From positions 32,001 through 96,000 of the IMG/VR virus record IMGVR_UViG_3300030102_007626: a stretch of 64,000 nt of DNA; one strand, 5' to 3'. The notes beneath the pieces were generated by a model, which ran no database searches, was not told the origin of the DNA, and worked only from the letters and a program-made list of their open reading frames with translations. This DNA is from a virus. How positions within the stretch are numbered: position 1 is the first letter of the stretch; each line of letters opens with the position of its first letter. Of the stretch, positions 1-64,000 are shown piece after piece. The position numbers and the translations under genes are program-made.

Positions 1-3
1 ACT

Positions 4-741
4 ATGGCATATATTAAGGGAGAACCTTTAAAAGAATTAAGGGAAAAAATAATTAAAATAGCTGCTTCTTATGTAGGACAAGCTTCAACAGGAGGCCAAG
101 ACTCACAGAAACATGACCCAAAATTTAATGAAAAATTAAAATCTCTTGGTTGGGTTCAAAATGGAGGAGCTTTAGGTGCTTATTGCAATTATACTGTTTT
201 ACTTATATATAGAGAAGCTATAATAGGAGGTAATAGTTTTATAGGTGGAATTGGAAATACAAATAAAAATTGGGAAGGAAAAAGATTTTTTATTGCTGTC
301 CCTATTAATTCTTCAAAATCAGGAAAAACAAGAAAAGTTCTTTATAGAACTGATTATGGTATGCAAACACCACATACAACAGCAACAAGATGGAACCATC
401 AACTGTTTAATCGTTTTATTAGTGTTTCTTCTAATTCTAATAATCTAGGAAGACCTGGAACTCCTTCTAAATTTAAAAAATATGTAGAAGAAGGTTATAT
501 TCTCCCAGGAGATAGTGTTTTATTTGATTGGAAGGAAAGTCCACAATTACCTCGAACAGAAGATCATATAGGTATTTATATAGCTCCTGCAAATAGTACT
601 TATACACATGCTATATGTATAGAGGGCAATACAAGACCCGAAGGTGCGGCATATGGAAATCCAAATGGTGTTTGGATGAGACTACGACCAATAAGTCAAA
701 TTATGGGGTTTAATCAATTAGTATTAAGAGAAAACATGTAG
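4..741 (+). CDS. CHAP/NlpC-P60-like peptidoglycan hydrolase
   Basis: IAASYVGQ...AYC (Cys), DHIGIY (His), CIEGNT: CHAP-type motif order. Confidence 0.6.
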   Translation: MAYIKGEPLKELREKIIKIAASYVGQASTGGQDSQKHDPKFNEKLKSLGWVQNGGALGAYCNYTVLLIYREAIIGGNSFIGGIGNTNKNWEGKRFFIAVPINSSKSGKTRKVLYRTDYGMQTPHTTATRWNHQLFNRFISVSSNSNNLGRPGTPSKFKKYVEEGYILPGDSVLFDWKESPQLPRTEDHIGIYIAPANSTYTHAICIEGNTRPEGAAYGNPNGVWMRLRPISQIMGFNQLVLRENM

Positions 742-744
742 ATT

Positions 745-1671
745 ATGCCTTATTATCCACTTTCCCAAATACAAACCGACTTCTTTACTAATGGAGATGA
801 ATATGCTTTTATAAACACCGAGGAACTTTATACAGGCCCATACTATAAAACTTCTGATGGAAAATTTTATTCAGGAAAAATCCCAAACCAACAATCAAAA
901 GAATTAATCCCTGTTAATCCTGCTACTCTTAAACCCCCAACTGGCCCAAATTTTTCAATAAAACCTTCAGAAAATTCAATTAATATTGTTGGAGGTCCAA
1001 CACAAACTGATAATCCTATATATGATCCTAATGGAAACTTTTTACCTACCTCAGATAACTCAGGGTATATTTTTGATGGGAATTCAAGAATATTACCCAC
1101 TCCTTATTATCCTATTTTAACCCAAAAACAAAAAAATAATAAACAGTTTACAAGGTATTTTACTAAAAAAACAAATGAACTAAAATATATAGAAATTGAT
1201 AAAATAACTTATGATGCTTTACTAAACAAAGAAGCGGATATTGCTTATGATCTATATGAACCTGCTTCTCTTATTTGGAGAATAGAAGGAGATAGAACAG
1301 AAATATTTAACTCAAATAAAGGATCAGCTTTATCAGTTGAACAACAATCTAGATGGCCAGGTTTTTCTCAATATTTTAAAGATAAGTTTACACAATTTTA
1401 TCAAACACAAACAGTCCAAGAAAATTTATATACAAATGGGGGTGAATTTCAAACCCCTGACGGAAAAGAATATATAGGTCCGTATCATCTCCATCCTGAA
1501 AAAGGAGCTATGGTAGGTGCTGTTCATGTAAAGAAAAAACATGATTTATTATTTCCTTTATCTCCTGATGCTCCTCAAATTGAAACACCACCCCCATCTC
1601 AACCAAAACAACCATCAACATCTCCTCCTTCAATGGGTGGAGGAGGATATTCTGGTGGAGGAGGATATTAA
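745..1671 (+). CDS. Hypothetical, possibly virion protein, with internal repeat and Pro/Gly tail
   Basis: 308 aa; FFTNGDEY..YTGPYY and LYTNGGEF..YIGPYH; C-terminal GGGGYSGGGGY. Confidence 0.55.
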   Translation: MPYYPLSQIQTDFFTNGDEYAFINTEELYTGPYYKTSDGKFYSGKIPNQQSKELIPVNPATLKPPTGPNFSIKPSENSINIVGGPTQTDNPIYDPNGNFLPTSDNSGYIFDGNSRILPTPYYPILTQKQKNNKQFTRYFTKKTNELKYIEIDKITYDALLNKEADIAYDLYEPASLIWRIEGDRTEIFNSNKGSALSVEQQSRWPGFSQYFKDKFTQFYQTQTVQENLYTNGGEFQTPDGKEYIGPYHLHPEKGAMVGAVHVKKKHDLLFPLSPDAPQIETPPPSQPKQPSTSPPSMGGGGYSGGGGY

Positions 1672-1676
1672 AATAT

Positions 1677-1705
1677 TTGTTTTTTTAAATATTTTTTAGT
1701 ATCTT
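1677..1705 (+). promoter_or_regulatory. Bacteroidota-type promoter (TTG-N20-TAnnT)
   Basis: TTGT at 1677, TATCTT at 1700; the same 23-nt offset recurs at about 20 intergenic sites. Confidence 0.5.
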
Positions 1706-1711
1706 AATCTT

Positions 1712-2989
1712 ATGTATTGGCTTATAGAAAATCAAACTAAGATAGATCATCTTTGTCAAATAAAACACAAAGAAGCGTATGTTGAGGTAATTCCAACATC
1801 ACCATTTCTACACCCTGTAGAAAATAATATATGTGCTATCTATATTAGACCAATAACAGATACAAAAGGATATATTATTCCAATAAATCATAGTGAAACA
1901 ATAAATTTTAATATAGAAGAAGGAATAAAAGTATTAAATAGCATAGAAAACATTCACATAAGGGATAAAAAGGAATTTCTACATTATATAAAAGAAGTAC
2001 CATTTAATAACTTACTACAACCACCCCCATCCCTTACTACGTATATACCAGAATTAACCCCTGCTCATAACCATATTAATCAAAATAGTGGTGGACGTGT
2101 GCATACTAACCCATTAATACCAATAGTTAAACACTATGAGGTATGTAAAGAAAATTATAGAAATTTTACATTTACAAAACCAAATTTGTTTTATAATAAT
2201 AGAGCATCAATTGTGTTTAATATGATAGAACAAGCGGGAATTAAAGTAGATAACACGTTGTATCAACATTATTTTGATAAAGGCACTAATGATGGCTATG
2301 TATACACACAATATAATTTTAACACAACAACTACGAGACCCTCTAATAGATATGGAGGTGTAAATTACTCGGCATTAAATAAAGAAAATGGAGAAAGAAA
2401 ATGTTTTAAACCGCGTAACGACTTATTTATCGAAATGGATATTAGTGCTTACCATCCTACCCTTTTGGCTAGTCTCTGTGATTATAACTTTCATACTGTG
2501 GATGTTCATGAGTCTTTTGCTGAAATGTATGGAGTTGACTACAATAAAGCCAAAGAAATTACGTTTAAGCAAATCTATGGAGGGATTTGGGAAAAGTATG
2601 AACATCTTCCGTATTTTAAAAAAGTAAAAGTATATACAAATAAATTATGGGAAGAGTTTCAAACAAAAGGATATATAGAATGTCCAATATCTAAATATAG
2701 ATTTGAAAGAGATAAGCTGGATAATATGAATCCACAAAAACTTTTAAATTATTTACTACAAAACTTGGAAACCTCAACTAATGTTCTTATACTATGGGAT
2801 ATTTTTAAACTTTTACGAAGAAAAAATACTAAACTCGTATTATATGTTTATGATTCGTTTTTATTAGATTATGATGAAAGTGAGGCAGAAGTTTTAGAAC
2901 AAATTAAAGAAATATTTAAACAAAGAAATTTACAAATTAAAACAAAAATAGGCAAAGATTATAGTTTTGCAACAACAAATTATGCTTAA
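1712..2989 (+). CDS. Short family A DNA polymerase-like protein
   Basis: TTTTRPS, motif A DISAYHPTLL, motif B AKEITFKQIYGG, LQNLET, motif C YVYDSFLLD. Confidence 0.8.
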   Translation: MYWLIENQTKIDHLCQIKHKEAYVEVIPTSPFLHPVENNICAIYIRPITDTKGYIIPINHSETINFNIEEGIKVLNSIENIHIRDKKEFLHYIKEVPFNNLLQPPPSLTTYIPELTPAHNHINQNSGGRVHTNPLIPIVKHYEVCKENYRNFTFTKPNLFYNNRASIVFNMIEQAGIKVDNTLYQHYFDKGTNDGYVYTQYNFNTTTTRPSNRYGGVNYSALNKENGERKCFKPRNDLFIEMDISAYHPTLLASLCDYNFHTVDVHESFAEMYGVDYNKAKEITFKQIYGGIWEKYEHLPYFKKVKVYTNKLWEEFQTKGYIECPISKYRFERDKLDNMNPQKLLNYLLQNLETSTNVLILWDIFKLLRRKNTKLVLYVYDSFLLDYDESEAEVLEQIKEIFKQRNLQIKTKIGKDYSFATTNYA

Positions 2990-3443
2990 TACTTTAGAAG
3001 ATTCACTCCATACGTATAATAAATATGACTTTAATAGTTATATGGATATTACATCAATGAATAATAGACTGTTTTGTACTTTTACTACTTTAGATGAATT
3101 AGATGCTCTAGTTGAGCAACTATCAAGTAAATATATTATAATGTATAACAAAATGTTTGCATTACAAGTTAAAAGTAACAATGAATATGTTATAACCTAT
3201 AATGTTGATCAAGGTAATATTAATGATATACCTGAAAATACTATTCTTGTACATAGAAAAAAAGAATCTAATACTTTATATACAATAAATGCTCTTAATG
3301 AGTTAATAAAAAAATTAAATAATGGGGTAGTTGATACTAAATTTCCTATAAATTGGCAACATTATAGAAATTGTATTTTGCTTACCCAACATAACGAAAT
3401 TAAACAACTAAATACAAAAATTCATAAAATTATTGAATTATAG
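2967..3443 (+). CDS. Hypothetical protein (true start probably downstream)
   Basis: ORF overlapping the PolA end, typical codon usage. Confidence 0.6.
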   Translation: MQQQIMLNTLEDSLHTYNKYDFNSYMDITSMNNRLFCTFTTLDELDALVEQLSSKYIIMYNKMFALQVKSNNEYVITYNVDQGNINDIPENTILVHRKKESNTLYTINALNELIKKLNNGVVDTKFPINWQHYRNCILLTQHNEIKQLNTKIHKIIEL

Positions 3444-3472
3444 TTGGATATTAAAATAAAGGTTATTATATT
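3444..3472 (+). promoter_or_regulatory. Promoter (TTGG-N19-TATATT)
   Basis: Conserved spacing, upstream of the SSB operon. Confidence 0.55.
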
Positions 3473-3503
3473 ATAGTTACAAATTTTTAAATAAGTTATC
3501 AAT

Positions 3504-4331
3504 ATGAATCTAGATGCAATCAAGAAAAAACTTGACACATTACAACAATCTTCTAATAATGGAAGTAACAAAGCTGACTACCCTCAGCTGAAAAAATTTA
3601 AACCCTCTGTAGGTAAACAAACAGTAAGAGTTGTACCATTTAAGTACAATAAGGATTATCCTTTTACTGAAATGAAATTTTATTATAACATTGGTAAGTT
3701 TAGAATGCTTGCTTCTCCTTTAAATTGGGATGAAAAAGACCCAATTGCTGAGTTTGCAAAGCAACTTAGAGGTACTAATGATAAGGAAAATTGGCGTTTA
3801 GCTAAAAAACTAGACCCTAAAACTCGTATATTTGTCCCTGTAGTTGTTAGAGGACAAGAATCAGAAGGAGTTCAAATGTGGGAATTTGGAAAATTAATTT
3901 ATGAAGCATTCCTAAATTTAGCTGCTGATGAAGAAGTAGGTGATTTTACAGATATTGTAAATGGTAGAGATATTAAACTAGTTACTACTGGTCCTGATAC
4001 TAATGGTACTAAATATAATGCTACTACAATTTCACCATCAATGAAACAAACCCCTTTATCAACTGATAAAGCACAAGTTGAAACGTTTTTAAATGATCAA
4101 CAAAATCCTAAAGAAACATTCCGTCCACTTCCATTTGATACTCTTAAAGGTGCTCTTCAAGAATGGTTATCACCTGAAGAAGATGAAGAAGGAGAAATTT
4201 CATCTGAACCCCCTGTAGGATTTGATGATGAAAAACCTGAATCAAACTATAGTCTTTCTACTAAAAAGAAAGAAACTAAAGTAGATAAGTTTGATGAAAT
4301 GTTTGATAAAGAAGACGATTTACCATTTTAA
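3504..4331 (+). CDS. Single-stranded DNA-binding protein (T4 gp32-like)
   Basis: VRVVP, DPIAEF, WEFGK, DIVNGRDI motifs; acidic tail ending DDLPF; replication context. Confidence 0.75.
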   Translation: MNLDAIKKKLDTLQQSSNNGSNKADYPQLKKFKPSVGKQTVRVVPFKYNKDYPFTEMKFYYNIGKFRMLASPLNWDEKDPIAEFAKQLRGTNDKENWRLAKKLDPKTRIFVPVVVRGQESEGVQMWEFGKLIYEAFLNLAADEEVGDFTDIVNGRDIKLVTTGPDTNGTKYNATTISPSMKQTPLSTDKAQVETFLNDQQNPKETFRPLPFDTLKGALQEWLSPEEDEEGEISSEPPVGFDDEKPESNYSLSTKKKETKVDKFDEMFDKEDDLPF

Positions 4332-4341
4332 ATAAAGTTAT

Positions 4342-5418
4342 ATGCCAAGAAAAAGAAAATCACTGTCTGAAGCAGTAGATAAGGAACTAAAATCTAGTTT
4401 TAATTTAAATAGTTTTAAAAATAAAAAGGGTTTAGCATCTAATGTAAAATTTAAAGCACAAGACTGGGTACCACTTTCACCGGCATTTCAAGAAGTTACA
4501 TCAGTACCAGGAATACCTTTAGGCCATATTGTTTTACTTAGAGGACATTCAGATACAGGAAAAACTACCGCGCTACTCGAGGCAGCAGTTGCTGCTCAAA
4601 AGCGTGGTATACTACCTGTTTTTATCATTACAGAAATGAAATGGTCATGGGAACATGCTAAAATGATGGGTTTTGAAGTTAATGAAATATTTGATGAAGA
4701 AACAGGTGAGTTAATTGATTATGAAGGTCAATTTCTTTATGTTGATAGAGAAACTATTAACACAATTGAAGATGTTGCTGCGTTTATTTTAGATTTAATG
4801 GATGAACAAAAGAAAGGTAATTTACCATATGATCTTTTATTTTTATGGGATTCAATTGGTTCTGTACCTTGTGAAATGTCTGTTAAATCAAACAAAAATA
4901 ATAATGAATGGAACGCAGGTGCTATGTCAACTCAATTTGGAAATAATGTTAATCAGCGTATTACATTATCACGTAAAGAAAGCTCAAAATACACGAATAC
5001 TTTAGTTTGTGTCAATAAAGTTTGGGCAGCTAAACCTGTTGTACCTATGGGACAACCTAAATTAATGAATAAAGGAGGATTTGCAATGTGGTTTGACGCT
5101 ACATTTGTAGTAACATTTGGAAATATTGCAGACTCTGGTACTTCAAAATTAAAAGCTATCAAAGATGGTAAACAAGTAGAATTTGCTAAACGAACAAATT
5201 TACAAATTGATAAAAACCATATTAATGGTATACAATCTAGAGGAAGAATTATAATGACTCCTCATGGATTTATTACAGATACAGATAAAGATTTAAAGAA
5301 GTATAAAGAATCACAAGCAGAAGAATGGAGACACGTGTTAGGAGGAGGAGACTTTAATATAATTGAAGAAAATTCCGATACTTCACAAGTTGAATCCTTT
5401 ATAAACGAACCAGAATAA
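4342..5418 (+). CDS. uvsX: RecA/UvsX-like recombinase
   Basis: GIPLGHIVLLRGHSDTGKT (Walker A), LFLWDSIGS (Walker B). Confidence 0.8.
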   Translation: MPRKRKSLSEAVDKELKSSFNLNSFKNKKGLASNVKFKAQDWVPLSPAFQEVTSVPGIPLGHIVLLRGHSDTGKTTALLEAAVAAQKRGILPVFIITEMKWSWEHAKMMGFEVNEIFDEETGELIDYEGQFLYVDRETINTIEDVAAFILDLMDEQKKGNLPYDLLFLWDSIGSVPCEMSVKSNKNNNEWNAGAMSTQFGNNVNQRITLSRKESSKYTNTLVCVNKVWAAKPVVPMGQPKLMNKGGFAMWFDATFVVTFGNIADSGTSKLKAIKDGKQVEFAKRTNLQIDKNHINGIQSRGRIIMTPHGFITDTDKDLKKYKESQAEEWRHVLGGGDFNIIEENSDTSQVESFINEPE

Positions 5419-5425
5419 AAGTTAT

Positions 5426-6454
5426 ATGAAAAAAGACCTTCTAAATCTCCTAGATAATATTCAAGAAACAGGAGTAAAATTGCCACAACCTGAAAGATAT
5501 ATGCTTATCGACGGCCTAAATCTATTTTTTAGAAATTTTAGTGTTATAAGAGCTGTCAACCCCGATGGAGCACATATTGGGGGTTTAGGAGGATTTTTTC
5601 GTTCATTAGGTTTTTTAATTAAACAAATTCAACCAACTCAAGTATATGTTGTGTTTGATGGGGTTGGTTCTTCTAATAATAGAAAAAATATTATTCCTGA
5701 ATATAAATCTAATAGAAATATTAATAGAATTACTAATTGGGATATATTTGATAATATAGAAGAAGAAGATCAAGCTAAAGTTGATCAAATTACTAGAATA
5801 ATTCAATATTTAAAAACATTACCTGTAAAGACTATTTCAATTGATAAAGTAGAAGCAGATGATATTATAGCTTATTTAGCTCAAACATTACCTACTAAAC
5901 CTGATGATAGAGCTTTTATAGTATCTAGTGATAAAGATTATCTTCAATTAGTTGATAATAATACTGTTGTTTATAGACCAATAGAAAAAGAATTTTATGT
6001 AGAACAAACAGTAAAAGATAAATTTAAAGTTACTCCACATAATTTTTTATTATATAAACTATTAATGGGAGATAATTCAGATGGTATACCGGGTATAAAA
6101 GGATTAGGACTTAAAAAGTTATATAAATTATTCCCTGAACTTACAGAAAAAAACATGTCTTTTAATGATTTACTTAATTTATGTGAAAACAAATTAAAAA
6201 GTCATATAATATATGCTCGTGTTTTACATGACATAGAATTATTAGAAAATAAATATAAGGTTATGGATCTATCAAACCCTATGATAGATGATAAGGATAA
6301 AATATTTATAGATAAATTTGTAGAAAATACACCTATAAATTATTTACCTTCACAATTTATAGAAATGTATCAACAAGATCAACTTGGAGGTTTAATAAGA
6401 AATGTTGATATATGGATTAAAGAAGTTTTTGAAAATTTGTTGGAAAACAAATAA
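5426..6454 (+). CDS. 5'-3' exonuclease / flap endonuclease (T4 RNase H-like)
   Basis: LIDGLN, VVFDG, EYKSNR, EADDII, SSDKDYLQL, GDNSDGIPGIKGLG. Confidence 0.9.
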   Translation: MKKDLLNLLDNIQETGVKLPQPERYMLIDGLNLFFRNFSVIRAVNPDGAHIGGLGGFFRSLGFLIKQIQPTQVYVVFDGVGSSNNRKNIIPEYKSNRNINRITNWDIFDNIEEEDQAKVDQITRIIQYLKTLPVKTISIDKVEADDIIAYLAQTLPTKPDDRAFIVSSDKDYLQLVDNNTVVYRPIEKEFYVEQTVKDKFKVTPHNFLLYKLLMGDNSDGIPGIKGLGLKKLYKLFPELTEKNMSFNDLLNLCENKLKSHIIYARVLHDIELLENKYKVMDLSNPMIDDKDKIFIDKFVENTPINYLPSQFIEMYQQDQLGGLIRNVDIWIKEVFENLLENK

Positions 6455-6469
6455 AATATTTTTACATTT
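6440..6469 (+). promoter_or_regulatory. Promoter (TTGG-N19-TACATT)
   Basis: Conserved spacing, upstream of the helicase. Confidence 0.5.
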
Positions 6470-6486
6470 AAATAAAAGTTATAAAA

Positions 6487-7845
6487 ATGACGTTAAAATC
6501 AATTGACGAATACGGATCAGTCTTTCAAATGAAGGTTATTTCTTCATTGTTAACACATAAGAATTTTTTACAAAATATAAATGATGTTTTAGATAGTGAA
6601 TATTTTACCAACCCAGCACATAAATGGATTATAAATGAAATATTAGATTATTACGAAAAATATCATACTACTATTTCAATGGATATTTTAAAAGTTGAAA
6701 TGAAAAAAGTAGAAAATGAAGTACTTCAAGTTTCAATTAGAGAACAGTTACGTGAAGCATATAAAGCAGATATAGAAGATTTAACTTATGTTCAAGAAGA
6801 ATTTTCTGCATTTTGTAAAAATCAACAACTTAAAAAAGCACTATTAAATAGCGTAGATTTACTTAAAGCAGGTGATTATGATTCTATAAAGTTTATGATT
6901 GAAGCAGCTATGAAAGCTGGTCAAGATAAAAATATAGGACATGAATATAGAAAAGACGTAGAGTCTAGATATAGAGAAGACCATAGAACAATTGTTCCAA
7001 CTCCTTGGGAACCTATAAATCAATTAATACAAGGTGGTTTAGGTAATGGTGATTTAGGATTAATATTTGGTAATCCTGGAGGAGGTAAATCTTGGACATT
7101 AGTTGCTTTAGGAGGATTTGCTGTTAAATTAGGTTATAATGTAATCCATTATACTTTAGAACTAAGTGAATCATATACAGGAAGACGATATGACGCTTAT
7201 TTTACTAGTATAGCTGTAGATAATCTAGAAAAACATAAAACTAAAGTAGAAGAAGTAGTACCTGAACTCCCAGGTGAATTAATAATTAAAGAATATCCTA
7301 TGGGTAAAACTACTATGTCTACAATAGAAGCCCATATTAAAAAAGTTACTGATTTAGGAATTAAACCTGATTTAATTCTTATTGACTATATTGACCTTCT
7401 TTCAACAAAAAAGAAAAATGTTGATCGTAAAGGAGAAATAGATGATATTTATACTAGTACAAAAGGATTAGCAAGACAGTTAAACATACCTATTTGGTCA
7501 GTTTCACAAGTAAATCGTGCAGGTGCTAAAGATAATGTCATAGAAGGAGACAAAGCAGCTGGTAGTTACGATAAAATGATGATTACAGATTTGTCTATAT
7601 CCTTATCAAGAAAAAAAGAAGATAAAGTAAACGGAACAGGAAGATTTCACATTATGAAAAATCGATATGGGATGGATGGCCTTACTTACCAAGTTGGTGT
7701 TGACACAACTATTGGGAAAATAGAGATTGGAGATGTTTATGATGATGAAGCTGATACTGTTACACCTGGCTCTTCAAGTTATAATACTGTTGACGACTTA
7801 GATCGTCAAATGCTGAAAAACAAATTTTTTGAATTAAACACTTAA
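6487..7845 (+). CDS. dnaB: Replicative DnaB/gp41-like helicase
   Basis: GNPGGGKS, YTLEL, ILIDYIDLL, SQVNR, KNRYG. Confidence 0.9.
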   Translation: MTLKSIDEYGSVFQMKVISSLLTHKNFLQNINDVLDSEYFTNPAHKWIINEILDYYEKYHTTISMDILKVEMKKVENEVLQVSIREQLREAYKADIEDLTYVQEEFSAFCKNQQLKKALLNSVDLLKAGDYDSIKFMIEAAMKAGQDKNIGHEYRKDVESRYREDHRTIVPTPWEPINQLIQGGLGNGDLGLIFGNPGGGKSWTLVALGGFAVKLGYNVIHYTLELSESYTGRRYDAYFTSIAVDNLEKHKTKVEEVVPELPGELIIKEYPMGKTTMSTIEAHIKKVTDLGIKPDLILIDYIDLLSTKKKNVDRKGEIDDIYTSTKGLARQLNIPIWSVSQVNRAGAKDNVIEGDKAAGSYDKMMITDLSISLSRKKEDKVNGTGRFHIMKNRYGMDGLTYQVGVDTTIGKIEIGDVYDDEADTVTPGSSSYNTVDDLDRQMLKNKFFELNT

Positions 7846-7859
7846 TACTTTACTAAATT

Positions 7860-9722
7860 ATGACAAACCTTGACACCCCACAGAAAATCTTTTCAGATAT
7901 TGTTGTGTATAACAAATACTCAAAATATTTACCTGAAAAACAAAGAAGAGAAACTTGGGAAGAGTTAGTAACTAGGAATAAAAATATGCATAAAGAAAAA
8001 TTTCCTATGTTACAAAATGAAATTGAAGATCTTTATAAACTAGTTTATGATAAAAAAGTTCTTCCTTCTATGAGAAGTCTTCAATTTGCTGGAAAGCCTA
8101 TTGGCATAAATAATTCTAGAATATTTAATTGTTCTTATTTACCAATTGAAAATTGGGTAGCTTTTAGTGAAACAATGTTTTTATTACTTTCAGGGTGTGG
8201 AGTTGGATATTCAGTACAAAAACACCATGTTGAAAAACTACCAGAAATAAAAAGGCCTACTAAAACAAGAAGATTTTTAGTTGGGGATTCAATAGAAGGT
8301 TGGGCTGATGCTGTAAAAGTATTAATGAAAAGTTATTTTGGTATTTCAAATTCAAGACCTAAATTTGATTTTAGAGATATTAGACCAAAAGGAGCAGAAT
8401 TAATTACAGTAGGAGGAAAAGCCCCAGGACCAGAACCATTAAAAGAGTGTTTATTTCAAATACAAAAAGTACTTGATAGAAAAAAAGATGGTGAACAATT
8501 AAAACCAATTGAAGTCCATGATATTATTTGTCATATAGCTGATGCTGTACTATCAGGTGGAATTAGAAGAGCAGCATTAATTTCATTGTTTGATCTACAT
8601 GATGAAGAAATGTTAACATGTAAATATGGGAACTGGTGGGAAAATAACCCACAAAGAGGTAGGGCTAATAATTCAGCTGTTACTATTCGTTCAAAAGTTA
8701 GAAAAAAAGACTTTTTTAGTCTTTGGGAAAAAATAGTAGCAAGTAATTCTGGGGAACCTGGAATATATTTTTCAAATGATAAAGATTGGGGAACTAACCC
8801 ATGCTGTGAAATTGCTTTACGTCCTTATCAATTTTGTAATCTTACAGAAGTAAATGTATCAAATATTGAATCACAAGAAGATTTAAATACTAGAGTAAAA
8901 GCCGCTTCTTTTTTAGGTACTTTGCAAGCAAGTTATACTGATTTTCATTATTTAAGAGATATATGGAATAAAACAACAGAAAGAGATGCTTTGTTAGGTG
9001 TTGGAATGACAGGAATAGGTTCAGGAAAAGTTTTAAAATATAATTTAAAAGAAGCAGCTGAAGAAGCTAAGAAAACAAATGAAGAGATTGCTAGTATTAT
9101 AGGTGTTAATAAAGCTGCTAGAGTTACAACAGTAAAACCATCAGGAACTAGTTCATTAGTATTAGGTACTTCATCTGGTATTCACGCTTGGCATAATGAT
9201 TATTATATTCGTAGAATGAGATTAGGTAAAAATGAAGCTTTATATCAATATTTAGCAAAACATCATCCTGAATTAGTAGAAGATGATTTCTTTAAACCAA
9301 CTATACAAGCAGTAATTTCTATCCCTCAAAAATCACCTAAAGGTTCAATTTTAAGAACAGAATCAGCAATTGATTTACTTGAAAGAACTAAGAAATTTAA
9401 TATGGAATGGGTAAAAGAAGGGCATAGAAAAGGAGACAACACAAATAACGTATCTGCTACTATATCAGTTAAACAAGAGGAATGGGAAAAAGTAGGACAA
9501 TGGATGTGGGAAAATAGAAAAACATTTAATGGTTTATCTGTTCTACCTTATGATAATGGTAGTTATACACAAGCTCCTTTTGAAGACATTACTGAAGAAA
9601 AATATAATAAAATGAAGGGTCATTTAAATAATATTGATTTAACTCTAATCAAAGAAACTACAGACGAAACAGACTTAAATGGTCAAGTTGCTTGTGCTGG
9701 AGGTGCTTGTGAAGTAATGTAG
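7860..9722 (+). CDS. nrdJ: Class II (B12-dependent) ribonucleotide reductase
   Basis: LPSMR, FNCS, GIRRAA, TNPCCEI, TVKPSGT, C-terminal CAGGAC; no small subunit nearby. Confidence 0.9.
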   Translation: MTNLDTPQKIFSDIVVYNKYSKYLPEKQRRETWEELVTRNKNMHKEKFPMLQNEIEDLYKLVYDKKVLPSMRSLQFAGKPIGINNSRIFNCSYLPIENWVAFSETMFLLLSGCGVGYSVQKHHVEKLPEIKRPTKTRRFLVGDSIEGWADAVKVLMKSYFGISNSRPKFDFRDIRPKGAELITVGGKAPGPEPLKECLFQIQKVLDRKKDGEQLKPIEVHDIICHIADAVLSGGIRRAALISLFDLHDEEMLTCKYGNWWENNPQRGRANNSAVTIRSKVRKKDFFSLWEKIVASNSGEPGIYFSNDKDWGTNPCCEIALRPYQFCNLTEVNVSNIESQEDLNTRVKAASFLGTLQASYTDFHYLRDIWNKTTERDALLGVGMTGIGSGKVLKYNLKEAAEEAKKTNEEIASIIGVNKAARVTTVKPSGTSSLVLGTSSGIHAWHNDYYIRRMRLGKNEALYQYLAKHHPELVEDDFFKPTIQAVISIPQKSPKGSILRTESAIDLLERTKKFNMEWVKEGHRKGDNTNNVSATISVKQEEWEKVGQWMWENRKTFNGLSVLPYDNGSYTQAPFEDITEEKYNKMKGHLNNIDLTLIKETTDETDLNGQVACAGGACEVM

Positions 9723-9724
9723 TT

Positions 9725-9820
9725 ATGAGACATGATGATTGGATAACAAGATTGTATTATAATCTAGATATTTCGCACTTGCCTATAGAGTCCTCTTATT
9801 TTACTTATATTTATAATTAA
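9725..9820 (+). CDS. Small ORF, 31 aa (MRHDDWITRLYY...)
   Basis: Hand-translated; AGTTATG start context right after the nrdJ stop. Confidence 0.4.
   Translation: MRHDDWITRLYYNLDISHLPIESSYFTYIYN
9807..9816 (+). promoter_or_regulatory. Putative late-promoter motif ATATTTATAA
   Basis: Same motif precedes several leader-bearing genes. Confidence 0.5.
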
Positions 9821-9829
9821 ATTGTCTAA

Positions 9830-10342
9830 ATGCTTAAATTGAAAGATATATTACTTGAAGTATTACAAGATATAACTCCTCAATTTCAAAACATATCTAA
9901 ATATAACGGTACCCCTCTTGATACTATGTATGATTTTGGAGGATCAGATTATGTTAGTGTTAATCCTGAAAGTAAGGGTATTAAAAATATAATAGTAGTA
10001 GACATAGTAGACCCTTATATAGAGGATTTTGAAGATAAAAATATCTATTTTATTAAAAAAAATTTATTTGTTCCTGTTAATTTACCAACACAAGCTAAAG
10101 AAATCCAAGCTAATAAACTAATAAGATATGCAGGCAATAAAGAAGATATTATTATAGATAATATAGATAAACACCTTATAAAAGGAGGGATTCTTCGTAT
10201 TTTTGAAGACTCAGATGAAGATGATAATTATGATTCATTAATGTTAAGAATAATAGAAAAATTTAAATTAAAAGGGTATAGTGTTATTAAAATTGATGGT
10301 ATTAACTATGGAGATGTAGAATTAGCTATTTTAAAAAAATAA
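9830..10342 (+). CDS. Hypothetical protein with MLKLKDILLE leader
   Basis: Leader resembles those of 30988 and 56726. Confidence 0.6.
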   Translation: MLKLKDILLEVLQDITPQFQNISKYNGTPLDTMYDFGGSDYVSVNPESKGIKNIIVVDIVDPYIEDFEDKNIYFIKKNLFVPVNLPTQAKEIQANKLIRYAGNKEDIIIDNIDKHLIKGGILRIFEDSDEDDNYDSLMLRIIEKFKLKGYSVIKIDGINYGDVELAILKK

Positions 10343-10373
10343 TTAGTAATATGTATAATCAAAAATAATAAGT

Positions 10374-10658
10374 ATGGAAAATGTAAAAATTGCTTTATTA
10401 ATAGTTTTATCATATGTTAAAGAAGCTTTTAAATGGATTGGAAGAAAAATTAAAAGTTTTTTTGTATGGGTATTTAGTAAAACAACTATTGATGAGAAAG
10501 TTATAGAAGTTGCAGAAGAAATATCTGATCGTGCAAAAACTGTAAAAGAAGAATTAAAAGACGTAAAAAAAGCTCTTGGTAATGTTGTAGAACAATCAAA
10601 AGACGTAGCGGGAGCAGTGAAAGGTAAAAAAAGAAGAGGTAGACCTAAAAAATCTTAA
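10374..10658 (+). CDS. Small membrane-anchored/coiled-coil protein with C-terminal AT-hook-like RRGRPKK
   Basis: 94 aa; ATATGTATAA at 10349 upstream. Confidence 0.6.
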   Translation: MENVKIALLIVLSYVKEAFKWIGRKIKSFFVWVFSKTTIDEKVIEVAEEISDRAKTVKEELKDVKKALGNVVEQSKDVAGAVKGKKRRGRPKKS

Positions 10659-10680
10659 ATAGCTATTTATATTTTATTTA

Positions 10681-10707
10681 AAAGGTGTACGTTTGTATAC
10701 CTTTTTT
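10681..10707 (+). terminator. Intrinsic terminator
   Basis: AAAGGTGTAC-GTTT-GTATACCTTT followed by a T tract. Confidence 0.6.
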
Positions 10708-10784
10708 ATATTTATACCTGATAATTAATGTTTTATTTTAAAAAGTTTTTTATGAAAATTTATAATTATATAAAAAATAGGATT

Positions 10785-11027
10785 ATGGCTTTTAAAGACA
10801 TGTTTAAAGACAAAAATGATGTAAATGAAAAAAATGTTATAGGATTTTTATCATTTGCAGTGATGGTATTATTTGCTGTTGCTGACCTAATAACAGGATA
10901 TTTAGGTAAAGACTTAGTAGTTCAAGAATTTATTTATAATTCTTTTTTAGTAATTACTTTAGGATGTTTTGGTATAGCAGGAGTTGAAAAAATATTTTCT
11001 AAAAAAAATAACGAAGAAGAAGTATGA
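10785..11027 (+). CDS. Two-TM membrane protein (holin-like)
   Basis: Two hydrophobic helices and a charged C-terminus; start could also be 10728 or 10752. Confidence 0.5.
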   Translation: MAFKDMFKDKNDVNEKNVIGFLSFAVMVLFAVADLITGYLGKDLVVQEFIYNSFLVITLGCFGIAGVEKIFSKKNNEEEV

Positions 11028-13429
11028 AAAAGTTTTTATCATTATTATTGTGTTTAACTACATTTTTTAGTTTTTCACAAAACAATTGCAATTTTGAAAG
11101 TTCTAATGCATACCAACAATGTATTACCGGCCAGAATGGCATACCTGGAGGTCAAGCAATTATTATTTTTGAATGGTTTAATGCTCCTGGAAGTTGTGAA
11201 GTAGCTTCTGTTTCTTATTCAAATGCAGAAGGTGCTGGCCCATTTACATACCCAGTAGGACAGCCTCCTAATGTACCAAGTGGTAATTTTGGTGTGTATG
11301 CAGGACCGGGTGGAGGACAACCTGCACTTCCTACATGGTCTGTAGAGCATTATTTGGTATTAAACTACTCCAACGGAACACAATCTGATACTATAGCATA
11401 CACTCCATACCCATGTATACCTGGTTGTACAGACCCTAATTCAGAGTCATATAATCCATGGGCTAGTGTAAATAATGGATCTTGTGAAGGGGGAAATGGA
11501 AATGGAGATAATTGTGACCCTGGTGATTTTGAAATAACAGTTGAAATTACACTAGATAGTTACCCAGGAGAAACATCTTGGATATTAACATCATTATCTG
11601 ATGGTGGTTCTCCTATACAAATGCCACAAGGAGAATATAATTTTAGTGATATTGGACAAACATATAGTTATCCTGTTTGTATAGATGAACAAGGAGTTGA
11701 ACTTATAATAAATGATACTTATGGTGATGGATTAGCTGGATCAACAACAGGTGGAACTATTGATGGGAATGTTATTATATATGGTTGTAATGGTGAAATA
11801 CTTTGGGAATTACCTAACCCAAATTTTGGATATACAGGATACTCAGGAGCAGTTTTAGGAGTTCCTTGCAATAATATTGAACCTATACCAGGTTGTATGG
11901 ATCCTTTATATCAAGAATATAACCCTGAAGCAAATGTTGATGATGGAACTTGTGAAAATTTACATGTATATGGGTGTATTGATACATCAGCTTATAACTA
12001 TAATCCAGATGCTACTATAAACCAAATAGTAGAAACATGTAATTATACTTTATGGATAGGAGATGCCGCTGCTGATGGTTGGGGTAATTCATATATAGGA
12101 GTATACCAAGATGGGGAAACTTTAGGTACATATACAATGGGACCTGGTTTAAATGAACAAATTTTTCTTATCTCATTAAACACAGATAAACCAGTACAAG
12201 TTTATTACTTTGAAAATGCTAGTCCTCAACAACCACCTGAAGAAGTTGAATTTCAAACATGGCAAAATTCTTTTAAACTAACAAATTCAGATGGTGTAGT
12301 ATTAATGCATGAAGGATCTAATCCATTTGCTAATAATGGACAAGGTGCATTACAACCTTTTGAATTACCTACTTGGACAACTTATTCTGCATTACCTTAT
12401 TGTGGAGATTATTGTGAACCAAAAATATATGGCTGTATGGATACTCTTTCAGTTAACTATAACCCCTTAGCTAATACAGACGATGGTTCATGTATCCCAA
12501 TTATATATGGTTGTACTAATGAATTAGCATTTAATTACAATCCAGACGCGACAGTAGATGATGGTAGTTGTATACCTACAGTGTATGGGTGTATGGACCC
12601 ATTATCTTGGAATTATAATTCAGAAGCCAATATAGATGATGGTTCATGTATTTATTTTGGTTGTATGGATTCGTTAGCATTAAATTATGATCCTAATGCT
12701 AATGTTGATAATGGTACGTGCATATATCCAATTTATGGTTGTACAGACCCCGAAGCATTTAATTATGATCCTGAAGCTAATGTTGATGATGGTTCTTGTA
12801 TACCTGTAATATATGGTTGCATGGACCCAACTGCTTTTAATTATAATCCACTAGCTAATACTGATAATGGATCATGTGAACCAATTGTTTTTGGTTGTAC
12901 TGATTCAACAGCATTAAATTATAACCCACTAGCTAACACAGATAATGGTACTTGTATATTACCTTTAGCAGGGTGTACAGACCCTAATGCCTATAATTAT
13001 GACCCAACAGCAAATGTACCCGATTCATCAGCTTGTTTATATGATGCTGGTTGTATTGGGGGACCAGGTAATCCTTATTGGTTAAATGATGGTTGTTACG
13101 CTTGGGTAATAGATGTTGATATTTATTGTTGTGAAGTAGAATGGGACGCTTCATGCCAATCCATGTATGATTATTGTGAAGCTGGATGGCCTGTAGGAAT
13201 AGATGAAATGGATATTAATGGAATTATCGTTTATCCAAACCCAACAGATAATACTTTAAATATTGAAACTCATTTATCATTTAAATATGAATTAAGAGAT
13301 GCAATGGGTAAACTATTATTAACAGGAGAAAATAAACGTTTAGAATTAGGTAAATATAATGATGGAGTTTATTTTTTAACCTTAATTCATAACGAGAAAA
13401 AATTTAATAAAAGAATTATAAAACAATGA
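11024..13429 (+). CDS. Secreted Cys-rich repeat protein with T9SS type-A C-terminal sorting domain
   Basis: Signal peptide; 11 GC(T/M)D..A.NY.P.A..D.G.C repeats; C-terminal VYPNP...GVYFL...KRIIKQ. Confidence 0.8.
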   Translation: MKKFLSLLLCLTTFFSFSQNNCNFESSNAYQQCITGQNGIPGGQAIIIFEWFNAPGSCEVASVSYSNAEGAGPFTYPVGQPPNVPSGNFGVYAGPGGGQPALPTWSVEHYLVLNYSNGTQSDTIAYTPYPCIPGCTDPNSESYNPWASVNNGSCEGGNGNGDNCDPGDFEITVEITLDSYPGETSWILTSLSDGGSPIQMPQGEYNFSDIGQTYSYPVCIDEQGVELIINDTYGDGLAGSTTGGTIDGNVIIYGCNGEILWELPNPNFGYTGYSGAVLGVPCNNIEPIPGCMDPLYQEYNPEANVDDGTCENLHVYGCIDTSAYNYNPDATINQIVETCNYTLWIGDAAADGWGNSYIGVYQDGETLGTYTMGPGLNEQIFLISLNTDKPVQVYYFENASPQQPPEEVEFQTWQNSFKLTNSDGVVLMHEGSNPFANNGQGALQPFELPTWTTYSALPYCGDYCEPKIYGCMDTLSVNYNPLANTDDGSCIPIIYGCTNELAFNYNPDATVDDGSCIPTVYGCMDPLSWNYNSEANIDDGSCIYFGCMDSLALNYDPNANVDNGTCIYPIYGCTDPEAFNYDPEANVDDGSCIPVIYGCMDPTAFNYNPLANTDNGSCEPIVFGCTDSTALNYNPLANTDNGTCILPLAGCTDPNAYNYDPTANVPDSSACLYDAGCIGGPGNPYWLNDGCYAWVIDVDIYCCEVEWDASCQSMYDYCEAGWPVGIDEMDINGIIVYPNPTDNTLNIETHLSFKYELRDAMGKLLLTGENKRLELGKYNDGVYFLTLIHNEKKFNKRIIKQ
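12431..13036 (+). repeat. Eight tandem ~26-aa coding repeats (GCxDxxAxNYxPxAxxDxGxC)
   Basis: Seen in the translation; three further copies lie upstream in the same ORF. Confidence 0.85.
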
Positions 13430-14487
13430 AAAAACTTTTAATTTTATTTCTATTATTACCCTTAATTACATTTAGTCAAACAGAGTCTAAATTTAAAAAA
13501 ACAGTTAAAAAAGTTCTTAAATATTCTACCTTTTATGGTGCTGTTACTGGTGGAAATTCAATATCTGATGTTAATGTTTATTCTGTAACAAATGGTTTAG
13601 AAACTTCAACTGTTAAAACTCCTTTTGATTATTCAATTGCATTAGGGGTTAGAAAAATAGCTAGGTTTGGTTATGAAAATAGAGCTAATATATTTTTTGA
13701 TGGAACAGAAAAAACATATGGTGATGCAGCTACAATTGGTAGAATAAATGGGTTTGAATATTTATTTGAAGCAGATTGGACAAGACAACAAGGTACATCA
13801 TTTTTAAATCAAGACTATTTTTTAAGATATGTAGCAAAAAACTGGATTGCTAAAGCAGAATACTTAGAAGATGGATTTGCTGATATTAGATATTTTGAAT
13901 CTTCAGAAAGATATAGACAAAAAATAGGAAATAAATTATCTTTTAATATAGGAGCAGTACAACGTATAGCTGAACCTTACGGTTATAACCCATTAGACCA
14001 ATGGTTATTATCAAATGGTAGTTTGCATTATACTGATTTAGCATTACAAGAGGGGTATTCTATTGAGTTTGATGGAAATGGTGGTGTAAATTATTTTAAC
14101 CCTAGTGGAGAATTAGTAGCAGAAAATACCCAAGTATGGGAAGCAGTAGTCATACCAGAAGTATTAGCTGAGTATACAGAAAAAGAAAGAAAAGCATTAA
14201 AATATCAATGGAATCATTCATTAGTAATAGGTTTTGATTTTTATCACTATACTAAAGATTTTTGGGTACATTCGTGGGGTAACGTGATGCCTTTACATTT
14301 AGAAACTAAAAGTGACTATTCATACCATAAATTTAATGGTGGACAGTGGGTAGACTATTCAGGTGGTTTAATATTTGGATATAAAATAACTAAAAATTTA
14401 GGAGTATTTTTAGAAGGTAAATATAATAAATACTGGAATAGAAAATGGCACGATTTTAGTGTAGGAATAAATTATATAATTTTATAA
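13426..14487 (+). CDS. Secreted, probable outer-membrane beta-barrel protein
   Basis: Signal peptide; alternating aromatic strands; ends FSVGINYIIL. Confidence 0.55.
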   Translation: MKKLLILFLLLPLITFSQTESKFKKTVKKVLKYSTFYGAVTGGNSISDVNVYSVTNGLETSTVKTPFDYSIALGVRKIARFGYENRANIFFDGTEKTYGDAATIGRINGFEYLFEADWTRQQGTSFLNQDYFLRYVAKNWIAKAEYLEDGFADIRYFESSERYRQKIGNKLSFNIGAVQRIAEPYGYNPLDQWLLSNGSLHYTDLALQEGYSIEFDGNGGVNYFNPSGELVAENTQVWEAVVIPEVLAEYTEKERKALKYQWNHSLVIGFDFYHYTKDFWVHSWGNVMPLHLETKSDYSYHKFNGGQWVDYSGGLIFGYKITKNLGVFLEGKYNKYWNRKWHDFSVGINYIIL

Positions 14488-14488
14488 A

Positions 14489-14773
14489 ATGGCAAAAGAA
14501 CTAAACGAAGACACAGGTTTTAGAGTAAGTATAAAAACTTTAATAGGTATTGCTTTTGCAATAGCAACTGTAGTAGGTATGTGGTTTGCTTTACAAGCTG
14601 ACATACAAGAAGCAAAAGAATTACCAAAACCCCCCGAACCAGAAGTAACTAGAATGGAATTTGACATGAAAGATCAAATAGTTAGACAAACTATTATGAC
14701 TACTCAAGAAGATGTTAAAGAATTAAAAACTGATATGGATCGCATAGAAGAAAAAATTGATAATCTAAAGTAA
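14489..14773 (+). CDS. Single-TM coiled-coil protein
   Basis: TM segment LIGIAFAIATVVGMWFAL followed by a coiled coil. Confidence 0.6.
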   Translation: MAKELNEDTGFRVSIKTLIGIAFAIATVVGMWFALQADIQEAKELPKPPEPEVTRMEFDMKDQIVRQTIMTTQEDVKELKTDMDRIEEKIDNLK

Positions 14774-14779
14774 ATTATT

Positions 14780-15109
14780 ATGAAAAAGATGTTTTTACTA
14801 CTGTTTAGTATATTTTTTACAATAAGTTGTTATACTCAAATTACTATTAAACATTTTAATGCTTCATGGAATGCTACAAATAATGTTACATGGCTCAAAA
14901 GTTTAACAGATTGTAATGTAAAATATTATGACATAACTAAAAATCCTGAATTACAAAAAAAATATAAAGTAGTAGTTGTTCCAACTATTGTAGTATTTCA
15001 AGATGGAGAAGAAATAGAAAGATATCAAGCAGACATTTCTTTTAAAATGCCCGCTACAAAAAGTGAAGTACAAGAAGCTATTGATGAAGCTATAATGGGT
15101 GGATTTTAA
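14780..15109 (+). CDS. Secreted thioredoxin-fold protein lacking CxxC
   Basis: HFNASWNATN in place of the FxAxWCxxC site; KYKVVVVPTIVVFQDGEEIER. Confidence 0.65.
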   Translation: MKKMFLLLFSIFFTISCYTQITIKHFNASWNATNNVTWLKSLTDCNVKYYDITKNPELQKKYKVVVVPTIVVFQDGEEIERYQADISFKMPATKSEVQEAIDEAIMGGF

Positions 15110-15125
15110 ATTATAAACAAAAAAT

Positions 15126-16037
15126 ATGTTACTAAAAAAAGGATCAAAAGGTAAAGAAGTAAAAGAACTTCAAGAAGCCCTAGAAATAGGAGCAGATGGT
15201 ATATTCGGACCTGGAACAGAATTATCAGTTAAAAAATTTCAAAAAGAAAATGGATTAATAGCTGATGGGGTAGTAGGACCTGCTACATGGGAAGCTATAG
15301 GAATAGATACAGATACTACAGCTGAAGAAACAGAATACACAACTAAAGATGGTTTAATAATTGAACGTCAATATTTAGATAAAAATGAATATGTAAGAGA
15401 TTATGGTAAAATAGAACCATTAGGTTTTTTCCTCCACCACACAGCAGGTTGGGACAATCCATTTGCATGTGTAAATAGTTGGAATAAAGATAAAAGAGGT
15501 AGAGTTGCTACTCAATATGTTATAGGAGGAACTAATGTAAAAGGTAAAGAAGCTAAATATGATGGTGTTGTAGTTGAATGTTTCCCAAATAATTATTTAG
15601 GATGGCATTTAGGTAAAGTAGGAAATTTTAAAATATCAAAACTATCAGGTGGTGTAGAACTTAATAACTTTGGCTATTTAACTAAAAAAGGAGATAAGTA
15701 TTATACTTATGTTAATACAGAAGTTAAACCTGAATTTGTTTGTGATTTAGGATATAAATTTAGAGGTCATCAATATTGGCATGCTTATTCAGATAAACAA
15801 ATTGAATCCCTTCGATTACTAATTTTACATTTAAAAGATATTTATCCTAAAATGGATTTAGAAAATGGACTTCCAAAACTATTAAAAGAAGGAGTTCATC
15901 CAAAAGATGCATTTGAATTTAATTTAGATGCTTATAATGCAAAACAATTTGGATTATGGACACACACAAATGTTCGTAAAGACAAATTTGATTGCTTTCC
16001 TCAACATGAATTAGTTGAGATGCTTAAAGGTTTGTAA
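15126..16037 (+). CDS. Endolysin: peptidoglycan-binding domain plus N-acetylmuramoyl-L-alanine amidase
   Basis: LKKGSKGKEVKELQ..DGIFGPGT..FQ..DGVVGPATW; LHHTAG, WHLG, HTNVRKDKFDC. Confidence 0.85.
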   Translation: MLLKKGSKGKEVKELQEALEIGADGIFGPGTELSVKKFQKENGLIADGVVGPATWEAIGIDTDTTAEETEYTTKDGLIIERQYLDKNEYVRDYGKIEPLGFFLHHTAGWDNPFACVNSWNKDKRGRVATQYVIGGTNVKGKEAKYDGVVVECFPNNYLGWHLGKVGNFKISKLSGGVELNNFGYLTKKGDKYYTYVNTEVKPEFVCDLGYKFRGHQYWHAYSDKQIESLRLLILHLKDIYPKMDLENGLPKLLKEGVHPKDAFEFNLDAYNAKQFGLWTHTNVRKDKFDCFPQHELVEMLKGL

Positions 16038-16060
16038 AATCGCATTTTTTAAAAATACTT

Positions 16061-16087
16061 GGAGCCCTAAAAGGGGCTCCTTATTTT
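16061..16087 (+). terminator. Intrinsic terminator overlapping a promoter-like site
   Basis: GGAGCCC-TAAAAG-GGGCTCC-TTATTTT. Confidence 0.75.
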
Positions 16088-16094
16088 ACATGCT

Positions 16095-17141
16095 ATGAAA
16101 CGATTTTTTCCAATATTAATTTTAATAGCAGCCCTAAGTTTAGCAACTGTAGCTGCTTACTATAGTGTTTTTGGTATTAGTAAATTATTTTCTTCTCAAG
16201 CTAGTGCTGTAATATTAATGGCTGCTATACTTGAAGCTTCTAAACTTATTACTGCTTCTTATTTAGAAAGATTTTGGGAAACTATTCATTGGATAAGAAA
16301 AACTTATTTAATTTCCGCTTTAATAGCATTAATGGCTATAACTTCACTTGGGATTTATGGGTTTTTAGTTTCTGCTTATCAAGAAACGGCATATAAAATG
16401 CAAGCAGTAGATAAACAAGTTGAAGTAAAAGTTAAAAAACGTAATAGATATCAACAACAAATAAAAGATATATCTAAAGAACAAAAAGATATAAATACAC
16501 AAATAATTGAATTAAGTGAAAGCTTAGGTAATAATGTAATACAATATACTAATAGCGAAGGACAACTTATAACTACCCAATCATCAGCAACACGTAAAAT
16601 CATCCAACAACAATTAGATGCACAAACATCTAGAAGAGATAGTTTAACTACTAAACAAGATATCTTAAATGATAGTATAACAAAATTTGATTTAGATATA
16701 CTAAACCTAGAAATTAATTCAGATGTTGCAGCAGAAATTGGACCTTTAAAATATGTTGCTAATATTACAGGAAAAGATACTGATCAAGTAGTAAACTGGT
16801 TTATACTAGTTTTTATTTTTGTTTTTGATCCTTTAGCTGTTATGTTACTTATTTCTGCAAATAAAATATTCTATGAAAATTCTAAAAAAAACATTTATGG
16901 AGAAAAAAAAACTAAAGTTTTAAAGGAAGAAAAAGTAGAGGTAAAACAGGAGGAGAGTAAAGCCGAGCGGGTTAAAGCCCCAACTCCACCCTCTACTGCT
17001 TCTTCTGAAAAGCAACAACTTCAAAATGAAATAGCTAAAATCCAAAGATCTGGAGCTTCAAGTAGAAAAACAGGACAAGCTATAGAAAACTTACAATCTA
17101 GAATTAAAAAAATAGATGATGATAACACTAAAACTTATTAA
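16095..17141 (+). CDS. Membrane protein, multi-TM plus coiled coil
   Basis: N-terminal TM helices, long coiled coil, FVFDPLAV helix. Confidence 0.7.
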   Translation: MKRFFPILILIAALSLATVAAYYSVFGISKLFSSQASAVILMAAILEASKLITASYLERFWETIHWIRKTYLISALIALMAITSLGIYGFLVSAYQETAYKMQAVDKQVEVKVKKRNRYQQQIKDISKEQKDINTQIIELSESLGNNVIQYTNSEGQLITTQSSATRKIIQQQLDAQTSRRDSLTTKQDILNDSITKFDLDILNLEINSDVAAEIGPLKYVANITGKDTDQVVNWFILVFIFVFDPLAVMLLISANKIFYENSKKNIYGEKKTKVLKEEKVEVKQEESKAERVKAPTPPSTASSEKQQLQNEIAKIQRSGASSRKTGQAIENLQSRIKKIDDDNTKTY

Positions 17142-17182
17142 AGTTACGTGTTTTTTTAAAGGTTATTAATTATATTTAGGTT

Positions 17183-17977
17183 ATGAAAAAAGTAAAAATA
17201 TCTCACGAAGTACCATTTTGTTTATTAAGTAAAAGTCTTGAATTTAATGACTATGATTATTGTTTACCTCATTTATTAGATCAAAATGAAGAGTATAGAA
17301 CGTTTTTTTATAATGTTAAAAGTATAGATAGATATGTTGTAATGGATAATTCACTACATGAATTAGGGGAAGCATACAATACAGAACGTTTAATGTATTG
17401 GATTAAAGAAATTAAACCTAATGAATTTATAGTACCTGATGTTTGGGAAAATTATAGTGAATCAGTTAGAAATGCTAAAATATGGTCTCAAATTGAATTA
17501 CCTGAAGGAGTAACTAAAGTTGCAGTAGTACAAGCTAAAACAAAACACTATGCAGCATTATGTACTCAAGTGTATAAAGATTTAGGATATAAAAAAATAG
17601 CATATTCATACGGTGCTTCATATTATAATGATGTTTGTCCTCACCCAAATAAAGATTTTGGTAAAGCAATTGGTAGATATATGGTTATAAATGATTTAAT
17701 GAAAGATAGAATATTATCTCCAACAGATAGAGTACATCTATTAGGTACTGCTTCTCCCATTGAATTTGGATTATATAAAGATATGGAATGTATTGAATCA
17801 ATAGATACATCAAACCCAGTAATGGCTGGTATTGAACAAAAAATGTATTTTGATTTAGGTTTACCTCATAAACCAGAGGCAAATATGAATAATTTTCAAG
17901 ATATAGAAGAAAAAGATGCTAATTTAGAGTTTATAGAGTATAATGTTAAAAAGTTTCGTGAAATAAATGGATTATAG
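17183..17977 (+). CDS. dpdA: DpdA/TGT-like base-exchange transglycosylase (putative)
   Basis: VMDNS, IVPDV, VHLLG and SIDTS motifs in TGT-barrel order; 1.1 kb upstream of queC. Confidence 0.6.
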   Translation: MKKVKISHEVPFCLLSKSLEFNDYDYCLPHLLDQNEEYRTFFYNVKSIDRYVVMDNSLHELGEAYNTERLMYWIKEIKPNEFIVPDVWENYSESVRNAKIWSQIELPEGVTKVAVVQAKTKHYAALCTQVYKDLGYKKIAYSYGASYYNDVCPHPNKDFGKAIGRYMVINDLMKDRILSPTDRVHLLGTASPIEFGLYKDMECIESIDTSNPVMAGIEQKMYFDLGLPHKPEANMNNFQDIEEKDANLEFIEYNVKKFREINGL

Positions 17978-17978
17978 C

Positions 17979-18007
17979 TTGGAGATTATAAGTTTTTTTC
18001 TTATATT
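17979..18007 (+). promoter_or_regulatory. Promoter (TTGG-N19-TATATT)
   Basis: Conserved spacing. Confidence 0.5.
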
Positions 18008-18024
18008 ATCACAAATTAAAGGTT

Positions 18025-18528
18025 ATGTTATACAATACGTCTGATGAAAAAACTGTAAGGCAAAAAATTAAACAGTTACAACCCTTAAATTATAATCAAT
18101 TCTTTTGGTGGAGACGATATACAACAAAAACACCACCATTACCAAAAAAATCAACATTTTTAGATCGTATTAAAAACGGTGAATATGAATTTTCACATTA
18201 TTACTGGCAGTGGAAATTAACTGAGATAGAACTTAATGAAATATTTAAATCTTATGGTAATGATCATCAAAGATTAGTTGAATCAAACCAAGTTGATTTA
18301 GCTCGTAGAAAACGATTAATTGAGGATTTTGAAAAAGATGAAACTGCTAAATTAGAAGCACTACAAAAAGGTTTTTTACGAGAATTTGTTATGACAAAAG
18401 ATGAGTATGAAGAGCATATTATGAATTTTGATGGTACAACAGAAGAATTTTATATGTATTGTTTAAAAACATTTGATCGCTCTGGTAGATCAATAGAAAG
18501 AAGAGGTAGACCCCCAAAACAAAAATGA
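18025..18528 (+). CDS. Hypothetical protein with C-terminal RRGRP
   Basis: 167 aa; AAGGTTATG start. Confidence 0.65.
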   Translation: MLYNTSDEKTVRQKIKQLQPLNYNQFFWWRRYTTKTPPLPKKSTFLDRIKNGEYEFSHYYWQWKLTEIELNEIFKSYGNDHQRLVESNQVDLARRKRLIEDFEKDETAKLEALQKGFLREFVMTKDEYEEHIMNFDGTTEEFYMYCLKTFDRSGRSIERRGRPPKQK

Positions 18529-18824
18529 AAGATAAAATAACTGAACATATAGAAGATTTACCAAGAGAAATTAGTAAAATAAATGTTGATTCTCTTATAG
18601 ATAACTTAACTAACCTCAAAAAGAAATATGAGAAAAAGGGTTATAGAAATATGGAGGTGTCCATACGAGAAGATTTAGGTATTCTTGATATGTCCTTATT
18701 TGGTGATAGAGATTTAACTGAAAAAGAAAAATATGAAGATGAACGAATTAGCGTTATCTTTAGAACCAAAAGTAAAACCTCTAAAGGTGAAACTAGAGAT
18801 GATTTATTAAACCTAAACAAATAA
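18525..18824 (+). CDS. Hypothetical protein
   Basis: ATGA overlap with the upstream gene. Confidence 0.55.
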   Translation: MKDKITEHIEDLPREISKINVDSLIDNLTNLKKKYEKKGYRNMEVSIREDLGILDMSLFGDRDLTEKEKYEDERISVIFRTKSKTSKGETRDDLLNLNK

Positions 18825-18825
18825 G

Positions 18826-18918
18826 ATGAGTAAAGAAGAAAATACAGGTTGTTTTGAAGCATGGTTAGGAATCGTAATCTTTTCCATAGTAATGATATTA
18901 TTAATGATGATAGAATGA
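18826..18918 (+). CDS. 30-aa single-TM peptide (MSKEENTGCFEAWLGIVIFSIVMILLMMIE)
   Basis: Hand-translated; fills the gap and has an ATGA overlap with the next gene. Confidence 0.5.
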   Translation: MSKEENTGCFEAWLGIVIFSIVMILLMMIE

Positions 18919-19100
18919 CTGAAAAAGACTTAAATAAAAAAATTGAATTTGAAAAATTCCGTGAAGAATGGAAAGAAAATTGGTATGATTATTATCGTTT
19001 ATTAGACATAGATTTTGAAGCATTTATGTTAATGAAAGGACTAACAATAGAAGAATTTAAACATTTAAATAACGAAGAATTATGGAAAAACATGTTGTAG
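18915..19100 (+). CDS. Hypothetical protein (start revised from 18861)
   Basis: ATGA coupling at 18915. Confidence 0.5.
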   Translation: MTEKDLNKKIEFEKFREEWKENWYDYYRLLDIDFEAFMLMKGLTIEEFKHLNNEELWKNML

Positions 19101-19984
19101 TTTCACTATCTGGAGGGATGGACTCCAGTACATTATTATTACGTTGTCTAAAAGAATATGACACGGTAACAGCTATTTCATTTGATTATGGACAAAAACA
19201 TAGAGTTGAACTAGAACGCGCTCAATCATTAGTAGATTATATTAATAATCTTGAAAATAAAGCAGCAGAAGACGGGCAAAAAGCCCCATATTATCCTGTT
19301 AACTATAGAGTAATTAAATTAGATGGTTTAGTAGATTTACTTGATTCTGCTTTAGTAGATGGGGGAGATGAAGTACCTGAAGGTCATTATGCTGAAGATA
19401 ATATGAAAGCAACAGTTGTTCCAAATAGAAATAAAATATTTGCTTCTATTACACAAGCAGTAGCCCTATCTAGGGCAAACCAAACAGGTGAAGGTTGTGA
19501 TATTGCACTTGGTATTCATGCAGGTGATCATGCTATTTACCCTGATTGTAGACAAGAATTTAGAGACGCAGATGATGCTGCTTTTAGAATAGGTAATTGG
19601 AATGCTGATAAAGTAGGTTATTTTACACCTTATCTTGAAGGTGATAAATTTACTATCTTACAAGATGGGGAAAAATTATGTGATTATTTAGGTTTAGATT
19701 TTGATGAAGTTTATAAACGAACAAATACAAGCTATAAACCTATTAAACATTATGATAAAACAGGACCTGTAGCATGGGAAACACACAACCCTACAAGATG
19801 GAAATGGTACTCAGATTATAAATCAGCTTCATCAGTAGAGAGAGTAGAAGCATTTATTAAATTAGGAAGACCTGATCCTGTAGCATACGCAGATGAAACA
19901 GGACCTGTAGAATGGGAAACAGCAAGAATATATGTTGAACAAGTACTCTCAGAGTATGAAAAAGAACAATTTAACGTAAAATAA
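19082..19984 (+). CDS. queC: 7-cyano-7-deazaguanine (preQ0) synthase
   Basis: SLSGGMDS, FDYGQKH, VVPNRN, YPDCR. Confidence 0.92.
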   Translation: MEKHVVVSLSGGMDSSTLLLRCLKEYDTVTAISFDYGQKHRVELERAQSLVDYINNLENKAAEDGQKAPYYPVNYRVIKLDGLVDLLDSALVDGGDEVPEGHYAEDNMKATVVPNRNKIFASITQAVALSRANQTGEGCDIALGIHAGDHAIYPDCRQEFRDADDAAFRIGNWNADKVGYFTPYLEGDKFTILQDGEKLCDYLGLDFDEVYKRTNTSYKPIKHYDKTGPVAWETHNPTRWKWYSDYKSASSVERVEAFIKLGRPDPVAYADETGPVEWETARIYVEQVLSEYEKEQFNVK

Positions 19985-20445
19985 TGAAACATCAATCAAC
20001 TAAAATATTTGACGGATTCAGTACAGTATTTCGTCAATGGAGAGCAAAAGAAACACATTGTAGTTATTTACATGGATATGGAGTATCATTTAAAGTAACA
20101 TTTGAAGGTCAACTTGATCATAGGAATTGGGTTTGGGATTTTGGTGGTATGAAAAGAGCTAAAACCCAAATAGATGGTATGTCCCCAAAAGCTTGGATGG
20201 ATTACATGTTTGATCATACTTTAATTGCTGCAAATGATGACCCAGAACTAGATTCATTTAGAATGATGGATGCACAAGGAATAATCCAATTAAGAGTAGT
20301 AGATGATACTGGTGCAGAAAAATTTGCTGAGTATATTTATAATAAGTTAAATAGTTTTGTTGAAGAAGAAACAGATGGTAGAGTAAGAGTCACCCAAGTT
20401 GAATTTATGGAACATGGAAAAAACACAGCGATTTATGGAGAATAA
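19984..20445 (+). CDS. queD: 6-carboxy-5,6,7,8-tetrahydropterin synthase
   Basis: HCSYLHGY, WVWDFG, FDH, GAEKFAE. Confidence 0.88.
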   Translation: MKHQSTKIFDGFSTVFRQWRAKETHCSYLHGYGVSFKVTFEGQLDHRNWVWDFGGMKRAKTQIDGMSPKAWMDYMFDHTLIAANDDPELDSFRMMDAQGIIQLRVVDDTGAEKFAEYIYNKLNSFVEEETDGRVRVTQVEFMEHGKNTAIYGE

Positions 20446-20506
20446 TTACTGGTATGTGACTACAACTTATAGCAATTTTAAATTTAAATACATTTTAGTA
20501 AAATAA
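20435..20506 (+). CDS. Possible 23-aa peptide (MENNYWYVTTTYSNFKFKYILVK)
   Basis: Fills the queD-queE gap exactly; hand-translated. Confidence 0.25.
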   Translation: MENNYWYVTTTYSNFKFKYILVK

Positions 20507-20507
20507 T

Positions 20508-21293
20508 ATGGAAAGACCTTTAGGAAGAATAAAAGATTATGATAAAAGATTACCTGTACTAGAACTATACAGGTGTGTTCAATCTGAAGGGAGTAGATTT
20601 GGTAGACCAACTATAGCAGTTAGAACAACTGGATGTACACATAGGTGCTATTTTGGAGAAGAAGGAGGATGGTGTGATAGTTGGTATACTAGTATACATC
20701 CAGAAAAAGGAACATTTAATTTTAATGATATTATCAAAATATATGATGAAAATCCTCATGTAAAAGAGATGATGTTAACAGGTGGTTCACCCACAATGCA
20801 TCCTAAGTTAGTAAATGAATTAACTCATTTTGCAAATCAAAGAGACATTCTTATTACTATTGAAACTGAAGGTTCTCATTTTCTTAAAACAGATTTCCCT
20901 CTAAATCTTATTTCTTTATCTCCTAAATTTTCTAATTCTGTCCCTAAATTAGGTGCTCTAACACCTAATGGAAAAGAAACAGATGAAAGAATGATTAAAC
21001 AACATAATAAATTAAGATTAAATTATAGTGCTATTAGAAAAACATTAGATTACCATACTGATTATCATTATAAACCAGTTTGGGATGGTACTGATGAATG
21101 TTTAAAAGAAATAGAAGATTTTAGAATTAAAATGGAAATCCCTAAGCATAAAACATTTATAATGCCTGCGGGTGATACAAGAAAAGAATTAATTAAAATG
21201 TATCCTTTAGTATTTGATTTATGTGCTGAACATGGTTATAACTTAACAGGTAGGGATCATATAATAGCATTTGACACAGAACGAGGAGTATAA
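20508..21293 (+). CDS. queE: 7-carboxy-7-deazaguanine synthase (radical SAM)
   Basis: VQSEG, RTTGCTHRC...WCDS, LTGGSP, IETEG, SLSPK. Confidence 0.9.
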   Translation: MERPLGRIKDYDKRLPVLELYRCVQSEGSRFGRPTIAVRTTGCTHRCYFGEEGGWCDSWYTSIHPEKGTFNFNDIIKIYDENPHVKEMMLTGGSPTMHPKLVNELTHFANQRDILITIETEGSHFLKTDFPLNLISLSPKFSNSVPKLGALTPNGKETDERMIKQHNKLRLNYSAIRKTLDYHTDYHYKPVWDGTDECLKEIEDFRIKMEIPKHKTFIMPAGDTRKELIKMYPLVFDLCAEHGYNLTGRDHIIAFDTERGV

Positions 21294-21301
21294 AGATATA
21301 T

Positions 21302-21330
21302 TTGGATATTATTAAAAAATTTTTTATATT
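21302..21330 (+). promoter_or_regulatory. Promoter (TTGG-N19-TATATT)
   Basis: Conserved spacing. Confidence 0.5.
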
Positions 21331-21349
21331 AACATAAATAAGTTATTAA

Positions 21350-22390
21350 ATGAGCGAAAAAAATACAATCGAAAAAAAATTTGTTAAAAAATATGAATGG
21401 GTAGGTGATGTTAAATCATATAAAGAACCCGAAGACAACGAACATTCATTAAAATATAATGAACCTAATAGAGAATATGATAAAAATTATTTTCCTACAA
21501 AAAAAGATATTGAAACATTTCCCGATTTACAAAATGGACCCTCTTCACTTATTCAAGGTTCACCTGTAGAAATTCAACAAGTAGGAATTCATAACTTTAG
21601 ATTACCTTTAAGATATAAAACACGAGATAATGGTGATATAGAATTAGAAACTAAAGTAACAGGAACAGTATCACTTGAAGCACATAAAAAAGGTATTAAT
21701 ATGTCTCGTATTATGAGATCATTTTATGAATTTAAAAATGATACTTTTAGTATTGATAAGTTAGAAACAGTTTTATCTGCTTACCAAGATAAATTAAAAG
21801 CATTTGATTCTAAAATAGCACTTAAATTTTCATATCCTATTATTCAAAAATCATTAAGATCAGATAATGCTGGGTACCAATATTATGATGTTACTTTAGA
21901 GGGTGATTTAAATAAACAAGGTGAATTAAGAAAAATTATTCATTTTGATTTTGTATACTCTTCAGCTTGTCCTTGTTCTTATGAATTAGCTGAATATGCT
22001 AGAAAATATAGAAATAAAGCAACAGTATCTCATTCACAAAGATCTGTAACTAGAATATCAATTGAATTTGATGATATGGTTTGGATAGAAGAATTACAAG
22101 AAATGTGTGCTAAAGCATTACAAACTGAAACACAAGTAGTAGTAAAAAGAGAAGATGAAATGGCATTTGCTGAATTAAATGGGTCATATTTAAAGTTTGT
22201 AGAAGATGCTGCTAGATTATTATATAAACAATTAATTGATGATAAAAGAATAAAAGATTTTAGAATTATATGTTCTCACCAAGAATCCCTCCATTCACAT
22301 GATGCTATTTCAGTTATGCTAGCTCCTGATAGTAATTTTAGTGGAGATATTCCCCATGAACTGTGGTCAAGTTTAATACATATTTCTTAA
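21350..22390 (+). CDS. folE2: GTP cyclohydrolase IB
   Basis: PDLQ, IQQVGI, KGINMSR, SACPCS, HSQRS, VKREDE, FVEDAAR, ESLHSHDA. Confidence 0.92.
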   Translation: MSEKNTIEKKFVKKYEWVGDVKSYKEPEDNEHSLKYNEPNREYDKNYFPTKKDIETFPDLQNGPSSLIQGSPVEIQQVGIHNFRLPLRYKTRDNGDIELETKVTGTVSLEAHKKGINMSRIMRSFYEFKNDTFSIDKLETVLSAYQDKLKAFDSKIALKFSYPIIQKSLRSDNAGYQYYDVTLEGDLNKQGELRKIIHFDFVYSSACPCSYELAEYARKYRNKATVSHSQRSVTRISIEFDDMVWIEELQEMCAKALQTETQVVVKREDEMAFAELNGSYLKFVEDAARLLYKQLIDDKRIKDFRIICSHQESLHSHDAISVMLAPDSNFSGDIPHELWSSLIHIS

Positions 22391-22402
22391 ATTATATAAA
22401 TT

Positions 22403-22954
22403 ATGCAAAAACAAAAACAAAAACCAGAATTATCATTACAAGAAAAGTCTGATCAAATAACACAACAAGAATTAGAAAAAAAAGAAAAATATGTTCCATT
22501 TGTAAGTGAAGTTGAAGAATTTAACGCAACAATGGGTAAACCTAATAATTATGAACCAAAAATCCCTGAAAAAAAGGAGTGGCAGTTTGTATATGACTTC
22601 ATCCTTGAAGAGCTCGAAGAATATAAAGAAGCCTGTGAAACCGGAAATATTACTGAAGTTCTTGATGCTTTATGTGACATTGCCTATGTTTCGTTGGGCA
22701 ACGGCACTATGTTACATGGTCTTAAGGATCAAATATGGCCCGCGTATCAAGAAGTACAAGCAAGTAATATGTCAAAAGCTTGTATTAACGAAGAAGAGGC
22801 ACAAGAGACCGTTAGGGTACGTTCTGAAGAGCAAAAGGAACCATGTCACTATGAAAAGGTTGGAGACTATTATATCGTCTATAGAACACGTGATAAAAAA
22901 GTAATGAAAAATATAAATTATTTTAGACCAAATCTAAAACAATTTTTAAAGTAA
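22403..22954 (+). CDS. MazG-like all-alpha NTP pyrophosphohydrolase
   Basis: EELEEY...EVLDALCDIAYV...EVQASNMSK. Confidence 0.8.
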   Translation: MQKQKQKPELSLQEKSDQITQQELEKKEKYVPFVSEVEEFNATMGKPNNYEPKIPEKKEWQFVYDFILEELEEYKEACETGNITEVLDALCDIAYVSLGNGTMLHGLKDQIWPAYQEVQASNMSKACINEEEAQETVRVRSEEQKEPCHYEKVGDYYIVYRTRDKKVMKNINYFRPNLKQFLK

Positions 22955-24718
22955 ATGTATAAGAAGTGTTTTGCCGAATATAAAAGTTATAATAAATACT
23001 TGATCCACTTATGGACTGATGAGGGCTATTCAACCACAGAATGGTCCTCTCCTGCTTATATTGAATGTGATGAAAGTGAAGCGGAGTATAAAGGTCTAAA
23101 TAATGAACCATTAAAAAAGATATATAAATGGAAAAGAGATATGGATGGTCTTCATTTTCATGATATGTCACCTTATCAAAATTTTTTAATTGATAAGTAT
23201 GGAACTAATGATGAACCATCAACTACTCATAAGGAAATATTTTTTGATATAGAAATTGAAATGGGAGATGCTTTAACTCCTGAATATATCCAATCTGCAC
23301 CTAAAAAAGTTACTTCAATTGCTTGGTATTTTAAACAAGAAGATGAATGGAAAATTATAATACTAGATCCTAAACAACAAATTCAACCAACAGTAAATGG
23401 GAATAAAGAAATAATTCCTGTTTACAATGAAGAAGTATTATTATCTAAATTTCTTACTTATATGAGAGAATTAGACCCAGATATTCTTATAGGTTATAAT
23501 AGTGATTATTTTGATATTCCTTATTTATACTATAGAATTAAAAAGGTATTAGGTGAGGAAATGGTAGAGTATTTATCTCCAATCCAACAAGTTAAAGAAA
23601 AACGTAGTTTTAGAACAGGTGAAATTTATGATTCTAAACAACCTATAGAGATAGCAGGTGTTGAATCACTTGATTATATGCGTTTACATAAAAAATATAG
23701 TTGGGAAGATGAACCAAGTTGGAAGTTAGATGCATTAGGTGAAAAATATGCTGATTTAAATAAAATAGAATATAATGGTTCTTTAGATAGATTATTTGAA
23801 GAAGATATTGAAACATTTATAGAATATAACTTTCGTGATGTTGAAATTTTAGTTGAATTAGATAAAAAATTAGAATATTTAGCACTAACCAAAAACCTAT
23901 CCCATAAAGGCAAACATAACTATGGAGAAGTATACCATAATACAGTTACACAAGATGGTGCTATTTCAGCTTATTTATTATCTGAAGGTATAGTTCCACC
24001 ACCTAAGGAAAAACACCAAGAAAAGAAAAAGGGATATGCAGGTGGTTATTTATTTTGTCCTAAAGCAGGTATTTACAAATATATGTTTGATGAAGATTTA
24101 ACTTCATTATATCCTTGTATTATTATGTCTTTAAATATAGGTAAAGAAACAATGGTGGGTAGAATTATAAGTGATACTTTACCTGAAAATTTAAGATATA
24201 GACCTTATATGAATGCTGAAACAGGTTTACCTATACCTTCTAGAAATAACTATTTAGGTTTAAATGATTTAAAGAAAAAAAACCCACAAGAAAAACTTAC
24301 AATTGAAAATGCTAAAGGTAAACGTACTCAAATTGAAGTAGATGCCTTAATTAATTTAATTGAGGATATGAAAATGGCTGTATCTGCAAATGGTACATTT
24401 TTTAGAACAGACAAACAATCAGTATTATCAATTATCTTAGATAAATGGTTTAATGAAAGAGTAAAGTACAAAAATCAAATGAAAAAAGCATATAAAGCAG
24501 GTAATGCTGAATTAGGTGCTTCGTTTCATTTAAAGCAATATACAATGAAAATTTTGCTAAACAGTTTGTATGGTGCAACTGCTTTACCTTCATTTAGATA
24601 CGCAATGAATAAAGCAATATTAAGTGAAGCAATTACCTTAAGTGGTTGGAGAATTATCCAAGAATCAGCTTTAGCAGCAAATAGACATATTAATAAACTA
24701 ATGAAAACAGAAGTATAA
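22955..24718 (+). CDS. Family B DNA polymerase, N-terminal part (3'-5' exonuclease, motifs A and B)
   Basis: FDIEIE, GYNSDYFDIPY, YNFRDV, DLTSLYP, KILLNSLYG; lacks motif C. Confidence 0.9.
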   Translation: MYKKCFAEYKSYNKYLIHLWTDEGYSTTEWSSPAYIECDESEAEYKGLNNEPLKKIYKWKRDMDGLHFHDMSPYQNFLIDKYGTNDEPSTTHKEIFFDIEIEMGDALTPEYIQSAPKKVTSIAWYFKQEDEWKIIILDPKQQIQPTVNGNKEIIPVYNEEVLLSKFLTYMRELDPDILIGYNSDYFDIPYLYYRIKKVLGEEMVEYLSPIQQVKEKRSFRTGEIYDSKQPIEIAGVESLDYMRLHKKYSWEDEPSWKLDALGEKYADLNKIEYNGSLDRLFEEDIETFIEYNFRDVEILVELDKKLEYLALTKNLSHKGKHNYGEVYHNTVTQDGAISAYLLSEGIVPPPKEKHQEKKKGYAGGYLFCPKAGIYKYMFDEDLTSLYPCIIMSLNIGKETMVGRIISDTLPENLRYRPYMNAETGLPIPSRNNYLGLNDLKKKNPQEKLTIENAKGKRTQIEVDALINLIEDMKMAVSANGTFFRTDKQSVLSIILDKWFNERVKYKNQMKKAYKAGNAELGASFHLKQYTMKILLNSLYGATALPSFRYAMNKAILSEAITLSGWRIIQESALAANRHINKLMKTEV

Positions 24719-24981
24719 TGGCACTTTCACCACAATCAATTAGAAAAAATGTTCAAGTTAAATTTGATGATGTTATAGTAGATAAACAAACTATAATTGA
24801 AAGAAGTGAATCTTGGACAGAAAAACAAGAAATATTATTTAAAAAATTCCTTAAACAAGGAGGTAAATGTAAAATACAAGGTGTTAAGATAGAAGTAGTT
24901 CCACCTCATGAAGTACTTACCTCAAAAGGAGAAAAACCAAGTGGTAAAATGGTAGCACCTGGAATTGACCAAAGATTTTAA
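24718..24981 (+). CDS. Hypothetical protein between the two polymerase halves
   Basis: 87 aa; TAATG coupling with the N-terminal half. Confidence 0.6.
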   Translation: MALSPQSIRKNVQVKFDDVIVDKQTIIERSESWTEKQEILFKKFLKQGGKCKIQGVKIEVVPPHEVLTSKGEKPSGKMVAPGIDQRF

Positions 24982-24982
24982 A

Positions 24983-25915
24983 ATGAAGCATATAGAAGAC
25001 GTACCATGGATGATTTGTGATGAAGGTGATGTAAACTACTGTGCTTATGTAGACACAGATAGTAATTATTTTCATGCTGAACCTATACTAAAACACTTCT
25101 ATCCTGATTTTGATAAAATGTCTGATGAAGATAAGGATGAAAAACTTGAAAAAGTAGCCCTTAAATATCAAGATATTATTACAGATTCTTATAACACATT
25201 GGCTAAAGAATGTTTTAATGTTCCTACTCATAGACTTGAAATGAAAACTGAATGTGTAATTAGATCAGCCTATTTTAGAAAAACTAGAAGATATGCTCAA
25301 TGGATTACTAAACAAGAAGGTATAGTAAAAGAGTCACTTGATATAAAAGGCCTTGAATTTAAAAAGGCAAATTTTCCACCTGTATTAGGTAAATTTTTTA
25401 AAGACATTTTAATTAATGTTTTGAAAGGTTCTACACAAACTGACATAGATCAAAAAGTTAAAGAATTTAAAAAACAAATATTAAATGGAGAAATACCTTT
25501 AGTTAAATTAGGTAACCCAACAGGAGTAAAAACATTAAACAAATATATGGGGCGTAAACCCAAAGCAGGTGAAATGTTTACTCAAATGACTAAAGGTGCT
25601 CCTGTAAGTGCTAAAGCAGCTGCTGTGTATAATGATTTAATTAGGTTTTGGAGATTAAATACTAAACATTCTTATATAGCACAAGGTGATAAAATTAAAT
25701 ATATCTATTTAAAACCAAACCCATACCAGATAGATACATTAGGGTTTTTAGATTTTGATTTACCATCTAAAATAGAAGAGTTTATGGAAAAATATGCTGA
25801 TAGACAAAAGATATTTGATGCTATATTACTTAATAAATTAGAAGGTTTTTATGACGATTTAGGTTGGTCATTAAATTTAAACCCATATAAAGACAAGTTT
25901 TTTAATTTTAGTTAG
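24983..25915 (+). CDS. Family B DNA polymerase, C-terminal part (motif C, thumb)
   Basis: YVDTDS, RRYA, IKGLE, GDKIKYIYL. Confidence 0.9.
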   Translation: MKHIEDVPWMICDEGDVNYCAYVDTDSNYFHAEPILKHFYPDFDKMSDEDKDEKLEKVALKYQDIITDSYNTLAKECFNVPTHRLEMKTECVIRSAYFRKTRRYAQWITKQEGIVKESLDIKGLEFKKANFPPVLGKFFKDILINVLKGSTQTDIDQKVKEFKKQILNGEIPLVKLGNPTGVKTLNKYMGRKPKAGEMFTQMTKGAPVSAKAAAVYNDLIRFWRLNTKHSYIAQGDKIKYIYLKPNPYQIDTLGFLDFDLPSKIEEFMEKYADRQKIFDAILLNKLEGFYDDLGWSLNLNPYKDKFFNFS

Positions 25916-25946
25916 GTTATTTAATAAAAAGTTATTATATTTAAAT

Positions 25947-26681
25947 ATGGTTAATAAATTAGTTTTACAAAGTGTTATAAACAAATACTACCTTGGTGAG
26001 GTAGAATCTGTTAAATGGAAAATTCAAGATAAAGTCTTAACAATAGACTTTATGTCTATAAATAAAGAAGTAATAGGAAATATTACTCATACTGATATTG
26101 ATATTGAAGATAGTAATTTAGCAATCTTTGACACTAAAAAATTATTAAACCTAATAAATATCACCTCAGGTGATTTATTAATTAATCTAGAAAAAACAAA
26201 ATCTGTTTATACTAAATTATATCTTGCAGATAGTGATTTTAATTTAACTTATGCCTTATCTGATCCTTTACTTATAGCTAAACCAGGTACAGTAGATGAA
26301 CCCAAATGGGATATGGTTTTACCACTTGAAAAAGAACATGTAGATAATTTAATTAAAGCAAAATCTGCTTTAGCAGGTGTAGGTAATATGACTTTATCCC
26401 CTGATAAAGATTTAGATGGAGGTGATTTATGTGTTGTTACTTTTGGAGATGAACAAGGTCATAACAATAAAATTGTTTATAATTTGCTAGGTGACATAAG
26501 ACAAGCAGATGTAAGTATTCCATTTAATTCAGATATGTTTAAAACTATTTTAAATGCAAATAAAGATCTAGAAGATGGAACTTTATATTTAAGTTATCAA
26601 GGTTTACTTAAACTAGAATTTAAATCTGAAAACACTACAAGCACTTATTACATGATTCGTAAAGAAGAAAGTGCTTTTTGA
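25947..26681 (+). CDS. Sliding clamp (gp45/PCNA-like)
   Basis: Size, AIFDTKKLL, GLLKLEF..TYYM; next to the polymerase; clamp loader in the window. Confidence 0.65.
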   Translation: MVNKLVLQSVINKYYLGEVESVKWKIQDKVLTIDFMSINKEVIGNITHTDIDIEDSNLAIFDTKKLLNLINITSGDLLINLEKTKSVYTKLYLADSDFNLTYALSDPLLIAKPGTVDEPKWDMVLPLEKEHVDNLIKAKSALAGVGNMTLSPDKDLDGGDLCVVTFGDEQGHNNKIVYNLLGDIRQADVSIPFNSDMFKTILNANKDLEDGTLYLSYQGLLKLEFKSENTTSTYYMIRKEESAF

Positions 26682-26700
26682 TATGTATTAACAAATAACA

Positions 26701-26715
26701 TTGTAGCTAGAGCAC
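26701..26715. repeat. Left arm of an inverted repeat bracketing hsp20
   Basis: GCTAGAGCAC (26706-26715) is the reverse complement of GTGCTCTAGC (27212-27221). Confidence 0.7.
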
Positions 26716-26768
26716 AAGTTATATTTTTATAAACCCGAGCAGCTAAGGCGCTCACAAAAATTAATGAT

Positions 26769-27194
26769 ATGAGTACATTAGAATTTTATGAAAGACAACA
26801 TAGTCCTTTCGACATTTTATTCCGCAACTTTTTTAATGCGCAAGACCAATTTGCACCTGCATTAAATTCCAAACAACCACATCCATTAAATATTTTTTAT
26901 AATAGTAAAGGTCTCAATTTTGAGATTGCCTGCACTGGTTTAACTAAGAAAGATATTATAATAGATATTGAAGATGATGTATTAAAAATTAGTTATGAAA
27001 AAAATGACAAAAATGAAAATGTTCCTGAAGGGACAATTTATCATGGTTTGTCTAAAAAATCTTTTAACTTAGGGTATAAAATAGCCCCCAAATTTGATTT
27101 AGCCCAAACAGAAGCTAAACTGGAAAATGGGTTGCTTGAAGTATTTATTCCTTTAGCTGAAAGTTCAAAACCAAAATCAATTAAAATTAAGTAA
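26769..27194 (+). CDS. Small heat-shock protein (Hsp20)
   Basis: HPLNI, IACTGLTKKDI, AKLENGLLEV, PKSIKIK. Confidence 0.9.
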   Translation: MSTLEFYERQHSPFDILFRNFFNAQDQFAPALNSKQPHPLNIFYNSKGLNFEIACTGLTKKDIIIDIEDDVLKISYEKNDKNENVPEGTIYHGLSKKSFNLGYKIAPKFDLAQTEAKLENGLLEVFIPLAESSKPKSIKIK

Positions 27195-27211
27195 GTTTTA
27201 TTTAAAAAAGC

Positions 27212-27240
27212 GTGCTCTAGCGCAATTTTATTTGTACATT
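27212..27240 (+). promoter_or_regulatory. Right arm of the inverted repeat, overlapping the promoter of the groES/groEL operon
   Basis: GTGC at 27212 and TACATT at 27235 fit the 23-nt promoter offset. Confidence 0.55.
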
Positions 27241-27265
27241 TATACGAACAAATTTAAATTTAGTT

Positions 27266-27618
27266 ATGCCAAAAACTACAAAAAGAGGACGTCCCTCAAA
27301 AGACACACAAACACAAAATTCATCTTATTGTACTATAAAAGACCCATTAATGGAACCCTTTTATATTTCTAAAGATGCAACAAATTTCACTGTAATAGAA
27401 AAATCGATTTCAACTAGAGGGTTTGCTGGAAGGAAAGCAACTGGAAAAGAAGTAGAAAAAGTAGTAGGTTATTATACAAGTTTTAAAAATGCTTTAAATA
27501 AAATAGCAAAAGAAAAATTCCATAATAACCCAGGTGAATTTAGTTCAATACAAGATTATATTAATTCTTGGGATGAAGTAAAAAATGGATTAGAAACAAT
27601 GTTAAATAAAGTAGAATT

Positions 27619-27622
<4 letters not shown>
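27266..27622 (+). CDS. Hypothetical protein with N-terminal KRGRP
   Basis: 118 aa; coupled to groES. Confidence 0.65.
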
Positions 27623-29559
<1,937 letters not shown>

Positions 29560-29560
<1 letters not shown>

Positions 29561-29823
29561 TGCAGACAGAAAAAGTAGAGTATAATGAACTTATCGCAAC
29601 ACGAGTACCTCCTGGAGACCAGTGGGTGCTTGTGGGAGATAAGAAAAAAATTGTTCATAAAACAATAACTGATGCTTTAGAAGCATGGTTTGATAAAAAC
29701 CAAGAACAAGTTGAGTTTCGTTTAGCACCTCTAGATAGTAAACTCTATGTAATAAGAAGTGAGGAAAAAGAAATTATTCCTGAACCAACTAAAAGATACA
29801 ATATTTACGGGGACCCACTATAA
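29560..29823 (+). CDS. Hypothetical protein
   Basis: TAATG coupling to groEL. Confidence 0.65.
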
Positions 29824-29838
29824 TTGGTCCCTTTTTTT
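29810..29838 (+). terminator. Intrinsic terminator
   Basis: GGGACC...GGTCCC followed by T7. Confidence 0.75.
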
Positions 29839-29840
29839 AT

Positions 29841-29850
29841 ATATTTATAA
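29841..29850 (+). promoter_or_regulatory. Putative late-promoter motif ATATTTATAA
   Basis: Directly after the terminator, before the leader-bearing gene cluster. Confidence 0.55.
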
Positions 29851-29861
29851 CAAATAATTAA

Positions 29862-30713
29862 GTGGATAATTTTGATTTGAGAAAATATTTAGCTGAAAAT
29901 ATACTGTTTAAAGAAGATACTAGTGATAAAACTGCTATATTAATAGATGGTACATCATCTGCAGGAAAATCAATGGCTGCTTCATTATTAAAGGCTGTTC
30001 CTTTTTATAAAACAACAGATAAAAATCAATGGGTTCAAATAGATAGCGATATGTTTCAGGGGTTTGATAACGAAGCAGAAGAAAGAAGGTTAAAATTAGA
30101 CCATCCTAACATAAGGGATTGGGCTAAAGGTAATGAAGTGGGGATGACTTCGGGAATGTATAGAAAAGATGGTGTTGAGGATATACCAGAAAATCCTTAT
30201 GAAACAGAAAGACCATATAAAGGCGGAGACATTAGAGCTTGGTATATGGCTCAAGAATATAAAGTAGGTGGTTGGAAAAAAGTTATCTTTGATGACGTAT
30301 CTGATGATATATTAAAATATGTCCCTAATGTAAAACACGTATTATTGCATGCCCCTATTGAAATTTTGCTCCAAAACATACAAGCAAGGAAAGAAAAAGA
30401 CCCTAGAAAAATTGACATGGTGTTAGATCAATATTTAGAAAAATATAAAGCTACCCCTTCCAAACCAGATGAAAATGTAGGAGATCCAAATACCCCTTTA
30501 ACAAAAGAAGGATTAACAAAATTATTATCTCAACACACAACTGATCAAGAATATATTGATAAATTTATCAAAGAATTAGGGATTACTGGAGATGGTACTT
30601 ATTATATTAAAGCTAAAAATATAGATCCAAATAAAACAATAATAGTAAATGTAGATAAAGAGTCAAGAGCAGCAAATGTTCCTCCTGCTAAATTACAACA
30701 AATTTTTAAATAA
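29862..30713 (+). CDS. Leader (DNFDLRKYLAEN) plus P-loop kinase, chloramphenicol-phosphotransferase-like
   Basis: GTG start; ILIDGTSSAGKS Walker A, VIFDDV, LLHAP..LLQNIQAR. Confidence 0.65.
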   Translation: MDNFDLRKYLAENILFKEDTSDKTAILIDGTSSAGKSMAASLLKAVPFYKTTDKNQWVQIDSDMFQGFDNEAEERRLKLDHPNIRDWAKGNEVGMTSGMYRKDGVEDIPENPYETERPYKGGDIRAWYMAQEYKVGGWKKVIFDDVSDDILKYVPNVKHVLLHAPIEILLQNIQARKEKDPRKIDMVLDQYLEKYKATPSKPDENVGDPNTPLTKEGLTKLLSQHTTDQEYIDKFIKELGITGDGTYYIKAKNIDPNKTIIVNVDKESRAANVPPAKLQQIFK

Positions 30714-30727
30714 AAAAATAAAATAAT

Positions 30728-30991
30728 ATGGACAATTTTAATCTAAAAAAATACTTAGCTGAAAATAAACTTGACGAACCGTATATAGGTCAATTTGAAA
30801 GTAGAGCAGCAGAAAACTTAGCAAGAGCTCAAGCAAAATTTTCAAATGCTATTCTTGCTCTTAGATCAGACAATATTCGTACAGCAGAAGAAGCAGAAAA
30901 CGCATACTTAGCAATAGCTTACCATTTAAAAACTCATTTTAAAGAAAAATATCCTGATTATAGACCACACCCAACTATTGCCCAAATATGA
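30728..30991 (+). CDS. Leader-bearing hypothetical protein
   Basis: MDNFNLKKYLAENKLDE. Confidence 0.65.
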   Translation: MDNFNLKKYLAENKLDEPYIGQFESRAAENLARAQAKFSNAILALRSDNIRTAEEAENAYLAIAYHLKTHFKEKYPDYRPHPTIAQI

Positions 30992-31998
30992 AACTAATAG
31001 ACATTTTAAGAGAGGTAGAGGGTGAAGAAGATGGGATGAAGCAACTTAAGGTTCAATACGACCTTGCTATTCAACCTACAGATATACCAGCTGCATTAAA
31101 CGCTTTAGATAATATAGACAACTATGGTATCTATGCTCAAAACCTACGTGACCCAAAAGTTATAGATAAAATATTTGGTTTTTCTAATCCTGGTAAAAAA
31201 ACAGTCCAAGCTCAAACCGAATGGAATGAGATGACACCTGAAAAAAGGTTAAAAAAGATAGATCAAATAAAAAATGATAGGATTATAAAAGATCGTGAAG
31301 GGAATATTGTAAAAGATCTTGGAAAAGAAACTTGGAATAACACATTAAAACTTCTTGAAAAATATAAACCTTATCAAGAATGGGTAGAAGAAAATGGAGA
31401 TAATCCTGAAGAATATTTATCATCTTTAGATGGGGTAACAGCTGGCAGTTCAAAAGGTTTAAAATTGTTTGGAAGTAGAGCAGAAACATACTTTCCATTT
31501 AGATCCCCAGAAAACATGAAAAAGTACGCTGGTAGATTAGAAAAAGATGTCCATTTTATGGTAAAAGATGGTAAAATTGTTTTTCCATTAGAAAACAGCC
31601 CTTATAAACCAAAAGCATACTTACAAAAAGTAATGAAAACAATAATGGATAACTCAGGTTTAGAGTATGAAATTGTTGATGTTGAAAAAACAGATGATAA
31701 AGGAGAAGTAATTAAAAAACCTGAAAAAAAGGTAACACCACCTTTATCTGTAACAGCAGATACTTTAGATAAAGTTGAAAAAATTAGAAGCCAATTTCAA
31801 AAAGAAATTGGAGATGTTCCAACAGCAAACTACACAACTGAACCAGTTGAGGTAGATGGTAAAAGAAAATATAAACTAGTTGTAACAGGTATTTCACCTG
31901 ATCAAAGACAAAAATTATTAATTAAAAAAGCGTCATTAAAAGAAGGTGTAGAATTTGATTTAGATCTATATTTAATGCAAAAAAGAGCAGGATTATGA
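30988..31998 (+). CDS. Leader-bearing hypothetical protein
   Basis: MKLIDILRE N-terminus; C-terminal LMQKRAGL. Confidence 0.65.
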   Translation: MKLIDILREVEGEEDGMKQLKVQYDLAIQPTDIPAALNALDNIDNYGIYAQNLRDPKVIDKIFGFSNPGKKTVQAQTEWNEMTPEKRLKKIDQIKNDRIIKDREGNIVKDLGKETWNNTLKLLEKYKPYQEWVEENGDNPEEYLSSLDGVTAGSSKGLKLFGSRAETYFPFRSPENMKKYAGRLEKDVHFMVKDGKIVFPLENSPYKPKAYLQKVMKTIMDNSGLEYEIVDVEKTDDKGEVIKKPEKKVTPPLSVTADTLDKVEKIRSQFQKEIGDVPTANYTTEPVEVDGKRKYKLVVTGISPDQRQKLLIKKASLKEGVEFDLDLYLMQKRAGL

Positions 31999-32732
31999 AA
32001 GAATTTGACTTAAAAAAATACTTAGCTGAAAATAAGCTATTAGATGAAGTTAGATATTTAGAAGGTAAAGCAGTCACCCAAGATGAATTACATAACATCA
32101 TAGGTAAAAAAATGGAAGAACAGGGCTACCAAAGAGTGGGTTTTGGGAACACCAGTTACCGAGATTATGTTAAAGAAGTAAGAGATGAAGATGGAAATTT
32201 ATATTACTTTAATATATCTGTACTAGTCTCTTCAACAATTGAAACTGATTATCATGGTGAAATTACTTTTGAACTTAGAGTTGCAAGAGATAAAAAAGGT
32301 TTAAAAGCATTATTTTCTAGAGAAAAAAGAGAAATGATTAAGTCTTTAGCAACAAATAAAGATATAACAAGAGGTATAAATTTTGATGGGTCTTATAATA
32401 AAATTCGAAAAGCAGTCTTATTAAGAACTCCTTCTACAATTAAATCTTTAGAAGATAAAGCATTAAGAAAAATTAATAGAGCAGCTGATCCATTAAATTT
32501 AGAAGAACAAGAAACAGAAATCTTCAAACCTGGAATATACAGAGTACTAAAATATAGTATAGATCGTTATGAATACTATGGAGATTTTCTTGAACTTACC
32601 AGAGAAGCAACTTTAGAAGAAATACGAGCGGTTATTGGAAAAGAAATGGGTCTACCAGAAAGTGCTTATTGGGTAATCGACTTGGGTGATACTGTATCAA
32701 AAAATGACTTACCAACAATATATAAATTATAA
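31995..32732 (+). CDS. Leader-bearing hypothetical protein
   Basis: MKEFDLKKYLAENKLLDE. Confidence 0.65.
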   Translation: MKEFDLKKYLAENKLLDEVRYLEGKAVTQDELHNIIGKKMEEQGYQRVGFGNTSYRDYVKEVRDEDGNLYYFNISVLVSSTIETDYHGEITFELRVARDKKGLKALFSREKREMIKSLATNKDITRGINFDGSYNKIRKAVLLRTPSTIKSLEDKALRKINRAADPLNLEEQETEIFKPGIYRVLKYSIDRYEYYGDFLELTREATLEEIRAVIGKEMGLPESAYWVIDLGDTVSKNDLPTIYKL

Positions 32733-32791
32733 GTTTAATTAAAATGAAAGAATTTGACTTAAAAAAATACTTAGCTGAAAACAAGCTATTA
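31995..32791 (+). repeat. 48-nt direct repeat (31995-32042 and 32744-32791) encoding the leader
   Basis: 47/48 identical by eye. Confidence 0.85.
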
Positions 32792-33334
32792 AACGAACAA
32801 TCTAAAAACCACCCACTAACAGATTTATTAAAAATCCATTTTCAAGTAGCATATGAAAAGGGATTAGAAGCACAACCTGAAGATGATTATGATTCTTTTG
32901 ATGAAAAATATTGGAAAAATAATGCATTTGAAATTGATACTACAATAAGAAGATTCCAACAAAAATCAGATGATGATTTACGCGATACTTACAATCAATA
33001 TGGCTCTTTTAAAGAAGAAGTTAATGAAGGGTATGAACAAGAACAATCTAAACTAACCTCATCACTAATGAGGTGGATTCAGTATTCTATGGATAACGGG
33101 GATAGTAAAGAAGAAGTACTTGCTACACTAGAGAGGCTTGGAGAAAGAATTATAAATAAACTTCCTTTAGCTGAAAATAAACTATTAAATGAATCAATTG
33201 AACTTACTCCTATAGAGAGAAGAAAATTAATTTATTTTCTAGAAATGAAGGTTGAAGAAATGCAAAATAAGGGGGATAATTTCTTTTCTGATGAGATAGG
33301 AATTTTTAACAGTATTTTAAATAAAATAAGATGA
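32744..33334 (+). CDS. Leader-bearing hypothetical protein with an internal leader copy
   Basis: MKEFDLKKYLAENKLLNE; internal LAENKLLNE. Confidence 0.65.
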   Translation: MKEFDLKKYLAENKLLNEQSKNHPLTDLLKIHFQVAYEKGLEAQPEDDYDSFDEKYWKNNAFEIDTTIRRFQQKSDDDLRDTYNQYGSFKEEVNEGYEQEQSKLTSSLMRWIQYSMDNGDSKEEVLATLERLGERIINKLPLAENKLLNESIELTPIERRKLIYFLEMKVEEMQNKGDNFFSDEIGIFNSILNKIR

Positions 33335-33537
33335 AACACTCACAACTAAAACAACTTATTAAAGAAGAAATACGTAGCGCAATTAATGAAAATGGTGGTT
33401 GGGACTATGACTTAATGGAACAGATAGTAGAGGATGTTGAACAATTAGATAGTGAAATTGGAAAATATGATGATGATTACATTTTATATACGATTAATAG
33501 TATTATAGATCAACTAAATAAATTAAAAAATAAATAA
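33331..33537 (+). CDS. Leader-bearing small protein
   Basis: MKHSQLKQLIKEEIRSAINE. Confidence 0.6.
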   Translation: MKHSQLKQLIKEEIRSAINENGGWDYDLMEQIVEDVEQLDSEIGKYDDDYILYTINSIIDQLNKLKNK

Positions 33538-33540
33538 AAC

Positions 33541-33570
33541 TTGCCTATTGGTAAAAGTTTTTGTATAATT
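33541..33570 (+). promoter_or_regulatory. Promoter (TTGC-N19-TATAAT)
   Basis: Conserved spacing. Confidence 0.55.
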
Positions 33571-33588
33571 AAGTTATAAAAATAAGTT

Positions 33589-34512
33589 ATGAAAGACAAC
33601 ACTTTGTTGGTTGAAAAATACCGTCCTACTGTTTTACAAGATTATGTAGGAAATGAACAAGTTAAAGAGACAATTCAAAAATATCTTGACCAAAACGACA
33701 TCCAAAACTTTATATTCTATGGACCTGCTGGAACTGGTAAAACAACACTAGCTAAACTTATAGTTAAAAATCTAGATTGTGATTACCTTTACATTAATGC
33801 AAGTGATGAAAATGGAATTGATACAATCAGAGAAAAAGTAAAAGGATTTGCTTCTGCTGCTTCTTGGAATGGTATAAAAGTAGTTATTTTAGATGAAGCA
33901 GATTTTATCACTATAAATGGACAAGCAGCACTTAGAAATGTAATTGAAACATTTTCTCGTTCAACTCGCTTTATATTAACGTGTAATTTTATTGAGAGAA
34001 TAATTGATCCAATACAATCACGTTGTCAAGTACTTAAAATTCGACCACCATCCAAACTTACTATAGCACACCATTTAGCAGATATAATGGGGAAAGAAAA
34101 TATTTCACATGATGTTAAAGAAGTAGCTACTATAGTAAATAAAAACTATCCTGATGTTAGAAAAATGTTGAATACAATTCAACTATCTACTGTTGATGGA
34201 GGACAAAATGATTTATACCTTAAAATAGATGAATCAGTTCTAGCTTCAAACAACTATACTAAAGAGGTACTAAAAGAACTTACCCAAACAAAAAATTGGA
34301 TTAAAATAAGACAAATTATAGCAGATAGTGGTGTAAAAGACTTTGAAGAATTATACCGCTTACTCTTTGAACATATTTCAGTATATGCTAAAGATAAGGA
34401 AGGATCAGTAACTATAATACTAAATGAACATCTTTTTCAAGCAAATTTCCGAATTGATAAAGAGATTAATATAATGTCGGCAATAGCCAAAATAATAGAA
34501 ACAATTAAATAA
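33589..34512 (+). CDS. Clamp loader AAA+ subunit (RFC/gp44-like)
   Basis: VEKYRP, GPAGTGKT, INASDE, ILDEAD, QSRC. Confidence 0.92.
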   Translation: MKDNTLLVEKYRPTVLQDYVGNEQVKETIQKYLDQNDIQNFIFYGPAGTGKTTLAKLIVKNLDCDYLYINASDENGIDTIREKVKGFASAASWNGIKVVILDEADFITINGQAALRNVIETFSRSTRFILTCNFIERIIDPIQSRCQVLKIRPPSKLTIAHHLADIMGKENISHDVKEVATIVNKNYPDVRKMLNTIQLSTVDGGQNDLYLKIDESVLASNNYTKEVLKELTQTKNWIKIRQIIADSGVKDFEELYRLLFEHISVYAKDKEGSVTIILNEHLFQANFRIDKEINIMSAIAKIIETIK

Positions 34513-34522
34513 ATAATAAATA

Positions 34523-34777
34523 ATGCAAAATCAAGCACCCCCACAACAACCAAACATTGACCTAACAAACACTACAGCAGTAGAAGGATTCGATGGAGGT
34601 AAATTATTTGGACAAGCGGTAGTAATCCGTAAAGTATCTAAATTTGTAACAGGAACAGATGAAGATATGCTTATGCCTATTCCTGTATTTTATGATCTAG
34701 AATCAAAGAAAATTCTAAAAGATTCTATTCCACCTGAAATTAGGGAAGAATATAAAGATATGACTATTGAAGACTAA
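34523..34777 (+). CDS. Hypothetical protein
   Basis: 84 aa within the operon. Confidence 0.6.
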   Translation: MQNQAPPQQPNIDLTNTTAVEGFDGGKLFGQAVVIRKVSKFVTGTDEDMLMPIPVFYDLESKKILKDSIPPEIREEYKDMTIED

Positions 34778-35201
34778 AAAGCAAATAAAAAATATATGGG
34801 GGTGGTTAAACGAAATCACCCTATATAAAACACCTGCTGATTGTTTTACTGATGAATCATGGGATTGTTTTAATTCCTATATGATTCATCGGTTTGTATC
34901 TATGAATATAAATTACGTTGAGTTGACTAATTATGTTCAAACTATACCTTATGATAATAAAATACAGACCTATAATATTTATAGAGAAATGATCCCAAAA
35001 AAGAAGGTTTTTTTAAAGTATATAAAAAGTAAGAAAAAATCCCCTAATCCACAACTTGTAGAAATTTTAAGTGACTATTTTCAATGTGGTAAATTTACAG
35101 CTGCTAGATATTTAGAGGTAATGAAGAAAAAAGAAACATTAAATATACTTTCTACTATGGGTATTGATGAAAAAGAATCTAAAAAGTTATTAAAAGCATG
35201 A
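34767..35201 (+). CDS. Putative clamp loader small subunit (gp62-like)
   Basis: FNSYMIHRFVSM, IPKKKVFLKYIK; near the gp44-like gene; start codon uncertain. Confidence 0.55.
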   Translation: MKTKKQIKNIWGWLNEITLYKTPADCFTDESWDCFNSYMIHRFVSMNINYVELTNYVQTIPYDNKIQTYNIYREMIPKKKVFLKYIKSKKKSPNPQLVEILSDYFQCGKFTAARYLEVMKKKETLNILSTMGIDEKESKKLLKA

Positions 35202-35446
35202 CAAAAAATAGAGAAATATGGGGGACACCCACACCATATCAAACTCGTACAATTGAACAAACAGATTCAGTAGTTGATTCAATTATTGATCAATTTGTTG
35301 AAAGAGCCAAATTCGGCAAAGAAAAATATAATACAGATTTAGATAGAGAAGATTTAGGTTTATTAGATTGGATAGAGCATGCTAAACAAGAACATATGGA
35401 TGCTATACTTTATCTTGAAAAAATTGAAAGAACAATAAAGGGTTAA
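35198..35446 (+). CDS. Small all-alpha NTP pyrophosphohydrolase-like protein
   Basis: RAKFGKEKYNTDL...HAKQEHMDAILYLEK. Confidence 0.45.
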   Translation: MTKNREIWGTPTPYQTRTIEQTDSVVDSIIDQFVERAKFGKEKYNTDLDREDLGLLDWIEHAKQEHMDAILYLEKIERTIKG

Positions 35447-35455
35447 TATTTATAA
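35446..35455 (+). promoter_or_regulatory. Putative late-promoter motif ATATTTATAA
   Basis: 15 nt before a leader-bearing gene. Confidence 0.55.
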
Positions 35456-35469
35456 TAAAATATCATAAA

Positions 35470-36627
35470 ATGTCAGATGAATTAAAACGAATGCAAGAAT
35501 TAGCAGGAGTATCTATTAACGAAGTTGCAGATTTTGGATCAGAAGGATTTAAATGGATTGATTCACACTCCGCACCTTATTTTCCTGCATATCAAGGATT
35601 TAATAATGTATCAGATATTCCTAATAAAATTAGGGCATATTGGGATGAAATTAAAAGAGAACCAAAACAATATGATAAAAGAGATTGGGGTTTTTATATA
35701 GGAGATACTATACCTACCTATTTTAAAAATGCTTATATGATGCTAGCAAATCAAATATCTTCTCCTGAAAGAAGAGAATATCTTTTAAAAGGCCCTACAG
35801 ACCCATATCAAGAAGAACAAATTAAAAAAGCGAGTAATGGTAAAATTGGAGATGGAAAAAAAGCATTTGATTTTCTTAAATCTATTCCTGATAACTATTC
35901 TTTTAATAATGACAGTAAATTCAATTCTAAATATTTAGGAAATGATTCTAGATTTGCAGCAATTAATAGTTCATTTCAAAAACTATTCAATGAATATGCT
36001 TCGGGACCAAGTTATCTTTTAACCCCTATGATAATTCCTTATATAATGCAACAATTTAATGATATAATTTGGGATAATAGATCAGGTGTAAAAGCTAGTT
36101 TTGATAGAAGAGAAAAAATGAAACAAGATGATACCGTTCCTAGATTAGAAGAAAATAAAATAAATAAAATGAACACAGAATTAAAACGAATGCAAGAACT
36201 AGCAGGAGTACCTGTTAATGAAGAAAAAGAATCACTTAATGAACACCAAATTGGTGGTGTTGTAGGAATTGGAGCAATTCATACTCCTAAAAAAGAAAAA
36301 TCAGATTATGAAATGGCTTTTGAGCATTTTATGAATGAAGAAATGGATCCAATTACGGGAACAGATATAGATAATATTGAAATTTCTTCACCACCTGATT
36401 TTGGAGATGATGAAATTACAGGAACTTCACTTGAAGAAGAAGAAGCTGTTGAGGTAGAAAAATTAAAAAATTATTTAGAAGGAATGGGTAAAAGTGCTTT
36501 ATCCCAAATAAACAAAAAAGAAGAACTTAAAAATGTATTTATAGCTATAAAAAATGGAATGGGTAAAAATTTACAAAAAGATCCAGCTGTTATTAAAGGA
36601 TTTGAATTAATAATGGCTAGATTATAA
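35470..36627 (+). CDS. Hypothetical protein with two ELKRMQELAGV modules
   Basis: Motif at the N-terminus and again after the internal Met at 36169. Confidence 0.7.
   Translation: MSDELKRMQELAGVSINEVADFGSEGFKWIDSHSAPYFPAYQGFNNVSDIPNKIRAYWDEIKREPKQYDKRDWGFYIGDTIPTYFKNAYMMLANQISSPERREYLLKGPTDPYQEEQIKKASNGKIGDGKKAFDFLKSIPDNYSFNNDSKFNSKYLGNDSRFAAINSSFQKLFNEYASGPSYLLTPMIIPYIMQQFNDIIWDNRSGVKASFDRREKMKQDDTVPRLEENKINKMNTELKRMQELAGVPVNEEKESLNEHQIGGVVGIGAIHTPKKEKSDYEMAFEHFMNEEMDPITGTDIDNIEISSPPDFGDDEITGTSLEEEEAVEVEKLKNYLEGMGKSALSQINKKEELKNVFIAIKNGMGKNLQKDPAVIKGFELIMARL
35479..36210 (+). repeat. 33-nt direct repeat (35479-35511 and 36178-36210)
   Basis: GAATTAAAACGAATGCAAGAA(T/C)TAGCAGGAGTA, 32/33 identical. 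Confidence 0.85.
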
Positions 36628-36639
36628 TAATTTTTCCTA

Positions 36640-36876
36640 ATGAGAAACCCAAAAGACATAGTTAAATTAGACGTTCCTTTACTTCTTCGTATACTAGAAT
36701 TTGCTAAAGAAGATGCTGCATCTGATGATGAACTTCATAAAATAGCAAGTAACATAGTTGAATTAAGTAGGATTGGAGGTACATTAGGAATGATGGATTA
36801 TGAAGCTATAATGGGTAGTGAAGAGCAATTAGCTGAAAGAAAATTAATGATGGTGAGAGCCGGAATTTTAAAATAA
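36640..36876 (+). CDS. Small protein with C-terminal LMMVRAGILK
   Basis: Tail resembles the RMQELAG and LMQKRAGL motifs. Confidence 0.65.
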   Translation: MRNPKDIVKLDVPLLLRILEFAKEDAASDDELHKIASNIVELSRIGGTLGMMDYEAIMGSEEQLAERKLMMVRAGILK

Positions 36877-36877
36877 A

Positions 36878-36946
36878 ATGAAAGATTGTAATTGCCAAAC
36901 ATGTAAATGTGTAGATAGTTGCAGCTGTAGTTGCTGTGATTGTTAA
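36878..36946 (+). CDS. Metallothionein-like 22-aa peptide (MKDCNCQTCKCVDSCSCSCCDC)
   Basis: Hand-translated; 9 Cys in CxC/CC patterns; 1 nt after the previous stop; followed by a terminator. Confidence 0.7.
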   Translation: MKDCNCQTCKCVDSCSCSCCDC

Positions 36947-36958
36947 AAGAAAATAATT

Positions 36959-36984
36959 AAGCTTGGCCTAGCCAAGCTTTTTTT
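36959..36984 (+). terminator. Intrinsic terminator overlapping the next promoter
   Basis: AAGCTTGGC-CTA-GCCAAGCTT plus T tract; TTGG at 36963 and TATCAT at 36986. Confidence 0.75.
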
Positions 36985-36997
36985 GTATCATATAGTT

Positions 36998-37933
36998 ATG
37001 TCAAAAAAGAAACCCTCTATTCTTAAAGAGATTAGAGAAAAACAATTGCCTGAGATAAATTTTGCTTATCAAAAGGCAATTTCTTATTCTCAACTGTCTA
37101 TGTTTAATGAATGTCCTAAAAAATGGTCATTACAATATAGAGAAGGTCATAAACAGTTTACCTCAAGTATTCATACCGTATTTGGAACTGCTTTACACGA
37201 AGTTTTACAACATTACCTTACAGTAATGTATGATAAAAGTTATGCTGAAGCAGATAAGATAAATACTTCTGAAATGCTAGAAGATAAACTTAGAGAAGAA
37301 TATACAAAGCAATATAAAGCAAATGATAAACAACATTTTTCATCCCCTGAAGAATTAAGAGAATTTTATGAAGATGGGGTTGAAATTATTAGAGAATTTG
37401 CTAAACGAAAGAAAAAATATTTTTCAAAACGTGGTTGGCATTTAGTTGGATGTGAAGTACCTATTAAAGTTACACCTCATAAGTACAAACCTAACTTATT
37501 GTTACAGGGCTATTTAGATGTTGTGATGTATCATGAACCTTCCCAAACATTTAAAATAATAGATATTAAAACAAGTAAATCTGGTTGGAATAAAACAATG
37601 AAATCAGATGAAAATAAACAACTTCAATTAGTGTTGTATAAAAAATATTTTGCTGAATTATATAACGTCCCTGTTGAAAAAATAGAGGTAGAGTTTTTTA
37701 TTGTTAAACGTAAACTGTATAAAAGCAAAGAATTTATAATTAGAAGAATTCAAACATTTACTCCCCCTTCTGGTAAAGTAAAAATGAATAGAGTAACAAA
37801 ATCTTTAAATAATTTTATAAACGGGGCATTTGGTCAAGATGGGTATTTAGATAAAGATCATCAACCTACTCCACATAAAAACTGTCATTGGTGTCCTTTT
37901 AATAAAACTCATCTATGTTCTGCGACTTTCTAA
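36998..37933 (+). CDS. PD-(D/E)XK exonuclease (Cas4/AddB-like)
   Basis: SYSQL..ECP, GTALH, GYLDVV, IIDIKT, QLVLY, CHWCPF...C. Confidence 0.85.
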   Translation: MSKKKPSILKEIREKQLPEINFAYQKAISYSQLSMFNECPKKWSLQYREGHKQFTSSIHTVFGTALHEVLQHYLTVMYDKSYAEADKINTSEMLEDKLREEYTKQYKANDKQHFSSPEELREFYEDGVEIIREFAKRKKKYFSKRGWHLVGCEVPIKVTPHKYKPNLLLQGYLDVVMYHEPSQTFKIIDIKTSKSGWNKTMKSDENKQLQLVLYKKYFAELYNVPVEKIEVEFFIVKRKLYKSKEFIIRRIQTFTPPSGKVKMNRVTKSLNNFINGAFGQDGYLDKDHQPTPHKNCHWCPFNKTHLCSATF

Positions 37934-37976
37934 AATACTCATATATGTATATCTAACAATATTAAAATAAAAGTAT

Positions 37977-38165
37977 ATGCCTAAAGATCAACAACTAACA
38001 AGTGTTAAAATTAATAAAACACTTTTTGAAGAATTTAAAGTAGAATGTATTAAAAGAAAATTTTCATTTCAAAAACTATCAGAAAGAGCAATTCATCTTT
38101 ATCTGACAGAAGAAGAATTTAGAAAACAAGTTCATAACCATACTAATTTAAGTTTGGAAAAATAA
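37977..38165 (+). CDS. Small ribbon-helix-helix-like DNA-binding protein
   Basis: LTSVKI..LFEEFK....KFSFQKL; ATATGTAT motif upstream at 37943. Confidence 0.5.
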   Translation: MPKDQQLTSVKINKTLFEEFKVECIKRKFSFQKLSERAIHLYLTEEEFRKQVHNHTNLSLEK

Positions 38166-38200
38166 ATTAAAAGTTTTATATTTAAAAAATAAAAAGTTAT

Positions 38201-39709
38201 ATGCAAAATACACCTAAATTAAAATTACCTAAACTTAAAAAAGTAGGTGATAAGTTACCACAATTTGATGTTTCTAAAAAATTTAAATATCTTCCTAAAA
38301 ATAAAAGGAAAAAAATCTTATTAATTTGTGATGATATTAGAGTCCATTCAGGAGTTGCAACAGTTGCTCGTGAAATAGTAATTAATACTTGTCAACATTT
38401 TAATTGGGTACAAGTAGCAGGAGCTATTAAACACCCTGAACAAGGGAAAAAATTTGATTTATCTCAGGATGCTAACACAAACGCTAAAATTAATGACTCT
38501 TCAGTTATACTTTATCCTGTTGATGGATATGGAAATGCAGATTTAGTTAGACAGTTTATTACTATAGAAAAACCTGATGCTGTAATGATTTTTACAGACC
38601 CTAGATATTTTGAATGGTTGTTTATGATTGAAAATGAAATTAGAAAGCAAATTCCTATTATTTATTTAAATATTTGGGATGATTATCCAACCCCACTCTA
38701 TAATAAGTCTTTTTATGAATCATGTGATGCACTTTTAGCTATTTCTAAACAAACAAAACTTATAAATGAGCTTGTTTTAGGAGATAAAGCAAAAAATAAA
38801 GTAATTGAATATGTACCACATGGTTTAAACCATAATATTTATTATCCTCTTGAAAGTGAAAATGATTTAAAAGAATTTGAACAATTTAAAAATCAAGTTT
38901 TTGGAGGTAAAGAAAAAGATTTTATATTATTTTTTAACTCTAGAAACATTAGAAGAAAACAAATTCCTGATACGATGCTTGCTTTTAAGTATTTTTTGGA
39001 TAAATTACCTAAAGAAAAAGCAAATAAATGCAGTTTAATTTTACATACTGAAGTTATAAGTGAAGCTGGTACTAATTTAGAAGAAGTAAGAAAAATTCTA
39101 TTTAAAGATTACCCTGAAGCAATTTTATTTTCCCAAAATAAATTAGGAAATAAAGAATTAAATTTTATGTATAATTTAGCAGATGCTCAAATTTTACTAA
39201 CTTCAAATGAAGGTTGGGGATTAACCATAACAGAAGCTATACTAGCAGGTACTCCAATTATAGCTAATGTAACTGGTGGAATGCAAGACCAAATGGGATT
39301 TGAAGATGAAGATGGTAATTGGTATGACCCAACTCCTAAAGTACCTTCAAACCATACAGGAAGATATACTAAACATGGAAACTGGGCATTTCCAGTATAC
39401 CCAACAAATAGATCTTTACAAGGTTCTCCCAAAACTCCTTATATTTGGGATGATAGATGCAACCCTGAGGATGCAACTGAACAAATTGTACAGTTATATG
39501 AAATGGGGAGAGAAGAAAGAAAACGTAGGGGTAAAGAAGGTAGAAAATGGGCTATAGAAAAAGTAGGATTTACTAGTGAAGCTATGGCAGAACGCGTAAT
39601 TAATGCGGTAGATAAACTCTTTAATACGTGGATTCCACGTGAAAAATATGAGTTAATCAATGTAAATGAAGTAAAAGAAGACACAATCAATCACGAATTA
39701 TTATATTAA
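38201..39709 (+). CDS. Glycosyltransferase (GT-B, GT4-like)
   Basis: SGVATVAREI, YVPHG, SRNIRRK, SNEGWGLTITEA. Confidence 0.85.
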   Translation: MQNTPKLKLPKLKKVGDKLPQFDVSKKFKYLPKNKRKKILLICDDIRVHSGVATVAREIVINTCQHFNWVQVAGAIKHPEQGKKFDLSQDANTNAKINDSSVILYPVDGYGNADLVRQFITIEKPDAVMIFTDPRYFEWLFMIENEIRKQIPIIYLNIWDDYPTPLYNKSFYESCDALLAISKQTKLINELVLGDKAKNKVIEYVPHGLNHNIYYPLESENDLKEFEQFKNQVFGGKEKDFILFFNSRNIRRKQIPDTMLAFKYFLDKLPKEKANKCSLILHTEVISEAGTNLEEVRKILFKDYPEAILFSQNKLGNKELNFMYNLADAQILLTSNEGWGLTITEAILAGTPIIANVTGGMQDQMGFEDEDGNWYDPTPKVPSNHTGRYTKHGNWAFPVYPTNRSLQGSPKTPYIWDDRCNPEDATEQIVQLYEMGREERKRRGKEGRKWAIEKVGFTSEAMAERVINAVDKLFNTWIPREKYELINVNEVKEDTINHELLY

Positions 39710-40976
39710 AAAGTTATGAACAAACCAGTATTTGTAATAAGTTGTCCTATTGATACTTACTCTGGATATGGAGCAAGGTCAAGAGATATAGTTAAAGCAA
39801 TTATAGAATTAGAAAAATATGATGTAAAAATCTTATCTCAAAAATGGGGAAATACTCCTTTTGGGTTTATTAAAGATAACCCTGAATGGGGATTTTTAGT
39901 TCCCTTAATTTTACAACAACCCCAACTCCCCTCTCAACCAGAAGTTTGGGCTCAAATTACAGTTCCAAATGAATTTCAAAAAGTGGGTAAATACAATATT
40001 GGAATTACAGCAGGCATTGAAACAACAATAGCACCCGCTGAATGGGTTGAAGGTTGTAAAAGAATGGATTTAGTTTTAGGTTCTTCTAAACACACTATTG
40101 ATGTTTTAAAAAATAGTAAATTTGAAAAAAGAGATAAACAGACTAACCAACAAGTAGGGATTATAGAATGGAAAGGAGATAGTGAGATAATGTTTGAAGG
40201 AGCTGATACTGAAGTGTACAAGCCCCTTACATCAACATTTGATTTATCTAATGTAAAAGAATCATTTGCTTATTTATTTGTAGGGCATTGGATGCAAGGA
40301 GATTTAGGTGAAGATAGAAAAAATGTAGGACTATTAATAAAAGCGTTTTTTGAAACTTTTAAAAATAAATCTAAAAAACCTGCCCTTATTTTAAAAACCT
40401 CTCAAGTTGGATCATCTTATATGGATAGGGATGCTATAATTAAAAAAATCCAAATGATTAAAGCTACTTGTAAATCTAAAAATTTACCTAATGTATATTT
40501 ACTTCACGGTGAATTTACTAATAAAGAAATGAATGAAATTTATAATCATTCTAAAATTAAAGCAATGGTTAATTTAACTAAAGGAGAAGGATTTGGTAGA
40601 CCATTACTTGAATTTTCTTTAACAAACAAACCACTTCTAACAACAAATTGGAGTGGGCATATAGACTACCTAAACCCAGAGTTTACAACACTACTTTCTG
40701 GTAGTTTAAAAGAAGTACACCCTTCAGCTGCAAATAATATGTTACTAAAAGAAGCACAATGGTTTAATGTTGATACAGGTCAAGTAGGACACTATTTAAA
40801 AGATATATTTGAAAATTATAAAAAATATAAAGATTTAGCTAAACGACAAGGTTATTATAGCAGAACAAATTTTTCATTTGAAAAGATGAAAGAAAAATTA
40901 GGTAAAGTACTTGAAGAAAAAACAGCTAAAATTCCTAAACAGGTAGAATTAAAATTACCTAAACTTAAAAAAGTAG
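38217..40976 (+). repeat. 30-nt perfect direct repeat (38217-38246 and 40947-40976) encoding LKLPKLKKV
   Basis: AATTAAAATTACCTAAACTTAAAAAAGTAG occurs twice. Confidence 0.85.
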
Positions 40977-40984
40977 AAGCATGA
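39716..40984 (+). CDS. Glycosyltransferase (GT-B, GT4-like)
   Basis: SGYGARSR, DRKNVG, KGEGFGRPLLE. Confidence 0.85.
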   Translation: MNKPVFVISCPIDTYSGYGARSRDIVKAIIELEKYDVKILSQKWGNTPFGFIKDNPEWGFLVPLILQQPQLPSQPEVWAQITVPNEFQKVGKYNIGITAGIETTIAPAEWVEGCKRMDLVLGSSKHTIDVLKNSKFEKRDKQTNQQVGIIEWKGDSEIMFEGADTEVYKPLTSTFDLSNVKESFAYLFVGHWMQGDLGEDRKNVGLLIKAFFETFKNKSKKPALILKTSQVGSSYMDRDAIIKKIQMIKATCKSKNLPNVYLLHGEFTNKEMNEIYNHSKIKAMVNLTKGEGFGRPLLEFSLTNKPLLTTNWSGHIDYLNPEFTTLLSGSLKEVHPSAANNMLLKEAQWFNVDTGQVGHYLKDIFENYKKYKDLAKRQGYYSRTNFSFEKMKEKLGKVLEEKTAKIPKQVELKLPKLKKVEA

Positions 40985-41445
40985 AACATGAAGCAATAAT
41001 TGATTGCCCTAAATCAGGAGGTGATCTATGTTATAAAATCCAAATTAATCAAGATATCACAAATTATATGAGTTTAAGTTGTGGGTTTTGGACTAATAGT
41101 TTAATGAAACCAGGTAAAGAATTTTATGAACACCAAATGTCTACTTTACCTGAATTATATATTGATTTGGCTTGGGAAGACCCTGATACAAAAATGGTTT
41201 GGATACCAAACACAATTAATGAACCAGGAGTTGGAATGATATTTGCTAATGGGACTAATAAAAATGATTGGGGATGGGCAGCAGTTAAAGCTATAAAAGT
41301 CCCTGAAGAAGATAAAGAAAAATATCCTGTACCAGGTAAAGAAGGAGAATTTATGGAATTTAGAATGGATATGGATAATATGAAAATGTTCCCAGAAAGA
41401 GAATATATAGATGCTTTATCTCATGTTGGAATTATACCAGAATAA
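40981..41445 (+). CDS. Hypothetical protein
   Basis: 154 aa; ATGA coupling. Confidence 0.65.
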   Translation: MKHEAIIDCPKSGGDLCYKIQINQDITNYMSLSCGFWTNSLMKPGKEFYEHQMSTLPELYIDLAWEDPDTKMVWIPNTINEPGVGMIFANGTNKNDWGWAAVKAIKVPEEDKEKYPVPGKEGEFMEFRMDMDNMKMFPEREYIDALSHVGIIPE

Positions 41446-41500
41446 GTAGGTATTTTAATAAAAGTTTTGTATATTTTAGTATATTAAAAATAAAAGTTAT

Positions 41501-41749
41501 ATGACAAGATTAACAGTACACCTAGAAGAACCTATTTTTGTTGAAGTAGACCAAACAAATATTGGTACTAAAGAAAATGTTGTTCTTAAACCTAAAAAAA
41601 GAAAGTGTATTCAAAACACTTTATCCTTTAAAAACATTTCTGAAAACGAAGCAGGTAGAATTATTTCTGATATTCGAAAAAATCATGGAATTGCTAAATG
41701 GAAAGAAGGTAAGAGAAAAGGGCAAGAAATGATTTATATAGTAAAATAA
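41501..41749 (+). CDS. Hypothetical protein
   Basis: Promoter-like TAGG-N19-TATATT at 41447 upstream. Confidence 0.55.
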   Translation: MTRLTVHLEEPIFVEVDQTNIGTKENVVLKPKKRKCIQNTLSFKNISENEAGRIISDIRKNHGIAKWKEGKRKGQEMIYIVK

Positions 41750-41754
41750 AAGTT

Positions 41755-42375
41755 ATGAAAATAAGTTATGCAATTACAGTATGCAATGAGTTTGTAGAAA
41801 TACAACGTTTAGTTAATTTTTTAGTTAAAAATAAACAACAAAAAGATGAAATAGTTATTCTTTATGATGAATCAAATGGAGATATTGAAATAGAAAACTA
41901 TTTAAGATCCCATTCAGTCAATGGGGAATTTAATTGGCATAAAGATAAATTTAAAGGACACTTTGCAGATTGGAAAAATAAATTAGCATCGTTTTGTAAT
42001 GGTGATTATATATTTCAAATTGATGCTGATGAAATGATATCCCCCTATACAATAGATAATATTGGAATGGTATTACAATATAATAGTGTAGATGTAATTA
42101 AAGTTCCAAGAATAAATACTGTTGAAGGGCTTACTCAAGAACATATTAATAAATGGGGTTGGGGTATAAATGAACAAGGTTGGGTTAATTTTCCTGACTA
42201 CCAGTGGAGAGTTTATAAAAATAATGGTAAGATTAAATGGGTAAATAAAGTACATGAAGTACTTGAAGGTTATAAAACCATGTCGTATCTTCCAACAGAA
42301 GAAGAGTGGTGTTTACAACACCCTAAAACAATAAAAAGACAAGAAAAACAAAACGAGTTGTATGGTAAATTATGA
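41755..42375 (+). CDS. Glycosyltransferase family 2
   Basis: ISYAITVCNE, FQIDADE, VHE. Confidence 0.85.
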   Translation: MKISYAITVCNEFVEIQRLVNFLVKNKQQKDEIVILYDESNGDIEIENYLRSHSVNGEFNWHKDKFKGHFADWKNKLASFCNGDYIFQIDADEMISPYTIDNIGMVLQYNSVDVIKVPRINTVEGLTQEHINKWGWGINEQGWVNFPDYQWRVYKNNGKIKWVNKVHEVLEGYKTMSYLPTEEEWCLQHPKTIKRQEKQNELYGKL

Positions 42376-43538
42376 AAAATATAGTTATATTTGCTTCCGA
42401 TACTAAACATGCAAGTTATTTAAATAGTATTATAAATAAAGGATGGAATGATCCTACTTTAAACATATTTTATATGATATGTAATAATACTTTAATTAAA
42501 AATCCTTCAACCCAACAGTCATTTTATTCTATTAATAATAACCTTAAAGAGACAGATTCTATTGTCCCCCACTTCTCAAACACACTAAACTTAAACCTCC
42601 CCTTCAAACCAGACTGGTTAATACTAAGTAGAGAAAGATGGTTCCCTGAAGATCATATAATACAGGAATTTAAACAAAAATGGAATACTAAAGTTGCATT
42701 AGTTGAACCCAACTCAGCTTTTATAAACAGTGTTAATCAGTTCCTAGAATCAGAAAGTAAAAATAATTTTGTAAAAAATATAGATGTTTGGTTTGATCAT
42801 AGTGAATTTATTAAAAATCAAAGAAAATTATTAGGATTTAAAGGTAATAGTGTTGTAGTAGGAAATCCTAAATATGATCAAAACTTAGATGTTGAAGAAT
42901 CTGAGTTAGAGTATTTAAAAAAACACTATAATATAGACTCCAATAAAAAACAAGTAATATTTTATACCTTTATTAACAAGTTTAGATATAAACTGTTTGA
43001 TGAGTTTATAAAATTTAAAGATGCCCACCCTGAATATCAGTATTTTGTAAAACCTTATCCAAAAGAACCTTTTGAAAATTTAAGAAATGAATACTTTCCT
43101 AAGTTTATTGTTGAAGGTGTAACCCCTATTTTAGAAGAATCTCATATTTGGGGAATGTATAATATATGTGATATTCATATAGGTGCTATTAGTTCTGTTA
43201 TGTATCCTTCATATCTTTTAAATAAAGAAGTACATGATTTTTCTTCTCAAATAGGCTATTTTAATGACTTAGATAGTAATCAAGATATAATAAATAACTC
43301 GGGAGGAGATGAAGAAAAGTTAGATTTATGGAAAAGGGTGTTTAACATTAGTAGTGAAGAATTTAAACAGATGACTTCAAAAGAAAAAATGTTACCTATG
43401 TTAAAAAATAATAAAAATGTTATTAGATTTTTATCTGATTCAACAACTCACAGTAAAGATATATTAAAAATATATGATGAATTTAATGATGGTAAAGCAT
43501 CTCAAAGAATTTTAAACTACATAAAGAATGAAAAATAA
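42372..43538 (+). CDS. GT-B fold transferase (TagF-like or sialyltransferase-like)
   Basis: VGNPKYD, VKPYPKE, ISSV, DGKASQRI. Confidence 0.55.
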   Translation: MKNIVIFASDTKHASYLNSIINKGWNDPTLNIFYMICNNTLIKNPSTQQSFYSINNNLKETDSIVPHFSNTLNLNLPFKPDWLILSRERWFPEDHIIQEFKQKWNTKVALVEPNSAFINSVNQFLESESKNNFVKNIDVWFDHSEFIKNQRKLLGFKGNSVVVGNPKYDQNLDVEESELEYLKKHYNIDSNKKQVIFYTFINKFRYKLFDEFIKFKDAHPEYQYFVKPYPKEPFENLRNEYFPKFIVEGVTPILEESHIWGMYNICDIHIGAISSVMYPSYLLNKEVHDFSSQIGYFNDLDSNQDIINNSGGDEEKLDLWKRVFNISSEEFKQMTSKEKMLPMLKNNKNVIRFLSDSTTHSKDILKIYDEFNDGKASQRILNYIKNEK

Positions 43539-44493
43539 AACAATTTTAATTACAGGGGGGACAGGATCTTTAGGTAAGGCTTTAATTAAACGTCTTAATA
43601 AAAATAATACTATTATAGTATATAGTCGAGATGAAGGCAAACAAGCGTTAGAATTTGGACATGATCCTTCTATTATTAGAGTAATAGGTGATGTTAGGGA
43701 TTTTGATAAACTAAATATTACTTTACAACGCCATAAAGTAGATTATGTCATACACACAGCGGCTTTAAAACGGATAGATGATATGGAATTTTATCCCGAT
43801 GAATGTGTTAAAACAAACATTAATGGGTCTGAAAATGTAGCTAGAGCAGCATTAGAGAACAAGATAAAAAAGTGTATTTTAGTATCAACAGATAAAGCTT
43901 GCCAACCAGTAAATGTATATGGCTCAAGTAAATTTATTGCTGAACGTATTTTTACTAATTATGATTACCATTCAACTGATACCATTTTTGCCTCTGTTAG
44001 GTATGGAAATGTAATAGCATCTCGTGGTTCATTTGTTCCTTTATTTATGGAATGGATTAAAAATAAGCAAACTATAAGAGTAACATCTGAAGAAATGACA
44101 CGTTTTTTATTCACTTTAGATGATGCTGTAGACGCTGTATTAGGTGCTTTAGAAAATGCTAAAGGTGGTGAAGTATTTGTTCCACAAATTAACTCTTACA
44201 CTTTACCTACTTGTATTAAAGCTTTAGAAAAGATTACAAATAAAAAATCAAACACAACAGTTATAGGCCTTCGCCCAGGAGAAAAATTACATGAAGATAT
44301 GTTAGCGGAAACAGAATTACCTTTTACATATCAAGTACCCAATGTTAATTTATTACAAATCAGACCACAATATACAAATAAAACGTACCAAGACTGGGAA
44401 AAATATAATGGTCCTCATTTTAATTCAGAATTATGGGTAAAAGAAGATATTGAAGAATTAATAGAATTAATTAATAAAGGTTTAAAATGTTAA
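43528..44493 (+). CDS. pseB: UDP-GlcNAc 4,6-dehydratase (PseB/FlaA1-like)
   Basis: TGGTGSLG, SRDE, HTAALK, STDKA, YGSSK, RYGNV, RPGEKLHE. Confidence 0.85.
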   Translation: MKNKTILITGGTGSLGKALIKRLNKNNTIIVYSRDEGKQALEFGHDPSIIRVIGDVRDFDKLNITLQRHKVDYVIHTAALKRIDDMEFYPDECVKTNINGSENVARAALENKIKKCILVSTDKACQPVNVYGSSKFIAERIFTNYDYHSTDTIFASVRYGNVIASRGSFVPLFMEWIKNKQTIRVTSEEMTRFLFTLDDAVDAVLGALENAKGGEVFVPQINSYTLPTCIKALEKITNKKSNTTVIGLRPGEKLHEDMLAETELPFTYQVPNVNLLQIRPQYTNKTYQDWEKYNGPHFNSELWVKEDIEELIELINKGLKC

Positions 44494-45467
44494 AACATTC
44501 TTTTTTATCTAACTCAATCTCAAACATAACCCAAACTATCCAATCAGGAAATATTGGATTTGGACCCTTAGTAAAACAATTAGAATCTTCTTTTAATACA
44601 ATAAATAACCAACATAACATAGCTACAAACTCAGCATCTGCTGCTGCTTTTATGATATTTGCTTATTTAAAAGAAAAACATGGAAGGTGTGAAGTATATG
44701 TACCTTCATTAACTTTTAATTCTCCTGTTTGGGCAGCTAAACATTTTGATCATAAAATAATATTTGTGGATGTTAATGATGAGCTTTTATTTGACTGTAG
44801 TGACTATTTAGAAAAAAGTACAACCCCATCATGGAAAGATCCTACAGGGTTAAAAAAAGTAGTTATGCCTACTCTATATGGTGGGATTAGTAATATTGAG
44901 GGATGGAAATTAAGAGGTGATGAGATAGTTGTTGTAGATGCTGCACACTGTCCTACCCCAACAATAAAATATGATTTTGCGTTTACATCATTCCACCCAA
45001 CAAAACCTATTTGTAGTCCTGATGGTGGAATGATATTTACTCCTAATAAAGAAGCAGCTGATTATTTTTATTTATATAGAAATTTTGGGAGAAAAAATTT
45101 ATCTGAAGGGTATGACATAATTCAAAATGGGTTTAAATTTTATATGAATAATTTAAGTGCTGCAATTGCTTTAGAAAGTTTAAAGAATTATAGTAAAAAT
45201 TTAAAAATTAGAAAAAAGAATTTTATCTTAATACAAGATAAATTTGAAGGAAGATTTTTAAAACATGATGAAAATTCTTCATATTATTTTGCAACATTAA
45301 TAACAGATCAAGCAGATTTTTTAAAAAATAAATACCAAACAAATAAACATTATCCTATGTTACATAAAACTACATACTATGATAATTGTAACTTACCTAA
45401 CACTGAAAGATTACACCCAAAAATAGTTAATTTACCATTATATGACATCAACATTTATAATAGCTGA
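44487..45467 (+). CDS. DegT/PseC-type PLP sugar aminotransferase
   Basis: NSASAA, VDAAH, SFHPTKPI..DGGM. Confidence 0.85.
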   Translation: MLKHSFLSNSISNITQTIQSGNIGFGPLVKQLESSFNTINNQHNIATNSASAAAFMIFAYLKEKHGRCEVYVPSLTFNSPVWAAKHFDHKIIFVDVNDELLFDCSDYLEKSTTPSWKDPTGLKKVVMPTLYGGISNIEGWKLRGDEIVVVDAAHCPTPTIKYDFAFTSFHPTKPICSPDGGMIFTPNKEAADYFYLYRNFGRKNLSEGYDIIQNGFKFYMNNLSAAIALESLKNYSKNLKIRKKNFILIQDKFEGRFLKHDENSSYYFATLITDQADFLKNKYQTNKHYPMLHKTTYYDNCNLPNTERLHPKIVNLPLYDINIYNS

Positions 45468-46452
45468 AGCAGGAGCTAACCATAATCGTAATTTTAAACA
45501 AGCATTATCTTTAATTGATGTTGCTGTTGAAAGTGGGGCAGATGCTTGTAAATTTCAAACATATACCGCAGATAAACTATTTTCAACTAAAAGTAAAAAA
45601 GTTAATGGGTTTGATGTTTTAAATATGTTTAAGGACATAGAATTACCCAGAACTTGGCAATATGATTTAAAACAATATTGTGATGAAAAAAATATTGAAT
45701 TTATGTCAACTCCATTTGACGAGGAGGCTGTAGATGAATTATATAAATTAGGAGTAAAACGGTTTAAAATAGCTGGGTTTGAATCAACAGATTTAAGATT
45801 TATTAAATATGTAGCTTCAACTAAATTACCTATCATTATATCCGCAGGTATAGGTACTAATATAGATTTTATTAAGAATATATTAGAAACTTGTTATAAC
45901 GTAGGGTGTGAAGATGTTACTATATTACATTGTAATAATGGATATCCTACTAATATAGAAGAAACAAACTTATTAACAATCCCCCAAATAAAAAATAAAT
46001 ATAATATTAAAGTAGGTTTTTCGGATCATACTTTAGACACTTTAACCCCTTCATTAGCGGTAGCTATAGGGGCAGAAGTAATTGAAAAACATTATACATT
46101 ATCAAAAAAACTATCTGGTCCTGACCATCACTTTGCTTTAGAACCCCATGAGTTAAAACAAATGGTAAAAAATATAAGACATACCGAAAAAACATTAACA
46201 GTTAAAAGTGATTTAACTATAAGTGAAAAACTTAATTGGCAAGGGCAAAGATCTATTATTTTAAAAAAAGATGTTAAAAAGGGGGATTTAGTAAATGAAC
46301 AAACAATTACTACTAAAAGACCCTATTATTCTAATTCAATACATGCAAAATATTACTTGGATTTTGTTGGAAAAGGTTATACATTTAACCAAGATATAAA
46401 TAAAGATGAATTTTTAAAAACAAAAAATATTAATTATGGTAAAAAGAACTGA
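45442..46452 (+). CDS. neuB: Nonulosonic acid synthase (NeuB/PseI family) with SAF domain
   Basis: IIAEAGANH, ACKFQ, STPFD, LHC..YPT, GFSDHT, IEKHYTL, GPDH. Confidence 0.92.
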   Translation: MTSTFIIAEAGANHNRNFKQALSLIDVAVESGADACKFQTYTADKLFSTKSKKVNGFDVLNMFKDIELPRTWQYDLKQYCDEKNIEFMSTPFDEEAVDELYKLGVKRFKIAGFESTDLRFIKYVASTKLPIIISAGIGTNIDFIKNILETCYNVGCEDVTILHCNNGYPTNIEETNLLTIPQIKNKYNIKVGFSDHTLDTLTPSLAVAIGAEVIEKHYTLSKKLSGPDHHFALEPHELKQMVKNIRHTEKTLTVKSDLTISEKLNWQGQRSIILKKDVKKGDLVNEQTITTKRPYYSNSIHAKYYLDFVGKGYTFNQDINKDEFLKTKNINYGKKN

Positions 46453-46630
46453 TTTAGATATTATTAATGAAATAGAAACGATACGTTCTAAAAATAATAT
46501 TAATTGGATGGATGTTGTTAGATTATGTTTTGAATTAGCCCCAGACAGAGCTCGAAAATTATTTTCAGAAATAAAAGAATGTGATAGAAAAATACAAAAA
46601 TTAAGTGACGATTTAGCTAATAATGGGTAA
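46436..46630 (+). CDS. Hypothetical protein
   Basis: 64 aa within the operon. Confidence 0.55.
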   Translation: MVKRTDLDIINEIETIRSKNNINWMDVVRLCFELAPDRARKLFSEIKECDRKIQKLSDDLANNG

Positions 46631-47306
46631 AGATATAAGAGACATATGTTTTATTATTCAATCTAGGTTAGATTCTAAAAGATTACCAGGTAAAATGTTA
46701 AAACCATTTGCTAATTCTAATTTATTTGAAATTACAATTAATAAATTAGTAAATTGTAGTTTTATACCTAATGAAAATATTTATTTGTCTTTATATGATG
46801 AAGAATTAATTTCAGTAGGAAAAAAATACCCTGTAAATATATTTAAACGTTCTAAAGAATCTGTTAGTGAATCAAAAGAACCTAAGGTAGTGTCAGAATG
46901 GGGTTGGAAATTACCACATAAATGGTTTATAACTATAAATGCATGTACTCCTCTTCTTACTGAAAAAACTATAACTAATTTTACTAAACATTTTTTAAAA
47001 TCTTCAAATAAAAGTTTATTTGCAGTACATAAAAAAAATAATTTTTATTGGGATAATAAAGGAAATATGATTACTAAATACCCTGGCTCTTTGGATAGTA
47101 AATTAGTAAATAGTACTTTTGAAGCAGCTCATTGTCTGTATGCCGGATGCAAAAACGATTTAAGTAATAATACATATTTAGGAGATTTTACTTTTAACTA
47201 TCCTGAACTTTATATAGTTCATGAAAAAGAAACTTTTGATATAGATGAACCTTGGCAGTTTCCTGTAGTTGAAATATTATATAACAATAAAAACCAATTT
47301 TTATGA
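46623..47306 (+). CDS. Nonulosonate cytidylyltransferase (NeuA/PseF-like)
   Basis: IQSRLDSKRLPGKML, CTPLL, FDIDEPWQF. Confidence 0.8.
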   Translation: MGKDIRDICFIIQSRLDSKRLPGKMLKPFANSNLFEITINKLVNCSFIPNENIYLSLYDEELISVGKKYPVNIFKRSKESVSESKEPKVVSEWGWKLPHKWFITINACTPLLTEKTITNFTKHFLKSSNKSLFAVHKKNNFYWDNKGNMITKYPGSLDSKLVNSTFEAAHCLYAGCKNDLSNNTYLGDFTFNYPELYIVHEKETFDIDEPWQFPVVEILYNNKNQFL

Positions 47307-47977
47307 AAACCCTTATATTTGGAAATGGAGAAATAGCAGAATTAGCTTATTATTATTTTACTAATGATTCCTTGTATGATGTAGTAGCTTTTGTTGCTGA
47401 TGATGAATATGTTAATAGTTCTACCTTTAAAGACTTACCTTTAATTAAGGTATCTGAAGTTTGTAATTTGTATCCACCTCAAGATTATAAAGCCCATGTA
47501 GCTCTATCATATAATAAGTTAAATCAAATCAGAGAAGAAAAATATAACTTAATGAAAAGTTTAGGTTATGATTTAGTCAGTTATGTTTGTTCTAAATCTG
47601 TAACATGGTCTGATCTTGACATAGGAGATAATTGTTTTATATTAGAAAATCAAACCATACAACCTACAGTAAAAATAGGTAATAATGTCATGGTATGGAG
47701 TACTAACCATTTAGGACATAATTGTCAAATAGATGATCATGCTTATTTAGCTTCTGGTATCACAGTATCGGGTCATACAAAAATAGGCAAAAGAACTTTT
47801 GTAGGAGTTAATGCTTCGTTTAAAGATTTTATCAACATAGGATCAGATACGTTTGTAACTATGGGCGCTAATGTAACTAGAGATATCCCAAATGATTCAA
47901 CAGTTACATCAACTGATTTATTTGAATCAGATAATATAGTTAATAAAAAACTAAAAAGAAAATATTTTAATATATGA
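47303..47977 (+). CDS. Hexapeptide-repeat sugar acetyltransferase (NeuD/PglD-like)
   Basis: LIFGNG, left-handed beta-helix repeats, LGHNC. Confidence 0.85.
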   Translation: MKTLIFGNGEIAELAYYYFTNDSLYDVVAFVADDEYVNSSTFKDLPLIKVSEVCNLYPPQDYKAHVALSYNKLNQIREEKYNLMKSLGYDLVSYVCSKSVTWSDLDIGDNCFILENQTIQPTVKIGNNVMVWSTNHLGHNCQIDDHAYLASGITVSGHTKIGKRTFVGVNASFKDFINIGSDTFVTMGANVTRDIPNDSTVTSTDLFESDNIVNKKLKRKYFNI

Positions 47978-47980
47978 AAT

Positions 47981-48868
47981 GTGTGGAATAAAAAAGGATT
48001 AATTATAGAACCAAATAAAAACCTATGGTGGAATCAATCACATGGAATGTTACCTACAATACAACACTTAAAGGGTGACCAGTACAAGGTATTTTATTCA
48101 GGACGAGATAAAGATAACATATCTCATATTGGTTATTCTATTATTGAAATAAAAGATAATATTATAACTGAAATATCTAAATCAACAGATCCCGTATTAT
48201 CTCCGGGTGAGAGAGGGTGTTTTGATGATAATGGAGTAACTCCCTCATGTGTTATAAATAATAAATTATACTACATAGGTTGGAATTCAGGTACAACTAC
48301 AATTCGTATGTCTCTGATTATGGGTATGGCTGAGGAAATAGGTGGTAATTATGAACGTGTATCACGAGCACCTTTAATGCCCAAAACTAATAAAGAGCCA
48401 TTTGGTATTTGTACAGCTCCATATGTAATAAAAGATGGAGATGTGTACAAGATGTGGTATGTATCTGGTAATGGTTGGATTAATAAAGATCTACCTAAAT
48501 ATGATATTAAATATGCAACATCAGAAGATGGATATATTTGGAATCGTAAGGGTATAGTATCTTTAGCTTTAAAAAAAAATGAAACAGCACTAGCAAGACC
48601 TTGTGTTATAAAATCAGGTATATATGAAATGTACTTTTCTTATAAAGACCCAAAAATAGGTTATAGAATAGGATATGCTACATCAACAGATGGGATAAAA
48701 TTTACACGTCACTTAAACTCAGATCACTGTTTATCAGTATCTAAAAATGGTTTTGATTCAAAAATGGCTGAATATAGTTTGGTATTTGAACATAAGGGTC
48801 GTAGATTCATGTTATATAATGGAAATAATTATAGTGAAAATGGAATAGGATATGCAGTCAAACAGTAA
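47981..48868 (+). CDS. Beta-propeller glycoside hydrolase-like protein (GH32/43-like)
   Basis: FDDNGV, YATSEDG, YATSTDG, MLYNGN. Confidence 0.7.
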   Translation: MWNKKGLIIEPNKNLWWNQSHGMLPTIQHLKGDQYKVFYSGRDKDNISHIGYSIIEIKDNIITEISKSTDPVLSPGERGCFDDNGVTPSCVINNKLYYIGWNSGTTTIRMSLIMGMAEEIGGNYERVSRAPLMPKTNKEPFGICTAPYVIKDGDVYKMWYVSGNGWINKDLPKYDIKYATSEDGYIWNRKGIVSLALKKNETALARPCVIKSGIYEMYFSYKDPKIGYRIGYATSTDGIKFTRHLNSDHCLSVSKNGFDSKMAEYSLVFEHKGRRFMLYNGNNYSENGIGYAVKQ

Positions 48869-49553
48869 AATAATGTCACTTATGCAACCAACGTATTATC
48901 CTTGGTTGGGGTATTTTAACTTAATAAAACAAAGTGATATATTTGTAATGTATAATACAACTCAATTAGTAAAGAGAAGTTGGCAAGTAAGGAATAAAAT
49001 AAAAACCCCCCAAGGAGAAATATTTTTAACAATCCCAGTAAAAAAAACTACTAATAGAGATAACCTAATGATTAAGGATGCTGAAGTATTATATGATAAT
49101 AAATGGAATATTAAACATCTAACATCTATAAAACAGGCATATTCTAAAACACCTTATTTTAAGGATATTTTTCCTATAATTGAATATCATCTTAGTGGAA
49201 CTCATAAATTATTAACTGATATAACTTTTGGTTTAATATTGGATATAGTTGATTTATTAAATATAGACACTAAAATAGTACTATCATCAGATATAAACTA
49301 TACAGGTAAAAAAGATCATGCGCTTATATCTATGTGTAAAGAATTAGGCATAAATAGATATTTATCAGTCAAGGGATCTATGGATTATATTTTAGATGGT
49401 GAAAATCTATTCGAAAATAATAATATAGATTTACTATGGCATGAATATAAACACCCTGTATATAAACAAGTTAATGGGGGTTTTATTCCGTATATAGGAA
49501 TAATAGATGCTTTATTTAATATAGGGCCTGAAAAAACAAAAAATCTAATATGA
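48852..49553 (+). CDS. wbqC: WbqC family protein
   Basis: QPTYYPWLGYF, RNKI, AYSKTPYF, YKQ..GGFIPYIGIIDALFN. Confidence 0.85.
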   Translation: MQSNSKIMSLMQPTYYPWLGYFNLIKQSDIFVMYNTTQLVKRSWQVRNKIKTPQGEIFLTIPVKKTTNRDNLMIKDAEVLYDNKWNIKHLTSIKQAYSKTPYFKDIFPIIEYHLSGTHKLLTDITFGLILDIVDLLNIDTKIVLSSDINYTGKKDHALISMCKELGINRYLSVKGSMDYILDGENLFENNNIDLLWHEYKHPVYKQVNGGFIPYIGIIDALFNIGPEKTKNLI

Positions 49554-50368
49554 AAAGATTATTATTAATAGGTCCTGGGGATTCTTTAGAAACATTAAAC
49601 TCAAATCTACTAAAATCAACCCCTTCTTTATACTTTGGTAGTTCATTTCATTGGTTTGATAAAAATGATGTTTGTCCTACTTATTATACTTTTATTGATC
49701 CTAATACTATTACATATTTTGATGCATTAATAAATGGAATTTCTGATTATGATAAAACCCACCCTAATCGTTATGATTATAAAAGTTACATCAGTTATTT
49801 AAAAAATACCCCTCCTTATTCTAAAAATTTTCTATCCAACATTTCAAAATCAACGACATTGATGTATGGAGACTTACAAGGTTCAGAAGATTTTTACAAA
49901 AAAGGATTTACAACAAGCAGAGGACTAAGATGGTTTATGGGAGAATATAAAAATGGTGTATTATCTAGAGTAGAATCACATTTTAAAGAAGTTAAAAAAC
50001 TTCCACAAAATATATGTGTAAATGATTATTCTTCTCTTTACAATCCATCATTAAAACATTTATCCCCTATAATAATCCACGAACCTAACATTAACACTGA
50101 TAAATTCACATGTTATATTCTTCCTTTAGTTTTATCTTATTTTAAAGAATTAAAAGAAATAGAATGTATAGGCTTTGGGGATTTTAATACTCCTCGATTA
50201 TCTAATAATACAAGTGAAGGATATAATCAATACAAAGCTTCATATGAAAGAATGAAAAATGAATTAATAAACCTTTTAAATTTTAAAAATATATCTATAA
50301 GTTTTAAAAATAAAGACTCATATTTTATAGAACTAGAAAATAACACAAATAAAAATAATATAAACTAA
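49550..50368 (+). CDS. Maf/sialyltransferase-like protein (putative)
   Basis: LLIGPGDSL, PTYYTFIDP, IECIGFGD; located in the nonulosonate locus. Confidence 0.45.
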   Translation: MKRLLLIGPGDSLETLNSNLLKSTPSLYFGSSFHWFDKNDVCPTYYTFIDPNTITYFDALINGISDYDKTHPNRYDYKSYISYLKNTPPYSKNFLSNISKSTTLMYGDLQGSEDFYKKGFTTSRGLRWFMGEYKNGVLSRVESHFKEVKKLPQNICVNDYSSLYNPSLKHLSPIIIHEPNINTDKFTCYILPLVLSYFKELKEIECIGFGDFNTPRLSNNTSEGYNQYKASYERMKNELINLLNFKNISISFKNKDSYFIELENNTNKNNIN

Positions 50369-52134
50369 TGGCATTAAATAACAATCAAATAAGTAATAAA
50401 GGATTTTGGTTAACAACCGATGAAGAAGGACATTGCTTTGATCAACCCCTATGTGAAGTTATAAAAGATATAACTAAAAATAAATCACTACTTGATTTAG
50501 GATGTGGCACAGGTGCTTACACTAAAGAATTGCAAACTACCTGCACCTCAGCTAAAGGGTATGATGGAAACCCAAACACCCCTAAAATATCAAATGGGTT
50601 ATGTGGTGTAGCAGATTTAACTAAAAAACAGGATTTTGATAAAGTAGATTGGGTTTTATCTCTAGAAGTTGGGGAACACATCCCAAAAGAATTTGAAGAT
50701 ATTCTTTTAGACAATATATGCTCTCATTCTACCAAAGGAGTAATTCTTAGTTGGGCTGTACCTGGTCAACCTGGGGATGGGCATATTAATTGTCAATCTA
50801 ATGAGTATGTTGTGAGTAAAATGTTAAGTAAAGGATTTGCTATAGATTGGGATTTATCTTTTAAGTTAAGAGAAAATGCTACTTTATGGTGGTTTAAAAA
50901 CACTGTTATGTGTTTTAAAAAACTTCCAACCCCTAAACACATTAATTCTATAGATAAAATAACATTTTGCATACCAAGCAAATCAAATTTAAGATACCTA
51001 AAAACTTGTATCCCATCAATTAGAAACAACGCTTATAGAAATGATCACGATATTATAATATTTGTTGATTCAGATGAAGATGGCACAGTTAAGTGGTTAG
51101 AGCAAGTAAAAAGCGAATATAATTTATCTTACTACGTAAATCCTAAACTAGGAGAAGAATTATATGGAATTGGAAGAGCATATGATTTTTGTATTAAAAA
51201 GTCAACAACAGATATTTTTATGATATTTCATGCTGACATGATTTTAGGTAAAAATGCTGATTTTGAAACATATAAATACTTAAAAGAAAAAACAGTTGTA
51301 TGTACAACACGTATTGAACCACCTTTACACCCAAATAACGGAGAAAAAGTATTAAAAGACTTTGGAATGTATCCTGAAGAATTTAAAGAAAAAGAATTCC
51401 ATCAATATATTAAGGATAGAGTAGAAAAGTTTTGGACTGGACCAACAGAAGGTATATTTGCACCTTGGATGATGTATAAAAAAGAATATCTAGAAATACT
51501 AGGTGGACATGACCCAATTTTACACTCGTGTAGAGAAGACTCTGATGTGTTCAATAGAATGCTACTTTCAGGATTTGAATTTATCCAAACATGGGAAGGT
51601 TTTGTATACCACTTTACAGGTAGAGGAGCAGGAAGTTTTGATGGTGATGAAGAAAGACATAAATTTTGGCAGCAACAAATGAGTAATTCAACTAAAGATT
51701 TTATTCGTAAATGGGGTCAAAATGTTAATCACACACCTATGATGAAACCAATTGTTTTTCCTAAATATGAAATAGGTATTGTAGTTGAAAACTGTACCCC
51801 TCAGTTACTAGAAGCATTAGAACCTTGGTGTAGCTACATTTATGTTGATATGGAAGAGTTTGTTATGTATTCTATAAAAGAACAAGAAAACAGTTCATTT
51901 AATATAGATAAAAGAGTTAGAGGGTTTGATCCAAATAAACATGTTATAAAAGATAATATTACTATTAAAGTAGATGGTAATACATTTAGAAATGAAGAAT
52001 ATAGACATATTCAAAATTTTTCTGCAATTATACAAGATAGTGGAGAAGTAGGTGAATTTGAGTTAGGTAACATAAAAATTCAAATAAATGATTTAACAAC
52101 ATACGAAAACGAACTAATAAAATATGAAAGATAA
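50368..52134 (+). CDS. SAM methyltransferase fused to a GT2 glycosyltransferase
   Basis: LDLGCGTG, SLEVGEHIP, GHIN; then FHADM, REDSD, VYHF. Confidence 0.8.
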   Translation: MALNNNQISNKGFWLTTDEEGHCFDQPLCEVIKDITKNKSLLDLGCGTGAYTKELQTTCTSAKGYDGNPNTPKISNGLCGVADLTKKQDFDKVDWVLSLEVGEHIPKEFEDILLDNICSHSTKGVILSWAVPGQPGDGHINCQSNEYVVSKMLSKGFAIDWDLSFKLRENATLWWFKNTVMCFKKLPTPKHINSIDKITFCIPSKSNLRYLKTCIPSIRNNAYRNDHDIIIFVDSDEDGTVKWLEQVKSEYNLSYYVNPKLGEELYGIGRAYDFCIKKSTTDIFMIFHADMILGKNADFETYKYLKEKTVVCTTRIEPPLHPNNGEKVLKDFGMYPEEFKEKEFHQYIKDRVEKFWTGPTEGIFAPWMMYKKEYLEILGGHDPILHSCREDSDVFNRMLLSGFEFIQTWEGFVYHFTGRGAGSFDGDEERHKFWQQQMSNSTKDFIRKWGQNVNHTPMMKPIVFPKYEIGIVVENCTPQLLEALEPWCSYIYVDMEEFVMYSIKEQENSSFNIDKRVRGFDPNKHVIKDNITIKVDGNTFRNEEYRHIQNFSAIIQDSGEVGEFELGNIKIQINDLTTYENELIKYER

Positions 52135-52261
52135 ATTAAAAGAATATTTAAATAAATTAAATGTTGAGTTAGTTATGAAAGATAGACTTGATGGCTGGCA
52201 TGTAAAATGGTTACGTAAAAAAATAAAAGAAATAAAACAAAAAATAAAAAGATGCGATTAA
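52124..52261 (+). CDS. 45-aa hypothetical protein
   Basis: Hand-translated MKDKLKEYL...; fills the gap. Confidence 0.45.
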   Translation: MKDKLKEYLNKLNVELVMKDRLDGWHVKWLRKKIKEIKQKIKRCD

Positions 52262-52590
52262 TATTAGGATTATTATTTTTTCTAGGAGCACATTTAGTAA
52301 CATGGTTTCAATTAAATGGTCAATTTATTTGGAATTGGTTTGAAAAAAATAACTTTATACTTGCATTATTTGGTATACCAATCTCTTACCTATATATTTA
52401 TGGAACAAAATATACAGTAGAACATTTTGAAGGAATAATGTGGCCAGCTCGTTTTATTGGATTTGGTGTGGGGATATTAGTTTATGCTTTATTTGTAGGA
52501 ATATTTTTTAAAGAAGGTATTACATTAAAAACCCTAACTTCTCTTTTGTTGTCTTTATCTTTAATATTTATACAAGTATTCTGGAAGTAA
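52252..52590 (+). CDS. Four-TM small membrane protein
   Basis: Hydrophobic helices. Confidence 0.65.
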   Translation: MRLILGLLFFLGAHLVTWFQLNGQFIWNWFEKNNFILALFGIPISYLYIYGTKYTVEHFEGIMWPARFIGFGVGILVYALFVGIFFKEGITLKTLTSLLLSLSLIFIQVFWK

Positions 52591-52603
52591 AAAATATATT
52601 AAT

Positions 52604-52990
52604 ATGAAGGAAACAAAATTAAAAGAGGTTATCCAAAAATTAGGTAAAGGTATTAGTATAAAAATGAGTAAAAAAAGTATTAAAAACCAAGAAGATAAAT
52701 TTTTACTAGAGTTAATTGAGCATCTTTGTGAAATAGAAGCTCTAACAATGGGTGTTAGTAAAGCAGGAGTTAATCTATTTGAATATGAAGAAAAATATTT
52801 ATTTATTATAAAAAGTCTCATAGATAAATTATATGGAGAAAAAAAAGGAAATATTATAATCTGGTGGGTATTTGAAAGTATAACTGGAGATGATAAAATA
52901 TTACCTATAGTTGATGAAGATGAAAAAGAACATATAGTTAAAACACCAAAACAACTAGTAAAATTTTTAAAACGATATGATGAAAAATGA
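52604..52990 (+). CDS. Hypothetical protein
   Basis: 128 aa. Confidence 0.6.
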   Translation: MKETKLKEVIQKLGKGISIKMSKKSIKNQEDKFLLELIEHLCEIEALTMGVSKAGVNLFEYEEKYLFIIKSLIDKLYGEKKGNIIIWWVFESITGDDKILPIVDEDEKEHIVKTPKQLVKFLKRYDEK

Positions 52991-53222
52991 AATATGTGTT
53001 AAATGTAAAAAACCTATTAATCCATTAAGACTAAAAGCCCTACCAGGAACAAAAGTTTGTGTTAAGTGCTCTACAGTTGGGGCAAAAAGTGGGGTACCTG
53101 TAATGTTTGGATCAAAAGACCATACTTGGACTGATTTAGTAATTATGGAAGAGGATGAATTTAAAGCATTTAAAGAAAGAGAAAAAAGTACTAATAAGGG
53201 ATTTGATAAACTAAATGACTAA
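52977..53222 (+). CDS. DksA/TraR C4 zinc-finger protein
   Basis: CVKCKKPINPLRLKALPGTKVCVKC. Confidence 0.75.
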   Translation: MMKNEICVKCKKPINPLRLKALPGTKVCVKCSTVGAKSGVPVMFGSKDHTWTDLVIMEEDEFKAFKEREKSTNKGFDKLND

Positions 53223-53595
53223 AAAACCTGACCAAATTGTAGACAATCCAGGCATAATGCCTTACACTACAAATGTAGGTGCTCCTGCTATACAAAAAGA
53301 AGACATTGAAGTATGGAAGCAACGAAGTGTTATCAAAGTAAATCACCAATTTAAAACTAGATTTGAAGAATTAAAAGAACAATATAAACAGCTTATTGAA
53401 GAAATTGATTGGAACGATTTAGTTTATAATTCAAAATATTCTTTTGAACCAATAGTAGGAGAAGTGTATTATCTTTATTATAATACTAAAGAAGAAGAAT
53501 TTCTATCATTAATATCACCTAATGAGTGGAATAAACAATGTATTGGAGCTTTTAAATTAGATAGTAATCAAAAATGGGTAAAAACTAATGGCTAA
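53215..53595 (+). CDS. DUF2452-like protein
   Basis: PYTTNVGAP, FEPIVGEVYYLY, FLSLISPNEW. Confidence 0.6.
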   Translation: MTKKPDQIVDNPGIMPYTTNVGAPAIQKEDIEVWKQRSVIKVNHQFKTRFEELKEQYKQLIEEIDWNDLVYNSKYSFEPIVGEVYYLYYNTKEEEFLSLISPNEWNKQCIGAFKLDSNQKWVKTNG

Positions 53596-54241
53596 ACCAA
53601 AACCTATATCAAAAGAAATGTGCCTAGCAGCAATGGCTAAAACTAAATCTGTATTAGCAGCTGCTAGATATCTAAATTGTTCGTATCAACATTTAAAACC
53701 TTATATGAAATCATATAAGGATGAAGAAACAGGTTTATCATTATTTGAATTACATAAAAACCAAAGTGGAAAAGGTATACCAAAGTTTATGAGTGATACC
53801 CCATTTGGTAGAAAATCACCTGCAATTGATGATATAGTAAACGGTAGAGCAGATGCTTCATCTTTTAATTTAGAAAAAGTTAAATTTAAAATGATTGAAG
53901 CTGGGTATTTATTAGAACAGTGTTACCATTGTGGTTATGATGAAAAGCGAGATATAGATGGTAAACTACCATTACTAATGTTTTTTAAAGATGGAAATAA
54001 AAATAATTTTCAAGATGGTAATGCTCAAATGTCTTGTTATAATTGTTATTTTTTAAACATTGGTAAAATATTCAATGAAAAAGATATTGAAAAACTAGAA
54101 GGACATTCAGTTGTATATAATACAACAGACGCTTCAGATTTTCAATTAGATGATTATCATAAAAAGAAATTAAATGAATTAGGAGAATGGAAAGATAAGG
54201 TAGATGAAGACCCCTATTCATTAGTTTCAAGAAAAAAATAA
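53588..54241 (+). CDS. HTH plus degenerate HNH/Zn-finger protein
   Basis: AAARYLNCSY; CYHC...FFKDGNKNN...CYNC. Confidence 0.6.
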   Translation: MAKPKPISKEMCLAAMAKTKSVLAAARYLNCSYQHLKPYMKSYKDEETGLSLFELHKNQSGKGIPKFMSDTPFGRKSPAIDDIVNGRADASSFNLEKVKFKMIEAGYLLEQCYHCGYDEKRDIDGKLPLLMFFKDGNKNNFQDGNAQMSCYNCYFLNIGKIFNEKDIEKLEGHSVVYNTTDASDFQLDDYHKKKLNELGEWKDKVDEDPYSLVSRKK

Positions 54242-54254
54242 TATTTATAACCGA

Positions 54255-54410
54255 ATGAAAAATAAAAAGCACAATAAATTAGTTAAAGAATATGACAAAC
54301 AAAAAGAACGTCATTTAGAAAAATTAGCTAGTAAAATGCTTAAAGATGATGAAAAGTTACAACAATTAAAAGGAAAAAATATTAATCCTAAGTTTTTAAA
54401 TTTATTTTAA
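54255..54410 (+). CDS. 51-aa basic protein
   Basis: Hand-translated MKNKKHNKLV...PKFLNLF; ATATTTATAA at 54241. Confidence 0.55.
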   Translation: MKNKKHNKLVKEYDKQKERHLEKLASKMLKDDEKLQQLKGKNINPKFLNLF

Positions 54411-54411
54411 A

Positions 54412-54750
54412 ATGGAAAGTATGGCAACTGAAATTAGTGTTTTAAATGCTGAAGAATTTGAACAGTTAATACATGATAAAGATATTCGTATTGCTAAAGG
54501 TTTAGTTAATACTATTTTAAAAAATTTAAAAAAACCAAAAAAACATTATCACGCATTAACTATTTTAGTAGTTCAAGAACAAACTGTGTATGACATAACA
54601 GTTGAAAAAAAGGAATTTTTAAATACTCTAGAAACTAATTTGCCTATTTTTGAAAAACAGGAAATGTATGAAGAGTGTGCTGAAATTGTAAAGGCAATAA
54701 AATATATTAAAAATAAGCCTAAAAGAGGAAGACCAAAAAAACTTGGATAA
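54412..54750 (+). CDS. Hypothetical protein (UVR-like helix plus KRGRPKK)
   Basis: EKQEMYEECAEI; AT-hook-like tail. Confidence 0.6.
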   Translation: MESMATEISVLNAEEFEQLIHDKDIRIAKGLVNTILKNLKKPKKHYHALTILVVQEQTVYDITVEKKEFLNTLETNLPIFEKQEMYEECAEIVKAIKYIKNKPKRGRPKKLG

Positions 54751-54788
54751 GTAAAAATTTCTTTGTATGTTTTTATAAAATTAAGGTT

Positions 54789-55217
54789 ATGCCATTATTT
54801 GAGTTTTCAAATTTAAACAAGTACGGAAATTTAAGAACTAGATTAGTATATAGAGAAAGTTCCCAATTTAAATTTTATCCAAAAGGATTAGGAAGGTTTG
54901 TAGGTGTGAAACGTTTTAAATATGAATATGTTCACCCATATATGTCTCCTGCTTTACTTGATATAGGAGATAAAAAATACCTTGTACCTGATTGGAAAGA
55001 AGTGGACCCAAACACTACACTAGATGATATTAATTGGGTTAAACCTACCAAACCAGAACCAAAAGTAGAACCTAATTTATTTAAATTTAAATCAAGTTCT
55101 AGTGATGCTGTATACACAGTAAGAAAAATAATGGATAGTTATAAATGTAATTGTCCTGGGTATTGGAGGTCTAAAACTAGGGAATGTAAACATATTAAAG
55201 AATTAAAAAATAAATGA
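54789..55217 (+). CDS. SWIM zinc-finger protein
   Basis: YKCNCPGY...ECKHI. Confidence 0.75.
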   Translation: MPLFEFSNLNKYGNLRTRLVYRESSQFKFYPKGLGRFVGVKRFKYEYVHPYMSPALLDIGDKKYLVPDWKEVDPNTTLDDINWVKPTKPEPKVEPNLFKFKSSSSDAVYTVRKIMDSYKCNCPGYWRSKTRECKHIKELKNK

Positions 55218-56278
55218 AAAAAATTATAATAACCTGCTTATACTTTTTATGCTTAAATATTTTTTCTCAAACAGAAAATCTTATAGTATATGATCACATA
55301 GAATCAGGAGACTGGGGGGGTAATTGGATTTCTTCAATACCCACTACAGGGAATTACCCAAATGTTTCTGTTTCTCCCCCTAATAGTACTGTGCTATATG
55401 GAGCAGGATCAAATACTCCTGAATCTGATATATATGAACTACCTAATATATCTGTAAATCCATTAAATCAACATTATTTTTGGATGGAACTTTCAGCTCA
55501 AAACTTTACTAATTTCTTTGGTTTAATGGATGCAGGATTAGATACTAGTGATTATGTATTAATCCAATTAAGTACAGATGGTGGCATAAATTACTTTGAT
55601 GAGATTAAAATTACTGGAAGGGAAAATGCTATTTGGGATTATAATAATGGTTCATTCATATCAAAAAATAGTAATGGTGTTCTTTCTACTTATTCTCCTT
55701 CTGGTGGTGGGGATAGAACACTATTAGGAGATGGTTATTGTGCAGTAGAGCTTTATATACCACAAGGGGTTTCTGATATATCTTTGAGAATACAAGTCCA
55801 AGCAAATACTCTAGGTGAAGATTGGTGGCTAGACAACTTTGAATTATGGGAAATTGAGGAAATTTCTCTGCCTGTTGAGTTATCTTCCTTTACAGGAAAT
55901 TCTTACCCTAATTTAAACCTAATAGAGTGGACTACCCAATCAGAATATAATTCAGATTATTTTTCTCTAGAAAAGTCAATTAATGGGGTTAACTGGGAAG
56001 AAATAACTCAGATTTCTGCTGCTGGGACTAGTAATGAAGAAATAGGATATTCGTTTAATGATTATGACTTACATTCTATATGTTATTATCGTTTAATTCA
56101 ATATGATATAGATGGGTTATATGATATGTTTGGACCTATTGTTGTTCAAAGAACAATAAAAGAAAGAAAAATTATCAAATGTTTTAATTTAATGGGTCAA
56201 GAAGTAGACATAGTAAAATCTAAAGGGGTTATTATTATTGTTTATGATGATGGAACATTAATTAAAACTATTAAATAA
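55214..56278 (+). CDS. Secreted Bacteroidota-type protein with LPVEL domain and T9SS-like tail
   Basis: Signal peptide; LPVELSSF..WTTQSEYNSDYFSLEKS..YYRLIQYDIDG; FNLMGQEV..YDDG. Confidence 0.7.
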   Translation: MKKIIITCLYFLCLNIFSQTENLIVYDHIESGDWGGNWISSIPTTGNYPNVSVSPPNSTVLYGAGSNTPESDIYELPNISVNPLNQHYFWMELSAQNFTNFFGLMDAGLDTSDYVLIQLSTDGGINYFDEIKITGRENAIWDYNNGSFISKNSNGVLSTYSPSGGGDRTLLGDGYCAVELYIPQGVSDISLRIQVQANTLGEDWWLDNFELWEIEEISLPVELSSFTGNSYPNLNLIEWTTQSEYNSDYFSLEKSINGVNWEEITQISAAGTSNEEIGYSFNDYDLHSICYYRLIQYDIDGLYDMFGPIVVQRTIKERKIIKCFNLMGQEVDIVKSKGVIIIVYDDGTLIKTIK

Positions 56279-56296
56279 AAATTAAAATAAAAATAA

Positions 56297-56413
56297 ATGA
56301 GTAAAAATTCACCAAAACAAAGACTTATAACATTTAAAAACTGGCTATCTACAGTTAAACCAATGAAAGTTAATAAAAATAAAAAGAAAAAATTAGTTAA
56401 GCAATTTAAATAG
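56297..56413 (+). CDS. 38-aa basic peptide
   Basis: Hand-translated MSKNSPKQRL... Confidence 0.45.
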   Translation: MSKNSPKQRLITFKNWLSTVKPMKVNKNKKKKLVKQFK

Positions 56414-56417
56414 TATT

Positions 56418-56729
56418 ATGTACATTATTGGAATATCCCTTATAGGATTGCCATTTTTAATCAGAGCAATTCAATTTAGAAAATTTTTAAAAAGTATTAC
56501 TAAAGTATGTCATATTTATGATTGGAAACATGTTGATGAAAATGGTGATCTTTTATTAGAAATTATTAAAGATAATTATTGGGAAAAAGCAGAGTGGTCA
56601 GCTTATAATTTTTTATATTTAAAAGGTCCTAGCCCCTTCAAAATGTTTTTTTCATTTAAAGCTCTAGAATTAAAAAGTTTTTATGATGAAAAGATTATTG
56701 AAAAAGTAAGAAAAAAGGTAGTAAAATGA
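56418..56729 (+). CDS. Membrane-anchored hypothetical protein
   Basis: N-terminal TM segment. Confidence 0.55.
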   Translation: MYIIGISLIGLPFLIRAIQFRKFLKSITKVCHIYDWKHVDENGDLLLEIIKDNYWEKAEWSAYNFLYLKGPSPFKMFFSFKALELKSFYDEKIIEKVRKKVVK

Positions 56730-57400
56730 AATTATTAGAGATTTATCTTAAAGAGGTCTTGATAAATGAAGTATGGAGTGAAATAGAAGAGTCACTTCAA
56801 ATTGATGAAGCCATAACAGGTAAATTATCTTCACTGTTAAAACAAGCAGATAAACTTATATTTGAACCCTTTGGTATTACAAAAGATGACCATAAAAAAT
56901 ATCTAGTATCTGGGTCAGGTAGATTGTATTTATATCCTGCAATTAGAAAAGCATTTGAATTAACTGAACCAGGTGATTTAGATCTAGTAATTCCAGGAGA
57001 ACAAGAATGGGCTAACTTAAAAAAATATCTACAAAAAAATGGTACTTGGGAAAAATATAAATCAAATTATGAAAAAGGTATCTACAGACCTACAGGTGAA
57101 ATAGAGGCATTTAAAGATTGGAATCCACCAGGGGTAAGTGTTGCTTCAACAGATCAAATATTAGCAAATAGTAGTGTAGTAGATGGTTATAGCTTTATGA
57201 GTTTTAGAGATATAGTTGATTATAAAATTAAACTTTCTAGACCTAAAGAAGAAAAAATCACTAAACTACTTCTAAAATACAGAAATGAAACTACCCCAGA
57301 AGCTAAAGAAGAAATAATTAATGGGATTCTTAAATTAGTAGGAAAAGAAGATACAGAAGAAAATGAACAAGCAGTAAGAGATTTATTTGCTACTGATTAA
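56726..57400 (+). CDS. Leader plus nucleotidyltransferase-fold protein (putative)
   Basis: MKLLEIYLKEVLINE; VSGSGRL...PGDLDLVI; YKIKLSRPKE. Confidence 0.55.
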   Translation: MKLLEIYLKEVLINEVWSEIEESLQIDEAITGKLSSLLKQADKLIFEPFGITKDDHKKYLVSGSGRLYLYPAIRKAFELTEPGDLDLVIPGEQEWANLKKYLQKNGTWEKYKSNYEKGIYRPTGEIEAFKDWNPPGVSVASTDQILANSSVVDGYSFMSFRDIVDYKIKLSRPKEEKITKLLLKYRNETTPEAKEEIINGILKLVGKEDTEENEQAVRDLFATD

Positions 57401-57460
57401 TTCTTCTTTGGTAATCTAAAGATTTTTTCATATATTTTAATAAATAAAAATTTTTAAAAA

Positions 57461-57625
57461 ATGAAAAAATTAGAAAAATATTACCCTTTATTATTAGCAT
57501 TTATTAGTTTTATATTTTCAGTTAGTTTATGGTTTGGGGGTTATAAAGAAGAAGGAATGTTTGTTGGTATATGGGTACCATCAATTTTAGGATTAGCAAC
57601 TTTTTTTAATACATTAAAAAAGTAA
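57461..57625 (+). CDS. 54-aa two-TM peptide
   Basis: Hand-translated ...GMFVGIWVPSILG...; promoter TTGG-N19-TATATT at 57408. Confidence 0.55.
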   Translation: MKKLEKYYPLLLAFISFIFSVSLWFGGYKEEGMFVGIWVPSILGLATFFNTLKK

Positions 57626-57629
57626 AGTT

Positions 57630-57827
57630 ATGGATATATTAATATTTAGTATTGGTTTCTCTATATTTGTTACATATATGTTTTTTCTGTTGAGAATGAT
57701 TAATAGATCACATAAATCACAAGAAAAGGCACAACTTAAGTACAACTATAAAAGAATGAATCGAGAAATTCATGCCATCGAGAGCATGCGAGCAAGGCAT
57801 AAAGAGATGAGTAAGGAGGAGAAATAA
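57630..57827 (+). CDS. Single-TM small protein
   Basis: N-terminal TM segment. Confidence 0.55.
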   Translation: MDILIFSIGFSIFVTYMFFLLRMINRSHKSQEKAQLKYNYKRMNREIHAIESMRARHKEMSKEEK

Positions 57828-57834
57828 AAGATAG

Positions 57835-58032
57835 ATGGGATTTATAATATTTTTTGTTGGTTCTGTAGTGTTTATTTCTTATATGCTTTTTTATGGATTT
57901 TTTGAAAAACAAGAAAAAAATAAAAATAAGAAAATAAAAGATGATGACAGCATAGATTATGATGGTCATGGTAATTGGGGTAGATTCCCACCAAAAAAAT
58001 ATGAAAAAAAGAAAAGAAAAATTAAAATATAG
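57835..58032 (+). CDS. Single-TM small protein, similar N-terminus to 57630
   Basis: IFxxGxxxFxxYMxF pattern shared. Confidence 0.55.
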   Translation: MGFIIFFVGSVVFISYMLFYGFFEKQEKNKNKKIKDDDSIDYDGHGNWGRFPPKKYEKKKRKIKI

Positions 58033-58168
58033 CTTTAAAACATTGGAATATTATCCTGCTAAAGATCATTGTCATTATAGTGGATTACCATCTCCTTTAG
58101 CTTATATAGAAAATAAAAAACATGATAAAAAGTTTATTAAAAAAAGTTCTGATTTGGAAAATAATTAA
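58001..58168 (+). CDS. Small protein with CHYSGLPSP motif
   Basis: Start revised to the ATG at 58001. Confidence 0.45.
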   Translation: MKKRKEKLKYSFKTLEYYPAKDHCHYSGLPSPLAYIENKKHDKKFIKKSSDLENN

Positions 58169-58198
58169 AAATTTAGGAACAAATAAAAACAGAATATT

Positions 58199-58291
58199 AT
58201 GAATGGAATAGAATATGTAGGAGTTGTTTTTGGCATAGTCGCTCTAATTATAGGGATTAAGGCATATAACTGGAATAAAAAAAATAAATGA
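58199..58291 (+). CDS. 30-aa single-TM peptide
   Basis: Hand-translated MNGIEYVGVVFGIVALIIGIKAYNWNKKNK; ATGA coupling. Confidence 0.5.
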   Translation: MNGIEYVGVVFGIVALIIGIKAYNWNKKNK

Positions 58292-58509
58292 GCAAAGGGA
58301 GACCCTTAGAAAAGAAGATTACCACAGTTATTGTTTATAAAAAACCAACTGGAAAGAAATATTGGATGTTAACTACAGAAAGTGGAGTTGATGATATTAT
58401 TAATTCTAGAAAACGAGATCCTTTATTACCTAGTAATTATGAAATAATAGAAATAGGGATTGGTAAATCATTTATTGAGCAATATAAAAAACAATATAAC
58501 ATCAAATGA
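58288..58509 (+). CDS. Hypothetical protein
   Basis: 73 aa. Confidence 0.55.
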   Translation: MSKGRPLEKKITTVIVYKKPTGKKYWMLTTESGVDDIINSRKRDPLLPSNYEIIEIGIGKSFIEQYKKQYNIK

Positions 58510-58715
58510 AACAGTTTTATAAAAATGGTAATGAATATTATTTTGTTCATAGAGATATTAGGATTTCCCACTTTACAGATAAAAATGGAGTACTAAATAT
58601 GGATAATGTTAAAATATGGAGGGATGGGTTAAATGAAGTTGATCATGTTTTACGTACTGATTCTCACTTTTTGTTTGTAGAAACAATTAAAGATGCTCAA
58701 ATAGTAGAGGAATAG
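58506..58715 (+). CDS. Hypothetical protein
   Basis: 69 aa. Confidence 0.55.
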   Translation: MKQFYKNGNEYYFVHRDIRISHFTDKNGVLNMDNVKIWRDGLNEVDHVLRTDSHFLFVETIKDAQIVEE

Positions 58716-58740
58716 TTTTTTAAATTTTATTTTTGTATAT
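58709..58740 (+). promoter_or_regulatory. GGAA-N21-YGTATA promoter, copy 1
   Basis: Exact spacing shared by 7 copies. Confidence 0.65.
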
Positions 58741-58758
58741 TTCATTCAAATTTAAAGA

Positions 58759-58968
58759 ATGAAATTAGTTTTAAATAAAAAAGAAATTGAAGAACCTGTC
58801 AGAAAATTCATTGTATTAAATGAATACTGTCAGGTTTTTTGTGGACTTAAACATGGATTACCAGCATTTAGTGATAATATTGATGATGCTAAACCATTAG
58901 AAAACCAACGTCAAGTTGAAATGATCCAACGTGGGACTTTATTTAAATTAGAAAAAAGTTATCTTTAA
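58759..58968 (+). CDS. Hypothetical protein
   Basis: 69 aa. Confidence 0.55.
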   Translation: MKLVLNKKEIEEPVRKFIVLNEYCQVFCGLKHGLPAFSDNIDDAKPLENQRQVEMIQRGTLFKLEKSYL

Positions 58969-58969
58969 A

Positions 58970-59010
58970 GGAATAGAGTTTTAAAATAAGAGTTCGTATA
59001 ATATAGTATA
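58970..59010 (+). promoter_or_regulatory. GGAA-N21-YGTATA promoter, copy 2
   Basis: GGAATAG...TTCGTATAATATAGTATA. Confidence 0.7.
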
Positions 59011-59032
59011 AATTTAAAAAATAAAATAAGTT

Positions 59033-59854
59033 ATGAAAGTTACTCAAAGAGTTATTAAAACAGGTAAAAGAGGTCGCCCAAGAAAAGTTCAAAATTTGAC
59101 CCCGGTCCCATCATTAATTGATTTTGACCAAATTACAAAATTAAACAAATTAGATATTGATCCTAAAATGCTAGAATCAATGAAAACAGGTTTACGTAAT
59201 GTAGATCAATTATTTTCATTTGAAGGTGGTATACCATGTGCATCAAATATTATGGCAATAGGTGATCCAGGTGTAGGAAAAACATCAATTATGTTAGATT
59301 TAGTTGCTGCTGTTCAAAATAAAGGTAGAAAATGTTTATTTATTTCTGCTGAAATGGGTAGAAAACAAATGTTTAAATATACAAAACGTTTTCCTCAATT
59401 TGGATTAGTTGACACATTATTTACATCTGATTTCATGAGTTTTAATATGAAAGACGTTGTTGAACAAGCATTAGATCGTGGTTATGATTTAGTATTAATT
59501 GATTCAATTGCTGAAGTGATTGAAGGTGTTCGTGATGATAATGGTTGGGATAGAAAAACCGCTGAAGGATGGTTAGTTGAAACTTGTGTTAGAAATAATA
59601 AAGGTGAAAATAAAGAAGATAAATATACTTCATTCCTATTGATTCAACAAGTTACTAAATCAGGTGAATTTGTAGGTTCAAATAAATTAAAGCACATGAC
59701 TGATGCATTACTTGAAATGCGACGTGAATCTGATCGTGATGGTGGTGGTGCTTATATGTCATTTCAGAAAAACCGTAATGGTAGAGCTGAGGATAGAATG
59801 AATTTCTTCCTAACAAATAATAAAATTGAATATTCAGTAATTGTAAGTGAATAA
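59033..59854 (+). CDS. RadA/Sms-like RecA-fold ATPase with N-terminal KRGRPRK
   Basis: GDPGVGKT, FISAEM, VLIDSI, QVTKSGEFVGSNKLKHMTDA. Confidence 0.8.
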   Translation: MKVTQRVIKTGKRGRPRKVQNLTPVPSLIDFDQITKLNKLDIDPKMLESMKTGLRNVDQLFSFEGGIPCASNIMAIGDPGVGKTSIMLDLVAAVQNKGRKCLFISAEMGRKQMFKYTKRFPQFGLVDTLFTSDFMSFNMKDVVEQALDRGYDLVLIDSIAEVIEGVRDDNGWDRKTAEGWLVETCVRNNKGENKEDKYTSFLLIQQVTKSGEFVGSNKLKHMTDALLEMRRESDRDGGGAYMSFQKNRNGRAEDRMNFFLTNNKIEYSVIVSE

Positions 59855-60056
59855 TATGAAATTAGACCCAATTATAGAGGCAAGTAACCTATCCCTCGAA
59901 TCAAAACATTTAATAAATCGTTTATTAAAGATAGAGTTCGGGGGGAATTGGGATTTACTCTTAAAAGATATGGAAGAACATGCTGTAAGTGATGAAGAAT
60001 ATGAACTGGCAGCAGAAATTAGAGATTACTTAAAAAAATATAGTGAAAATGGCTAA
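59847..60056 (+). CDS. UVR-domain small protein
   Basis: AVSDEEYELAAEIRDYLK. Confidence 0.6.
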   Translation: MNNMKLDPIIEASNLSLESKHLINRLLKIEFGGNWDLLLKDMEEHAVSDEEYELAAEIRDYLKKYSENG

Positions 60057-60414
60057 GAAAGAAAAAAATATTATTGAAAAAAAGTGGTTAACAATTAAAA
60101 CCAAATCAAAAGAAGATAATTACGATTTAAAAGAACTAGACCACTTAACCTGTGATTTAATAGCACATCTAGCTCAATTAACAGATAAAGGTATAACTGA
60201 TATAGATGGAACATCCATTGATATGTACAAAGATAGAGTATGGTGGGTTGTAGAAAAAATAGGATTATTACCTGAATATAAAGATGAAGATGATAATGTT
60301 GAAGAAGAAATAGTTGATGATTGGGAATCATATGAAGAAGATGATTTTGATCTAGAAGAGGAAGAATTATCTGTTGGTAGTATGAAAAAATTAAAGGAAT
60401 GGGATTTTAAATAA
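60049..60414 (+). CDS. Hypothetical protein with an acidic tail
   Basis: ATG at 60049; Asp/Glu-rich C-terminus. Confidence 0.6.
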   Translation: MAKKEKNIIEKKWLTIKTKSKEDNYDLKELDHLTCDLIAHLAQLTDKGITDIDGTSIDMYKDRVWWVVEKIGLLPEYKDEDDNVEEEIVDDWESYEEDDFDLEEEELSVGSMKKLKEWDFK

Positions 60415-60436
60415 AATTTTCGTATAATACAATTAT
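60396..60436 (+). promoter_or_regulatory. GGAA-N21-YGTATA promoter, copy 3
   Basis: GGAATGG...TTTCGTATAATACAATTATA. Confidence 0.7.
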
Positions 60437-60458
60437 AAAAAAAATAAAAAAATAAGTT

Positions 60459-60656
60459 ATGAAAAAGTATATTGGTAAAACTATTCAATTATTCCCTAAT
60501 GACTCTCAGGAAAAGATAGGTATAGTGAGAGAGGTTTTTGGTGATGGTGTAGAGGTAATAATTACACGATTAGGTGATACATCTTTTTATTCCAATTTAA
60601 AGGTTGGGGATGTTATGTACTATCCATTATCAAAGTTAATATTTAAATTAAAATAA
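60459..60656 (+). CDS. Hypothetical protein
   Basis: AAGTTATG start. Confidence 0.55.
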   Translation: MKKYIGKTIQLFPNDSQEKIGIVREVFGDGVEVIITRLGDTSFYSNLKVGDVMYYPLSKLIFKLK

Positions 60657-60659
60657 AAA

Positions 60660-60752
60660 ATGACTACATTATTAATAATAAGTTGGGTATTTGCCACATT
60701 CATGTTAGCAGGATGGGCTATTAGATATGAAAGAAAAAGGAGAAAAAAATGA
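60660..60752 (+). CDS. 30-aa single-TM peptide
   Basis: Hand-translated MTTLLIISWVFATFMLAGWAIRYERKRRKK. Confidence 0.5.
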   Translation: MTTLLIISWVFATFMLAGWAIRYERKRRKK

Positions 60753-60979
60753 TAAGAAAAAAACAACCACCTTGGAAAAGAGAAGTAATAATTGACCTAA
60801 CTGGCCCAGATGGTAATGCATTTGCATTAATGGGTTATGCAAGACGATTTGCTAGACAGTTAGGATATTCAAAAGAAGATCAAGATCAACTCCTAGAATT
60901 AATGACATCAGGGGATTATGAAAATTTAATAGAAGTATTTGATGATCATTTTGGTTCATTTGTAATACTAGAAAGATGA
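60749..60979 (+). CDS. Conserved phage hypothetical protein
   Basis: IDLTGPDGNAFALMG...MTSGDYENLI. Confidence 0.65.
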   Translation: MIRKKQPPWKREVIIDLTGPDGNAFALMGYARRFARQLGYSKEDQDQLLELMTSGDYENLIEVFDDHFGSFVILER

Positions 60980-61236
60980 GTAATTGCTATCCAGATCAAA
61001 GAAGAGGAATAACACCTAGAGAAGTAGTAATCGATAAACTAGATAATGTTATAGGAAGAAAGTTTTCAACAAATATTTCCCCAACAACAAAAGCTAGATT
61101 GTTATATTATGAAGGTGACAAAGCATACTATGAAATACTAGAATATGATAAATGGCCTAAATATAATATGTGCGCTGGTGAAGTGTTTTATTTACCTACT
61201 CATATGGCTGTTACAATGACTCCATTAGAGGAATAG
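60976..61236 (+). CDS. Hypothetical protein
   Basis: 86 aa. Confidence 0.55.
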   Translation: MSNCYPDQRRGITPREVVIDKLDNVIGRKFSTNISPTTKARLLYYEGDKAYYEILEYDKWPKYNMCAGEVFYLPTHMAVTMTPLEE

Positions 61237-61271
61237 AATTTTAAATAAGGTTTTTGTATATTATAATTATA
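61230..61271 (+). promoter_or_regulatory. GGAA-N21-YGTATA promoter, copy 4
   Basis: GGAATAG...TTTGTATATTATAATTATA. Confidence 0.7.
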
Positions 61272-61283
61272 AAAAAATAAGTT

Positions 61284-61832
61284 ATGAACGATTTAGAAGA
61301 TAAGTATTGGAAACAAATTGAAGAACTAGAATGGTACACTGATAGTTTTATTAGTGATGGGGATTATGGCAGAATTAAACAACAATTAATAGATAATTTC
61401 ACTCCCTCAGAAATAAAACAACTTGATGGTTTTGTTCGCAACAAAGTAAATGAATTAGGTAAACGATTCCATAATGATTGGCTAGGAAACCCAGGTATAG
61501 ATGTTGGTGAAGATAGTTGGGGTGATTTACGAAATGAGGTTGTAGGTAGAGGAAAAGAATTCTATGAAAACATTACAGTAGCAAAACTTCAAGAAATGGC
61601 TGATAATAATGATTACAATGAAAGTTTTGGATATTGTTTTCATATTACATTTTATGATGAAAAAAGTGAAATGGAAAAAAGATCCCAATTTCAACTAAAT
61701 AAACCAAAACGAATTGATGAGTTTATAAAGAAAATAAATATGTTATATGATGAATATCATGCTGAACTTTATCAAGGTGAGGTTTATAGCTATTTAATAA
61801 AATTAATAGAAGAAGCTAAAAAATTAAAATAA
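61284..61832 (+). CDS. DUF4240-like protein
   Basis: YWKQIE, GEDSWGDLRNEVVGRGKEFYE, ESFGY. Confidence 0.55.
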   Translation: MNDLEDKYWKQIEELEWYTDSFISDGDYGRIKQQLIDNFTPSEIKQLDGFVRNKVNELGKRFHNDWLGNPGIDVGEDSWGDLRNEVVGRGKEFYENITVAKLQEMADNNDYNESFGYCFHITFYDEKSEMEKRSQFQLNKPKRIDEFIKKINMLYDEYHAELYQGEVYSYLIKLIEEAKKLK

Positions 61833-61838
61833 TAAATT

Positions 61839-61916
61839 ATGAATGAATGTAAAAATTGCCACGAAACAGAGTTATATGGAGATGAAATATGCCCTGATTG
61901 TGGAAGAGAAGGTTAA
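61839..61916 (+). CDS. 25-aa zinc-ribbon peptide (MNECKNCHETELYGDEICPDCGREG)
   Basis: Hand-translated; CxxC-x10-CxxC. Confidence 0.55.
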   Translation: MNECKNCHETELYGDEICPDCGREG

Positions 61917-61938
61917 ATATAGTTTCTCCTGTACAAGA

Positions 61939-61980
61939 GGAATTGGTTTTACAGAAGATTTTTCGTATAATACAGTATAA
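61939..61980 (+). promoter_or_regulatory. GGAA-N21-YGTATA promoter, copy 5
   Basis: GGAATTGG...TTTCGTATAATACAGTATA. Confidence 0.7.
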
Positions 61981-62006
61981 ATTTAAAAAAAAATAAAATA
62001 AAAGTT

Positions 62007-62837
62007 ATGTTTACAGATCAAAATTTAAAAGAGTTAAAATTTTTAAGTAATGATGAAATTAGAGAAATAGCACCAGCAGTGTTTACTGAAACGCCTGCCT
62101 CTAATGTTTCAAAACATTACACACATATCCCAACAGCACAAGTGCTAGAAGATATGAGCAAATTAGGTTGGGGAGTAGTAGATGCCCAACAAGTTAAAGC
62201 ACGTAAGAATACCACTAAGGGATTCCAAAAACACCTATTAACGTTTAGAAATCCTGATGTTGTTATTAATGGTAAAGATGGAGATACAGTATTTCCACAA
62301 ATCCTATTAACAAATAGTCATGATGGTAAAAATGCATTTACATTTACAGCTGGTTTATTTCGACTAGTATGTTCAAATGGATTAGTTATTGCTGATAAAA
62401 AGTTTGAGGACGTTAAAATGCGTCACATGGGTTATACATTTGAAAATTTGCAAGTGCAAATTAAAGAAATGGTTGAGCGTTTGCCACTAACAGTTGATTC
62501 AATGAATAAAATGAAAGCAATTGAGTTAGATAAAAAGCAAATGAAAGAATTAGCTCAAAAATCGCTTACAACTCGATTCACTGAGGATCAATTGAAAGTA
62601 GCAAAAATTAATTTAGATGAAATAATCAACCCAGTTCGTGATGAAGATAAAGGTAATGATTTATGGAGTGTATTCAATGTAATACAGGAAAAAATTATTA
62701 CAGGTGATTTTTCATACCTATCAGGTGCTAGATCACGTAAAGCACGAGAAGTTAAAAACTTTAAACAAGACATGGATATCAACAAGAAACTATTTGCAAT
62801 GGCAAATGAGTTGGTACCACAAGAAATCGCTTCATAA
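62007..62837 (+). CDS. DUF932/DUF945 family protein
   Basis: IAPAVF, YTHIPT, LTNSHDG, GLFRLVCSNGLV, DLWSVFNVIQE. Confidence 0.8.
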   Translation: MFTDQNLKELKFLSNDEIREIAPAVFTETPASNVSKHYTHIPTAQVLEDMSKLGWGVVDAQQVKARKNTTKGFQKHLLTFRNPDVVINGKDGDTVFPQILLTNSHDGKNAFTFTAGLFRLVCSNGLVIADKKFEDVKMRHMGYTFENLQVQIKEMVERLPLTVDSMNKMKAIELDKKQMKELAQKSLTTRFTEDQLKVAKINLDEIINPVRDEDKGNDLWSVFNVIQEKIITGDFSYLSGARSRKAREVKNFKQDMDINKKLFAMANELVPQEIAS

Positions 62838-62848
62838 CCGATTCTTTT

Positions 62849-62885
62849 CCACCAAAGGGCTCAAAACGAGCCCTAGGTGGTTTTT
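62849..62885 (+). terminator. Intrinsic terminator
   Basis: CCACC-AA-AGGGCTC-AAAAC-GAGCCCT-A-GGTGG-TTTTT. Confidence 0.8.
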
Positions 62886-62891
62886 AATTAA

Positions 62892-62933
62892 GGAATAAAG
62901 GTTATAAAATATTTTTTGTATATTACAATTATA
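62892..62933 (+). promoter_or_regulatory. GGAA-N21-YGTATA promoter, copy 6
   Basis: GGAATAA...TTTGTATATTACAATTATA. Confidence 0.7.
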
Positions 62934-62944
62934 AAATAAAGGTT

Positions 62945-63100
62945 ATGAAAAAAGTTTATATAGTCTATAGTGAAAAAGGAAATATAGGTAAATCAATTGA
63001 GGTCTTTAATGAAGAAGAAGATGCCGCTAGATATGCTAGTATGAATGGTTTACAAGTTATAGAAAAATCATTATGGAAAGATTTAATGGAATATAAATAA
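62945..63100 (+). CDS. 51-aa hypothetical protein
   Basis: Hand-translated MKKVYIVYSE...; AAGGTTATG start. Confidence 0.55.
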   Translation: MKKVYIVYSEKGNIGKSIEVFNEEEDAARYASMNGLQVIEKSLWKDLMEYK

Positions 63101-63105
63101 AAGTT

Positions 63106-63435
63106 ATGAGTGAATTTAATCAATTATGTGTATGGCCAGGTACGGTTGTAGGAGATAGTAAAAAAATCCAAAAAGATTTTGTTAAGTATTTCAAAGATGA
63201 AATGGGTGTCACAGTAAAATATGAAACAGAAGTTAAAACATTACCTGACACACCAGAGTGTACTGAAACAGGAGGTAGAAATGATTTATTTTTCTATATT
63301 GCAGATGATGATATAGGGAAATTTGCAGTACCACGTTTACAAATGGGTATTCGTTGGTGGGAAGATGTTTTAGGAAATGGAGGTGGTAATTTGTACACAA
63401 AAGAATTCCTAGAAAAATACCCAAAAGGTTGGTAA
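63106..63435 (+). CDS. Hypothetical protein
   Basis: 109 aa; AAGTTATG start. Confidence 0.65.
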   Translation: MSEFNQLCVWPGTVVGDSKKIQKDFVKYFKDEMGVTVKYETEVKTLPDTPECTETGGRNDLFFYIADDDIGKFAVPRLQMGIRWWEDVLGNGGGNLYTKEFLEKYPKGW

Positions 63436-63436
63436 A

Positions 63437-63535
63437 ATGAAAAGAAACGCAACAAATATAATTGACTGGATTGAATATTGGGATCATTTTGATTATGGAT
63501 TATATCTAGCAATATTAAAAGCAAAACAACAATGA
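63437..63535 (+). CDS. 32-aa peptide
   Basis: Hand-translated MKRNATNIIDWIEYWDHFDYGLYL... Confidence 0.45.
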   Translation: MKRNATNIIDWIEYWDHFDYGLYLAILKAKQQ

Positions 63536-63642
63536 AACACACATATAAACAAATAGACAAAGATGGTACAGTTGAATGTACCAAATGTGGATTAAGAAAC
63601 TCAGATCCTACTAAAGAGGATTCAATAAAATGTAAAAAATGA
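63532..63642 (+). CDS. 36-aa Zn-finger-like peptide
   Basis: H..CTKCG...C; ATGA overlaps at both ends. Confidence 0.5.
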   Translation: MKHTYKQIDKDGTVECTKCGLRNSDPTKEDSIKCKK

Positions 63643-63851
63643 AAGAATTAAAACAACGATTAGAATATTTCGCAAGAACACTTAAAGAACATACAGAATA
63701 TGTTGATTATAATTCTACAGGTCACTTAGAACAATCAGCAATTAGAACAAAAGAACAAACAATGAATGAAATAGGTGATATGCTTCTAGAAATTCTAGAA
63801 TTGGATAATAAAACTTTCAAATCTTGGTTAGCTCAGGAAGAGGATGAATAA
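63639..63851 (+). CDS. Hypothetical protein
   Basis: 70 aa. Confidence 0.55.
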   Translation: MKELKQRLEYFARTLKEHTEYVDYNSTGHLEQSAIRTKEQTMNEIGDMLLEILELDNKTFKSWLAQEEDE

Positions 63852-63876
63852 AATTATTTTCGTATATTACAGTATA
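63836..63876 (+). promoter_or_regulatory. GGAA-N21-YGTATA promoter, copy 7
   Basis: GGAAGAGG...TTTCGTATATTACAGTATA. Confidence 0.65.
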
Positions 63877-63890
63877 TTTAAAGAAAAGTT

Positions 63891-64000
63891 ATGAAAAGGA
63901 AAAAAGATTATAAACAAAAAATTGTATTTCACTCAAATCGTTTACATGAAGGGTTAAACGCAGCACCGTCTGAGTATAATAGTGAAAATATAAAAAAATC
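63891..64000 (+). CDS. Partial ORF running off the window end
   Basis: AAGTTATG start after the promoter; open to the end. Confidence 0.5.
   Translation, partial: MKRKKDYKQKIVFHSNRLHEGLNAAPSEYNSENIKK

Follow-up and report, generated by a model that had tools for sequence, protein, structure and literature searches.

Unrelated proteins of a T4-like phage carry short, interchangeable tags at their ends, and two kinds of these, the N-terminal tags of one family (T3) and a set of C-terminal tails, have the motif with which the scaffold protein of the same phage ends and which is conserved there. Judged from their sequences, the tags are probably capsid-targeting propeptides of the kind found in phage T4 (CTS), present here in several families and partly as scaffold mimics. 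The window, by which we mean the whole stretch of 64,000 nucleotides that was analysed, is part of the 155.7-kb genome of an uncultured marine phage, the closest cultured relative of which has Flavobacterium as its host. Shared leaders had been noticed in a sequence-only reading of the window, and this observation holds and reaches well beyond it, while the accompanying interpretation, that several address tags load a variable payload into the head, is partly supported.

Four families of N-terminal tags, 17-20 residues long, are found on non-homologous bodies, and about 18 tagged genes occur in one 155-kb genome (Table 1). Their consensus sequences are MxxFDLKKYLAEN (T1), M(I)KLxDILxE, also written M(I)KLxDILKE (T2), xELKRMQELAGV (T3) and MKHSQLKQLIKEEI (family T4, not to be confused with phage T4). 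The T1 leaders described earlier are all present at the exact N-terminus, namely MDNFDLRKYLAEN at 29862, MDNFNLKKYLAEN at 30728 and MKEFDLKKYLAEN at both 31995 and 32744, as is the internal LAENKLLNE. The pattern [KR]KYL[AS]EN, sought in all six frames of the complete genome, is found at just these four starts, and beyond the window there are two diverged T1 copies, at genome positions 137166 and 140226. The N-terminal 18-mers of T1 genes have BLOSUM62 scores of 49-79 against a null maximum of 32, and the leader-stripped bodies show no similarity (best E 0.14). The T3 sequence ELKRMQELAGV..NE is likewise found as claimed, at 35470 and at an internal Met at 36169, the related C-termini ..LMQKRAGL and ..LMMVRAGILK close the 30988 and 36640 ORFs, respectively, and MKHSQLKQLIKEE at 33331, which had been listed separately, proves to be a fourth tag family. 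Of the proposed T2 members, MKLIDILRE at 30988 and MLKLKDILLE at 9830 (with a one-residue offset) belong to a real family, whereas MKLLEIYLKE at 56726 fits weakly and is doubtful; the latter gene has no ATATTTATAA directly 5' of it, and neither its product nor the 9830 body matches a Pfam family.

Table 1. Features of the tagged gene groups; positions are those of the window.
Feature	Position	Parts	Strand	Remarks
ATATTTATAA, then T2-like tag MLKLKDILLEV on 170-aa body	9807..10342	motif 9807-9816, gene 9830-10342	+	
ATATTTATAA	29841..29850		+	promoter-like motif heading T1/T2/T4 cassette operon
T1 tag on P-loop kinase-like body	29862..30713	tag 29862-29915	+	GTG start; weak Pfam matches AAA_18, dNK
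T1 tag on 87-aa body	30728..30991	tag 30728-30778	+	body is a 6-member IMG/VR cluster
T2 tag on 336-aa conserved body with scaffold-like C-terminal tail	30988..31998	tag 30988-31014, tail LYLMQKRAGL 31966-31995	+	SLKE precedes tail
T1 tag on two-module body	31995..32732	tag 31995-32048	+	
T1 tag, body A, T1 remnant LAENKLLNE, body B	32744..33334	tag 32744-32797, remnant 33167-33193	+	
T4-family tag MKHSQLKQLIKEEIRSAINE on 68-aa body	33331..33537	tag 33331-33390	+	
TTTGTATAAT	33561..33569		+	early/middle-type motif ending cassette array; not part of tag system
ATATTTATAA	35446..35455		+	heads T3 unit
Two T3-tagged cassettes, fused	35470..36627	tag 1 35470-35523, tag 2 36169-36222	+	DNA alignment
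78-aa body with scaffold-like tail KLMMVRAGILK	36640..36876	tail 36841-36873	+	QLAE precedes tail
Terminator-like hairpin	36959..36979	9 bp stem, then T-run	+	closes T3 unit
Doubtful T2-like start MKLLEIYLKEV	56726..57400		+	fits family only with a one-residue shift

That the tags are portable units is seen both in the arrays of related phages and in IMG/VR at large. The 32744 gene is two cassettes fused; in the relative L056 its body A stops just short of the remnant site, and in L077 the LAENKLLNE remnant and body B stand behind a tag of family T4. L077 furthermore has the C-terminal module of the 31995 protein (aa 172-245) alone behind a T1 tag of its own, and among the syntenic arrays of L077, L056 and L078 there are eight different bodies with the 33331 tag. 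In the fused 35470 gene, tag 2 has its own Met and the stretch 5' of it resembles that 5' of tag 1, and two relatives (L076 and L073) have the second cassette only, as a separate gene. Conserved leaders on non-homologous bodies, as the sequence-only reading had predicted, are seen in IMG/VR with about 50-70 unrelated bodies per tag family, the matches numbering around 100 or more per family and being nearly all exactly N-terminal. Thus 99 proteins with T1 fall into 52 body clusters, the start codon lying exactly three codons 5' of the Phe in nearly all of 98 matches; family T4 has 128 matches (116 N-terminal, 68 body clusters), T2 has 52 body clusters, and T3 has 77 matches, which are mostly N-terminal. 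Phage immuto, a cultured phage of Flavobacterium, carries diverged versions of the tags, whereas tblastn revealed no cultured phage with exactly these, and our literature search found no virion proteome for phage immuto or another cultured phage bearing them.

The tagged proteins are moreover not full-length paralogues sharing a folded leader, a possibility that would have spoken against address tags, and in the AlphaFold models the tag lies outside the fold. The model of the 29862 kinase-like protein has a pLDDT of 86.9 but falls below 50 at residues 1-19, its fold begins at residue 24, and its nearest folds in the PDB are nucleoside and NMP kinases and TmrD. Residues 1-22 of the 30988 protein, which include a short predicted helix at 4-9, are likewise below 50, a helix at 325-333 follows a low-confidence linker (320-323), and the model has no fold match in the PDB. 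Furthermore, tags are exchanged between related bodies. The kinase-like body has 410 homologues with at least six different tags, and among 120 orthologues sorted by tag there are 53 with T2, 28 with a T3-like tag, 21 with T1, nine with KLKRQLI, four with family T4 and two with KTFDEFVNE; the tree of the bodies requires at least 19 tag changes, and a second protein family shows the same exchange. Most bodies are hypervariable between phages in which the flanking genes are about 90% identical.

All of these proteins had been described as rich in (L/I)xE, which is not the case, since the motif is found at the junction of tag and body and is, if anything, scarce within the bodies (observed/expected 0.88 for [LI]xE as against 1.25 in controls, a depletion that is not significant within the window phage genome alone). 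Directly after the tag core an [LIV]xE is present in 70 of 78 cases for T1 and in 26 of 36 for T3, the background being 8-9%, but this enrichment overstates the independent support, since the motif is short and common in K/E/L-rich helices and tags within a family share ancestry. In all six tag types of the kinase family the last [LIVFM]xE lies 3-5 residues ahead of the first strand in most members, some T2 members having a nearer one 0-1 residues before the fold. The C-terminal tails have a conserved [LIV]xE 11-17 residues ahead of each, and an alignment of 19 homologues of the 30988 protein shows no variation at M330, A334 and G335 and almost none at K318 and E319.

The head module of the phage is of the T4 type, with an S77/gp21 protease, an acidic scaffold and a gp23-like capsid protein (PF07068 Gp23, 251 bits). 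The gp21-like protease, which was to be located according to the sequence-only reading, is encoded at genome positions 1402-2034 (Peptidase_S77, PF03420, 87.6 bits) next to the scaffold and capsid genes, its N-terminus MNKELLIET resembles MNEPQLLIET of phage T4 gp21, and such a protease is also present in all seven genomes that have tags and a completeness of at least 90%. Since gp21 cleaves after L/I-x-E (PMC9026906), it should be mentioned that the tags end in a motif of this type. The putative scaffold shows no similarity to phage T4 gp22 by BLAST, and was identified by the position of its gene, its acidic composition and its conservation. It ends in ..FARMQKLAGIIK followed by the stop, which is to be compared with KRMQELAGV in T3 and with MQKRAGL and MVRAGILK in the tails. 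The pattern M[QM]x[LR]AG occurs five times in all six frames of the genome, the fifth occurrence being the scaffold C-terminus, and ..RMQKLAGIIK is the end of the scaffold in the window phage, in seven relatives and in phage immuto. IMG/VR has 120 MQKLAGIIK termini, and a gp23-like capsid gene comes within 2.2 kb after 108 of them; eight were not assessable and four lack such a gene. The 36640 body can carry either form of the peptide, since its tail is kept in 12 homologues while in L117 it stands behind an N-terminal T3 tag and lacks the tail (E 2e-25); in the genome G007 it is found within a head-module protein two genes 5' of the protease (E 2e-17). Another genome, G006, has two T3 genes and one T2 gene in the interval from the protease gene to the scaffold gene.

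The gene groups at 9830, 29862 and 35470 are, as stated earlier, preceded by ATATTTATAA, at a distance of 12-15 nt. On the plus strand 22 of the 23 genome copies of this motif lie 0-30 nt 5' of a gene start (4% expected), and it is also found ahead of both sheath genes, the tube gene and the adaptor gene; only by this association with structural genes is it called late. The early/middle-type motif (motif A, TTTGTATAAT) precedes about 35 small ORFs at 90-107 kb of the genome, but it is absent 5' of the tagged groups in the window phage genome and an early-type motif is rare 5' of tagged genes in IMG/VR. Going by these motifs the tagged groups thus side with structural genes rather than early ones, early expression having been named beforehand as an argument against head loading. 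T2 and T4-family genes outside the clade of the window phage show no enrichment of ATATTTATAA. Downstream of the cassette array, a clamp-loader gene (33589-34512, product with AAA and Gp44_lid domains) comes after TTTGTATAAT. The main array itself is situated directly behind the phage groES and groEL genes, amid replication genes. Tagged genes are also found on contigs from RNA libraries, which speaks of presence only.

If the tags are capsid-targeting propeptides, the tagged proteins would be made late, alongside the virion proteins, and the short amphipathic tag would dock its protein on the assembling prohead core, either by a T1, T2, T3 or T4-family tag at the N-terminus or by a C-terminal ..M(Q)x(R/L)AG(I)(I)(K) tail. 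T3 and the tails would do so by imitating the conserved C-terminal peptide of the scaffold, and T2 perhaps imitates the scaffold N-terminus. The gp21-type protease would then cut after the [LIV]xE between tag and body, and the body, thus freed inside the head, would leave it with the DNA. The tags may furthermore double as recombination handles, since every cassette opens with the same approximately 50 nt, and the shared tag DNA would in turn allow cargo genes to be quickly swapped, fused and lost.

Capsid targeting sequences on the internal proteins of phage T4 were reportedly the subject of Mullaney and Black in 1996. In that phage the CTS is found on IPI, IPII, IPIII and Alt and is removed by the prohead protease gp21 (PMC9026906, PMC3012670, PMC5694885). 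Both systems have a short N-terminal peptide, in the present phage a putative propeptide, that is common to unrelated proteins and ends in L/I-x-E, a gp21-family protease in the genome, polymorphic cargo loci and neighbouring genes with identical leader DNA (30/30 nt in ipII and ipIII of phage T4). The present system seems best read as differing from that of phage T4 by its multiple tag families, at least four to six unrelated ones as against one, and by partial scaffold mimicry, one family being also C-terminal and equal to the scaffold terminus. The tags are in addition longer (17-20 residues as against 10), and T1 to family T4 have no resemblance to the CTS MKTYQEFIAE, which was verified in ipII and ipIII and is resembled only by the rare kinase-family variant KTFDEFVNE, seen in the tag MRIKTFDEFVNE. 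This dissimilarity counts against capsid targeting, as do the large cargo list implied by some 18 clients per genome and the net charge of the bodies, which at 0 to -14 is neutral to acidic, unlike the basic internal proteins of phage T4. A basic body is however not required for the CTS mechanism, since Alt, an enzyme, is also loaded in this way. Alt, which is packaged in the head, is a parallel for the tails as well, as its C-terminal propeptide is cut at LTE-619, gp21 being itself processed too (PMC5694885, PMC9026906), and likewise lies behind an L/I-x-E site, but that extension has no known function, whereas the tails here have a conserved motif of 8-10 residues in common with the scaffold.

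The tags might alternatively load the prohead while their proteins are accessory parts of the core or scaffold, of the kind represented by gp67 and gp68 of phage T4 (PMC9026906), to be degraded or expelled after assembly rather than delivered. The copying of the scaffold terminus by T3 and the tails, the 36640 domain inside a head-module protein and the retention of the 30988 family in every relative, as for a structural gene, agree with this, yet it seems quite unlikely, since hypervariable bodies are the pattern of arms-race cargo rather than of assembly parts, an enzyme fold (P-loop kinase) is predicted for at least one body, and the bodies tend to avoid [LI]xE whereas core proteins get cut up. 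Docking of late proteins on some other hub, such as the chaperonin, a membrane assembly site or a replication/packaging factory, with the terminal Glu motif merely part of an amphipathic helix, is an unlikely explanation too. It would suit the generic K/E/L-rich helices of the tags, the site of the main array behind groES/groEL and the bodies not being basic, but it leaves unexplained why T3 and the tails are identical to the scaffold C-terminus, why G006 has T3 and T2 genes placed between those for protease and scaffold, why [LIV]xE keeps a distance of 3-5 residues from the fold across unrelated tag families, and why the tags co-occur with S77 proteases and with a motif common to structural genes.

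It is improbable, and more so than either of these, that what these gene starts have in common is a cassette boundary at the level of DNA, used as a recombination handle or as a translation-initiation module, and that the peptide encoded there is functionless. Leader DNA is indeed nearly identical within the window, as between 31995 and 32744, the breakpoints of fusions and deletions lie inside tags, and codon choice is unusually skewed at some tag positions (AAG and CTA at +10 and +11). Among 87 distinct leader DNAs, however, synonymous codons for F, Y, N and D vary about as in the genome background while the amino acids are fixed, several unrelated tag families follow the same grammar, the same motif is found at either terminus, and the tags persist in phage immuto even though its capsid protein is only 58.6% identical to that of the window phage. 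Recombination would more plausibly result from the sharing of tags than be the reason for it.

As an extension of capsid targeting, one may tentatively consider a combinatorial address code of scaffold-peptide mimics, in which T3 and the tails stand for the scaffold C-terminus and T2 for its N-terminal DLLKEAI helix, so that either end of a protein could bring it into the core, whether the protein is single or a fused-cassette polyprotein resolved by the protease. Different tags might then set the copy number or position of their cargo, and if such a code is real, many small ORFans of the abundant marine T4-like phages of Bacteroidota would be pre-made injected proteins, enzymes included.

Terminal addresses into an HK97-fold shell, at either end of the cargo, are also known from the C-terminal coat-binding peptides of P22-type scaffolds and from encapsulin cargo-loading peptides; these have no sequence relationship to the present tags, and ..RMQKLAGIIK would presumably bind the capsid protein here. 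Long N-terminal propeptides are found on the head and ejection proteins of the phages phiKZ and SPN3US (PMC5694885, PMC7411985), where likewise a protease related to gp21 cuts many head proteins after Glu and the N-termini of paralogues are identical, but the propeptides mostly exceed 100 residues and belong to paralogous families of jumbo phages, whereas those described here are short, portable and found on non-homologous bodies. A further likeness is to the PeSL (promoter-early-stem-loop) cassettes, in which small ORFs are also shuffled by short repeats situated where genes meet. These cassettes are mobile, non-coding and early elements of the hyperplastic regions of T4-type phages, whereas the repeat of the present phage is coding, conserved as protein and tied to a late-type motif.

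The most economical account of the shared leaders would be a capsid-targeting and propeptide system of the kind known from phage T4, with several interchangeable tag families, one of which would copy the terminal peptide of the scaffold. The likeness to the capsid targeting sequence (CTS) system of T4, here read from sequence alone, lies in the way of working, and the two are not classed as sequence relatives; one tag, MRIKTFDEFVNE, resembles the T4 CTS MKTYQEFIAE, which we confirmed in both ipII and ipIII of T4, the 30 nt being identical between the two genes. In T4 the prohead protease gp21 cleaves after L/I-x-E, the CTS is 10-20 residues long, and Alt has both an N-terminal and a C-terminal piece removed (PMC9026906, PMC5694885). 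What is new here is the identity of a tag with the scaffold terminus, the equivalence of N- and C-terminal tags, the swapping of tags on two large orthologous families, the constant spacing at the junction, a motif in common with structural genes, and a cultured test case, phage immuto.

Every string listed in the sequence-only reading is found where that reading had placed it, and its claim that the leaders (T1, MxxFDLKKYLAEN; T2, M(I)KLxDILxE; T3, xELKRMQELAGV; and a fourth family, the T4 tag, distinct from phage T4) sit on non-homologous bodies withstands comparison of the stripped proteins. Full-length paralogy is indeed ruled out, since the tag-stripped proteins of the window are mutually unrelated, the best E being 0.14. 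In six-frame translation of the whole genome, [KR]KYL[AS]EN occurs only at the starts of 29862, 30728, 31995 and 32744, and LAEN[KI]L has one additional internal copy at 33167. KRMQELAG is found twice, both times within the 35470 ORF, and M[QM]x[LR]AG five times, namely in the two T3 copies, at the ends of the 30988 and 36640 ORFs and at the scaffold end ..EVFARMQKLAGIIK*. Furthermore, an unbiased all-versus-all comparison of 214 ORFs by their N-terminal 18-mers gave scores of 49-79 for T1 pairs against a null maximum of 32; it likewise recovered about seven MKHSQLKQLIKEE-type genes and, at genome 137166 and 140226, two T1 genes that have diverged. Pfam and PHROGs yielded almost no match to the bodies except weak kinase ones. 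In the AlphaFold2 model of the 29862 protein (50 kinase homologues, pLDDT 86.9) residues 1-19 score below 50 and include a loose helix spanning 6-16. The fold starts at residue 24; it is predicted to be a P-loop fold like that of nucleoside/NMP kinases, and TmrD, uridine-cytidine kinase and adenylate kinase match it weakly. The model of the 30988 protein (pLDDT 71.7) has residues 1-22 below 50 and a C-terminal helix, 325-333, after a low-confidence linker, and gave no PDB match. The 29862 gene has a GTG start; its relatives start with ATG, since an A is read there in 16 contigs of one marine RNA library and 9 of another.

That related genomes would carry the same leaders on unrelated bodies was borne out by DNA pattern searches of IMG/VR. 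A degenerate pattern for FDLKKYLAEN gave 98 matches in 82 stretches, with an ATG exactly three codons upstream in nearly all and conservation beyond the pattern on both sides (M-[DKE]-[ND] before, [KR]-L-[LTN]-[KE]-E after), and the 99 T1-tagged proteins fall into 52 BLAST clusters. KRMQELAG gave 77 matches, most of them lying 3-13 residues into the protein, with a few at its extreme C-terminus; LKQLIKEEI gave at least 128 (at least 116 N-terminal, at least 68 body clusters) and MIKLxDILKE at least 134 (at least 52 clusters). The tags are thus portable modules, common in ocean viromes. Since synonymous codons in 87 distinct T1 DNAs vary about as the genomic background for Phe, Tyr, Asn and Asp, the T1 peptide itself is under selection; two codon positions (AAG, CTA) are oddly biased. 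The S77 protease is encoded in each of the seven tag-bearing genomes of 90% or higher completeness, so that tags without protease were not met in any of these, and in 2 of the remaining 13 large contigs, which are fragments estimated to be 29-77% complete. Our literature search found neither papers containing the tag motif strings nor one tying the CTS to marine phages.

The exchange of tags is best seen on orthologous bodies. The kinase-like body of 29862 has 410 homologues, and the best 120 of these all contain ..K(T/I)AILIDGTSSAGKS and differ at their starts by tag: 53 have T2, 28 a T3-like tag (..RIKxxMGLLTE), 21 T1, nine MGRIEKLKRQLINEANIRVLTE, four the T4 tag, two MRIKTFDEFVNE, two another tag and one none. 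On a quick maximum-likelihood tree of the bodies the tag must have changed 19 times or more, and sister sequences in some cases have differing tags. The same swapping is found in a second family (CPxxTQDLELNTKNRD) with 2,107 homologues in the protein database, which has T1 and a KLKRQLI-like tag in common with the kinase family. Its copy in this genome, with the motif CPxxTQDLELNTKNRDxxIKAxYIxYGPL, matches no Pfam family. Some clusters of this family hold from hundreds to over 1,600 member sequences, and it ranks among the most abundant cargo candidates.

The junction between tag and body is likewise regular. With every tag type, most members of the kinase family place their last [LIVFM]xE 3-5 residues ahead of the first beta-strand, and in some T2 members there is a closer one, at 0-1 residues. 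Among 78 distinct proteins, 70 have [LIV]xE within 7 residues after the T1 core; for the T3 core the count is 26 of 36, with a background of 8-9% in equal-size windows in bodies. These counts are not independent trials, since tags within a family are related, and the agreement across unrelated tag families weighs more. The C-terminal tails obey the mirror rule, with an [LIV]xE-type motif ahead of the tail in the scaffold (..PIVE|SNEVFARMQKLAGIIK), the 30988 family (..SLKE|GVEFDLDLYLMQKRAGL) and the 36640 family (..QLAE|RKLMMVRAGILK); in the 30988 family M330, A334 and G335 are invariant and K318 and E319 nearly so. Leader-stripped bodies hold 434 [LI]xE against 492 expected from shuffling, a depletion that in this genome alone is not significant, and control ORFs lie above expectation (ratio 1.25). 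Comparison with FLTE65|A66 of T4 gives LVTE61|A62 as a maturation site of the capsid protein, but no more than a candidate one, since BLAST aligns T4 gp23 ambiguously there.

The origin of one tag may be traced to the scaffold. Seven related complete genomes and phage immuto keep its C-terminus, ..RMQKLAGII(K), and 108 of 120 IMG/VR ORFs ending in MQKLAGIIK* have a gp23-like gene at most 2.2 kb downstream, four being other proteins and eight not assessable in this respect; T3 therefore appears to be the terminal peptide of the scaffold transferred to the front of proteins. Furthermore, the body of 36640, which has a C-terminal tail here, has in the sequence L117 a tailless homologue (55% identity, E 2e-25) with an N-terminal T3 tag. 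Its domain recurs in the sequence G007 (E 2e-17), where it is part of a head-module protein of 241 aa encoded two genes ahead of the protease. Homology of 36640 to the head-module gene of its own genome was looked for, not found and rejected, the G007 version matching instead. A homologue of 30988 in the sequence L158 reads ..RMQKLAGIITESE and continues for 35 more residues. In the relative G006 two T3 genes, MSKQFITEAKRMQKLAGIIAE.. and MSKQFITESKRMQELAGIVDE.., and a T2-like MIKLHDILKEA gene lie between the protease and scaffold genes. The scaffold N-terminus (MATNRDLLKEAIADAK) resembles T2 (..DILKEA..), a short, post hoc match. The scaffold has no BLAST similarity to T4 gp22, and homology between them was dropped. 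In T4 gp22, KEWLAENKLAV matches the T1 core (K)YLAENKL(L) over 7 residues, and a segment like it is absent from the scaffold of the studied phage; the gp22 N-terminus, MLKEQLIAE, resembles ..QEFIAE of the T4 CTS. These likenesses may be accidental, or may hint at a general mimicry of scaffold helices by CTS tags.

The tags also act as recombination handles, since breakpoints fall inside them, RNA-library contigs show joints from the promoter motif directly to 30728 or 30988, and many different such contigs match the tag alone. In five relatives the interval from the ORF after groEL to the clamp loader holds 2 to 11 tagged genes in differing combinations between flanks of about 90% protein identity. 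Here 32744 is a body A joined via a T1 remnant to a body B, and 35470 a read-through of two T3 cassettes; in the relative L077 the T1 remnant and body B follow the N-terminal portion of a T4-tagged protein, and the C-terminal module of 31995 is found by itself, with a T1 tag in front. The trio of groES, groEL and a conserved 87-aa ORF lies directly upstream of the array in all relatives.

The motif that the sequence-only reading placed ahead of three groups of tagged genes is present at each of them, as ATATTTATAA. Of its 23 copies on the genomic + strand, 22 lie 0-30 nt ahead of a gene start (4% being expected), and the reverse complement is found once; in the window alone the count of ATATTTATAA (5 against 3.0 expected) is not above chance, and its significance derives from its position and the genes downstream. 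As these include genes that Pfam and PHROGs assign to the sheath (both of them), the tube and an adaptor-like protein, it is a putative late promoter. In IMG/VR it is enriched about 2.7-fold at T1 and T3 genes and not at T2 and T4-tag genes, which come from more diverse phages. Another motif, TT(C/T)GTATATTA..TATAATTA, precedes about 35 small ORFs (genome 90-107 kb) and the clamp loader, and with ATATTTATAA at the tagged genes the two tagged blocks are thus late-type islands within the replication module. A sigma-70 promoter scan did no better than on shuffled sequence. Tagged genes are present in metatranscriptome contigs from RNA libraries, which speak for presence only and not for timing or transcript ends. 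The element ahead of the small ORFs looks like a dense early-type promoter array, one repeat of which holds a run of 10 N and therefore an assembly gap in the record.

Positions of the features (bare coordinates refer to the window)
Feature	Position	Remarks
T2 gene	9830	behind ATATTTATAA
Head of T1/T2/T4-tag array	29862	behind ATATTTATAA
T3 gene	35470	behind ATATTTATAA
Further tagged genes	genome 137166, 21826, 116738, 142178, 148758	behind ATATTTATAA
Second-family copy	genome 140226-140669 (L089:10226-10669)	outside window; 147 aa, T1 tag
groES	27619-27921	
groEL	27914-29560	
87-aa ORF	within 27619-29823 (span of the trio)	overlaps groEL stop codon
Hairpin terminator	36959-36979	closes second tagged block
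Core of small-ORF element	33561	ahead of clamp loader
Clamp loader	33589	
About 35 small ORFs	58733-64000 and beyond (genome 90.7-107 kb)	near-identical element AATAAAATAATTAAT..TTCGTATATTATAGTATAATTA 15-35 nt upstream
Run of 10 N	genome about 99584-99593	
Charged ORF		first of head module, at genome start
Prohead protease, Peptidase_S77 (gp21)	genome 1402-2034	second; 87.6 bits
Scaffold candidate		third, in scaffold position; 547 aa, acidic
Major capsid protein, Gp23 family		fourth; 251 bits
Two neighbouring sheath-like genes	genome 17061-21186 (L085/L086)	696, 662 aa; each behind its own ATATTTATAA
Scaffold of phage immuto (immuto26A_204)	L091:4725-5966	
T4 gp22	L170:6118-6927	

If this account is true, a sequence rule, tag plus [LIV]xE behind a late-type motif, would find virion-carried and probably injected proteins in a very abundant ocean phage group, with about 100 or more IMG/VR matches per tag family and more than 2,000 homologues of one cargo family. 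It would provide function by location for hundreds of ORFan families, indicating likely anti-defence effectors. The T4 CTS principle would furthermore be old and diversified into several tag families, and a way for a CTS to arise would be suggested, by copying of the docking peptide of the scaffold; in T4, too, CTS and gp22 N-terminus look alike.

The G+C content of the record (155,669 bp, estimated 96% complete, the window being bases 32001-96000) is about 29%, almost all of its genes lie on one strand, and marine metagenomes contain the window stretch. The gp21-like protease that the account calls for was located in the head module, and starts with MNKELLIET as compared with MNEPQLLIET in T4 gp21. 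The two sheath-like genes have similar N- and C-termini. Searches of 50,697 phage records at the DNA and protein level gave no match to the region, to the tags, to the kinase or to the 30988 protein. The closest cultured phage is Flavobacterium phage vB_FspM_immuto (58.6% capsid protein identity), which has the order of groES, groEL, PD-(D/E)XK nuclease and glycosyltransferases in common with this genome. The accession of immuto is MW353175.1, and it grows on Flavobacterium sp. LMO8. A virion proteome of immuto was not found in the literature search. Diverged T1, T2, T3 and T4 tags occur on nine of its genes, namely immuto26A_3, _40, _157, _179, _188, _189, _191, _194 and _195, two of them directly upstream of the terminase and portal genes; its T1 reads KKFLVEN, and the KYLAEN pattern therefore finds no match there. 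One T1-tagged immuto gene, immuto26A_194, is annotated as cob(I)alamin adenosyltransferase, and immuto26A_204, labelled "DNA polymerase phi-like protein" in GenBank, is by its position, composition and C-terminus the prohead scaffold.
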